Source of the DNA: Acidimicrobiales bacterium
Lineage (GTDB): Bacteria > Actinomycetota > Acidimicrobiia > Acidimicrobiales > RAAP-2
Assembly (NCBI GenBank): GCA_050743865.1
Contig: JBOGGE010000002.1
Location: 18,152-42,151, forward strand
Reading direction: 5' to 3'
DNA length: 24,000 bases
Shown: in pieces, positions 1-24,000 of the stretch
Layout: each line of letters begins with the position of its first letter
Numbering within the stretch: position 1 is the first letter of the stretch
Program-made: the position numbers and the translations under genes
The notes under the pieces: model-generated
Databases searched by the model: none
What the model was told of the DNA's origin: nothing
The model's input: only the letters and a program-made list of their open reading frames with translations

Positions 1-51
1 CCCTCCGGTCTCCGGCGGCTGAGCCGCCGGGCGGACGGCTCGGCGCGCCGG

Positions 52-1851
52 GTGGCGCCACGGGGCTGGCGCCCGTACGTGGTGGCGTTCGTCCTCTACC
101 AGGCGCTGTCGCTGGCCGCATGGTGGCACCTGGTGGCCGGCGGGCTCTCCCGGACCCTCCCGCCCGGGTCGGGGGACCCGGGCCAGGAGGTGTGGTTCCT
201 CGCCTGGCTCCCCCACGCCCTCACGGCGGGCACCAACCCGTTCTTCAGCCACGCCATCTTCGCTCCGGCCGGCGTCAACCTCCTGGCCAACACCTCGGTC
301 GACCTGCTCGGCCTGGTGCTGTGGCCGGTGACGGCGGCAGCGGGGCCGGTGGCGGCGTTCGGCCTGGCGTGCCTGCTGGCCCCAGCGGTGAGCGCCGTCG
401 CCGCCTACGCCTTCTGCGCCCGCTACGTCGCCTGGCGGCCGGCGGCGTTCGTCGGGGGCCTGTGCTACGGCTTCGGGCCGTTCGTGGGGACCGACCTGCG
501 CTTCGGCCATCTCGATCTGACCTGGCTGCCCATCCCGCCGCTGATCTTCCTGGCCCTCGACGAGCTCCTCGTGCGCCGGCGGCGCCGGCCGGTGACCGTC
601 GGGGTGGCGCTGGGCCTGGCCGTGTGCGCCCAGTTCTTCCTCTCGACCGAGATGCTGGCCGTCACTGCCGTCATGGTGGCGGCAGGCCTGGTGCTGGCGG
701 CGGCGGCGCACCCGCGCCTGGTGCTCCCCCGCCTGTCGTGGGCGTGGCCGGGCCTGGCCACGGCGGGCGGGCTGGCCGTGGCGCTGCTCGGCTACCCGGC
801 GTGGATGGCCGTGGCCGGCCCCCGCCACATCTCGGGGCCGGTGTGGCCGTACATCGACCGGCTGTCGGCGACCGTCGGCGCCTCGGTGCTGCCCCACGGC
901 GAGCTCGGCGGCGTCGCCTTCATCTCCGGCGGCAACGGCAGCTACCTGGGGGTGGCCCTGCTCCTCGTCCTGGGCGGCGGCGGGCTCGCCTACCGGCGGT
1001 CCGGGCCGCTGCGTTTCGCCCTGGCCATGGTGGTCGTCGCCTACGTCGCCTCCCTCGGCTACCGGCTCCACCTCGGTTCGGGGACCACGCCCCTCCCCCT
1101 GCCCGCCGCCGTGCTCAGCCACCTTCCTGTGCTCGACTCCGTCGTCCCCGAGCGCTTCGCCGCCCTGGTGGACCTCTTCGCCGGGCTCGCCCTGGCCCTC
1201 GTCGTCGACCATGTCCGGCGGGGGGCACCCGCTGCCATCGGTGGCCGGGGCCAGGGAGGTCGGGCCCGCCTCGCCATTGCCTCGTGCCTCGCCGTCGCCG
1301 CCCTGGCCACGATGGCCCTGGTGCCGCCGTGGCCCTACCCGGTGCGCCACCTGGCCGGGCGGCCCGCCTTCCGCTCCCCGCTGCTCTCGGCCCCGGGGGC
1401 GCCGGCGTCCGAGCCCGGGAGGGCGCGCCGGGCGGCGCCGACGGCCACCGCCGGCCGGAACGTGGTGGCGGTGTACCCGTTCGCCCCCGGCGCCGTCTCG
1501 GACCAGATGGTGTGGCAGGCGCGGGCAGGCTTCCCCTTCGACCTGGCCGACGGGTACGCGTTGGTCCCGGGGCACCACGGCGCCATCCAGTCGCCCCCGC
1601 CGGACGCCCTCTGGCTCCTCCTCGCCGCCGCCACAATCGGCACCCTGGCCCTCCCGGTGCCGCCGCCCAAGCGCCGGGCCGTGCGGGCCGCCCTCGGCGC
1701 CGACGGCATCGCCACGGTGGTGGTGCTCGGCAGGCGCCACGGGTCGGCGGACGTCCTGCGGGCGCTGACCGAGGTGCTCGGACCGCCCACGGCCGGCGTC
1801 GGCAGCGCCGTCGTGTGGGACATCGGCGACCGTCGACGGCCAGGCTCGTGA
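52..1851 (+). CDS. Polytopic integral membrane protein; possibly a GT-C-like glycosyltransferase, function uncertain
   Basis: 599-codon ORF with consistent G/C third positions. It has many hydrophobic segments (YVVAFVLYQALSLAAWWHLV, LLGLVLWPVTAAAGPVAAFGLACLLAP, GVALGLAVCAQFFLSTEMLAVTAVMVAAGLVLAAAA). There is an acidic/proline motif GDPGQEVWFLAWLPHAL after the first helix. GTG at 52 is the first start codon, but this frame is open to nt 1, so the true start could lie upstream of the window. Confidence 0.7.
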   Translation: MAPRGWRPYVVAFVLYQALSLAAWWHLVAGGLSRTLPPGSGDPGQEVWFLAWLPHALTAGTNPFFSHAIFAPAGVNLLANTSVDLLGLVLWPVTAAAGPVAAFGLACLLAPAVSAVAAYAFCARYVAWRPAAFVGGLCYGFGPFVGTDLRFGHLDLTWLPIPPLIFLALDELLVRRRRRPVTVGVALGLAVCAQFFLSTEMLAVTAVMVAAGLVLAAAAHPRLVLPRLSWAWPGLATAGGLAVALLGYPAWMAVAGPRHISGPVWPYIDRLSATVGASVLPHGELGGVAFISGGNGSYLGVALLLVLGGGGLAYRRSGPLRFALAMVVVAYVASLGYRLHLGSGTTPLPLPAAVLSHLPVLDSVVPERFAALVDLFAGLALALVVDHVRRGAPAAIGGRGQGGRARLAIASCLAVAALATMALVPPWPYPVRHLAGRPAFRSPLLSAPGAPASEPGRARRAAPTATAGRNVVAVYPFAPGAVSDQMVWQARAGFPFDLADGYALVPGHHGAIQSPPPDALWLLLAAATIGTLALPVPPPKRRAVRAALGADGIATVVVLGRRHGSADVLRALTEVLGPPTAGVGSAVVWDIGDRRRPGS

Positions 1852-1900
1852 CCGGGGCACCGGGTCGGTGCGCGCCCCCTCGGCGCGGCGATTCCTGCGT

Positions 1901-1921
1901 CCGGTGGTGCACTGCCACCGG
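1901..1921 (+). terminator. Candidate GC hairpin downstream of the membrane-protein gene, with no U-tract
   Basis: CCGGTGG (1901-1907) and CCACCGG (1915-1921) are perfect reverse complements around a 7-nt loop, tgcactg. The hairpin starts about 50 nt after the stop at 1851. No T-run follows, so terminator function is uncertain. Confidence 0.25.
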
Positions 1922-2027
1922 CCGGGCCAGGCCGTCGAGCTGACGGAACGGGCTCGATCCTCGTCGGCCGCTCCACTACCATCCACCGTCGAGCCGTCAG
2001 CAGAGCTATGACGGGTGGAGATCGCGT

Positions 2028-2813
2028 ATGGGCACAGCCGACAGGGCACAGCGGTTGGCGACGACAGGCGACATCACGGCGAATGCCCTTTTCAGAGCGG
2101 TGGCCGAGACCTCCGACGACGCTGTCTTCGTCTGCGACGCAGTCGGCTCGATCACCACGTGGTGCAAGGCGGCCGAGCGGTTGTTCGGCTGTGCCGCCAG
2201 CGTCGCCCTCGGCGAGCCCCTCGACCACCTCTTCGCCGAGCACCTGCGCAAGGAGGTGCGGGCCGTTCTCGCGATGGCAATCGCCGGTGATCAGATCAAG
2301 CGCTTCGAGAGCGAGGTTCTCCTGCCCGACGGGATGCCGATGCCGGTCTCTCTCTCCCTGGGTCCGGTGGTCGACGACTCGCGGGGACATGTCGCGTCGG
2401 TCGTGATCGTCCGCGACGTCACCGAGCAGCAGCTGGCCCAAGCGAGCCTGGCGGAGGTGGAGGCTCGGCTGGAGCAGGGCGAAGCGCTGGCCCACGTCGG
2501 AAGCTGGCTATGGGATCTCAGGACGGGCACCGTGCAGTGGAGCGCCGAACTTTACCGGATGCACGGGGTCGACCCCCGTGGTTTCGACGGAACCCTGGAA
2601 TCCCACCTGCAGCTCATCCATTCGGAAGACCGCGAACGCGTCCGGGCGGCGATGAGCGCCTCGGTCTCATCGGGGGATCCCTTCGAGGCAGAGTACCGGG
2701 TGATCCGCCCCGACCACCAGGTCCAGGTCGTTCGCCTACAAGCCGAGCCCACCATCGGATCGGCAGGCACGCCGGTCGGATTGCGCGGGATCGGTCAGGC
2801 GGTGGAGGGTTGA
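2028..2813 (+). CDS. Stand-alone tandem PAS/PAC sensor protein with no recognisable output domain
   Basis: ATG 2028 is preceded by GGAG at 2017-2020. The first PAS-like block is FRAVAETSDDAVFVCDAVGSITTWCKAAERLFG...VIVRDVTEQ. A short coiled linker follows (QQLAQASLAEVEARLEQGEAL). The second, PAS_3-like block is GSWLWDLRTGTVQWSAELYRMHGVDP...IHSEDRERV...EAEYRVIRPDHQVQVV. The protein ends directly after the second PAS domain. Confidence 0.8.
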   Translation: MGTADRAQRLATTGDITANALFRAVAETSDDAVFVCDAVGSITTWCKAAERLFGCAASVALGEPLDHLFAEHLRKEVRAVLAMAIAGDQIKRFESEVLLPDGMPMPVSLSLGPVVDDSRGHVASVVIVRDVTEQQLAQASLAEVEARLEQGEALAHVGSWLWDLRTGTVQWSAELYRMHGVDPRGFDGTLESHLQLIHSEDRERVRAAMSASVSSGDPFEAEYRVIRPDHQVQVVRLQAEPTIGSAGTPVGLRGIGQAVEG

Positions 2814-2923
2814 GGCGGTCCGGAGGGGGACGGACGGGGGGTGTGACCGGCGAGGACGGGAGGCGGGAGCCAGACGTGACGGTCCGAACGGACGGGAGCG
2901 GGACCGGCCCGGGCGGCCCGACC

Positions 2924-3184
2924 TCACGGTCGGTCGTGGCCAAGCAGGCTCGTGACCCGGGCCACGAGATCCCCGCCGGCGTCCGACGGCCTGTCCTCGC
3001 CGTCGACGACAGCCGCCCACGCCCGCAGGGTGCTTCCTGCTTGCGCACGGGCGGACGAGATCACGTCTGCGAGCTCATCGGTGTCGTACAGGGCCTTCAA
3101 CGAGCGACGGAGCCGTTCGAGGTCCTTTCCGCCAGATTTGGCCCCGATCACGTACCCGATCACCAATGCCAGAGTGATGCTCAC
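2924..3184 (-). CDS. Small protein (86 aa) with a hydrophobic N-terminus, YtxH-like at the N-terminus; paralogue of the 12296-12529 product
   Basis: This is the C-terminal 87 codons of the track ORF 2924..3946. GTG at 3184 overlaps the TGA of the upstream padR::yceI gene (GTGA). GGAGG at 3192-3196 (minus-strand sense) lies 7 nt upstream. Translation: MSITLALVIGYVIGAKSGGKDLERLRRSLKALYDTDELADVISSARAQ... The rest of the 340-aa track ORF overlaps the better-supported PadR::YceI frame. Confidence 0.6.
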   Translation of the reverse strand: MSITLALVIGYVIGAKSGGKDLERLRRSLKALYDTDELADVISSARAQAGSTLRAWAAVVDGEDRPSDAGGDLVARVTSLLGHDRP

Positions 3185-4233
3185 CCGGGTACCTCCAATT
3201 CGGCCTCGGCTTGGAGCCGCACTCGTACGTCGGGATAGATGCGGAACATGAGCACGGTCGGCGAAGTCACGGCAAAGTCGCGGACATCGAAGACCTGCTC
3301 GCCGGTGATGACGAGGTGGGAGTCGGACACGGCCTTCACGCGCACCGTCCCGGTGACCGGCCTGGTGACGCCATGGAAGGTGAGCTCCCCCACGAGCCGG
3401 TAGCGGGCCCCCGGCCCGCTCACCGTGCACTCCTGCAGATCGACCGCGGCCGTCGGATAGCGGCGGGCGTCGATCCTGCGTAGGAGCTCGGCGTCGTACA
3501 ACGCCCGGCCAGAGCTGAGACGGGACACGTCGATCTCGAGGCGCGCCGACGGGGCGATGTCGGTACGCACCACCCCTGTCACGACCGCGGCGCGGATCGA
3601 TCCTCCGATCCCGATGACGCCGAAGCTCAACGGTCCCACCGTCGACCGGACCTCTACCAGCACTGCCGACCGATCGGGGACCAGGCGGAAGGAGCGCACC
3701 ACCGCCGGCTCCGTGGCAACCCAGCCGGCGCAGGCGTCCGCTGCCGGCCCGTCCAAGAGCTCGTCCACCGAGACGAGCCGTCTCCGTCCGCCGCTGCTGG
3801 ACGACACTGGCGAAGGGTACACGCCCAAGGTCAGGGCCCAGCCTCCTTCGACTTCGGCCAGCACCGAGTCGGTGGTAGCGATGGCCTGATAGCGGCGCAG
3901 GACCTGGCCGAGGTGGTCGTGCTCCTGCTTGATGACGCCCATCCACTGCCGAAGCGCCCGCCCTCCGGCATCGGTGAGCAGGTAGATCCGGCGGGCACGC
4001 CCTGCCATGGCGCTCGGCGGCGACACCTCGACGAGCCCGTCACCCTCCAGCTGCGCAAGAGCCCGGTACACAGCCGGCCGGTCGACATGGCCGAAGCCGA
4101 GCGCCTGGAGCTCCGGCACCAACCCGTACCCGTGGCCAGGCCGCTCGGAGAGCAAGAGCAATAGGGCCGGGAACATGAACCGACGGGGGGGTGCCAGCTC
4201 GAAACGCGACATCTTGTGCGCCGTTGTCGCCAT
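3181..4233 (-). CDS. PadR-family winged-helix regulator fused to a C-terminal YceI-like (lipid/polyisoprenoid-binding) domain
   Basis: The N-terminus FMFPALLLLLSERPGHGYGLVPELQALGFGHVDRPAVYRALAQLEGDGLVEV...RRIYLLTDAGGRAL is a typical PadR wHTH. The C-terminal ~165 aa (roughly nt 3184-3681) is YceI-like: FRLVPDRSAVLVEVRS...LEIDVSRLSSGRALYDAELLRRIDARRYPTA...LTFHGVTRPVTGTV...VFDVRDFAV. The preferred start is ATG 4233, with GGGAGGG 4 nt upstream on the minus strand. The track start at 4320 would add 29 aa and has no evident SD. Confidence 0.85.
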   Translation of the reverse strand: MATTAHKMSRFELAPPRRFMFPALLLLLSERPGHGYGLVPELQALGFGHVDRPAVYRALAQLEGDGLVEVSPPSAMAGRARRIYLLTDAGGRALRQWMGVIKQEHDHLGQVLRRYQAIATTDSVLAEVEGGWALTLGVYPSPVSSSSGGRRRLVSVDELLDGPAADACAGWVATEPAVVRSFRLVPDRSAVLVEVRSTVGPLSFGVIGIGGSIRAAVVTGVVRTDIAPSARLEIDVSRLSSGRALYDAELLRRIDARRYPTAAVDLQECTVSGPGARYRLVGELTFHGVTRPVTGTVRVKAVSDSHLVITGEQVFDVRDFAVTSPTVLMFRIYPDVRVRLQAEAELEVPG

Positions 4234-4453
4234 GGCACCCTCCCGGGCTGCTTGCGACCCCGTCCGGCCCCGCAGCCGATCGACCAACGCTACCCCTACC
4301 CCACTTCCCTGCCTCCCCATTCCAATTCACCCACTTCGTTGAGCCCGGACCTCTTGACGGTGTGAAAGACACTCATTTACAAGGGCAGCCGCGGGGCGTA
4401 GGACGCAGGGAGCCGCACATTTCGGCGCGGCACGCGATCGGGAGGTGGTTGTC
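4234..4453. promoter_or_regulatory. Divergent control region between padR::yceI and the hydrogenase operon
   Basis: This is a 220-bp intergenic gap between divergent starts. It contains an AT-rich island at 4354-4382 (TTGACGgtgtgaaagacactcatttacaa) with a GTGT-N5-ACAC dyad. It also holds an almost G-free pyrimidine tract at 4291-4337 with the 8-bp direct repeat CCCACTTC at 4300 and 4330. The hhyS SD GGGAGG is at 4439-4444. I could not pin down -10 elements. Confidence 0.4.
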
Positions 4454-5509
4454 GTGACGGTAACCGAGGCGCCGCCGGACGAAGCCGTCGTCCACGTGCT
4501 GTGGATCAACGCCGGGCTCAGCTGCGACGGGGATTCCGTCGCCCTCACCGCGGCGACCCAGCCGAGCATCGAGGAGATCGCCATGGGCGCGCTCCCTGGG
4601 CTTCCCAAGATCGCCGTGCACTGGCCGTTGATCGACTTCGAGTGCGGCCCGGTCGGGGGAACCGACGACTTCATCGAATGGTTCTTCCGGGCCGACCGGG
4701 GCGAGCTCGACCCGTTCGTCTTGGTGGTGGAGGGCTCGATCCCCAACGAGGCCATCAAGCGTGAGGGGTACTGGTGCGGGTTCGGCAACAATCCGGACAC
4801 CGACCAGCCCATGACGACGAGCGAGTGGCTCGATCGCCTGGCGCCGAAGGCGCTGGTGGTCCTGGCCGCCGGGACTTGCGCCTGCTATGGCGGCATTCAC
4901 GCCATGGCGGGTAACCCGACGGGCGCCATGGGCGTCCCCGACTATCTGGGGTGGGGCTGGAGGTCAAAGGCGGGCATCCCGATCGTGTGCGTCCCGGGCT
5001 GCCCCACCCACCCGGACAACCTCTCCGAGACGATCCTGTACCTGCTCTACCAGGCCACGGGGCAAGCACCGATGATCCCCCTCGACGACTCCCTGCGACC
5101 GCAGTGGTTGTTCGGCAGCACCGTGCACGAGGGCTGCGACCGAGCCGGCTACTACGAGCAGGGCGACTTCGCCAGCGAGTACGGCTCGCCCAAGTGCATT
5201 GTGAAGCTGGGGTGCTGGGGCCCGGTGGTCAAGTGCAATGTCCCCAAGAGGGGCTGGATCAACGGGGTGGGCGGCTGCCCGAACGTCGGTGGCATCTGCA
5301 TCGGCTGCACCATGCCGGGTTTCCCCGACAAGTTCATGCCGTTCATGGACGAACCGCCGGGCGCCCGGGTCTCGACGGTGGCCAGCGGCCTGTACGGCGG
5401 GGCCATCCGGGGACTGCGCCGGATCACCGCCCACACGCTCGAAGACGAGCCGAAGTGGCGCCTGCCGGGCAAAGAGCTGGTGACCGGGTACAAGGGAACG
5501 TGGAGGTAG
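4454..5509 (+). CDS. hhyS: [NiFe]-hydrogenase small subunit, group 1h/5 (Hhy-type), cytosolic with no Tat signal
   Basis: FeS-ligand pattern: LSCDGDS, GTCACYGG, VPGCPTHPD, HEGCDR, KCIVKLGCWGPVVKC, GGCPNVGGICIGCTMPGFPD. There is no RRxF twin-arginine leader. GTG 4454 lies 9 nt after GGGAGG (4439-4444). The track start GTG 4445 abuts the SD, so 4454 is preferred; the start is uncertain by 9 nt. Confidence 0.93.
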   Translation: MTVTEAPPDEAVVHVLWINAGLSCDGDSVALTAATQPSIEEIAMGALPGLPKIAVHWPLIDFECGPVGGTDDFIEWFFRADRGELDPFVLVVEGSIPNEAIKREGYWCGFGNNPDTDQPMTTSEWLDRLAPKALVVLAAGTCACYGGIHAMAGNPTGAMGVPDYLGWGWRSKAGIPIVCVPGCPTHPDNLSETILYLLYQATGQAPMIPLDDSLRPQWLFGSTVHEGCDRAGYYEQGDFASEYGSPKCIVKLGCWGPVVKCNVPKRGWINGVGGCPNVGGICIGCTMPGFPDKFMPFMDEPPGARVSTVASGLYGGAIRGLRRITAHTLEDEPKWRLPGKELVTGYKGTWR

Positions 5510-5513
5510 GACG

Positions 5514-7298
5514 GTGGCCAAAGCACTTACCGACAACGACACCGGCCTGGTGGAGATGGCCTGGGACCCCATCACCCGGATCGTGGGCAGCTTGGGGATC
5601 TACACCAAGATCGACTTCGGGAGAGGCAAGGTCGTCGAGTGCCACAGCACTTCGTCGATCTTTCGCGGCTACAGCGTCTTCATGAAGGGGAAGGACCCCC
5701 GGGACGCCCACTTCATCACCAGCCGGATCTGCGGCATCTGCGGCGACAACCACGCCACCTGCTCGTGCTACGCCCAGAACATGGCGTATGGCGTGCACCC
5801 GCCGGCGCTCGGCGAACAGATCGTCAACCTCGGCGAAGCGGCCGAGTACATGTTCGACCACAACATCTTCCAGGAGAACCTGGTCGGAGTGGACTTCTGC
5901 GAGAAGATGGTCGCCGAGACCAACCCCGGCGTGCTGGAGCAGGCCAACCGCACCGAGGCCCCGCACGCTGCCGACCACGGGTACAGAACGGTCGGCGACA
6001 TCATGCGCTCGCTCAACCCGTTCTCCGGCGAGTTCTACCGCGAGGCCCTGCAGGTGAGCCGCTCCACCCGGGAGATGTTCTGCCTCATGGAGGGCCGCCA
6101 CGTGCACCCCTCCACGCTGTATCCCGGCGGCGTCGGCACGACGGCCACCATCCAGCTGTTCACCGACTACTACACCCGGCTCATGCGCTACGTGGAGTTC
6201 ATGAAGCGGGTCGTACCGATGCACGACGACCTGTTCGACTTCTTCTACCAGGCGATGCCCGGGTACGAGGAGGTCGGCCGGCGCCGGGTGCTCCTCGGTT
6301 GTTGGGGCGCCTTCCAGGACCCGTCGGTGTGCAACTTCAACTACCGGGACATGACCACCTGGGGACGGGCCATGGGTGTGACGCCCGGGGTGGTTGTCGA
6401 CGGGAACCTCGTCACCAACGATCTGGTCGAGATCAACCTGGGCATCCGCATCCTGCTCGGCCACTCGTTCTACGGCGACTGGGGAGACCAGGAGATGTTC
6501 GTCACCCGCGACCCGCTCGGCAATCCTGTCGACCGCCGCCATCCGTGGAACCAGCACACCAACCCCGCGCCCCAGAAGCGAGACTTCGACGGCAACTACA
6601 GCTGGGTGATGGCTCCCCGCTGGTCTGACGGGAGCGATGATCTCGCCCTCGACACCGGCGGTGGTCCCCTGGCCCGCCTCTGGTCGACCGCGCTGTCCGG
6701 CCTGGTGAGCACCGACCACGTCAAGGCCACCGGCGACAGCGTGGTCATCAACCTGCCCAAGACGGCACTCAAGCCCGAAGTCAGCCTCGAATGGAAGATC
6801 CCGCGGTGGTCCAACACCATCGAGCGTGACCGGGCCCGTACCTACTTCCAGGCCTACGCGGCGGCGTCGGCTCTGGACTTCATCGAGAAGGCGTTGGCCG
6901 ACGTGCGGGCCGGCAGGACGAAGACCTGGGAGCCCTTCGAAGTTCCCGACGAGGCGATCGGCTGCGGGTTCACCGAGGCGGTCCGCGGCGTCCTGTCACA
7001 CCACATGGTGATAAAGGGCGGCAAGATCGCCAACTATCACCCCTACCCGCCGACGCCGTGGAACGCCAGCCCCCGCGACAGCAACGGCACGCCCGGCCCG
7101 TATGAGGATGCGGTCATCGACTCGCCCATCTTCGAGGAGAACGACCAGGAGCACTTCAAGGGCATCGACATCATGCGGTCGGTGCGGAGCTTCGATCCTT
7201 GCCTGCCGTGCGGCGTGCACATGTACCTCGGCAAGGGAAAGGTCCTGAAGAAGCTCCACTCGCCCACGCAGGTGGCGACTCCCGATCTCGCCTCCTGA
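5514..7298 (+). CDS. hhyL: [NiFe]-hydrogenase large subunit, group 1h/5 (Hhy-type)
   Basis: The N-terminal metal-ligand motif is TSRICGICGDNHATCS and the C-terminal motif is SFDPCLPCGVH. GTG 5514 is preceded by GGAGG at 5502-5506. A 25-residue tail after CGVH (MYLGKGKVLKKLHSPTQVATPDLAS, nt 7221-7295) matches the extension removed by the maturation endopeptidase. Confidence 0.95.
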   Translation: MAKALTDNDTGLVEMAWDPITRIVGSLGIYTKIDFGRGKVVECHSTSSIFRGYSVFMKGKDPRDAHFITSRICGICGDNHATCSCYAQNMAYGVHPPALGEQIVNLGEAAEYMFDHNIFQENLVGVDFCEKMVAETNPGVLEQANRTEAPHAADHGYRTVGDIMRSLNPFSGEFYREALQVSRSTREMFCLMEGRHVHPSTLYPGGVGTTATIQLFTDYYTRLMRYVEFMKRVVPMHDDLFDFFYQAMPGYEEVGRRRVLLGCWGAFQDPSVCNFNYRDMTTWGRAMGVTPGVVVDGNLVTNDLVEINLGIRILLGHSFYGDWGDQEMFVTRDPLGNPVDRRHPWNQHTNPAPQKRDFDGNYSWVMAPRWSDGSDDLALDTGGGPLARLWSTALSGLVSTDHVKATGDSVVINLPKTALKPEVSLEWKIPRWSNTIERDRARTYFQAYAAASALDFIEKALADVRAGRTKTWEPFEVPDEAIGCGFTEAVRGVLSHHMVIKGGKIANYHPYPPTPWNASPRDSNGTPGPYEDAVIDSPIFEENDQEHFKGIDIMRSVRSFDPCLPCGVHMYLGKGKVLKKLHSPTQVATPDLAS

Positions 7299-7313
7299 GC
7301 ACCGGAGCCGGCA

Positions 7314-7877
7314 ATGCCCGCACCGCAGAACCTCCGAGCCACCGGTGACCGGATCGAGCAGTTGCTGGACGAGCTGCAGAGGGCGGCCAACCCGTCTTCG
7401 TTCCGCCTGGTCGAGGAGCTCTTGAAGCTGGTCACCGAGCTCTACGGTGCCGGGCTGGCGCGGATGATGTCGATGGTCACCGAGCACGCCCCCGATCTGG
7501 CCGAGGTGTGCGCGAAGGACGAGCTGGTGGCCAGCCTGCTCGTCGTGCATGGGCTGCACCCGGACCCAGTGGCCCGAAGGGTGGAGGGCGCCCTGGCCTC
7601 GGTTCGCCCGTTGCTCGCCGCACACGCCGGTGACGTGGAGCTCGTGGAGGTCGACGCCGATGCCGGCATCGTCCGTCTCCGGCTCCTCGGGAGCTGCGAC
7701 GGGTGCCCGTCGTCGGCCATCACCCTCCGGGGGGCTGTCGAGCGGTCGATCGCCGAAGCGGCACCTGAGATCGTCAGCGTCGAGGTTGACCAGCCATCCG
7801 GGGTGGCGTCGGTTCCCGTCGCCGTCGGCACCAAGCCGACGTACGCCGAGTGCCCGTCGGGAACGGCGAGCCGGTGA
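7314..7877 (+). CDS. hhyE: NifU C-terminal-domain (Nfu-like) FeS protein associated with group 1h hydrogenase
   Basis: The C-terminal half VRPLLAAHAGDVELVEVDADAGIVRLRLLGSCDGCPSSAITLRGAVERSI is a classic Nfu/NifU-C domain with a CxxC pair. It sits immediately after hhyL, the position of the putative FeS protein HhyE in mycobacterial Hhy loci. The symbol is assigned from memory of that literature. Confidence 0.75.
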   Translation: MPAPQNLRATGDRIEQLLDELQRAANPSSFRLVEELLKLVTELYGAGLARMMSMVTEHAPDLAEVCAKDELVASLLVVHGLHPDPVARRVEGALASVRPLLAAHAGDVELVEVDADAGIVRLRLLGSCDGCPSSAITLRGAVERSIAEAAPEIVSVEVDQPSGVASVPVAVGTKPTYAECPSGTASR

Positions 7878-8497
7878 GCGACCCGCTGGCCGTGCTCCAG
7901 CGCATCCGGCTGGCTCGCCCGAGCGAGGTGGTGCGAGCAGGGGAGCGTTGCCAGCTGTGCGCCGAGGAGATCCCCGACGTCCACGGCCATCTGGTCGACC
8001 TGCAGGCGCGCTCCCTGCTCTGCGCCTGCCGGGGCTGCTACCTGCTCTTCACCGCCGAGGGTGCCGGTGGCCCCCACTACCGGGCCGTTCCCGATCGGTA
8101 CCTCGCCTTTCCCGGCTTCCAGCTGTCCCCGGCGCAGTGGGACTCCCTCCAGATCCCGGTCAGCATCGCCTTCTTCTTCGTCAACTCCGCTCTCGGCCGG
8201 GTGGCGGCTTTCTACCCCGGTCCCGCCGGGGCCACCGAGTCCGAGCTCTCCCTCGACACCTGGGATGAGGTGGTATCGGCCAATCCCACGCTGGCCACGC
8301 TCGAACCCGACGTCGAGGCGTTCCTGGTCCAGGCTGACCCGGACCACGGCGCCCCGGAGTGCTTCCTGGTGCCCATCGACGCCTGCTACGAGCTGGTGGG
8401 GCGCCTCCGGAAGTCCTGGCGAGGGTTCGACGGCGGGCGAGAGGCCCACGACCAGTTGGACGCCTTCTTCGCCGGCGTGCGGAGCCGGGTCCGATGA
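7874..8497 (+). CDS. Conserved hydrogenase-cluster protein of unknown function with a Cys-rich motif
   Basis: GTG 7874 overlaps the upstream TGA (GTGA). ATG 7850 is an alternative start in the same frame. The five-Cys motif is CQLC-x19-CACRGC (ERCQLCAEEIPDVHGHLVDLQARSLLCACRGCYLLF). Coding bias is good. I recall proteins in this position being labelled DUF5947 / hhaA-like, but that is unverified. Confidence 0.8.
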   Translation: MSDPLAVLQRIRLARPSEVVRAGERCQLCAEEIPDVHGHLVDLQARSLLCACRGCYLLFTAEGAGGPHYRAVPDRYLAFPGFQLSPAQWDSLQIPVSIAFFFVNSALGRVAAFYPGPAGATESELSLDTWDEVVSANPTLATLEPDVEAFLVQADPDHGAPECFLVPIDACYELVGRLRKSWRGFDGGREAHDQLDAFFAGVRSRVR

Positions 8498-9132
8498 CCA
8501 CGCTCGGTTTCGAGGTCGTGGACGCTCGACCGGAACCGCACGCCGCGGTGCCCACCATCATGTTGCGATTGCGGATCACCGAGACCGGTGGTGGGGTGCA
8601 CGCGCTGGCCCTCCGCTGCCAGATCCGCATCGAGCCTCAGCGGCGACGTTACGACCCCGAAGAGAGAGGCCGGCTCTACGAGCTCTTCGGGGAGACCCCG
8701 CAGTGGGGCGACTCCCTGCACCCCTTCTTGTGGACTCATGTGTCGACGACGCTGCCGGGCTTCTCCGGTTCGACCGACGTGGAGATCCCGGTCGAGTGCA
8801 CCTACGACTTCGACGTTGCGGGAGCCAAGTACCTTCACGCCCTGTCCGGGGGCGAGATCCCGCTCCTCCTGCTCTTTTCGGGCACCGTGTTCGTCCAGGG
8901 CGAATCGGGCTTTGCCGCCGAGCCCGTCCCGTGGGACCAAGAGGCCTCCTACCGGATGCCGGTCTCGGTGTGGCGAGGCGTGATGGATCTGTACTTCCCC
9001 AACAGCGGCTGGGTCCGGATCGGCCGCGATACCCTCGACCGGCTCGGACGGTTCAGGGCATCGCGGGCCCTTCCCACCTGGGACCAGGCATTCGAGCAGC
9101 TGCTCAAGGAAGCCGGAGACGGGGCATGGTGA
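8494..9132 (+). CDS. Conserved hydrogenase-cluster protein of unknown function
   Basis: ATG 8494 overlaps the upstream stop (ATGA). Translation: MTTLGFEVVDARPEPHAAVPTIMLRLRITETGGGVHALALRCQIRIEPQRRRYDPEERGRLYELFG... I recognise no catalytic motif. I recall a DUF6084 / hhaB-like annotation for this position, unverified. Confidence 0.8.
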   Translation: MTTLGFEVVDARPEPHAAVPTIMLRLRITETGGGVHALALRCQIRIEPQRRRYDPEERGRLYELFGETPQWGDSLHPFLWTHVSTTLPGFSGSTDVEIPVECTYDFDVAGAKYLHALSGGEIPLLLLFSGTVFVQGESGFAAEPVPWDQEASYRMPVSVWRGVMDLYFPNSGWVRIGRDTLDRLGRFRASRALPTWDQAFEQLLKEAGDGAW

Positions 9133-10532
9133 GGGTCGAGCTCGCCGATCGTTTCGCCGCCGCCGGCGCCGTGGCCGAGACCGTGCTCTACGAGGGGTAC
9201 ATGCTGTACCCCTACCGGGCGTCCTCGAGTAAGAACCAGTTGCGCTGGCAGTTCGGGGTGCTGGTTCCCCGTGCCTTCAGCGAGGCCGACGGCTCCGAAC
9301 GCTGGTCGATGCGCACCGAGTGCCTCCTCGATCCCGGACCGGCACCGGTCCTGGCCGTCCGCATCCGTTGCCTTCAGGCCCAGCATCGGGGGATCGAGGC
9401 CGCCGCTGCCGCCTCCGACAACGGGTTCGTGCCGGTCGAGGCGATCGAGGTCGACGGGCGCCACCATGTCGCCTGGGACGAAGCGGTCGATCAGGTCGTC
9501 GACCTTCCCCTGCTGGCATTGCACAGCCTCGAGATCGCTGACCACAGCCACCCCTTCGGGTTCGCCGGTTCGCGGGAGACCGAGCTGATCCGGACGAGCG
9601 TGGGGCAGGTGGCCGGGCGTATCGTCCGCCGGCGGCTGGCGGTGGACGGGCGGGTGCGCGTGACGGTCGCTCGCCCGGACGCCGCAAGCCGCTTCGTGAA
9701 GGTGGCCGTCACCGTGGAGAACGCCAGCCCGTTCCTGGACGCCGGTGCCGGGCGCCGGGACGCGCTCGCCCGTTCGCTGATCGCCTCGCACACCATGGTG
9801 GCCGTGGAGGGCGGGGTGTTCGTGTCGCTGTTCGACCCCCCCGACGGTGCCCGACCGGCGGCGGCGGCCTGTCACAACGACGGCGCCTTCCCGGTGCTGG
9901 TCGGAGAGGACGACGTGGTCCTCTCGTCGCCCATCATCCTCTACGACCACCCTTCGGTCGCCCCTGAGAGCCCGGGCAACCTCTACGACGCCACCGAGAT
10001 CGACGAGATCCTGGCGTTGCGGGTGCTGGCGCTGACCGACGAAGAGAAAGCCGAGGCGCGCGGCACCGACGCCCGCGCCGCCGCCATCATCGACCGCTGC
10101 GACGACATGCCCCCCGAGGTGTGGAGCCGGCTCCACGGCGCAGTGCGCTCCCTGCGGTCGGCGGCGGAGCCGGGAGCCGCCGGCAGCGGGGTGGACGATC
10201 GTGAGGACCCCGGACCGGTTCCCTGGTGGGATCCGGTGGCTGACGCCTCCGTCGACCCGTGGGGCGACCGGGTCAGGGTCGGCGACGTCGAGATCGGGAA
10301 GGGCACGAGGGTGCTGCTCCGGCCGTCGCGGCGCTCGGACGCCCAGGACCTCTTCTTGGCGGGTCGTGCCGCCACCGTGGCCGGCGTCTTCACCGACGTC
10401 GACGGGAGCCAGCAGGTGGCGGTGACGGTCGACGACGACCCGGCGACGGCGGAGCTGATATGGCAGGGGCGCTACCTGTTCTTCCACCCCGACGAGGTGG
10501 AGCCGCTCCCCGGGGAGGACGGCCCCCGATGA
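9126..10532 (+). CDS. Conserved hydrogenase-cluster protein of unknown function (468 aa)
   Basis: ATG 9126 overlaps the upstream gene by 7 nt (ATGGTGA). Only the last 469 codons of the 823-aa track ORF are taken. Translation starts MVRVELADRFAAAGAVAETVLYEGYMLYPYRASSSKNQLRWQFGVLVP. There is no P-loop and no Cys cluster. It shares an IRCLQAQHR-type motif with the preceding protein. Confidence 0.8.
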   Translation: MVRVELADRFAAAGAVAETVLYEGYMLYPYRASSSKNQLRWQFGVLVPRAFSEADGSERWSMRTECLLDPGPAPVLAVRIRCLQAQHRGIEAAAAASDNGFVPVEAIEVDGRHHVAWDEAVDQVVDLPLLALHSLEIADHSHPFGFAGSRETELIRTSVGQVAGRIVRRRLAVDGRVRVTVARPDAASRFVKVAVTVENASPFLDAGAGRRDALARSLIASHTMVAVEGGVFVSLFDPPDGARPAAAACHNDGAFPVLVGEDDVVLSSPIILYDHPSVAPESPGNLYDATEIDEILALRVLALTDEEKAEARGTDARAAAIIDRCDDMPPEVWSRLHGAVRSLRSAAEPGAAGSGVDDREDPGPVPWWDPVADASVDPWGDRVRVGDVEIGKGTRVLLRPSRRSDAQDLFLAGRAATVAGVFTDVDGSQQVAVTVDDDPATAELIWQGRYLFFHPDEVEPLPGEDGPR

Positions 10533-11029
10533 GGCCCCGAGTTCTCGTCGCCGGCATCGGGAACATCTTCTTGAGCGACGACGGCTTCGGCGTCGAAGTC
10601 GTCAACCGCCTGAGCGAAGAGCCCCTTCCGCCAGGGGTCCGGGTTACTGACGTCGGGATCCGCGGCCTCCACCTGGCCTACGAGCTGCTCGACGGCTACG
10701 ACGCGGTGATCCTGGTCGACGCCGTGCCGATGGGCGAGGCACCGGGAACGGTGGCGGTCATCGAGCCCGACGACCTGATGGCGACGCCCGGGGACGAGGC
10801 CCCGGTCGTCGACGCCCACAGCATGAGCCCCGAGGCGGTGCTGGGCACCCTGACCCGATTGGGCGGCTCGGTCGAACGGCTTCGGGTGGTCGGTTGCCAG
10901 CCCGCCGACCTCGACGAGGGCATCGGCCTGTCACCGGCGGTCGCCGACGCCGTCGACGGCGCGGTGGCGTTGTGCCGGCAGCTCGTTGCCGAGATCACGG
11001 AACCCGCTGGAAAGGAGACAACGAGATGA
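10529..11029 (+). CDS. Hydrogenase maturation endopeptidase (HyaD/HybD/HupD family)
   Basis: ATG 10529 is an ATGA overlap. Family motifs are present: VLVAGIGNIFLSDDGFGVEVV, AVILVDAV, VVDAHSMSP. Confidence 0.9.
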   Translation: MRPRVLVAGIGNIFLSDDGFGVEVVNRLSEEPLPPGVRVTDVGIRGLHLAYELLDGYDAVILVDAVPMGEAPGTVAVIEPDDLMATPGDEAPVVDAHSMSPEAVLGTLTRLGGSVERLRVVGCQPADLDEGIGLSPAVADAVDGAVALCRQLVAEITEPAGKETTR

Positions 11030-11130
11030 TCATTCGTCTCGCCAAATCGGTGCTCGTCGCCCTGGTCGTCGGAATGGTGCTCAAGTCGCTGCCCGACATC
11101 GCCCGGTACCTCAAGATCAGGGAGATGTGA
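11026..11130 (+). CDS. 34-aa hydrophobic peptide (single predicted TM helix)
   Basis: ATG 11026 overlaps the protease stop (ATGA) and is preceded by AAAGGAGA at 11011-11018. Translation: MIIRLAKSVLVALVVGMVLKSLPDIARYLKIREM. Its stop overlaps the candidate GTG start of the next gene. It is short, so the coding call rests on the SD, the coupling and the hydrophobic core. Confidence 0.55.
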   Translation: MIIRLAKSVLVALVVGMVLKSLPDIARYLKIREM

Positions 11131-11651
11131 CCTGGGTGGCTCATTACCGCATCGACCCCACACGTTCGTACGTATGGATCGACGCCCGGTCCAGCGTGCA
11201 CCCCATCCATTCCACCACCAAGGGGCTGGAGGGCTACCTCGATCTCGGCCTGGGGCCGGACGGTGCCGTCGATCTGGCGGTCATGCCGACCGGAAAGCTC
11301 TCGCTGCAGGTCAGTCGCCTCTCGTCGGGTAACCGGCTGGAGGATCGTGAGCTGCAACGACGCATCGACTCGAAGCGGTTCCCCGCCATCGAAGGGGTGA
11401 TCATCGGGATGGAGCCGATCGGCGGTGACGGGAGCTACCGGGTGAGCGGTGACATCACCTTTCGGGGAACGTCTCACCGGTACGAGGACCAGATGACCGT
11501 CAACCCGGTCGACGACAGCACGATCAAGCTCGCCGGCCAGTCGCGTTTCGACATCCGCGATTTCGGGATGGAGCCGCCCCGCATCTTGATGCTGAAGGTC
11601 GACCCGGAGGTGGCCGTGCGAGTGGAGGTGCTCGCGGTGAAGGAAGGATAG
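11127..11651 (+). CDS. YceI-like protein without signal peptide; paralogue of the C-terminal domain of the PadR::YceI regulator
   Basis: Translation: YRIDPTRSYVWIDARSSVHP...LSLQVSRLSSGNRLEDRELQRRIDSKRFPAIEG...ITFRGTSHRYEDQM...RFDIRDFGMEPPRILMLKVDPEVAVRVEV. The start is either GTG 11127 (GTGA overlap) or GTG 11136. There is no N-terminal hydrophobic leader. Confidence 0.85.
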   Translation: MTWVAHYRIDPTRSYVWIDARSSVHPIHSTTKGLEGYLDLGLGPDGAVDLAVMPTGKLSLQVSRLSSGNRLEDRELQRRIDSKRFPAIEGVIIGMEPIGGDGSYRVSGDITFRGTSHRYEDQMTVNPVDDSTIKLAGQSRFDIRDFGMEPPRILMLKVDPEVAVRVEVLAVKEG

Positions 11652-11657
11652 GACCCC

Positions 11658-11993
11658 GTGCACGAGCTCGGTTTGTGCAGTTCGATCGTGGACGCCGTCC
11701 AGCGGCGAGCCGGGGAACGCCCGGTGGCGCACGTGCGGGTGCGCGTCGGGCGCCTGCACCACGTCCACCCCGATGCGTTCGACCAGTCCTTCGCCGTGGC
11801 CGCCATGGGCACGGTGGCCGAGGACGCGGTGGCAGAGCTGGTCCAGCTCCCGGTGCGGGCAGCGTGCAGCCACTGCTCGACCACGTGGGAGTGCGAGGAG
11901 CTGCCCCTGGCCTGCCCCACCTGCGGGTCCGTGGACATTGACCTGCTCGGTGGGGACGAACTGCTGCTCGAGTCCATCAAGTACCGCGGCTGA
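11658..11993 (+). CDS. hypA: Hydrogenase nickel-incorporation protein HypA
   Basis: The N-terminal MHE nickel-binding motif (MHELGLCSSIV) is present. The zinc site is CSHC...CPTC. Start is GTG 11658. Confidence 0.9.
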   Translation: MHELGLCSSIVDAVQRRAGERPVAHVRVRVGRLHHVHPDAFDQSFAVAAMGTVAEDAVAELVQLPVRAACSHCSTTWECEELPLACPTCGSVDIDLLGGDELLLESIKYRG

Positions 11994-12006
11994 GAGGAGA
12001 CGGACC

Positions 12007-12294
12007 ATGTGCCTCGGCATACCGGGCCAGTTGGTGGCGTTCGGCTCGCACGAGCATCTGGCGCGAGTCGACGTCTCGGGGGTGGCTCGGACAATCAACA
12101 TCGGGTTGCTCGACGACGAGAGGCTCCAGCTCGGCGACTGGGTTCTCATCCATGTCGGCTTCGCCATGTCGAAGATCGACGAGGAGGAGGCGGCGCTGGC
12201 CTTGGCCTCGCTCAAGCTCATGGGCCAGGCCTACGGAGCCGAGCTCGACGCGTTCTGGTCGTCCAGGATCACCAGTGACAGCACGGGAGGTTGA
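12007..12294 (+). CDS. hypC: Hydrogenase assembly chaperone HypC/HupF family
   Basis: Signature N-terminus MCLGIPGQLV with Cys2, followed by GDWVLIHVGFAMSKIDEEEA. GAGGAG lies upstream at 11994-11999. Confidence 0.9.
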   Translation: MCLGIPGQLVAFGSHEHLARVDVSGVARTINIGLLDDERLQLGDWVLIHVGFAMSKIDEEEAALALASLKLMGQAYGAELDAFWSSRITSDSTGG

Positions 12295-12295
12295 C

Positions 12296-12529
12296 ATGGG
12301 AACCATCGTCGGAGCCATGATCGGGTACGTGTTCGGCACGCAAGCCGGACCTCAGGGGTGGGACGACCTGCGCCGTGCCTGGGGGGTGATCAGCTCCTCC
12401 GAGGAGGTGAGGAACCTGATCGACCTCAGCTTCTCGATGGCCCATGGCCTCGTGGGGCGTGGGGGCGAGCTGCTCGCCGGGGCGGCCGGAACCTCGGAGT
12501 CCCGTTCCGCACTGCGACCGGTGGCGTAG
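12296..12529 (+). CDS. Small protein (77 aa) with a hydrophobic N-terminus; paralogue of the 2924-3184 product
   Basis: ATG 12296 is preceded by GGGAGG at 12285-12290. Translation: MGTIVGAMIGYVFGTQAGPQGWDDLRRAWGVISSSEEVRNLIDLSF... It shares the IGYV-G-x3-G-x6-LRR pattern with MSITLALVIGYVIGAKSGGKDLERLRRS at 2924-3184. Confidence 0.6.
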   Translation: MGTIVGAMIGYVFGTQAGPQGWDDLRRAWGVISSSEEVRNLIDLSFSMAHGLVGRGGELLAGAAGTSESRSALRPVA

Positions 12530-12536
12530 GCCGGCC

Positions 12537-13676
12537 ATGCGATTCGTGGACGAGTACCGCGACCCGGCGGCGGCGCAGGTGCAGGTGAGCCGGATCACCG
12601 ACCTGGCCGCCGGGGAAGAGTTCAAGTTCATGGAGGTGTGCGGCGGCCACACCCACACCATCTACCGGCACGGGATCGAGCATCTGGTGCCGGCCAACGT
12701 GGAGCTCGTGCACGGGCCGGGATGCCCGGTGTGCGTGATCCCGATGGGCAGGATCGACGACGCCATCTCGGTGGCAAAGGAACCGGGCGTGATCTTCACG
12801 TCCTTCGGCGACATGATGCGGGTGCCGGGAAGCCACGGCAACCTGCTCCACGCCAAGGCCGAGGGAGCTGACGTCCGCTTCGTGTACTCGCCGCTCGACG
12901 CGCTGCGGATCGCCGTGGAGAACCCCGAGCACCAGGTGGTCTTCTTCGCCGTCGGCTTCGAGACCACCGCCCCTTCCACCGCCATCGTGCTCGCACAGGC
13001 GCGAGCGCGCCGGATCACCAACTTCAGCGTCTTCTGCAACCACGTCATGATCGTCCCCCCGATCAAGGCGATCCTCGAGTCACCGGACCTCCGGCTGGAC
13101 GGGTTCCTCGGACCGGGGCACGTCTCGACGGTGATCGGCCAGCGGCCCTACCGCTTCGTCCCCGACCAGTACGGCAAGCCGCTGGTGACCGCCGGGTTCG
13201 AACCGCTCGACATACTCCAAGCCATCTCGATGCTCCTCGCCCAGATCAGGGAGGGACGGTGCGAGGTGGAGAACCAGTACTCGAGGGTGGTTCGTGAAGG
13301 GGGGAACCCGCGAGCCCTGGCCCTGCTGGGCGAGGTGTTCGAGCTGCGACCCCACTTCGAATGGCGCGGCCTCGGGTTCATCTCCCAGAGCGCGCTGAAA
13401 CTTCGACCGGAATTCGAGAGCTTCGACGCCGAGCTCCGCTACCAGCTGCCGGGGGTACGCGTGGCGGACCCGAAGGCGTGCCAGTGCGGCGAGGTCCTCA
13501 AGGGCGTCATCAAGCCCTGGGAGTGCAAGGTGTTCGGCACCGCCTGCACGCCGGAGACTCCCATCGGCACGTGCATGGTCTCGTCCGAGGGGGCGTGCGC
13601 CGCCTACTACAACTTCGGCCGAATGCACCGCGAGGCGGCAGTCGCCTTCGGCAGGAGGAGCCCGGTCAACGCATGA
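12537..13676 (+). CDS. hypD: Hydrogenase maturation FeS protein HypD
   Basis: Motifs: MRFVDEYRD, MEVCGGHTH, HGPGCPVCV, FFAVGFETTAP, and C-terminal cysteines (CQCG...C...C). Confidence 0.95.
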   Translation: MRFVDEYRDPAAAQVQVSRITDLAAGEEFKFMEVCGGHTHTIYRHGIEHLVPANVELVHGPGCPVCVIPMGRIDDAISVAKEPGVIFTSFGDMMRVPGSHGNLLHAKAEGADVRFVYSPLDALRIAVENPEHQVVFFAVGFETTAPSTAIVLAQARARRITNFSVFCNHVMIVPPIKAILESPDLRLDGFLGPGHVSTVIGQRPYRFVPDQYGKPLVTAGFEPLDILQAISMLLAQIREGRCEVENQYSRVVREGGNPRALALLGEVFELRPHFEWRGLGFISQSALKLRPEFESFDAELRYQLPGVRVADPKACQCGEVLKGVIKPWECKVFGTACTPETPIGTCMVSSEGACAAYYNFGRMHREAAVAFGRRSPVNA

Positions 13677-16051
13677 CGGCGTCGATCACCGACGGTGTGC
13701 CGGTCCGGCACCGGCTCCGGGTGACCGGAGTGGTCCAGGGAGTCGGCTTTCGTCCCTTCGTCCACTCGCTGGCCGGCCGGCTCGAGCTCGCCGGCCGCGT
13801 CGGCAACGACAGCGAAGGGGTGCTCGTCGAGGTCGAGGGTCCCGCCGGGGCCGTCGAACGCTTCGAGTCGCTGCTGGTCGACGAGGCACCACCCCTGGCC
13901 CGGATCGAAGCCGTCGAGTGCAGCGCGGTCGACCCGCTCTCCGAGCCCGGCTTCCGGATCGAGACCAGCCGGTCCACCGGAGCGGTCCGCACCTTCGTGT
14001 CGCCCGACGTCGCCGTGTGCGGCGAATGTCTGGCCGAGCTCTTTGCACCCGCCGACCGCCGGTACCGCTACCCGTTCATCAACTGCACCAACTGCGGACC
14101 GCGCTTTACCATCACCGTCAGGCTCCCCTACGACCGGCCCAACACGACCATGGCCGGCTTCCCGCTGTGCCCGGCGTGCGCCGCCGAGTACCAGGACCCG
14201 AGCGACCGCCGGTTCCACGCCCAGCCGGTCGCTTGCCAGATCTGCGGCCCCCACCTGTCCTTCGACGGGCCGACCGGGACGGTCGAAGGCACCGACGCCT
14301 CCATCGCCGCCACCCAGCACCTGCTGGGCCGGGGAGGCATCGTGGCGGTGAAGGGGCTCGGCGGCTACCACCTGGCCTGCGACGCCACCTCGGACGCCGG
14401 CGTCGACGAGCTCCGCCGCCGCAAGGCACGGACCGACAAGCCGTTCGCCGTGATGGTGGCCGACCTGGCCGCCGCCCGTCGCCTGGCCCACCTCGATCCC
14501 GCCGAGGAGATGGTCCTGGCCGGCGTCGAGCGCCCGATCGTGCTGCTGCGCCGGCGCGCCGAGAGCTGCCTGTCGCCCCTGGTGGCGCCGGGTAGTCCCT
14601 GGGTCGGGGTCCTCCTGGCCTACACCCCCGTCCACCACCTCCTCTTCCACGAGGTCCCGGGGGCCGGCTCCCCGGTCCCAGAGGTGCTGGTGATGACCAG
14701 CGGCAACCTGAGCGAGGAGCCGATCTGCTACGACGACGACGACGCCCGCCGGCGGCTCGGCAGCATCGCCGAGGGCTGGCTGGTCGGCAACCGGCCCATC
14801 CACGTGCCCTGCGACGACTCGGTGGTCCGGGTCGAGTCCGGGGTGGAGCTGCCCATCCGCCGCTCGAGGGGGTACGCACCTCTGCCGGTGCGTCTCCCCT
14901 TCCCCGCCGCCCCGCTGCTCGCCGTCGGAGGGGAGCTCAAGAACACCTTCTGCCTGGCTTCCGGCCGCGACGCCTGGATGAGCCAGCACCTCGGCGACAT
15001 GGGCAGCGTGGAGACCCTGACCGCGTTCGAGCGCTCCTGGCGGCAGTTCGCAGAGATCTACTGCATCGACCCGGTAGCCGCCGTCGCCGACACCCACCCT
15101 GGCTACCAGACCCGCCGGTGGGCCGAATCGGGCTCGGGCCGGCCGGCGGTGACCGTGCAGCACCACCACGCCCACATCGCCTCGGTGATGGCCGAGCATC
15201 AGATCCCCGAGGGAGAGCAGGTGATCGGGTACGCCTTCGACGGCACCGGCTACGGGACCGACGGGGCGATCTGGGGCGGGGAGGTGCTCGTCGCCGGCTA
15301 CGACCGGTTCGAACGGGCGACCCACCTCCGGTACGTCCCGTTGCCCGGCGGCGACGCCGCCGTCCGCAAGCCCTACCGGGCGGCTCTGTCCCACCTGCGG
15401 GCGGCCGGGATTGCCTGGAGCCGGGATCTGGCGCCGGTGGCCGCCGCCCCGCCCGGCGAGCTGGCGGCCCTCGAGCACCAACTCGAGCACAACGTGCGCT
15501 GCGTCCCCACCTCCAGCATGGGGCGGCTCTTCGACACCGTCAGTTCGCTCCTCGGTCTTCGCCAGGTCGTCTCCTACGAGGCCCAGGCGGCGATCGATCT
15601 CGAGACTGCGGCCGCCGCCCACACCGGTCCCGCCCCCGCCTACCGGTTCGGGATCGAGGGACGCGAGCTGGATCCGGCCGCCATGCTGGTGAGCATCGTC
15701 GGCGACCTCCGCGCCGGGTGCCCGACCGGCGCCATTGCCGCCGGCTTCCACCGAGCGGTGGCCGGACTGGTCGGGGAGACGGCTGAACGGGAACGCCGGC
15801 GCACGGGGATCAATCGGGTGGCACTCAGCGGCGGGGTGTTCCAAAACACGCTGGTGGTGCGACTGGTACGCGCCGAGCTGGCCCAGCGGGGCCTCGCCGT
15901 CCTCACCCACCGGGTCGTTCCCCCCAACGACGGCGGTCTCGCTCTCGGGCAGGCAGCGGTGGCCGCCAGTTCGATACGGGCGGCGGCGGCGCTGCGAACA
16001 GAGGCGTCGGCGGTGGCACCGACGTCGACGTCGACGTCGAAGGAGGCATAG
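13673..16051 (+). CDS. hypF: Carbamoyltransferase HypF
   Basis: ATG 13673 is an ATGA overlap. The acylphosphatase domain is RVTGVVQGVGFRPFV. There are two zinc-finger pairs (CGECLAEL...YPFINCTNCGPRFT and CPACAAEYQDPSDRRFHAQPVACQICGP). YrdC-like (VAVKGLGGYHLACDA) and Kae1-like C-terminal domains are present. Confidence 0.95.
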   Translation: MTASITDGVPVRHRLRVTGVVQGVGFRPFVHSLAGRLELAGRVGNDSEGVLVEVEGPAGAVERFESLLVDEAPPLARIEAVECSAVDPLSEPGFRIETSRSTGAVRTFVSPDVAVCGECLAELFAPADRRYRYPFINCTNCGPRFTITVRLPYDRPNTTMAGFPLCPACAAEYQDPSDRRFHAQPVACQICGPHLSFDGPTGTVEGTDASIAATQHLLGRGGIVAVKGLGGYHLACDATSDAGVDELRRRKARTDKPFAVMVADLAAARRLAHLDPAEEMVLAGVERPIVLLRRRAESCLSPLVAPGSPWVGVLLAYTPVHHLLFHEVPGAGSPVPEVLVMTSGNLSEEPICYDDDDARRRLGSIAEGWLVGNRPIHVPCDDSVVRVESGVELPIRRSRGYAPLPVRLPFPAAPLLAVGGELKNTFCLASGRDAWMSQHLGDMGSVETLTAFERSWRQFAEIYCIDPVAAVADTHPGYQTRRWAESGSGRPAVTVQHHHAHIASVMAEHQIPEGEQVIGYAFDGTGYGTDGAIWGGEVLVAGYDRFERATHLRYVPLPGGDAAVRKPYRAALSHLRAAGIAWSRDLAPVAAAPPGELAALEHQLEHNVRCVPTSSMGRLFDTVSSLLGLRQVVSYEAQAAIDLETAAAAHTGPAPAYRFGIEGRELDPAAMLVSIVGDLRAGCPTGAIAAGFHRAVAGLVGETAERERRRTGINRVALSGGVFQNTLVVRLVRAELAQRGLAVLTHRVVPPNDGGLALGQAAVAASSIRAAAALRTEASAVAPTSTSTSKEA

Positions 16052-16779
16052 TGGCAACGATCGATCTCTCCCCGCCCGCCGGGGATGTCGCCCCGGCCGA
16101 GGACCTGGCAGTCACGGCCCTGGCGCTGGCCCGCCGGTTCGCCGCCGGCGCCACCATGTGGTGCGTGGCCCCCCGATGGCCGGCCCACGCCCGTCATCTG
16201 GCCGTCGAGTTCGTCCACCCGGTCATCATGGGGAAGCGGGCACTGCCCGCCATCCACCTCGACGGGCCCGACCCGGCCGACGGGCTGCGCCAGCTGGCCC
16301 GGGCGGGCGACGTTCTCGCCGCGGTCGGCATCGCCGACGATGCCCGTATCGCCGCTCTCATGCGCCGTTCCGAGGCCTGGGGCCTCACCCGGCTGTGGCT
16401 GGGAGCGGGCCCCCGGCCGCCGTCGGGGTTGGCCGAGCACGTCGTGTGGGCAGAGAGCGCGGACCCCACCGTCGCCGTCCGCTCGGGCGACGTCGTCATG
16501 CTCTACCACCTCCTCTGGGAGCTGACCCACGTGGTCTTCGAGCACCCCGGCCTCCTGGAGGAAGAGCCGTCCTGCACGGACGACGTGTGCACCACGTGCT
16601 CCGACGAGGGCCGGGTGGCAGAAGTGCGATCGGCCGACGGGGCCGGACGGGCCGAAGTGATAGCCGCAGGGAAGCTCGAGACGGTCGACGTCAGCCTCGT
16701 CGACCCGGTTCGGCCCGGAGACCTGCTGTTGGTCCACGCCGGCGTGGCCCTGACCTCGCTGGGCGACGGCGAGCCATGA
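16051..16779 (+). CDS. Fusion protein: degenerate SIS-like N-terminal domain + HypC/HupF-like C-terminal domain
   Basis: GTG 16051 shares one nt with the hypF TAG stop. AGGAGG lies at 16041-16046. The N-terminal half parallels the next gene's SIS fold (GATMWCVAPRW... vs GGRLFAFGNGGS...; GDVLAAVGIADDARIAALMRRSEAWGL vs GDIALGISTSGNSANLLRAFDESSRRGL) but has lost the GNGGS and STSGNS motifs. The C-terminal ~75 aa, CTDDVCTTCSDEGRVAEV...VDVSLVDPVRPGDLLLVHAGVALTSL, aligns with HypC (MCLGIPGQLV...GDWVLIHVGFAMSKI). Confidence 0.8.
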   Translation: MATIDLSPPAGDVAPAEDLAVTALALARRFAAGATMWCVAPRWPAHARHLAVEFVHPVIMGKRALPAIHLDGPDPADGLRQLARAGDVLAAVGIADDARIAALMRRSEAWGLTRLWLGAGPRPPSGLAEHVVWAESADPTVAVRSGDVVMLYHLLWELTHVVFEHPGLLEEEPSCTDDVCTTCSDEGRVAEVRSADGAGRAEVIAAGKLETVDVSLVDPVRPGDLLLVHAGVALTSLGDGEP

Positions 16780-17435
16780 CGGCCGAGCCAACCGGCTTCC
16801 TCTACCCGTTCATCGAGTCCGAGGAGCGGGACGCACCGGGCCTGGTCGCCGACCTCGCCCGATCGGCTCGGGCCAAGATGGACACCAGCCGAGCCCTCCG
16901 TGCGGCGACCATCGAGGCGTGCGCCGGCGTCGTGCACCGGGCGGGATCTGCCATGGCTGACCGGTTCCGGCAGGGAGGCAGGCTCTTCGCCTTCGGCAAC
17001 GGGGGGAGCGCAACCGACGCCGAGGGGATCGTCGATCTCTTCCTTCGCCCACCGGACGGGAGGCCGTTGCCGGCGATGTCCCTCGCCGAGGACCTTGCCG
17101 TGCTCACCGCCCTTGGCAACGACGTCGGCTTCGAGTTGGTCTTCTCGCGCCAGATCATCGCCCATGCCCGACCGGGTGACATCGCTCTCGGCATTTCCAC
17201 CAGCGGCAACTCGGCCAACCTGCTGCGGGCGTTCGACGAGTCGTCGCGGCGGGGCCTGCTGACGGCGGGGCTTGCCGGCTACGACGGGGGGTCGATGGCC
17301 TCGAGCCTCGCCGTCCACCACTGCCTGGTGGTCCGCTCCGACAGTGTGCACCGGATCCAAGAGGCCCAGAACGCCCTGGCGTTGCAGCTCTGGTCAGTCA
17401 TCCAGCACGACCTCGACGAAGGGGGCACGACATGA
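16776..17435 (+). CDS. SIS-domain protein (GmhA / phosphoheptose-isomerase-like)
   Basis: ATG 16776 is an ATGA overlap. Motifs: GGRLFAFGNGGSATDAEG, LGNDVGFELVFSRQ, GDIALGISTSGNSANLLRA, LAGYDGG. Confidence 0.85.
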   Translation: MTAEPTGFLYPFIESEERDAPGLVADLARSARAKMDTSRALRAATIEACAGVVHRAGSAMADRFRQGGRLFAFGNGGSATDAEGIVDLFLRPPDGRPLPAMSLAEDLAVLTALGNDVGFELVFSRQIIAHARPGDIALGISTSGNSANLLRAFDESSRRGLLTAGLAGYDGGSMASSLAVHHCLVVRSDSVHRIQEAQNALALQLWSVIQHDLDEGGTT

Positions 17436-18544
17436 CCGACACCGCCCGGAGGAACAGCCCGGCCGACGCCGCGGGAAAGGAGGCCGCGGTGTTGGACCGG
17501 ATCGAGGCATTCCGCCGGCGGCGGCCTCGCTTGACCGACGACGTCGTCACCCTGGCCCACGGAGCGGGCGGCAAGGCGTCGGCGGCCCTGCTCGACGCGA
17601 TCTTCCTTCCCGCATTCGCCGACGGTGCGCCGTCCGTGCAGACCGACGCAGCAGTGGTCACGCTCCCCGGGGGCGACCGGCTGGCCTTCAGCACCGACTC
17701 GTTCGTAGTGAAGCCGCTGCGCTTCCCGGGGGGATCAGCCGGTCACCTCGCCGTCCACGGCACCGTCAACGACCTGGCCATGATGGGCGCCCACCCACTG
17801 GCCCTCTCTGCCGCCTTCGTGCTGGAGGAAGGGTTGCCGATGAACGACCTGCGAGGGATCGTGGCCGACATGGCAGAGGCAGCGGCCGGGGCAGCGGTCT
17901 CCATCGTCACCGGTGACACCAAAGTGGTCGATCGGGGCGCCGCCGACGGGATGTACATCTCGACCGCCGGGGTGGGGATCGTCCCGGCGGGGCGGGAGCT
18001 GTCAGCGGCTCGGGTCGCCGCCGGCGACGTCGTCATCTCCTCGGGGATGATCGGGGACCACGGGATGGCGGTCATGCTGGCCCGGGGTGACCTGGCCCTC
18101 GACGCCGACATCACGTCCGATACGGCGCCGCTGCACGAGTTGATGGAGCGCCTCCTGGGGGCCGCCCCGTCCACCCGCTGGCTGCGCGACGCCACCCGGG
18201 GTGGGGTCGGGACGGTCTGCAACGAGCTGGCACGGGACAGCAACCTCACGGTCGTGCTGGACGAGGCGGCCCTCCCGGTCCGTCCGGCGGTGGCGGCGGC
18301 ATGCGAGTTGCTGGGCCTCGACCCGCTCTACGCCGCCAACGAGGGAAAGTTCGTGGCCGTGGTGGCGCCGGCAGAGGAGGGTGCGGCCCTCGCCGCGCTC
18401 CGACGCCATCCGTTGGGTGGCGACGCCGCCCGCATCGGCCGGATCGACGCCGAGCCGCCGGGCATCGTCGTGCTCGTCACCCCGATCGGTGGCACCCGGA
18501 TCGTCGACATGCTGGTCGGCGACCCGTTGCCGCGGATTTGCTGA
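17432..18544 (+). CDS. hypE: Hydrogenase maturation carbamoyl dehydratase HypE
   Basis: ATG 17432 is an ATGA overlap. It has the AIR-synthase-like fold (LAHGAGGKAS, HLAVHGTVNDLAMMGA). The protein ends in the diagnostic PRIC terminus. Confidence 0.95.
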   Translation: MTDTARRNSPADAAGKEAAVLDRIEAFRRRRPRLTDDVVTLAHGAGGKASAALLDAIFLPAFADGAPSVQTDAAVVTLPGGDRLAFSTDSFVVKPLRFPGGSAGHLAVHGTVNDLAMMGAHPLALSAAFVLEEGLPMNDLRGIVADMAEAAAGAAVSIVTGDTKVVDRGAADGMYISTAGVGIVPAGRELSAARVAAGDVVISSGMIGDHGMAVMLARGDLALDADITSDTAPLHELMERLLGAAPSTRWLRDATRGGVGTVCNELARDSNLTVVLDEAALPVRPAVAAACELLGLDPLYAANEGKFVAVVAPAEEGAALAALRRHPLGGDAARIGRIDAEPPGIVVLVTPIGGTRIVDMLVGDPLPRIC

Positions 18545-18558
18545 GCCGAACGTAAGGG

Positions 18559-18584
18559 CGGCCCCGTGTCGCCGGCCGGGGCCG
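18559..18584. terminator. Candidate bidirectional GC hairpin between convergent hypE and the methyltransferase gene
   Basis: CGGCCCCG (18559-18566) pairs with CGGGGCCG (18577-18584) around a 10-nt loop, starting 15 nt after the hypE stop. There is no U-tract, which is not unusual for GC-rich actinobacterial terminators, so this is tentative. Confidence 0.3.
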
Positions 18585-18681
18585 GTCCCCCACCGTCGCC
18601 CACGGCATGCCCGCTGGCGCCAGGAGGCTTGCCCGTCGCCGGCCTGGCCCCGGTGCCGGGTGACTGCTGGCGGCGGCGGCG

Positions 18682-19446
18682 CTACCAGGGAGGGGACCCG
18701 TCGGGCTCCCGGGCCGAGAGCCTCCACGAGAACAGCACGGCCGACAGCGCGGTGGCCAGGTTGAGGCTGGACACGCCCGCCTTCATCGGCAGGGCCACCC
18801 TGGCGGTGGCGAGGCGTCGCACCGCCGGTGACACGCCGTACCGCTCGCCACCGATCACCAGCACCGAGCTGACGTCGAGCCGGGCGGCGTCCAGCGGTTC
18901 CCCGTCGGGGTCGAGGACCACGACGGGCCGGCCGGCGGGCGGGGGCCCCGACACCGAGGCGACCGGCAGGGCGAACTGCAGGCCCACGGCGCTGCGGACC
19001 ACCACCGGCGACCAGGGATCCACCTTCCCCGTGACCTGGACGGCGGCGACGTCGGCGGCCGCTGCCACCCGGATGACGGCCCCCACGTTGCCCGGGTTGC
19101 GCGGCGATTCCAGATAGATCGCCGGCCGGCCGAGCCGGCCGACCGCCCAGTCGAGATCCTGGTGAGGGCGGTCGGTGATGGCGAGCAGCGGGCTGGTGAG
19201 GCTTCGGGGGCAGAGCCGGTCGAACGACGCCCGCCCGACCACCTCGACGGCGCCGTCGATGGCGCCGACCGACTCCGGCGCCAACCGGCGGGCGATGGAC
19301 AGCAGCCGATCGCGGTCGTACGTGACCGCCGTGGCCAATGCGGCACCGAAGCGCAGGGCGTGGACCGCCGGGTGCAGCCCCTCGAGCACGACGAGGGACG
19401 GGTCCCGGTAGGCGGCGTAGAAGCGGCGCGTGAGGTGGTCACCCAC
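18682..19446 (-). CDS. TrmH/SpoU-family RNA 2'-O-methyltransferase
   Basis: SpoU motifs: NPGNVGAVIRVAAAA, LVIGGERYGVS, LPMKAGVSSLNLATALSAVLF. Only the 3' third of the 756-aa track ORF is taken. The start is uncertain: in-frame GTGs occur at 19446, 19473 and 19488, and there is no ATG. Confidence 0.8.
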   Translation of the reverse strand: MGDHLTRRFYAAYRDPSLVVLEGLHPAVHALRFGAALATAVTYDRDRLLSIARRLAPESVGAIDGAVEVVGRASFDRLCPRSLTSPLLAITDRPHQDLDWAVGRLGRPAIYLESPRNPGNVGAVIRVAAAADVAAVQVTGKVDPWSPVVVRSAVGLQFALPVASVSGPPPAGRPVVVLDPDGEPLDAARLDVSSVLVIGGERYGVSPAVRRLATARVALPMKAGVSSLNLATALSAVLFSWRLSAREPDGSPPW

Positions 19447-19620
19447 CGCGCCGACCGCCGCCGCCGGGCCCACCGCGGCAAGGCCCACCGCCGCCCCTCG
19501 CGCTCCCGGGCTCGCCCATTGCCGGCAGGCTATTGCCGGCGATCGGCCTCCCCCGACGGCCGGCGGTGACGAATTGTCCCTACGGGGCTCGCCGCCGTTA
19601 GCCTGGTCGTCGGCGACCCG

Positions 19621-19667
19621 CCCGACCGCCCGACCGCCCGACCGCCCGACCGCCCGACCGCCCGACC
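19621..19667. repeat. 8-bp tandem repeat CCCGACCG, five full copies plus a 7-nt partial copy
   Basis: Read directly from the sequence. Full units run 19621-19628, 19629-19636, 19637-19644, 19645-19652 and 19653-19660, with a partial unit at 19661-19667. The array ends 4 nt before the thiolase SD GAGGAG (19671-19676) and 20 nt before ATG 19687. Confidence 0.95.
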
Positions 19668-19686
19668 AGCGAGGAGCACCGCCAAC

Positions 19687-20892
19687 ATGCCCGAAGCCGT
19701 CATCGTCGCCGCCGGTCGCACGCCCATCGGGCGAGCCGTGAAGGGATCGCTCGTCGACTGCCGGCCCGACGACCTCGGCGCCCTGGTGGTCAAGGCGGTC
19801 CTGGCGCAGGTCCCCCAGGTCGAGCCGCACGACGTCGAGGACCTCATCTGCGGGTGCGCCCAGCCGGCCGGCGAGTCGGGCTACAACCTGGCCCGGGTGG
19901 TGGCCGTCCTCTCCGGGCTGGACGACGTCCCGGGCGTGACCGTCAACCGCTACTGCTCCTCCTCGCTGCAGGCCATCCGGATGGCCGCCCACGCCATCCG
20001 GGCCGGCGAGGGCGACGTGTTCGTGGCGGCCGGGGTGGAGACGGTGAGCCGCTACAAGAACGGGGCCTCGGACATCGGCCCGCACCACGAGGCCTTCGCC
20101 GGTGCCGAGGCCCGCACCAAGGCCCGGGCGGCGGCGGTCACCGAGCCGTGGACTCCGCGAGAGGGGCTGCCCGACATCTACATCGCCATGGGCCAGACGG
20201 CCGAGAACGTCGCCGAGCTCAAGGGCGTGAGCCGCCAGGAGCAGGACGAGTTCGCTCTCATGTCCCAGACCCGGGCCGTCCAGTCGGTCGAGAACGGCTT
20301 CTTCGAGCGGGAGATCATCCCGGTCACGACCCCCGACGGCACCGTCGTGACCAGGGACGACGGCCCCCGGCCCAACACCACCCTCGAGGGGCTGGCCCAG
20401 CTCAAGCCGGTCTTCCGGGAGGGCGGCACGGTGACGGCCGGCAACGCCTGCCCGCTCAACGACGGGGCGGCGGCGGTGGTGGTGATGAGCGACACCCGTG
20501 CCCACCAGCTCGGGGTCACCCCGATCGCCCGCGTCGTGGCCAGCGGGGTCACCGCCCTCAATCCCGAGATCATGGGGCTGGGGCCGGTCGAGGCGATCCG
20601 CCAGACGTTGAAGCGGGCCGGGATGACGATCGACGACATCGACCTGGTCGAGATCAACGAGGCCTTCGCCGCCCAGATCGTCCCCTCGGCCCGCGAGCTC
20701 GGCATCGACTACGGCAAGCTGAACGTCCACGGCGGGGCCATCGCCCTGGGCCACCCGTTCGGGCAGACCGGCGCTCGCATCATGACCACCCTCCTCAACG
20801 GGCTGGAGGACGCCGGCAAGACCGTCGGCCTCGAGTCGATGTGCGTCGGCGGCGGCCAGGGGATGGCCATGATCGTCGAGCGCCTCGGCTGA
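19687..20892 (+). CDS. Acetyl-CoA C-acyltransferase (thiolase, FadA/AtoB-like)
   Basis: Thiolase motifs: VNRYCSSSLQA (active-site Cys), GNACPLNDGAAA, NVHGGAIALGHPFGQTGAR, CVGGGQGMAM. Confidence 0.93.
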   Translation: MPEAVIVAAGRTPIGRAVKGSLVDCRPDDLGALVVKAVLAQVPQVEPHDVEDLICGCAQPAGESGYNLARVVAVLSGLDDVPGVTVNRYCSSSLQAIRMAAHAIRAGEGDVFVAAGVETVSRYKNGASDIGPHHEAFAGAEARTKARAAAVTEPWTPREGLPDIYIAMGQTAENVAELKGVSRQEQDEFALMSQTRAVQSVENGFFEREIIPVTTPDGTVVTRDDGPRPNTTLEGLAQLKPVFREGGTVTAGNACPLNDGAAAVVVMSDTRAHQLGVTPIARVVASGVTALNPEIMGLGPVEAIRQTLKRAGMTIDDIDLVEINEAFAAQIVPSARELGIDYGKLNVHGGAIALGHPFGQTGARIMTTLLNGLEDAGKTVGLESMCVGGGQGMAMIVERLG

Positions 20893-20966
20893 CCCGCACC
20901 GGGCGGGCGGCCCCGCCGGCCCCCGACCCTTCGGCGCCGGGGCGGACCCCACCGGCGGCCCGACCC

Positions 20967-20994
20967 TTGACTAGTACGACTTCCGTAGTAGCCT
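20967..20994 (+). promoter_or_regulatory. Candidate promoter with an embedded operator upstream of padR
   Basis: TTGACT (20967-20972), a 16-nt spacer, then TAGCCT (20989-20994), which fits the TANNNT pattern. The spacer holds a near-perfect inverted repeat, TAGTACG-acttc-CGTAGTA (20972-20990, one mismatch). This is a locally AT-rich patch 49 nt upstream of ATG 21043. Confidence 0.4.
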
Positions 20995-21042
20995 GACGGC
21001 GACCGGCGGCATGCCGGGCGAGGTCAGGACGGCGGGGGCGGC

Positions 21043-21360
21043 ATGGCGTCGAAGCGGCTGGGGAGGACGCAGGATCCGACCATCCTGGTGCTGACCAGCC
21101 TGTCCGGGGGGCCCAAGCACGGCTACGCCCTCATCAAGGACATCGAGGCCATGGTCGGGGTGACGTTCGGGCCCGGCACCCTCTACGGCGTCCTCGGCCG
21201 GCTCGAGCAGGAGGGCCTGATCGAGCCGCTGGCCCCCGAGGGCCACCGCCGGCCGTACCGCCTGACCGCCGCCGGGGCGGCCACCCTGCGCCAGCGCCTC
21301 GAGCTCCACGCCGCCGTGGCCCGCATCGGGCTCCGGCGCCTGGGGACCCTCGGCGCATGA
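21043..21360 (+). CDS. PadR-family transcriptional regulator (short, single-domain)
   Basis: ILVLTSLSGGPKHGYALIKDIEAMVGVTFGPGTLYGVLGRLEQEGLIEP...RRPYRLTAAGAATL is a canonical PadR wHTH. Confidence 0.9.
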   Translation: MASKRLGRTQDPTILVLTSLSGGPKHGYALIKDIEAMVGVTFGPGTLYGVLGRLEQEGLIEPLAPEGHRRPYRLTAAGAATLRQRLELHAAVARIGLRRLGTLGA

Positions 21361-22382
21361 GGACCGCCAGGCTGGTCGACGCCGTGCTGGGGTGCTACCC
21401 GTCGTGGTGGCGCCGGCGCTACGGCCGGGAGGTGCAAAGGCTGGCTGCCGACCTGCTGGCCGAGGGCCGCTCCGCCATCGGGGTCGCCGCCGACCTGGCT
21501 CGCGGTGCCCTCCGGGCGTGGGCCCGGGCCGAGGGCATGCCGCCGGCCGCCCGCCTGTGGTCGGCACGCACCCGCCTGGCCCTGGCCGCCGCCGCCGTGC
21601 CGGCGGCCCTGGCCGTCCCGCTCCTGATGGTCGGGGTGTCCGTCGATCCGGTCTACCGGACGGCGGCGGCGGCCGGTGCCCTGTTCGGGACACCACCGTG
21701 GCTGCAGGTCCCGGGGCCCCACGGGTTCCTCGCCGCCCCGCCGCTCACGCTCGCCGGGTCGGTGGCCGTGCACACCGACCACGTGCTGTCGTGGCTCGCC
21801 ATCGCCCTGCTCTTCACCCTGCTCGTCGGATGGTCGTTGCTCCTCGGCGCCGTCCGGCGGGCACCGCGGCACCGGCGCCACGGCGCCACCCGGTGGGCGC
21901 TGGTGCCCGGCCTCTCCCTGGCCGCCGACGTGGGGCTCTACCTCGTCCGGGAGACCGTCCAGCCGGCCTGGGCCAAGCACGGCCCAAGGCCGCCGGTCCC
22001 CCTCGGCGGCGACCCGGCCGCCGCCCACGCGCTGGGCATGGCGCTGGGCGCCGTCGCCCTGGCCGGCTGGCTGGTGTCCGTCGCCGCCGTGGTGATGGCG
22101 GCCCGGTGCTCGTGGGTCGACCCGACCGAGCTTCGCCGGGGTCGGGCGGTGGTGGTCGTGCTGGCCGGCGTGGTCGCCCTACTGGCCGCCGCCTTTCTCG
22201 TGCGGGGGGTGGCCTTGGCCGTCCAGGCGAGCGCCGGCCCGGGGTTCACCACCGTCGCCTTCGTCCACCAGGGAGCCTGGGTGCCACTGGCCGCCGCCTT
22301 CCTGGCCGCGGCCATGGCCACGGCCGCCTGCGCCCGCTCCGCCGCCCGGTCGTGGCGGGTGCTCGCCGCCCTCTTGACCTGA
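21357..22382 (+). CDS. Integral membrane protein of unknown function, translationally coupled to padR
   Basis: ATG 21357 is an ATGA overlap. It has a cytosolic N-terminus followed by several hydrophobic helices (LALAAAAVPAALAVPLLMVGV, WLAIALLFTLLVGWSLLLGAV, VVVVLAGVVALLAAAFLV). The PadR + membrane-protein pairing is a common arrangement. Confidence 0.75.
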   Translation: MRTARLVDAVLGCYPSWWRRRYGREVQRLAADLLAEGRSAIGVAADLARGALRAWARAEGMPPAARLWSARTRLALAAAAVPAALAVPLLMVGVSVDPVYRTAAAAGALFGTPPWLQVPGPHGFLAAPPLTLAGSVAVHTDHVLSWLAIALLFTLLVGWSLLLGAVRRAPRHRRHGATRWALVPGLSLAADVGLYLVRETVQPAWAKHGPRPPVPLGGDPAAAHALGMALGAVALAGWLVSVAAVVMAARCSWVDPTELRRGRAVVVVLAGVVALLAAAFLVRGVALAVQASAGPGFTTVAFVHQGAWVPLAAAFLAAAMATAACARSAARSWRVLAALLT

Positions 22383-22426
22383 CCGGAGCAGCCCGGAGCG
22401 GGCGCCCACGGGCGGGCCGGCCCCGG

Positions 22427-22476
22427 GGCGCCGTCAGGCGTGAGGCCGGGGCTGGCGCCGTCAGGCGTGAGGCCGG
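22427..22476. repeat. 27-bp-period tandem duplication (2 copies) spanning the stop codon of the AhpD-like gene
   Basis: GGCGCCGTCAGGCGTGAGGCCGG occurs at 22427-22449 and identically at 22454-22476. The second copy carries the real stop (TCA on + at 22461-22463). The first copy lies just downstream of the gene. Confidence 0.9.
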
Positions 22477-22931
22477 TGCGGGCTGACGTAGCCGCCGACG
22501 GCCGGGCGCTGGGCGATCATCAGCCGGTTCCAGGCGTTGATGACGACGACGGCCAGGAGGATCTTGCCGACGACGGCCTCGTCAAAGTGCTGGCGCAACG
22601 CCTCGAAGAGGTGGTCGGGGATCTCGCCATGGTCGAGCACGGTCACCGCCTCGGTGAAGGCCAGCGTCGCCCGCTCGGCGTCGGAGTAGAAGGAGGTCTC
22701 CCGCCAGGCGTCCAGGGCGTAGATGCGCTGCTCGGTCTCCCCGAGGGCACGGGCGTCCTTGGTGTGCATGTCGAGGCAGTAGGCGCAGCCGTTGAGCTGC
22801 GAGGCCCGGATCTTGATCAGCTCGGCGAGCAGGGGAGGCAGGCCACTGCCTGCGCTGCGGGCGCTCAAGGACCGCATCGCATCGAGCCCGTCGGGGAAGG
22901 TGTCCTTCAACGAGAAGCGCAGGCCAGCCAC
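22461..22931 (-). CDS. Carboxymuconolactone decarboxylase / AhpD-like family protein
   Basis: The AhpD-type motif is SQLNGCAYCLDMHTKDA (CxxC...H) in a ~155-aa protein of typical family size. Start is GTG 22931 with a weak SD, so the start is uncertain. Confidence 0.85.
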   Translation of the reverse strand: MAGLRFSLKDTFPDGLDAMRSLSARSAGSGLPPLLAELIKIRASQLNGCAYCLDMHTKDARALGETEQRIYALDAWRETSFYSDAERATLAFTEAVTVLDHGEIPDHLFEALRQHFDEAVVGKILLAVVVINAWNRLMIAQRPAVGGYVSPHRPHA

Positions 22932-23082
22932 CCCAGGACCCTACGACGTCGGCGGCGGCGGCGGAGGACGGCATGCGCCCCTTTGCCGTCGCCGGCACAC
23001 GGTGTAGCTTCGAGGAGTGCCAGAGTTAGAGCGAGTACAAGCCGGTCCCGACCGACCGGCTGGGTGCGGAACGGAGGACGCG

Positions 23083-24000
23083 ATGGCGTCGACGCAGCAG
23101 GGTACGGAGCCGTTCGACTGGGCCGGCGTGGTCGACTACTCGGCGCGCTACACCCACGAGAAGCCGAAGACCCAGTACGAGCTGCCGGGGGTGACCGAGG
23201 AGCTCCACCTGTCCCCCGTCGCTGGCGGCGGCGACGGGGAGGTGCCGGTGGCCGTCGTGCCGCTGTGGCACGCCATGGTCACCGCCCGGCTGACGGTCGC
23301 CCCCGGCGACCGGGCGGCGCTGCAGACGGCCAGCCGGCGCCTGGAGGCGGCCCTGGCCGAGATCGAGGAGGTCTACCCGGTGTCGCCGGCCGGGATCCTC
23401 CCCCAGATGGCGTGGGGGCTCCCGTACTTCCGCCGCTACCTGCCGGACTCCGTGGTGGACGAGCACCTGCCCAAGTCCACGCGTGCCGGCAGCGAGGGCG
23501 AGCCGGCGCTGGTCGACGCCATCGCCTTCCCCCGCGACCCGGCGGACGTCGTCATCGAGCAGAACGACATGGTCTTCCACTTCAAGAGCGACTTCCGCCA
23601 CCATGTCGACGAGGTGGTCCAGGCGCTCTTCTTCCCCGGCCAGTCGACCCTCAACGGGGTGCCGGCCCGGGCCGCCTTCGTCGGCGACCTCTTCACGGTG
23701 ACCTCGATGCGCCGGGGTTTCGCCGGCCACGGGATGCCTCGGCGCGTGGGCATGGCCCTCGGCATCGCCGGGGCCGAGAAGGTCCCGGCCGGGGCCATGC
23801 TGTTCATGGGCTTCACCTCCAGCCACGTGCACGGGCTGGCGGCGGGCAACCTCGCCAGCTACGAGACGGTCCCCGGGTGGACGGACGCCACCCCGGCGTC
23901 CTACATGGCCGGCGGCGCCAACATGCACGTGTCCCACATCGCCATCGAGCTCGAGCGCTGGTACTCCCTCGACCACCGGGCCCGGCTGCACCGGATGTTC
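23083..24000 (+). CDS. DyP/EfeB-superfamily-like protein (tentative), 3'-truncated by the window edge
   Basis: This gene is not in the ORF track because no stop is reached. ATG 23083 is preceded by GGAGG at 23073-23077. I hand-translated 306 codons open to nt 24000, with strong G/C third-position bias. The layout resembles DyP: VVIEQNDMVFHFKSD, MLFMGFTSS in place of the GFxDG region, then W and GGANMHVSHIAIELERW. The opposite-strand 321-aa track ORF looks like antisense noise. Confidence 0.75.
   Translation, partial: MASTQQGTEPFDWAGVVDYSARYTHEKPKTQYELPGVTEELHLSPVAGGGDGEVPVAVVPLWHAMVTARLTVAPGDRAALQTASRRLEAALAEIEEVYPVSPAGILPQMAWGLPYFRRYLPDSVVDEHLPKSTRAGSEGEPALVDAIAFPRDPADVVIEQNDMVFHFKSDFRHHVDEVVQALFFPGQSTLNGVPARAAFVGDLFTVTSMRRGFAGHGMPRRVGMALGIAGAEKVPAGAMLFMGFTSSHVHGLAAGNLASYETVPGWTDATPASYMAGGANMHVSHIAIELERWYSLDHRARLHRMF

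Follow-up and report, generated by a model that had tools for sequence, protein, structure and literature searches.

Group 1h [NiFe]-hydrogenases (Hhy) are a main biological sink for atmospheric H2 and aid the survival of dormant soil bacteria. To our knowledge, it is an open question how the 1h enzyme, which is soluble, gains access to the quinone pool. The direct transcription factors for Hhy and for Huc are likewise unknown (PMC13098282). The window analysed here, a stretch of 24,000 nucleotides from an Acidimicrobiales genome, encodes a PadR::YceI fusion protein divergently from a group 1h operon, and raises the question of whether this protein switches the operon and what signal it would read. 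The locus provides testable candidates for both Hhy switching and access to the quinone pool in an abundant soil lineage, namely a regulator with a defined 15-bp dyad and promoter, and a pair of paralogous lipocalin barrels.

Architecture of the PadR::YceI fusion

The fusion gene and its parts are located in the window as follows, with the supporting evidence in parentheses.

3181..4233, minus strand: PadR::YceI fusion gene, 350 aa plus stop codon (ORF translation, Pfam, gene call)
3949..4164, minus strand: PadR winged-helix DNA-binding domain, residues 24-95 (Pfam, AF2, Foldseek, phmmer), followed by a long C-terminal helix that reaches about residue 135
3703..3948, minus strand: linker between the PadR and YceI parts (alignments, pLDDT)
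3196..3702, minus strand: YceI-type lipocalin beta-barrel domain, residues 178-346 (Pfam, AF2, Foldseek, hhalign)

The start of the fusion was placed at the ATG at 4233 because the N-termini of homologues match and the NCBI gene call agrees, and the product is 100% identical to an Acidimicrobiales MAG protein at NCBI. An earlier note on this DNA had described a PadR domain joined to a complete YceI domain, and this description holds for both halves of the protein. The PadR part (PF03551) scores 50.5 bits against a Pfam cut-off of 27 over residues 24-95, and the C-terminal part (PF04264) scores 49.9 bits against a cut-off of 23.7 over residues 211-344. The AF2 model contains a confident winged helix-turn-helix (wHTH) at residues 17-118, with helices at 17-30, 35-44, and 52-64, wing strands at 68-70 and 83-86, and a long helix at 88-118, which together make up the wHTH and C-terminal dimerisation helix of the PadR family. 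Foldseek aligned the fusion to PadR structures with TMt values of 0.65-0.86, including 6abt, 4esb, LmrR, and Rv3488, and phmmer matched PadR-family PDB chains to the same part. The PGYGY motif, the RPAVYRALAQLE helix, and DGLV, which are residues typical of DNA-binding PadR members, are invariant in the fusion alignments.

Residues 179-346 are confidently modelled as an eight-stranded antiparallel lipocalin-like barrel, so the C-terminal domain both scores and folds as YceI; its structural matches are BcnB, TT1927b, HP1286, and E. coli YceI (Foldseek E 4e-11 to 5e-10, TMt 0.73-0.82). Many of the invariant residues of this barrel are charged (R, D, E), and a conserved SPTVLM.RIYPD segment has low model confidence both here and in the YceI paralogue of the operon. 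Between the two domains, the first half of the linker is helical and conserved (WMGVIKEEHD..LGQVLRRYQATGT.DAVLAEVEGGW..SPVSS), and the rest is variable and disordered (alignments A1 and A2), with pLDDT below 50 at residues 114-173. The layout, a predicted DNA-binding output and a presumed sensory input on a single cytoplasmic polypeptide, is that of a one-component regulator.

More than 1000 homologues have the PadR::YceI architecture with a conserved linker, and the fusion is therefore a real gene rather than a frameshift artefact. It belongs to a large, uncharacterised family. In a representative library clustered at 50% identity, 97 clusters match the fusion at E<=1e-30, many of them fragments; the library matches P0291 and P0376 were set aside as they look like frameshifted, R-rich assembly artefacts. 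The earlier note knew of no characterised PadR::YceI protein, and in the literature we found nothing on such a regulator or on YceI in hydrogenase biology beyond incidental co-mentions. The architecture itself, however, is neither rare nor unseen, given the number of homologues, many of which JGI already annotates as 'PadR.../polyisoprenoid-binding protein YceI'. The same YceI subtype is also the terminal domain of a SpoIIE/PP2C signalling protein (P0292), and this is therefore a second use of the subtype in signalling.

Paralogues and synteny in the hydrogenase locus

The fusion is surrounded by the following genes.

4454..7298, plus strand: hhyS-hhyL, structural genes of the group 1h [NiFe]-hydrogenase and presumed target of the regulation (Pfam, identity, motifs)
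11127..11651, plus strand: stand-alone YceI, between the maturation protease and hypA (Pfam, AF2, Foldseek)
2924..3184, minus strand: 86-aa small protein with a glycine-zipper-like hydrophobic N-terminus (sequence, GC by codon position, gene call)
12296..12529, plus strand: 77-aa paralogue of the small protein, between hypC and hypD (BLASTP, hhalign)
2028..2813, plus strand: PAS-PAS protein, 261 aa, without an output domain, convergent with the pair of fusion and small gene (Pfam)

The operon is group 1h by its large subunit and by its gene order. HhyL shares 77% identity with the C. necator H16 pHG1 enzyme and 82% with the M. intracellulare 1h enzyme, and it contains TSRICGICGDNH and SFDPCLPCGVH, which we take to be the L1 and L2 signature motifs of 1h. 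The order of the accessory genes (hhyS-hhyL-NifU-like-DUF5947-DUF6084-~470 aa-protease) is the same as in the 1h operons of C. necator, M. intracellulare, and S. fungicidicus. The start of hhyS is more likely the GTG at 4454 than position 4445 (gene call).

The stand-alone YceI protein passes the Pfam cut-off (42.3 bits against 23.7), has an AF2 pLDDT of 90, and has TT1927b as its top PDB match (Foldseek E 1.2e-11). It shares 35% identity over 179 aa with the fused barrel (E 9e-31), close to the third that had been estimated by eye, and profile-profile alignment of the two families (hhalign) extends over 172 columns at E 4.4e-38. The pair of fusion and small gene is transcribed divergently from a group 1h operon that holds a YceI paralogue, as the earlier note had claimed. 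No stand-alone YceI gene is present in the 1h operons of C. necator, M. intracellulare, and S. fungicidicus, and tblastn found no homologues of it among 72,556 plasmids.

The proposed GTGA coupling of the fusion to the 86-aa ORF was confirmed as an overlap (GGG TGA / GTG AGC); a GGAGG precedes the GTG by 7 nt. The 86-aa ORF is a real gene; its GC content by codon position (0.70/0.52/0.79) is coding-like and it was also predicted by an independent gene call. Counterparts of 84-85 aa, mostly with an ATGA or GTGA overlap, occur in 43 of the 80 related loci, and the small gene is missing where the gap to the PAS gene is shorter than 120 nt. Since roughly half of the lineages lack it, the design does not depend on the coupled small gene. 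Its suggested paralogue within the operon matches by BLASTP (E 6e-7 over 42 aa) and, at the family level, by hhalign (probability 99%, E 5.8e-18, 71 columns). In Pfam and NCBIfam the 86-aa protein had no match, and the 77-aa protein matched only a glycine zipper, below threshold; a resemblance to YtxH-like proteins was unsupported.

Of 103 confirmed genome loci 80 were kept, all of which (80/80) belong to Acidimicrobiales, and counts of synteny refer to the 66 loci with at least 20 kb of sequence. The hhySL genes are within 10 kb of the fusion in 66/66 of these and directly divergent from it in 50/66, and this linkage persists through several rearrangements, with the fusion gene always on the promoter side of the hydrogenase cluster. 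The stand-alone YceI gene is present in 62 of the 66 and the 77-aa protein gene in 50. The fusion and the in-operon YceI thus co-occur with hhySL in other genomes, as the reading of the earlier note required, and each of its refuting conditions that was checked turned out in its favour. The PAS-PAS gene is the convergent neighbour in 76 of the 80 loci, and its product is a possible partner in the regulatory unit of the fusion. The set of fusion, stand-alone YceI, small proteins, and PAS protein was found only in Acidimicrobiales. The 1h operons examined from C. necator, Mycobacterium, and Streptomyces lack it, so group 1h does not carry this set in general. The organisms that carry the fusion are all uncultured MAGs, and the system, whose function is read throughout from sequence, appears confined to uncultured Acidimicrobiales.

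A conserved element at the hhyS promoter

The intergenic region between the fusion and hhyS contains three conserved features.

4359..4373, plus strand: candidate operator GGTGTGAAAGACACT (conservation, palindromic variants, metagenome matches)
4376..4404, plus strand: putative hhyS promoter (-35 TTTACA at 4376-4381, 17-nt spacer, -10-like TAGGAC at 4399-4404)
4412..4431, plus strand: GC-rich inverted repeat or hairpin, GCCGC-N10-GCGGC, in the presumed hhyS 5'UTR (conserved position)

The element abuts the TTTACA -35 box, and its family consensus, GGTGC-N5-(G/A)CAC(C/T), is near-invariant over about 75 loci. In divergent loci it is a perfect GGTGC-N5-GCACC palindrome, as expected for a dimeric wHTH protein, and in the main clade the promoter-proximal half-site is degenerate. 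The site alignment has a conserved TTTACA-N17/18-TA..AC or GA.ACT layout, from which the promoter boxes, assigned solely by consensus, are putative. The stem of the downstream hairpin varies between loci (GCCGC/GCGGC, GGCGC/GCGCC, and CGCGC/GCGCG).

A PWM scan of all loci identified one strong site per locus, with inconsistent weak further matches, and no site at the promoter of the fusion itself or at the PAS gene. Where the fusion has been separated from hhyS, by an IS insertion (L048) or by rearrangements (L051, L056, L058, L059, L065, L066, and L069), the element remains about 70-90 nt upstream of hhyS. Since it is not at the fusion's own promoter after the genes have separated, there is no sign of classical autoregulation. 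In four loci (L014, L050, L053, and L074) the element is also upstream of a separately transcribed stand-alone YceI gene.

An exact-motif scan of 241 million metagenome records returned 22 matches, of which 22/22 are hhyS promoters; such a scan misses divergent sites, and it demonstrates specificity but gave no additional targets. In the three 1h promoters used as comparators (C. necator, M. intracellulare, and S. fungicidicus), all of which lack the fusion, no match to the 21-mer was found with up to 6 mismatches. The canonical PadR box ATGT-N8-ACAT was found in none of 61 fusion-hhyS intergenic regions (0/61), and a relaxed TGT-N8-10-ACA pattern gave four scattered matches in the same 61. 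Other assignments were rejected by eye against known consensus sequences: a CRP/GlxR site would have the spacing GTG-N8-CAC as opposed to the GTG-N7-CAC seen here, and DosR sites and SigF/SigH/ECF promoters are also a misfit. The element takes in the -35 hexamer, and part of its conservation may therefore be mere core promoter. We consider it a candidate operator or promoter element specific to fusion-bearing hhy operons.

A candidate regulator of Hhy and its possible ligand

Our preferred reading, with moderate confidence, is that the 350-aa protein serves the Acidimicrobiales Hhy cluster as a one-component transcription factor of its own, encoded on the spot and dedicated to it, which makes it the best candidate so far for the Hhy on-switch; the interpretation given in the earlier note is partly supported. 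A dimer of the PadR-type winged helix would bind GGTGC-N5-(G/A)CAC(C/T) next to the hhyS -35 box and, in loci with a separately transcribed stand-alone YceI gene, the copy of the element at the YceI promoter, and from there it could act as a repressor or as an activator. The signal input would be the C-terminal YceI lipocalin barrel, tethered via the flexible linker. If true, this adds a new type of sensor domain, the YceI lipocalin, to the one-component regulators. Against this reading, another factor could bind the element, and the conserved PAS-PAS protein, which is without a DNA-binding domain, may be the real sensor.

The fused barrel is a lineage-specific paralogue of the YceI protein made from the operon, so that the two most likely share one hydrophobic isoprenoid ligand. 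Isoprenoid quinones are present in most crystal structures of YceI lipocalins, and ubiquinone-8 is apparently a natural ligand (PMC9113575, PMC8981238). Respiratory menaquinone/menaquinol is a plausible ligand and the leading candidate for both barrels. The stand-alone protein would handle it for the enzyme, and the fused copy would signal to the promoter how much of it is available or in which redox state it is. A second duplicated pair, the 86-aa and 77-aa proteins, probably works with the YceI barrels; of these two proteins, the 86-aa copy is dispensable. An argument against lipid sensing is that the charged invariant residues of the barrel do not obviously form a lipid pocket.

It is rather unlikely that the system in its entirety reads the menaquinone pool, such that the stand-alone YceI shuttles menaquinone between membrane and soluble 1h enzyme and the PadR-fused copy switches hhy in response to how much quinone it binds or to the redox state of that quinone. 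The small glycine-zipper protein would then perhaps dock the stand-alone YceI at the membrane, and this YceI would do for the 1h enzyme what the HucM tube does for Huc. If true, this would couple scavenging of atmospheric H2 directly to electron-donor starvation. High-affinity hydrogenases would then have their first direct regulator, and quinone sensing a new mode that does not use cysteines.

The fused barrel might also sense a protein partner instead of a small molecule, either by pairing with the stand-alone YceI or by binding the glycine-zipper proteins, so that accessory proteins of the hydrogenase titrate the regulator, or it reports how much of them is present or how far they are assembled, in a form of product feedback. 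We regard this as doubtful. The barrel and the small protein were duplicated together, which is a pattern typical of interacting pairs, and solved YceI proteins are commonly dimers. Many invariant positions of the barrel are charged, and the SPTVLM.RIYPD segment is poorly modelled in both paralogues, as interface or lid segments often are. However, YceI barrels are established ligand carriers (PMC9113575), the identity of only about 35% between the two barrels is low for paralogues that heterodimerise, and the 86-aa copy is lacking in about half of the lineages.

It is quite improbable that the protein controls only its own gene and that of the 86-aa membrane-type protein, in the manner of PadR/small-membrane-protein stress modules, and not hhySL, with the 21-mer being an extended core promoter, a UP-like element, or the site of a different, unlinked factor. 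PadR genes beside genes for small membrane proteins are common, and a second PadR gene of this kind is present in the window at 21043-21360. The element contains the -35 hexamer, mismatches the canonical PadR box, and does not travel with the fusion gene when the genes separate. Nevertheless, the dyad symmetry extends beyond the -35 box, the element also occurs at the stand-alone YceI promoter, and the 1h promoters of the three fusion-lacking organisms examined are without it. In addition, the operon encodes a paralogue of the sensor domain, linkage to hhySL is complete (66/66 long loci) and kept through several rearrangements, and the fusion is retained while the small gene is often absent. 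A non-regulatory role of the fused barrel, in which the protein chiefly carries lipids or quinones in the cytoplasm or assists the hydrogenase as an accessory factor and PadR serves only for dimerisation or nucleoid tethering, is very improbable, since the PadR residues of the DNA-binding type (PGYGY, the RPAVYRALAQLE helix, and DGLV) are invariant, the wHTH is confidently modelled and matches DNA-binding PadR structures, and the gene is always at the promoter side of the cluster, even though some comparisons show stronger conservation in the barrel than in the PadR half and its stand-alone paralogue is located among maturation genes.

As a candidate one-component regulator, the fusion shares the wHTH and long dimerisation helix of B. 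subtilis PadR, L. lactis LmrR, M. tuberculosis Rv3488, and L. monocytogenes PadR (6abt). PadR regulators are typically local and responsive to hydrophobic compounds, and include an activator, AphA of V. cholerae. Known members sense at the dimer interface or through an all-helical C-terminal domain, and we found none with a YceI barrel. The candidate site GGTGC-N5-GCACC, located just upstream of the -35 box, also has a shorter half-site spacing than the PadR box ATGT-N8-ACAT. Uptake hydrogenases of other aerobes are controlled by HoxBC-HoxJ-HoxA (H2 sensing in C. necator) and by DosST/DosR and, indirectly, GylR (M. smegmatis) (PMC13098282). These systems are of entirely different families and logic, being two-component systems or involving a regulatory hydrogenase in contrast to a single PadR::lipocalin polypeptide, and none of them is encoded beside the hydrogenase operon of the window.

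If the ligand of the fusion is menaquinone, the logic of sensing the quinone pool would be that of ArcB, RegB, and QsrR/YodB-type proteins. These proteins sense quinones via redox-active cysteines or a membrane kinase, whereas the putative quinone sensor of the fusion is a lipocalin cavity, a mechanism of which we know no description. The group 2a Huc of M. smegmatis faces the same problem as the 1h enzyme, in that a high-affinity hydrogenase must reach lipophilic menaquinone, and solves it with HucM (PMC10017518). HucM is a structural subunit that forms a coiled-coil tube and has no homology to the YceI barrel; the stand-alone YceI could, we infer, be an alternative 1h solution to this conduit.

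Both YceI copies have the barrel fold of the YceI lipocalins TT1927b, E. coli YceI, BcnA/BcnB, HP1286, and S. degradans X158 (Foldseek E 1e-11 to 5e-10, TM 0.73-0.83). TT1927b is from T. thermophilus, BcnA and BcnB are from B. cenocepacia, and HP1286 is from H. pylori. E. coli YceI is periplasmic. BcnA is secreted, and a Neisseria YceI was purified from periplasmic extracts (PMC9113575). Neither copy in the window has a signal peptide, and both are therefore presumably cytoplasmic. The family binds polyisoprenoids and ubiquinone-8 and has been tied to redox partners such as cytochrome b561 and LPMO-associated cytochromes (PMC8981238, PMC9113575). The two copies share 13-20% identity with ligand-bound YceI structures, too little to carry single cavity residues over from them, and constitute a divergent subfamily, with E 1.2e-3 to 1wub compared with E 9e-31 to each other. 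Unlike the known YceI lipocalins, one copy is joined to a DNA-binding domain and the other is encoded amid genes for hydrogenase maturation.

Gene order and domain structure of the PadR::YceI fusion

In the window (GC ~70%), a minus-strand gene pair and a plus-strand operon diverge from a 211-nt spacer, and a further plus-strand gene converges on the pair:

2028-2813, plus strand: PAS-PAS protein of 261 aa with no output domain, convergent to the fusion/small-gene pair
2924-3184, minus strand: 86-aa ORF whose start overlaps the fusion stop codon as GTGA; the public-record gene call agrees
3181-4233, minus strand: PadR::YceI fusion of 350 aa (ORF and public-record gene call)
Operon start, plus strand: hhyS and hhyL (gene calls and Pfam)
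After hhyL, plus strand: genes for a NifU-like protein, DUF5947, DUF6084, a ~470-aa product without Pfam match and a HycI-type protease
11127-11651, plus strand: stand-alone YceI, after the HycI-type protease gene
After the stand-alone YceI gene, plus strand: hypA and hypC
12296-12529, plus strand: 77-aa ORF, after hypC
Operon end, plus strand, after the 77-aa ORF: hypD, hypF, a hypC-like gene, a SIS-domain gene and hypE

HhyL contains the motifs TSRICGICGDNH and SFDPCLPCGVH and shares 77% identity with the C. necator H16 pHG1 enzyme and 82% with a mycobacterial one; by sequence, the operon with hhyS-hhyL is assigned to group 1h. The longest hhyS ORF begins at GTG 4445, overlapping a GGGAGG ribosome-binding site, and a start at 4454 (GTG/TTG; 351 aa) is favoured by the public gene call and by related loci. 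The earlier note had described a PadR winged-helix domain fused to a YceI domain and coupled through GTGA to a small ORF, the pair being divergent from a group 1h operon, and this arrangement holds throughout, with identical calls for the two genes in the public record. The fusion protein (100% identical to a protein of Acidimicrobiales MAG GCA_050743925.1) belongs to both families at the level of sequence and fold. Its PadR (residues 24-95, 50.5 bits) and YceI (residues 211-344, 49.9 bits) matches exceed the Pfam cut-offs of 27 and 23.7, respectively, and an AF2 model built from 69 homologues confidently predicts a winged helix plus long helix at 17-118 and a beta-barrel at 179-346, joined by a disordered linker (114-173). 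Foldseek paired the N-terminus with PadR-family structures; its matches for the barrel were BcnB, TT1927b, HP1286, and E. coli YceI (E 4e-11 to 5e-10, TMt 0.73-0.82).

As the note had also proposed, the operon encodes a paralogue of each part. The fused and stand-alone barrels share 35% identity over 179 aa (E 9e-31; profile-profile E 4.4e-38), whereas the closest solved YceI to the fused barrel by sequence reaches only E 1.2e-3, so the two form a divergent, lineage-specific subfamily, far nearer to each other than to any solved YceI structure. The AF2 model of the stand-alone protein (pLDDT 90) has the polyisoprenoid-binding TT1927b as its best PDB match. The 86-aa and 77-aa proteins are likewise paralogues, with a BLASTP E of 6e-7 over the N-terminal 42 residues and 71 aligned columns between their family profiles (99% probability, E 5.8e-18). 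In both barrels the most conserved stretch is the least confident part of the AF2 model: SPTVLM(L/F)RIYPD at fusion residues 321-333 (window ~3235-3273) and PPR(I/V)LMLKV(D/E)PEV at residues ~150-160 of the stand-alone protein. These stretches could form a mobile lid or serve as a surface for interactions.

Distribution and linkage to the hydrogenase

More than 1000 fusion homologues were found at E<1e-5, many already labelled PadR/YceI at JGI, and the best 120, at 61-69% identity, all have both Pfam domains. Among 1.8 billion representatives searched, 97 clusters matched at E<=1e-30, many of them fragments. In a one-genome-per-species scan, 103 fusion loci were found and 80 kept; all 80 are from Acidimicrobiales (Acidimicrobiaceae, Microthrixaceae, and Ilumatobacteraceae), with scan patterns specific to this fusion family that would miss distant versions in other phyla. 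The co-occurrence with hhyL in other genomes that the note had predicted for the fusion and the in-operon YceI paralogue is borne out by gene counts.

Gene presence among the 66 fusion loci covered by 20 kb or more
hhyS/hhyL within 10 kb of the fusion: 66/66
hhyS directly divergent from the fusion: 50/66
Stand-alone YceI: 62/66
Convergent PAS-PAS gene: 62/66
77-aa gene: 50/66
86-aa gene: 33/66

Where present, counterparts of the 86-aa gene encode 84-85 aa and mostly start within an ATGA/GTGA overlap; one large subclade leaves no space for this gene. C. necator, M. intracellulare, and S. fungicidicus have 1h operons with the core gene order of the window operon but without YceI, PadR, or PAS genes, and no stand-alone YceI homologue occurred on the 72,556 plasmids searched. 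Acidimicrobiales have thus added a gene set of their own to a conserved enzyme cluster, namely the genes for the fusion, the stand-alone YceI, the small proteins, and the PAS protein.

P0292, a 628-aa match from the representative protein library (JGI sample 3300041965, a single 6.7-kb contig), has a SpoIIE/PP2C phosphatase domain and ends in a YceI barrel that belongs to this subfamily (45% identity with the fused copy). An amidase and a copper amine oxidase are encoded next to it, with no hydrogenase. This single-contig architecture lends weak independent support to a signalling role of this barrel subtype.

A candidate operator at the hhyS promoter

When 61 divergent intergenic regions were aligned, a near-invariant 21-24-mer stood out from otherwise unconserved DNA, with the sequence CGGTGCAAAAGACACTCATTTACA on the hhyS strand:

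4358-4381, hhyS strand: window copy of the element, CGGTGTGAAAGACACTCATTTACA

The element ends at its 3' side in TTTACA, which lies 17-18 nt before a conserved TA..AC or GA.ACT box and thus resembles, with it, the -35/-10 pair of an hhyS promoter. The 15 nt upstream of the -35 box have dyad symmetry, which in divergent loci is a perfect GGTGC-N5-GCACC or a 17-bp CGGTGTGA-A-TCGCACCG; in the main clade the promoter-proximal half-site is relaxed to ACACT. Occurring once per 21-kb locus, the element keeps its position ~70-90 nt upstream of hhyS even with the fusion gene elsewhere, as in four loci where the two genes are 5-8 kb apart (L056, L065, L066, and L069). In locus L048, an ISL3-type transposase and a second ORF (7902-9185) lie between the element and the fusion, and the element remained with hhyS. 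Three Microthrixaceae loci (L051, L058, and L059) carry the element between hhyS and a stand-alone YceI gene located immediately upstream, and in L014, L050, L053, and L074, where this YceI gene forms its own unit and diverges from the fusion, the element is found in front of the YceI gene. When 241 million metagenome records were scanned for exact matches, 22 contigs were returned, all 22 of them hhyS promoters, and the element was absent, at up to 6 mismatches, from three 1h operons without the fusion. This mobility, specificity, and absence without the fusion indicate more than a core promoter: the element behaves like the signal of a small, lineage-specific regulon, and the fusion is the sole DNA-binding protein conserved in the neighbourhood.

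The canonical PadR box occurred in none of the 61 intergenic regions; by the one testable operator criterion, the fusion departs from canonical PadR regulators. The element was not found at the fusion's own promoter, which in most loci is a separate TTGACA-N17-18-TA.GAT pair. Between the putative -10 box and ribosome-binding site, in the presumed hhyS 5'UTR, lies a GC-rich hairpin or inverted repeat, GCCGC-N10-GCGGC (4412-4431, plus strand). Its position is kept across loci with compensatory stems (GCCGC/GCGGC, GGCGC/GCGCC, and CGCGC/GCGCG) and an often conserved CACAAC loop; its possible functions are to stabilise the mRNA, to act as a regulatory hairpin, or to provide a second protein site.

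Proposed regulation and alternatives

The fusion is most likely a dedicated one-component regulator, in which a PadR dimer would bind the dyad adjoining the hhyS -35 box, and likewise at the stand-alone YceI gene where this is separate, with the tethered barrel as input. If the promoter assignment is right, the dyad centre is near -45, which would fit class-II-like activation or occlusion of the -35 region; this position is compatible with activation and repression alike. Family-level ligand evidence favours an isoprenoid lipid, most plausibly a respiratory quinone, as the signal: most YceI crystal structures contain octaprenyl compounds or ubiquinone-8, a Neisseria YceI protein co-purifies with ubiquinone-8 (PMC9113575), and the X158 YceI-like domain binds ubiquinone-8 in redox proteins (PMC8981238). 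Since the sensor barrel is a paralogue of the operon-encoded one, the simplest logic would be that both bind one molecule, the stand-alone barrel serving the enzyme and the fused barrel reporting to the promoter. Menaquinone hand-off would be an attractive role for the stand-alone YceI, analogous in purpose to that of HucM (PMC10017518).

The fused barrel could instead sense partners, binding the stand-alone YceI or the small proteins, consistent with the joint duplication of two different proteins and with the charge of the invariant residues. The PAS-PAS protein, conserved equally with the fusion (gene position kept in 76/80 related loci), may be the true sensor or a co-sensor; in many loci the 3' end of its gene overlaps the small ORF. 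That the fusion regulates only its own small operon is disfavoured by the way the element behaves and by the hhySL linkage of the fusion, which rearrangements have left intact (66/66). A non-regulatory carrier is disfavoured by the intact and invariant wHTH.

Direct regulators of high-affinity hydrogenases remain unidentified according to a 2026 study (PMC13098282). Our literature search found no paper on PadR::YceI proteins or on YceI in hydrogenase biology, in agreement with the earlier note, which knew of no such regulator or role. We regard the fusion as a putative PadR regulator of the one-component type. Its lipocalin input domain is undescribed, its candidate operator is defined, and it would be devoted to the group 1h hydrogenase of a single bacterial order. 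The system appears restricted to uncultured Acidimicrobiales and should interest hydrogenase and soil-microbiology specialists.

Elsewhere in the window, a second, minimal PadR (105 aa, 21043-21360, plus strand) shares 36% identity with the PadR domain of the fusion across 83 aa. It is coupled to an ORF of 341 aa without Pfam match (21357-22382, plus strand), and the two resemble a common type of PadR module that has no relation to the hydrogenase cluster. A 599-aa ORF at 52-1851 (plus strand), with a very high GC3 of 0.95, matches no Pfam family and lacks a counterpart in all 80 related loci; just past it on the source contig, outside the window, are molybdenum-cofactor genes (ThiS-like, MoaA-like, MoaC, and FdhD).

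Follow-up and report, generated by a model that had tools for sequence, protein, structure and literature searches.

The main biological sink of atmospheric H2 is ascribed to a set of enzymes that includes the group 1h [NiFe]-hydrogenases. The group 1h enzyme of Mycobacterium smegmatis, Hhy, is recovered only in the membrane fraction, where it resists 5% cholate, and this strong association has no known anchor (Cordero 2019); the premise of the original prediction for the locus described here, that group 1h hydrogenases are cytosolic, fails for this enzyme. The prediction was right, in contrast, in treating the route of electrons from Hhy, which has no cytochrome b, to the quinone pool as an open question (Islam 2019). 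In the group 2a enzyme of the same species, Huc, access to menaquinone is provided by an operon-encoded, non-catalytic component, HucM, which forms a tetrameric alpha-helical hydrophobic tube leading from the enzyme to the membrane (PMC10017518).

The second group of described systems consists of the YceI lipocalins, the solved structures of which usually hold octaprenyl compounds or ubiquinone-8 (PMC5350466, PMC9113575). BcnA of Burkholderia cenocepacia binds menaquinone with high affinity and also holds alpha-tocopherol tightly, and redox cycling of the bound quinone has been proposed (PMC5350466, PMC9113575). BcnA is exported and, in the BcnA-LcoA system, is partnered with a cytochrome b561 in the membrane.

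The window analysed here is a stretch of 24,000 nucleotides from a contig of an Acidimicrobiales bacterium. Subunit and accessory genes matched by Pfam identify a group 1h (hhy) locus in it, a locus type defined by subunits nearest to the characterized 1h enzymes and by genes for HhyE (NifU-like), DUF5947, DUF6084 and SIS proteins; the SIS gene is annotated in two relatives (L006 and L007) and on plasmid pHG1 of Cupriavidus necator H16. The large subunit is 77% identical to its pHG1 counterpart and 82% identical to one encoded on a Mycobacterium plasmid, and the order of the hhy genes is that of pHG1. No cytochrome b gene is present in the hydrogenase/maturation neighbourhood of the window. 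Between the maturation endopeptidase gene hupD and hypA, the locus encodes a 34-aa peptide and a 171-aa YceI-fold protein. The latter shares the 8-stranded barrel fold of TT1927b from Thermus thermophilus (1WUB), Escherichia coli YceI (1Y0G), BcnA and BcnB (5IXH and 5IXG) and HP1286 (3HPE), with merely 12–20% sequence identity to the solved proteins and, unlike them, is encoded inside a hydrogenase/hyp operon and carries an HPxH motif in a loop. The locus resembles BcnA-LcoA in that a YceI lipocalin has a genetic link to a redox or respiratory partner; however, the window protein is predicted to be cytoplasmic, and its neighbours are a [NiFe]-hydrogenase and maturation genes. Any analogy to HucM could only be functional: the YceI protein is a beta-barrel of monomer size, no homology to HucM was detected, and most group 1h loci lack it.

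Gene models in the hupD-hypA interval

All four genes of this interval lie on the forward strand. The stop codon of hupD, which encodes a hupD/hycI-type group 1h maturation endopeptidase (positions 10529–11029; PF01750, 71 bits; TIGR00072, 137 bits), shares an ATGA sequence with the start of a 34-codon ORF (11026–11130). This ORF extends from ATG 11026 to a TGA ending at 11130, translates as MIIRLAKSVLVALVVGMVLKSLPDIARYLKIREM and is preceded by a Shine-Dalgarno sequence read from the DNA (AAGGAG, 11011–11016) at a distance of 9 nt. The earlier description of a short ORF with a strong ribosome-binding sequence of its own is borne out. The product was matched by the DUF6893 model (PF21833) at 39.2 bits, above the cut-off of 24.6 bits.

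The gene for the 171-aa protein (11136–11651; PF04264, 42.3 bits, cut-off 23.7 bits) probably begins at GTG 11136, 5 nt past the peptide stop. An alternative start, GTG 11127, overlaps that stop (ATGTGA), but GTG 11136 is the likelier one, because the homologues are nearly all 171 aa in length and begin with M-x-R-Y-R-I. The gene is followed by hypA (11658–11993; PF01155, 93.9 bits). Third-position GC content switches frame exactly at the borders of the peptide and YceI genes. A search with the NCBIfam models matched neither product, and neither promoter-like sites nor forward-strand terminator-like sites were found between positions 10300 and 12400. Overall, the reading of the peptide and YceI genes as genuine, conserved and co-transcribed is supported. 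A longer YceI frame starting from TTG 10986 was also considered and was ruled out by the switch in third-position GC and by the 171-aa length of the homologues, which excludes any N-terminal leader.

The DUF6893 microprotein

By its sequence, the 34-aa peptide belongs to an already catalogued Pfam family, DUF6893 (PF21833), whose members are 33–39 aa in length. In addition to the match to the family model, it has a single hydrophobic helix followed by a basic tail, SLPDIARYLKIREM, with the C-terminal RYxxxRxM and Met as the last residue; the consensus of the tail in the family is P-D-x-x-R-Y-L-K-x-R-x-M-COOH. An alignment of 16 diverse copies shows no variation at R27, Y28 and M34, and the terminal Met is present in 205 of 207 copies, although the stop codon that follows it varies (TAG in 111, TGA in 61 and TAA in 33). 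Length is also nearly fixed, both in the short-helix 'type A' to which the window peptide belongs (34 aa in 65 of 66 copies) and in the long type (39 aa in 101 of 107 copies), and the pN/pS ratios are 0.34 and 0.50, respectively. The 34-codon ORF thus holds up on the points of conservation and coding constraint that had been raised for it. A profile search of the PDB with DUF6893 yielded no credible chain, which indicates that no solved complex contains the family, and a literature search returned no paper mentioning it.

The hydrophobic segment differs between the forms. The window peptide reaches a Kyte-Doolittle mean of 2.26 over 19 residues, but Lys residues at positions 7 and 20 leave an uncharged run of merely 12 residues, compared with 15–16 residues in the other short forms and with the 24-residue hydrophobic run of the 39-aa forms, to which the mycobacterial copies belong. 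The 12-residue stretch is short for a membrane span.

DUF6893 is a near-universal companion of hupD and of a 468-aa protein of unknown function (u468) in group 1h loci. In a sample of 401 Actinomycetota genomes in which u468 served as the hhy marker, DUF6893 was present in 33 of the 36 genomes with the marker and lay within 1.5 kb of hupD in 28 of 29 loci; in Mycobacterium, it lay beside hupD in all of the 80 hhy loci, although the genomes that share these DUF6893 features, as well as those that share the YceI features described below, are relatives and the counts overstate their independence. The family also extends to pHG1 of C. necator, where a 33-aa copy (38.9 bits) is located between the protease gene and hypF. 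Like the window peptide, it lies beside hupD, and the two have in common the tail xDxxRYxxxRxM-stop. The pHG1 copy was found by listing the ORFs in the protease-hypF gap and was missed by tblastn; in the tblastn search of plasmids with the window peptide, an Embleya replicon was the sole match. The genes that adjoin DUF6893 vary between loci (hypA, hupD or hypF).

The hydrogenase-linked YceI subfamily and its fusion regulator

The 171-aa protein is a predicted cytoplasmic member of a distinct subfamily of YceI proteins. Its PF04264 match spans positions 1–148 of the 150 positions of the profile. An AlphaFold2 model (pLDDT 90.6, pTM 0.81) forms the extended 8-stranded antiparallel beta-barrel of the family from residue 2 onward, and the top 21 matches of a Foldseek search against the PDB were all YceI lipocalins (TM 0.68–0.81; E 5e-12 to 1e-6), the best of which was the polyisoprenoid-binding TT1927b (1WUB; E 5e-12, TM 0.79). 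Sequence profile matches to the PDB, on the other hand, were marginal (E 4e-4). The original prediction of a lipid-binding barrel is supported to the extent that its fold, as seen in the model and the Foldseek matches, is shared with proteins known to bind isoprenoids or quinones (PMC5350466, PMC9113575). The protein has neither the N-terminal signal peptide of classical exported YceI proteins nor any hydrophobic N-terminus, the maximum Kyte-Doolittle mean over 19 residues (1.37) being located in a C-terminal strand. With the exclusion of the longer frame, the suggestion that it is leaderless can be accepted. The genome also encodes two canonical YceI paralogues, both of them leaderless, and the absence of a leader is not unusual in this organism.

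More than 1191 homologues were identified; among the best 120 that were listed, a length of about 171 aa is almost universal. In a tree, the hhy-type proteins were separated from the canonical paralogues with 100/100 support, and the YceI domains fused to PadR fell inside the hhy-type clade. At E ≤ 1e-30, the homologues formed 188 clusters (50% identity), most of which consist of proteins of about 170 aa aligned from residue 1, and which include some PadR fusions and one SpoIIE fusion. The HPxH motif is near-invariant in the standalone proteins and is missing from the regulator domain of PadR::YceI.

The closest paralogue of the standalone protein is encoded in the window itself. A PadR::YceI fusion gene (3181–4320, reverse strand; Pfam hits to PadR and YceI) is located divergently from hhyS; its YceI domain shows 35–36% identity to the standalone protein and is joined to a PadR DNA-binding domain. 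The fusion is restricted to Acidimicrobiales loci, unlike the standalone gene, and was not found in the fetched regions of two genomes (G059 and G325) in which the standalone gene is present. Judging from these PadR fusions and from the fusion to SpoIIE, a PP2C-type phosphatase, the YceI domain appears to be used as a ligand-sensing domain. A small protein of 77 aa with a glycine-zipper-like N-terminus (u77; 12296–12529, forward strand) co-distributes with YceI, being encoded in 57 of 83 loci with YceI and in none of the 106 loci without it; in G059 and G325, u77 directly follows YceI. Coupled to the PadR::YceI gene is a gene for an 86-aa protein (2924–3184, reverse strand), whose N-terminal 35 residues match u77 in BLASTP (E 2e-6) and which is a weak paralogue of that protein.

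The YceI gene is a lineage-specific addition, found mainly in Acidimicrobiales, whose insertion separated hupD-DUF6893 from the hyp genes. YceI relatives are encoded by 296 species genomes, the best 80 of which are almost all Acidimicrobiales MAGs; outside Acidimicrobiales soil MAGs, the gene was found in three other sampled families. In the 401-genome sample, only four genomes carry YceI in hhy loci (G000, G059, G267 and G325). DUF6893 lies within 400 nt upstream of YceI in 68 of the 80 best loci, in the order hupD-DUF6893 (one or two copies)-YceI-hyp, and about half of the adjacent loci (Acidimicrobiales) have no more than 10 nt between the two genes; often, another copy of DUF6893 intervenes or the two genes are up to 135 nt apart, and in 10–12 of the 80 loci YceI has no adjacent DUF6893. 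Conservation of the pair in other group 1h loci holds where YceI is present (68 of 80) but not in the opposite direction, since DUF6893 occurs without YceI in 26 of the 29 sampled phylum loci, in all of the 80 Mycobacterium loci and on pHG1. YceI is linked to hypC-hypD-hypF-hypE even where hhyS and hhyL are not nearby. Both this linkage without structural genes and the HPxH motif are just as compatible with a role in maturation or with a metal-related one. One orthologue (L102) is not part of a hydrogenase locus and is located next to a gene read by eye as a candidate catalase. No paper tying YceI to group 1h hydrogenases was found in a literature search.

Possible roles of the microprotein and the barrel

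We give an even chance to the reading that two separate things stand side by side in this locus, namely a core DUF6893 microprotein and a lineage-specific YceI protein linked to isoprenoid binding and sensing. The DUF6893 peptide would most likely reside in or on the membrane, with its basic tail docking cytoplasmic Hhy or an assembly partner; it is the only membrane-like element conserved in group 1h loci. The C. necator enzyme, whose locus also encodes DUF6893, has been purified as a soluble protein, which counts against this reading. The YceI barrel, for its part, may bind a hydrophobic isoprenoid, most probably menaquinone/menaquinol, and may act in solution to hold or buffer whatever ligand the PadR::YceI regulator senses. 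Buffering of this kind would tie the expression of the atmospheric-H2 enzyme, and possibly its electron output, to the quinone pool. Because most group 1h systems work without YceI, the protein is not a general component of electron output. What is new here is a predicted cytoplasmic YceI subfamily that recurs in two forms, as a sensor domain and, in soil Acidimicrobiales, which are abundant, as a separate protein encoded in the operon. The findings touch on how group 1h enzymes are switched on, held at the membrane and given access to quinone, and the identity of the YceI ligand would offer a starting point for finding the signal that controls the oxidation of atmospheric H2 in Acidimicrobiales and would show whether respiratory enzymes of the cytoplasm can be served by soluble lipocalins.

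Several other explanations were weighed against this two-component reading. An unlikely one, though still to be taken seriously, is that YceI is a maturation or assembly factor (a chaperone or metal helper acting with HupD, HypA or HypC) whose lipid binding is not physiological. The gene is always placed in the hupD/hyp block and not beside hhyS, hhyL or hhyE, it heads hypC-(u77)-hypD-hypF-hypE in loci without nearby structural genes, and the near-invariant HPxH motif of the standalone forms would suit such a factor. Furthermore, hypB (TIGR00073) was not found above the cut-off in any of the four hhy genomes with YceI; however, it is also missing from two of the five hhy genomes without YceI (G021 and G116), so that the link between the two is weak. 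We know of no YceI protein with a role in metal handling, and the use of the same domain as a sensor module in the PadR and SpoIIE fusions points to the binding of a small molecule. It is rather unlikely that the peptide anchors the barrel at the membrane and that the pair extracts menaquinone for Hhy as an analogue of HucM. The fold of the barrel, the adjacency of the genes in most of the 80 Acidimicrobiales loci, with short gaps in about half, and the lack of a cytochrome b in Hhy with its open route to quinone (Islam 2019) are all in favour of such a pair. Nevertheless, the occurrence of DUF6893 mostly without YceI and next to differing neighbours argues against a dedicated peptide-YceI module, as do the YceI loci without adjacent DUF6893 and the second copies or longer gaps that often intervene, and an all-beta barrel does not fit a conduit with the architecture of HucM, a tetrameric alpha-helical tube (PMC10017518). 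We regard as quite unlikely an extended version in which one YceI domain is used twice: PadR::YceI would switch the operon according to the menaquinone/menaquinol state, and the standalone barrel, together with u77 and DUF6893, would carry menaquinone between the membrane and the Hhy/HhyE electron exit as a non-homologous counterpart of HucM.

A protective function, in which YceI would guard against lipid peroxidation or sequester hydrophobic toxins in the manner of BcnA while co-expressed with an O2-exposed hydrogenase in starvation, is improbable. YceI lipocalins of the BcnA/LcoA system quench lipid peroxyl radicals via bound quinone (PMC9113575), and the L102 orthologue beside the candidate catalase gene would be in keeping with such a function; however, the proteins of the known systems reside in the periplasm or are secreted, and they are paired with a cytochrome b561, which is absent here, and the tight hyp/hhy linkage and the dedicated regulator would be left unexplained. 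As for the 34-codon ORF, its very short length, the translational overlaps at both ends and the invariant last codon before the stop, which recalls arrest peptides, might suggest a regulatory upstream ORF or leader peptide rather than a functional protein. This is highly improbable, and we rejected it on the basis of conservation at the protein level: sequence, length and tail are kept across phyla while the downstream gene (YceI, hypA, hupD or hypF), the stop codon and the spacing vary, pN/pS is below 1, and tandem DUF6893 paralogues exist.

Gene content and coupling at the hydrogenase locus

The window comes from an actinobacterial contig and has a GC content of 71%, and Pfam matches to the subunits and accessory genes revealed that a full group 1h hydrogenase (hhy) locus is present. 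A PAS protein gene (2028-2813, plus strand) precedes two genes on the minus strand, an 86-aa ORF (2924-3184) that is translationally coupled to a gene for a PadR regulator fused to a YceI domain (PadR::YceI, 3181-4320). The other genes lie on the plus strand: hhyS (4445-5509), hhyL (5514-7298), a NifU-like hhyE homologue (7314-7877), genes for DUF5947 (7850-8497) and DUF6084 (8494-9132) proteins, the gene for a 468-aa protein (u468, 9126-10532), a hupD-type protease gene (10529-11029), the genes for a 34-aa peptide and a YceI-like protein (11026-11651), hypA (11658-11993), hypC (12007-12294), the gene for a 77-aa protein (u77, 12296-12529), hypD (12537-13676), hypF (13673-16051), a HypC-like fusion (16051-16779) and hypE (17432-18544).

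The original prediction of a 34-codon ORF coupled to a YceI gene within the hyp/hhy operon was confirmed. The ATG of the ORF (11026) overlaps the hupD stop codon (ATGA), AAGGAG is located 9 nt 5' of this start, and the ORF ends with a TGA at 11128-11130. The YceI frame has two possible starts, an overlapping GTG at 11127 and a GTG at 11136. Among >1191 homologues, the 120 best listed are nearly all 171 aa long and start with M-x-R-Y-R-I, so the GTG at 11136, 5 nt past the peptide stop, is the likelier start. The frame switch in third-position GC coincides exactly with the borders of the two genes, and neither a promoter-like nor a plus-strand terminator-like site was found at 10300-12400. Taken together with the homologue lengths and the start/stop overlap, these features show that both genes and their coupling are real.

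A conserved peptide of group 1h loci

The peptide (11026-11130) matches Pfam DUF6893 at 39.2 bits (cut-off, 24.6) and is assigned to this family by its sequence. It is single-copy in the window's genome, and DUF6893 is present in 37 of the 401 sampled Actinomycetota genomes. When a full-strength u468 match was used as the hhy-locus marker, 36 genomes of this sample qualified, 33 of which contain DUF6893. In 28 of 29 fetched loci, hupD is located ≤1.5 kb from the peptide; the commonest order in these 29 loci is u468-hupD-DUF6893-hypA-hypC-hypD, and u468-DUF6893-hupD is found in some lineages. All 80 fetched Mycobacterium/Mycolicibacterium hhy loci (80/80) contain a 39-aa DUF6893 between u468 and hupD. 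On Cupriavidus necator H16 pHG1, the protease gene and hypF are separated by 165 nt without annotation, which encode MKGFLKYLVLPALVVALLANIKDIRRYIRIRSM, a DUF6893 match of 38.9 bits; this 33-aa ORF (L198, 14645-14743) is absent from the PLSDB gene table of that record.

DUF6893 has a fixed length of 34 or 39 aa (pN/pS, 0.34 and 0.50, respectively). An alignment of 16 diverse copies shows no variation at Arg27, Tyr28 or the C-terminal Met, and Met is the last residue in 205 of 207 copies regardless of the stop codon. Because the downstream gene, spacing and stop codon around DUF6893 are variable, its conservation acts at the protein level; a leader-peptide or uORF role of the 34-codon ORF is unlikely for the same reason. 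Among the copies in the fetched loci L009-L198, many of which come from related genomes, the stops are TAG (111), TGA (61) and TAA (33), a TAG/TAA share that is unusual for high-GC genomes. The peptide belongs to the core of group 1h loci and is catalogued but uncharacterised; a literature search found DUF6893 mentioned in no paper, and a PDB search found no chain matching it.

The Hhy enzyme of M. smegmatis is confined to the membrane fraction and withstands 5% cholate, although no membrane segment is predicted in it (Cordero 2019). DUF6893 is therefore an obvious candidate for an anchor or assembly element of Hhy. However, the window peptide is of the short type A and has an uncharged stretch of only 12 residues between K7 and K20, and the C. 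necator enzyme is soluble when purified. Tandem DUF6893 paralogues occur between hupD and YceI in 30 of 80 Acidimicrobiales loci (e.g. L042, L044, L048 and L050), where a 34-aa copy has a 15-residue hydrophobic run between RR and K and a 39-aa copy, resembling the mycobacterial copies, has a 24-residue run. The window contains the short form only and no long-type copy.

A leaderless YceI barrel related to a regulatory domain

Sequence and fold both place the YceI-like protein (11136-11651) in the YceI family: the Pfam YceI score is 42.3 bits, and the AlphaFold2 model, obtained with an alignment of 38 sequences, is an all-beta barrel from residue 2 (pLDDT 90.6, pTM 0.81). The best 21 Foldseek matches in the PDB are all YceI lipocalins, headed by the polyisoprenoid-binding TT1927b (E 5e-12, TM 0.79), with BcnA/BcnB and E. 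coli YceI next. As predicted, the protein has no leader, and it falls outside the classical exported type. A missing leader is, however, no rarity in this genome, whose two canonical YceI paralogues (169 and 139 bits to Pfam) open straight into the barrel as well.

Identity to a canonical copy is ~22%, versus 35-36% to the YceI domain of PadR::YceI. In a maximum-likelihood tree, standalone hhy-linked YceI proteins and PadR-fused domains form one clade, apart from the canonical copies (100/100). A subfamily scan covering 1.84 billion representative proteins yielded 188 clusters at E<=1e-30, most of ~170 aa with the match starting at residue 1. Several proteins of 353-380 aa carry the YceI domain C-terminally; among these, P0168 was scanned and proved to be a PadR fusion. 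A 628-aa metagenomic representative (P0228) combines a SpoIIE/PP2C phosphatase domain (223-407) with an hhy-type YceI domain (459-622), a second kind of signalling output joined to this domain after PadR. In view of these fusions, the domain recurs as a cytoplasmic input module in signalling proteins. An HPxH motif (H22 and H25; residues 22-25) is near-invariant in standalone hhy-type YceI, including the proteins of genomes G059, G267 and G325, and is lacking in PadR-fused domains; it might contact a metal or a head group. The barrel is a lineage-restricted new form of a known fold, found here in a setting that is new for it.

Genomic position and possible function of the YceI-like protein

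Conservation of the peptide and YceI as a pair held within one lineage but not across group 1h loci: standalone hhy-linked YceI is present in 4 of the 36 hhy genomes of the 401-genome sample (the window's genome G000, G059, G267 and G325, from four families), whereas DUF6893 is nearly universal there. A species-representative scan identified 296 genomes with a relative, of which the best 80 are nearly all Acidimicrobiales MAGs from soil, peat and bog; 68 of these 80 loci contain DUF6893 ≤400 nt upstream of YceI, as a single copy in 38 and as two tandem copies (34-aa type A and 39-aa type B) in 30. The spacing is ≤10 nt in approximately half of these loci and up to 135 nt in others. Most simply, YceI would have been inserted where the hupD-DUF6893 block meets the hyp block, so that its adjacency to the peptide reflects position, not a two-part machine. 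In some of the 10-12 deviating loci, YceI stands at the head of hypC-(u77)-hypD-hypF-hypE with only hupD remnants upstream, and in four of them no hydrogenase genes surround it. L038, L043, L053 and L109 have kept YceI and hypC-hypD-hypF-hypE, with hupD fragmented or missing and no hhyS/hhyL within 6 kb; such loci may reflect decay or rearrangement of an hhy locus, or errors in assembly. In L053, standalone YceI immediately follows a divergent PadR::YceI.

u77 is a better candidate than DUF6893 for a functional partner of YceI. It was detected in 57 of 83 YceI-positive and 0 of 106 YceI-negative loci, a lead rather than a statistic because the genomes are related, and it is directly 3' of YceI in G059 and G325. 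Since u77 is a weak paralogue (E 2e-6) of the 86-aa ORF coupled to PadR::YceI, the combination of a YceI domain and a small glycine-zipper-like protein occurs twice at the locus and seems to have been duplicated as a module.

Crystals of YceI lipocalins have usually contained octaprenyl compounds or ubiquinone-8. The affinity of BcnA for menaquinone and alpha-tocopherol is very high, and redox cycling of bound quinone by a linked cytochrome b561 has been proposed (PMC5350466, PMC9113575). A cytochrome b subunit is missing from Hhy, and only the HhyE requirement is settled regarding its respiratory-chain connection (Islam 2019). The strongest leads to the function of the barrel are its paralogy to the sensor domain of the neighbouring regulator and the co-distribution with u77. 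We give an even chance to the reading that PadR::YceI would sense an isoprenoid ligand, probably menaquinone or menaquinol, and that standalone YceI would hold or buffer the same ligand in the cytoplasm, which would tie the operon to the quinone pool. The narrower idea that YceI and the peptide together shuttle quinone to Hhy, as the original prediction proposed by analogy with the menaquinone-extracting subunit of Huc, is quite improbable. That subunit, HucM, is a tetrameric helical tube (PMC10017518), to which the YceI-like protein is unrelated.

A maturation or metal role of the YceI-like protein would be consistent with its persisting hyp linkage, the HPxH motif and the lack of hypB in each of the four YceI-positive genomes. 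However, hypB is also absent from two YceI-negative hhy genomes, and we consider such a role unlikely. hypB (TIGR00073) was not found in the window's genome (93% complete) and was not over the cut-off in the YceI-positive G059, G267 and G325 or the YceI-negative G021 and G116; it adjoins hhy in G009, G069 and G054.

Follow-up and report, generated by a model that had tools for sequence, protein, structure and literature searches.

GmhA, a sedoheptulose-7-phosphate isomerase of the SIS_2 class with solved structures from B. pseudomallei (2X3Y, 2XBL and 5LU5) and E. coli (2I2W and 2I22), is a homotetramer with four equivalent active sites, each of which involves three chains (PMC11056994). Residues H64, E68, Q175 and H183 (B. 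pseudomallei numbering) are completely conserved in orthologues and have zinc-binding or catalytic roles (PMC5705639). The zinc ligands H64, E68 and H183 come from one monomer, and Q175 is donated by its neighbour (PMC5705639; PMC5387315). A docked model of the M. tuberculosis enzyme (PMC7705670), together with helix geometry, suggests that the sugar-phosphate pocket lies on the chain that supplies the Gln. GmhA shows half-of-sites reactivity, with activity unchanged on loss of one of the four sites (PMC5705639), and sub-functionalisation after gene duplication is therefore plausible.

Iron-carrier chaperones of the HypC/HybG/HupF family, represented by HypC of T. kodakarensis (2Z1C and 3VYR) and of E. 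coli, are five-stranded barrels that carry a His and a Cys at position 2 and are encoded among hypF, hypD and hypE. Two further systems offer parallels. DiaA has the GmhA fold but has lost part of the catalytic set and no longer isomerises sugars; as a homotetramer that binds DnaA, it now serves as a platform in protein assembly. HypX (HoxX) of C. necator, an aerobic CO-ligand synthase, is an accessory, non-universal maturation factor whose gene occurs in the hyp clusters of H2-oxidising aerobes.

We analysed a 24 000 nt window from a 93%-complete Acidimicrobiales genome, in which two genes, P0001 and P0002, sit between hypF and hypE at a group 1h (Hhy) hydrogenase locus and are translationally coupled to both. 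P0001 encodes a GmhA-like domain (SISa) fused to a HypC-like domain (HypC′), and P0002 encodes a second GmhA-like protein (SISb). Between them, the two carry all the residues that make up one GmhA active site. Unlike in GmhA, however, the site is incomplete in each single protein and neither reaches the equivalog cut-off, one subunit bears a HypC-like domain, the genes lie in hyp operons, and the genome is without a heptose pathway. HypC′ shares the barrel, the His and a Cys near Cys2 with the HypC family, as well as its gene neighbourhood, but the Cys is internal, about 180 residues into the protein, and forms part of a CxxC preceded by a third Cys; HypC′ also lacks the C-terminal helix and is always additional to a canonical HypC. 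DiaA, in contrast to the pair, has no partner paralogue, complementary residues or hydrogenase link. HypX differs in its unrelated fold (formyltransferase plus enoyl-CoA hydratase) and in that its reaction is known.

This split GmhA-like pair, tethered to HypC, is probably one unstudied helper in the building of air-tolerant hydrogenases. We favour, with a probability of roughly 0.6, the reading that P0001 and P0002 are two subunits of a single heteromeric accessory factor for [NiFe]-cofactor assembly, with a composite site, and that this factor belongs specifically to the hyp clusters that serve O2-insensitive uptake hydrogenases of group 1h and related types. We take them as one module because the two genes are adjacent in all of 80 related loci and their parts are fused in other lineages.

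Gene layout and domain composition

The features of the locus are collected in Table 1. The stop codon of hypF overlaps the GTG start of P0001 (TAGTG), and P0002 has ATGA overlaps with P0001 (16776–16779) and with hypE (17432–17435).

Table 1. Features of the hypF–hypE region and the canonical hypC, with positions in the window.
Feature	Position	Strand	Basis
Canonical hypC	12007..12294	+	Pfam HupF_HypC, E 5.6e-24, match from residue 1
hypF (carbamoyltransferase)	13673..16051	+	ORF and translation; tblastn synteny in 72/80 related loci
Shine-Dalgarno AAGGAGG	16040..16046	+	Read from sequence; 4 nt upstream of the GTG at 16051
P0001, SISa-HypC′ fusion protein, GTG start, 242 aa	16051..16779	+	
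SISa domain, residues 15–169, GmhA-type alpha/beta fold	16093..16557	+	hhalign, AlphaFold2 secondary structure, Foldseek
H49 (codon 16195–16197) and E53 (codon 16207–16209)	16195..16209	+	Correspond to zinc ligands H64 and E68 of GmhA (HMM alignment to 2xbl)
H153 codon; counterpart of H183 of GmhA, which is both zinc ligand and catalytic base	16507..16509	+	Deduced by chaining two alignments
Cys cluster C175-x4-C180-x2-C183, linker just before the barrel	16573..16599	+	A4 alignment, hhalign
HypC′ five-stranded barrel, residues 186–238	16606..16764	+	Pfam, hhalign, AlphaFold2 strands
H229 codon, equivalent to His51 of E. coli HypC	16735–16737	+	LLVHAG pairs with VLIHVG in the canonical HypC of the window
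P0002, SISb, GmhA-like SIS protein, 219 aa	16776..17435	+	
GNGGS loop of SISb, residues 74–78	16995..17009	+	Read from sequence; invariant in A3
STSGNS phosphate-binding loop of SISb, residues 141–146	17196..17213	+	S141, T142, S143, G144 and S146 invariant in A3
Q195 codon of SISb, equivalent to GmhA Q175	17358..17360	+	Alignment to 5lu5; invariant in A3
hypE	17432..18544	+	AIRS and AIRS_C domains; downstream of the pair in 76/80 loci

The original prediction had described two paralogous, ATGA-coupled SIS folds, the first fused to a HypC/HupF-like barrel whose Cys is internal, beside a normal HypC encoded elsewhere in the locus, and each of these points was borne out. Its proposed HMM searches gave a mixed outcome: P0002 matches SIS_2 (E 1.7e-13) and P0001 matches HupF_HypC, but Pfam finds no SIS domain in the N-terminal part of P0001. 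The relationship there emerges from three other comparisons. Profile–profile alignment with the P0002 family by hhalign gives 92.5% probability (E 4.8e-7) over residues 14–167. An AlphaFold2 model of P0001 (pLDDT 85, pTM 0.81) retrieves GmhA structures first in Foldseek (5lu7 and 2x3y; E 8e-9, TM 0.68–0.70, about 170 aligned columns), and among PDB entries the SISa family profile picks out DiaA and the GmhA of B. pseudomallei (E 0.003–0.007).

The C-terminal domain matches Pfam HupF_HypC (PF01455) over residues 190–237 with E 4e-8, its 33.7 bits exceeding the cut-off of 28.5, and aligns with the canonical HypC family by hhalign at 97.2% probability (E 4.3e-11); it scores 25.6 bits with TIGR00074, below the cut-off of 48. 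Since a canonical hypC is present at 12007–12294, HypC′ is an additional copy. It has no free N-terminal Cys. C183, which falls within one residue of the HypC Cys2 position, is 182 residues from the start, in the cluster CTDDVCTTC with C180 and C175 before it. In a 37-sequence family alignment of P0001 relatives (A4), C180, C183 and H229 are invariant and C175 is nearly so. Homologues of P0001 form more than 4500 clusters at 90% identity, mostly of about 240 aa with PF01455.

P0002 matches solved GmhA structures at E 1e-27, and GmhA models are its top NCBIfam matches. In automatic annotation, genes of this kind go under gmhA or phosphoheptose isomerase (PMC5445863; PMC5900883; PMC11879354), and the literature records 'gmhA' next to group 1h/2a hydrogenase genes; we found no functional study there. 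These names and matches would fit an ordinary GmhA for envelope glycero-manno-heptose that lies among hyp genes by chance, a reading that we regard as very improbable indeed. P0002 scores far below the gmhA equivalog cut-offs (107.2 bits against 209.45 for TIGR00441, and 115.8 against 276 for NF010546), H64, E68 and H183 are missing from it, neither GmhB nor a second GmhA-like gene was found in the genome, and the gene is translationally coupled to hyp genes, with synteny kept in 80 of 80 loci.

GmhA active-site residues in SISa and SISb

The motifs quoted in the original prediction do stand at aligned positions: in the hhalign comparison with the P0002 family, SISa has APRWP in place of GNGGS and GIADDA in place of STSGNS, and so lacks the sugar-phosphate binding loops. 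Its H49, E53 and H153 are nevertheless all invariant in A4, and the position of Q175 is taken by a non-conserved Ser. Calling this first SIS 'degenerate' captures the lost loops and misses the retained triad, and across the same loci P0001 is as well conserved as its partner (52–70% identity, against 54–71% for P0002). The second SIS, labelled 'intact', does keep both loops, but in alignment with 5lu5 its residues at H64, E68 and H183 are G84, L88 and L203, and only Q175 is retained, as Q195.

The pair is thus complementary, as SISa keeps the triad and SISb loses the triad but keeps the loops and the Gln. The complete GmhA residue set is present in split form, with H/E/H on SISa and the N of GNGGS, S-T-S (within S-T-S-G-x-S), the GND motif, D81 (D61 in GmhA) and Q195 on SISb, all invariant in the family alignments (A4, and the 25-sequence A3 of P0002 relatives). 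Judged from these alignments, the losses are complementary, and the labels 'degenerate' and 'intact' are misleading for that reason; the pairing of one active with one inactive copy that had been proposed does not hold. Outside this clade the split appears less clean, because SISb proteins of other lineages keep a His at the H183 position and have Asp at positions 64 and 68.

Both subunits would on this evidence descend from a duplicated GmhA. Since the GmhA site is built across subunits, with one chain giving His-Glu-His and its neighbour giving the Gln and, presumably, the sugar-phosphate pocket, a SISa that kept only the triad and a SISb that kept only the pocket and the Gln could rebuild one complete metal-dependent phosphosugar site at their interface, and the mirror site would be dead. 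We infer that the two proteins form a heteromer and that a phosphosugar is bound, or turned over, at its composite site. The triad-bearing subunit is the one covalently tied to the HypC-type barrel, with the HypC His and an internal Cys at the Cys2 position doubled to CxxC, so a potential iron-binding carrier would adjoin the composite site. The module may intervene in the assembly of Fe(CN)2CO, at a stage between HypF/HypE and HypC/HypD.

Alternatively, the SISa/SISb hetero-oligomer could be a non-catalytic scaffold like E. coli DiaA that keeps the HypC′ carrier or carriers, possibly along with HypE, HypF or HypD, at the correct stoichiometry, with the conserved His and Glu as structural residues or structural-metal ligands. 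In DiaA and HobA, the GmhA fold has become a scaffold that binds proteins (PMC4697000); DiaA also heads the PDB sequence matches of the SISa profile, and SISb lacks all three catalytic or zinc-binding residues. In addition, about 10–15 of 83 diverse representatives, some of them mistranslated metagenome reads, have a degenerate triad with CxxC...H intact. A pure scaffold would not, however, be expected to keep every element of one GmhA site invariant and divided over two proteins, and DiaA itself has lost the Glu (PMC4697000). We consider the scaffold unlikely and prefer the heteromeric factor with a composite site.

Association with group 1h hydrogenases and a proposed source of CO

The original prediction proposed to profile whether the pair tracks group 1h hydrogenases. 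In a sample of 401 genomes of the phylum, the SISa family occurs in 62, including 52 of the 61 with a close HhyL relative (E < 1e-100), and in none of those with only distant [NiFe] hydrogenases. The pair is confined to hyp clusters, and the apparent exceptions that we inspected lie within such clusters too. The pair is not universally required at group 1h loci, because four such loci are without it (G054, G069, G282 and G295).

The stated absence of hypX was upheld: in the genome, which is 93% complete, a tblastn search with HypX of C. necator gave nothing, and the three formyltransferase-domain matches are a PurU-like, a PurN-like and an Fmt-like gene. HypX is likewise missing from 55 of the 61 genomes that have a close HhyL relative. 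An anticorrelation between the pair and hypX, which the original prediction also proposed to profile, is apparent at the level of the cluster. No hypX lies within about 8 kb of the pair in any of the 80 pair-bearing loci, the hyp clusters that contain hypX (G054 and G282) are without the pair, and no SISa homologue was found on the hypX-bearing C. necator pHG1. Pair and hypX therefore look exclusive at the cluster level, in a small sample in which the related genomes are not independent and the two hypX-bearing hyp clusters come from one genus-level group. Four sampled genomes hold the pair together with a HypX-like gene, and two Hhy genomes (G069 and G295) have neither, both of which count against the pair being a necessity.

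A further alternative follows the original prediction of an aerobic, HypX-independent source of CO or another active-site ligand; in it, the composite site would open or activate a phosphosugar and the iron on CxxC-HypC′ would take a one-carbon fragment as Fe-CO. Comparable steps exist in general chemistry, where CO is a product of enediolate dioxygenases (Ni-acireductone dioxygenase is one) and aldoses can undergo decarbonylation by transition metals. Against such a source stand the limited sampling, the two Hhy genomes described above, and E. coli and further bacteria that obtain their CO ligand with neither system. We judge this ligand source doubtful, and less probable than a scaffold. Its most specific form, in which a ketose phosphate such as sedoheptulose 7-phosphate is opened at the SISa/SISb metal site to a metal-bound enediol or aldehyde and C1 passes as CO to the iron on CxxC-HypC′, is more doubtful again. 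If true, group 1h/2a [NiFe]-hydrogenases would receive their Fe-CO ligand by a sugar-derived route that is compatible with air and does not need HypX. In the four genomes with both systems, the HypX-like genes stand alone, with no hyd or hyp genes within about 3–9 kb on each side.

Adjacency and natural fusions

The 80 related loci, located by tblastn, come from Acidimicrobiales, Mycobacterium, Mycolicibacterium, Pseudonocardia, Rhodococcus and Nocardioidaceae, and the SISb gene is directly 3′ of the SISa gene in every one. This adjacency, the translational coupling and the existence of natural fusions are indirect support for the proposed physical association of SISa and SISb. Fusions of P0001 with P0002 are represented by P0124 and P0150. 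SISa and SISb form a single ORF on a Thermus thermophilus plasmid and in three sampled genomes, and one genome (G262) encodes SISa-HypC′-SISb as a single ORF. In another (G021), the parts are three separate genes.

The SIS gene pair within the hyp operon

Group 1h and 2a hydrogenases account for most biological uptake of atmospheric H2 by soils, and are sought as oxygen-insensitive catalysts. Heterologous production of these enzymes is limited by incomplete knowledge of their maturases (PMC10657181). The window, a stretch of high-GC actinobacterial contig whose closest relatives are Acidimicrobiales MAGs, carries a complete group 1h-type (Hhy) [NiFe]-hydrogenase locus, and this Hhy is the sole hydrogenase detected in the 93%-complete genome. 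Its hyp set (11658-18544) consists of hypA, hypC, hypD, hypF and hypE, together with a protease gene; a tblastn search with C. necator HypB found no hypB in the genome, and hypB is carried by 5 of 80 related loci.

Two genes lie between hypF and hypE. The first (P0001) encodes an N-terminal SIS domain, SISa, followed by a HypC-like barrel, HypC′, and the second (P0002) encodes SISb, a GmhA-like SIS protein. P0001 has a strong Shine-Dalgarno sequence (AAGGAGG) and a start codon that overlaps the hypF stop, and P0002 forms ATGA overlaps with both P0001 and hypE.

Features of the Hhy locus in the window
Feature	Position	Strand	Remarks
YceI domain fused to PadR regulator	3181-4320	-	divergent, upstream of hhyS
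hhyS	4445-5509	+	
hhyL	5514-7298	+	
NifU-like	7314-7877	+	
DUF5947	7850-8497	+	
DUF6084	8494-9132	+	
467-aa ORF	9129-10532	+	no Pfam match
HycI-type protease	end at 11029	+	
YceI-like	10986-11651	+	
hypA	11658-11993	+	
hypC	12007-12294	+	canonical
hypD	12444-13676	+	
hypF	13673-16051	+	
SISa-HypC′ and SISb gene pair	16051-17435	+	
P0001 (SISa-HypC′)	16051-16779	+	GTG start, 242 aa
P0002 (SISb)	16776-17435	+	219 aa
hypE	17432-18544	+	

The locus contains two YceI domains, of which the one located between the protease gene and hypA in the hyp operon is common to 19 of the 80 related loci. In the window, DUF6084 and the 467-aa ORF fill the interval from DUF5947 to the maturation protease; in many related loci the queries used matched nothing over an interval of similar size at this place.

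The SISa-HypC′ family comprises at least 4500 clusters at 90% identity and 1014 representatives at 50% identity. In all 80 genome loci, drawn from at least six actinobacterial groups, the SISb gene is directly 3′ of the SISa-HypC′ gene, and hypE is usually the next gene. SISa and SISb are joined in a single ORF on a Thermus thermophilus plasmid and in three genomes (G048, G113 and G145), and P0001 and P0002 are also fused in two family representatives (P0124 and P0150). SISa-HypC′-SISb forms one ORF in genome G262, whereas the three parts are separate genes in G021, and G113 carries a stand-alone CxxC-HypC′ adjoining canonical hypC. Such joining and separation of SISa, HypC′ and SISb across lineages is a textbook mark of components of a single complex.

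The triple-fusion ORF of G262 (locus L104, contig C18, approximately 7560-8966) lies beside hypF, hypC, hypD and hypE, and the hydrogenase of this locus is only distantly related to HhyL. On the T. thermophilus plasmid (NC_017273, locus L086), a gene annotated as 'Uxx-star family glutaredoxin-like (seleno)protein' (9998-10258) directly follows the SISa-SISb fusion and precedes hypF. Acidobacterial group 1h loci likewise have a glutaredoxin marked beside gmhA (PMC5900883).

Fold of SISa and character of the HypC-like domain

The original prediction of a HypC-like fusion and a GmhA-like SIS protein between hypF and hypE was confirmed by Pfam, by hhalign and by AlphaFold2 with Foldseek. P0002 matches SIS_2 in Pfam (E 1.7e-13) and solved GmhA structures (E 1e-27). 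Pfam found no SIS domain in the first 170 residues of P0001; a pairwise BLASTP comparison of P0001 with P0002 yielded insignificant fragments only, and a single-sequence phmmer search of P0001 against the PDB gave no match. BLASTP and phmmer were too insensitive for this relationship, and profile methods were therefore needed. A 37-sequence profile of the P0001 family aligned with the P0002 family across the entire SIS domain (hhalign 92.5%, E 4.8e-7), and matched DiaA and B. pseudomallei GmhA in the PDB (E 0.003-0.007). The AlphaFold2 model of P0001 (pLDDT 85.1, pTM 0.81) was compared with known structures by Foldseek, where the best 28 matches were GmhA structures, the top match having E 8e-9 and a TM-score of 0.68-0.70 on the target over approximately 170 aligned columns (21-24% identity). 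As three independent approaches found the SIS fold in P0001, the predicted SIS domain is real and lies where it had been placed.

Residues 190-237 of P0001 match HupF_HypC in Pfam above the gathering score (E 4e-8). A BLASTP comparison of the HypC′ segment with the HypC encoded in the window found nothing, and a profile method was needed to align segment 172-242 with canonical HypC sequences (97.2% probability, E 4.3e-11). In this alignment G187 pairs with the Gly of MCxxxPG, which places C183 within one residue of HypC Cys2, and H229 (in LLVHAG) aligns with the conserved His of HypC. The key Cys is internal, as had been proposed, with C180 and C175 upstream; in the family alignment C180 and C183 are invariant and C175 nearly so. 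HypC′ differs from HypC in that it lacks the defining free N-terminal Cys, yet both functional side chains are kept. In the AlphaFold2 model, five strands come after a short helix at the CxxC, and a C-terminal helix is missing. Canonical HypC is present in the window, in agreement with the original prediction, and in 66 of the 80 related loci, and HypC′ is therefore an extra copy.

Complementary losses in the two SIS proteins

The catalytic zinc of GmhA is bound by H64, E68, Q175 and H183 (B. pseudomallei numbering; PMC5705639), where the two His residues and the Glu come from one monomer and the Gln comes from a neighbouring monomer (PMC5387315). The equivalent positions in SISa and SISb are compared below.

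Residues of the GmhA site and their equivalents in the pair
GmhA	SISa	SISb
H64	H49, invariant	G84
E68	E53, invariant	L88
H183	H153, invariant	L203
Q175	non-conserved Ser	Q195, invariant
GNGGS loop	APRWP	GNGGS 74-78, invariant
S-T-S-G-x-S loop	GIADDA	STSGNS 141-146, invariant
D61	H46	D81, invariant

The GND and FSRQ motifs, too, are retained in SISb. The original prediction was correct that the loop motifs are lost in the first SIS protein and kept in the second. Its description of SISa as degenerate and SISb as intact does not hold, because the losses are complementary, with the triad on SISa and the pocket and Gln on SISb. As read from the alignments, SISa and SISb jointly hold the residues of exactly one full GmhA site, divided between them as the site in GmhA is known to be divided between subunits. 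That the sugar-phosphate pocket of GmhA belongs to the chain carrying the Gln, and not to the triad chain, is suggested by weaker arguments. One is a docked model of M. tuberculosis GmhA (PMC7705670); the other is geometrical, as a single helix carries both N55 (of GNGGS) and E68 at a spacing of 13 residues, which we infer to be too great for both to contact a common substrate. Three chains meet at each GmhA site (PMC11056994), and in the literature we found only partial statements as to which chain supplies the phosphate loops.

SISa-HypC′ is as well conserved as SISb over the same loci (52-70% versus 54-71% identity), and is therefore not a decaying relic. In GmhA, ablation of one site carries no cost, and ablation of three leaves approximately 40% of activity (PMC5705639). 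This half-of-sites behaviour suggests a simple evolutionary route to the split. The pair clearly illustrates the division of an oligomeric enzyme with shared active sites into two complementary, half-dead paralogues. Ordinary heptose synthesis by P0002 was rejected, since catalytic residues are missing and the genome has no GmhB; the SISb score reaches only half of the gmhA equivalog cut-off.

A minority sub-group of SISa-HypC′ proteins (P0166, P0170, P0176, P0201 and P0221) lacks the His-Glu-His triad, having for example R/T/R, and keeps the CxxC and the HypC His.

Distribution and possible role in active-site assembly

In 401 genomes drawn evenly from the phylum, the SISa family occurs in 62, and in 52 of the 61 that have a close HhyL relative (E < 1e-100). 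It was absent from the approximately 100 genomes of this sample with only distant [NiFe] hydrogenases. Occurrence of the pair in hydrogenase-free genomes was rejected, as the apparent cases inspected sit in hyp clusters. Four group 1h loci without the pair (G054, G069, G282 and G295) have the plain order hypF-hypC-hypD-hypE.

In line with the original prediction, no HypX was found in the window's 93%-complete genome, and a HypX-like gene occurs in only nine of the 401 genomes. G054 and G282 have hypX inside a hyp/hhy cluster from which the pair is absent. No hypX was found within approximately 8 kb of any of the 80 pair-bearing loci, and C. necator pHG1, which bears hypX, has no SISa homologue. 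A strict anticorrelation of the pair with HypX at the genome level was rejected, as four genomes hold both the pair and a HypX-like gene. In these four the HypX-like gene is stand-alone, with no hyd or hyp gene in the 3-9 kb flank on each side. The distribution fits the pair and HypX being alternative systems, and very few independent HypX clusters bear on this. For that reason, and because G069 and G295 have neither the pair nor HypX, a role of the pair as CO-ligand source stays an attractive hypothesis; it would make the pair a specific candidate for the origin of this ligand in aerobes that lack HypX.

Most likely, the pair is a heteromeric, GmhA-derived accessory factor in which a composite metal-and-phosphosugar site is tethered to a HypC-type carrier, and which would serve O2-insensitive hydrogenases in the assembly of Fe(CN)2CO. 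Databases label the two proteins 'gmhA' plus 'HypC family' or 'hypothetical'. In published work, 'gmhA/phosphoheptose isomerase' recurs in group 1h and 2a loci, often with a hypothetical neighbour, and there are observations of its co-expression or co-induction alongside hydrogenase genes (PMC11879354, PMC5900883, PMC7735108, PMC12727194, PMC5445863). Our literature search found no functional study of the pair and no description of the split site. The module is of wider interest in that most of the sampled genomes with a close HhyL relative carry it, its genes sit within the hypF-hypE core, and its family runs to thousands of sequences. Reading it as a split composite-site enzyme with an iron carrier points to concrete mutants and ligands that can be tested in M. 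smegmatis, where the SISb gene is MSMEG_2706.

Stand-alone HypX-like genes were seen at L112-L115 and L117 (in G109, G154, G189, G293 and G083), with no hyd or hyp gene in the 3-10 kb flank per side; their products share 34-48% identity with C. necator HypX over nearly its full length. A decayed Hhy locus is present in the complete Mycobacterium-like genome G243 (L106/L107, G243:C1:2934000-2972000), where only two short fragments of hhyS are left and hhyL is missing, and where hypF, the SIS pair, hypE, hypC and hypD are matched along their length.
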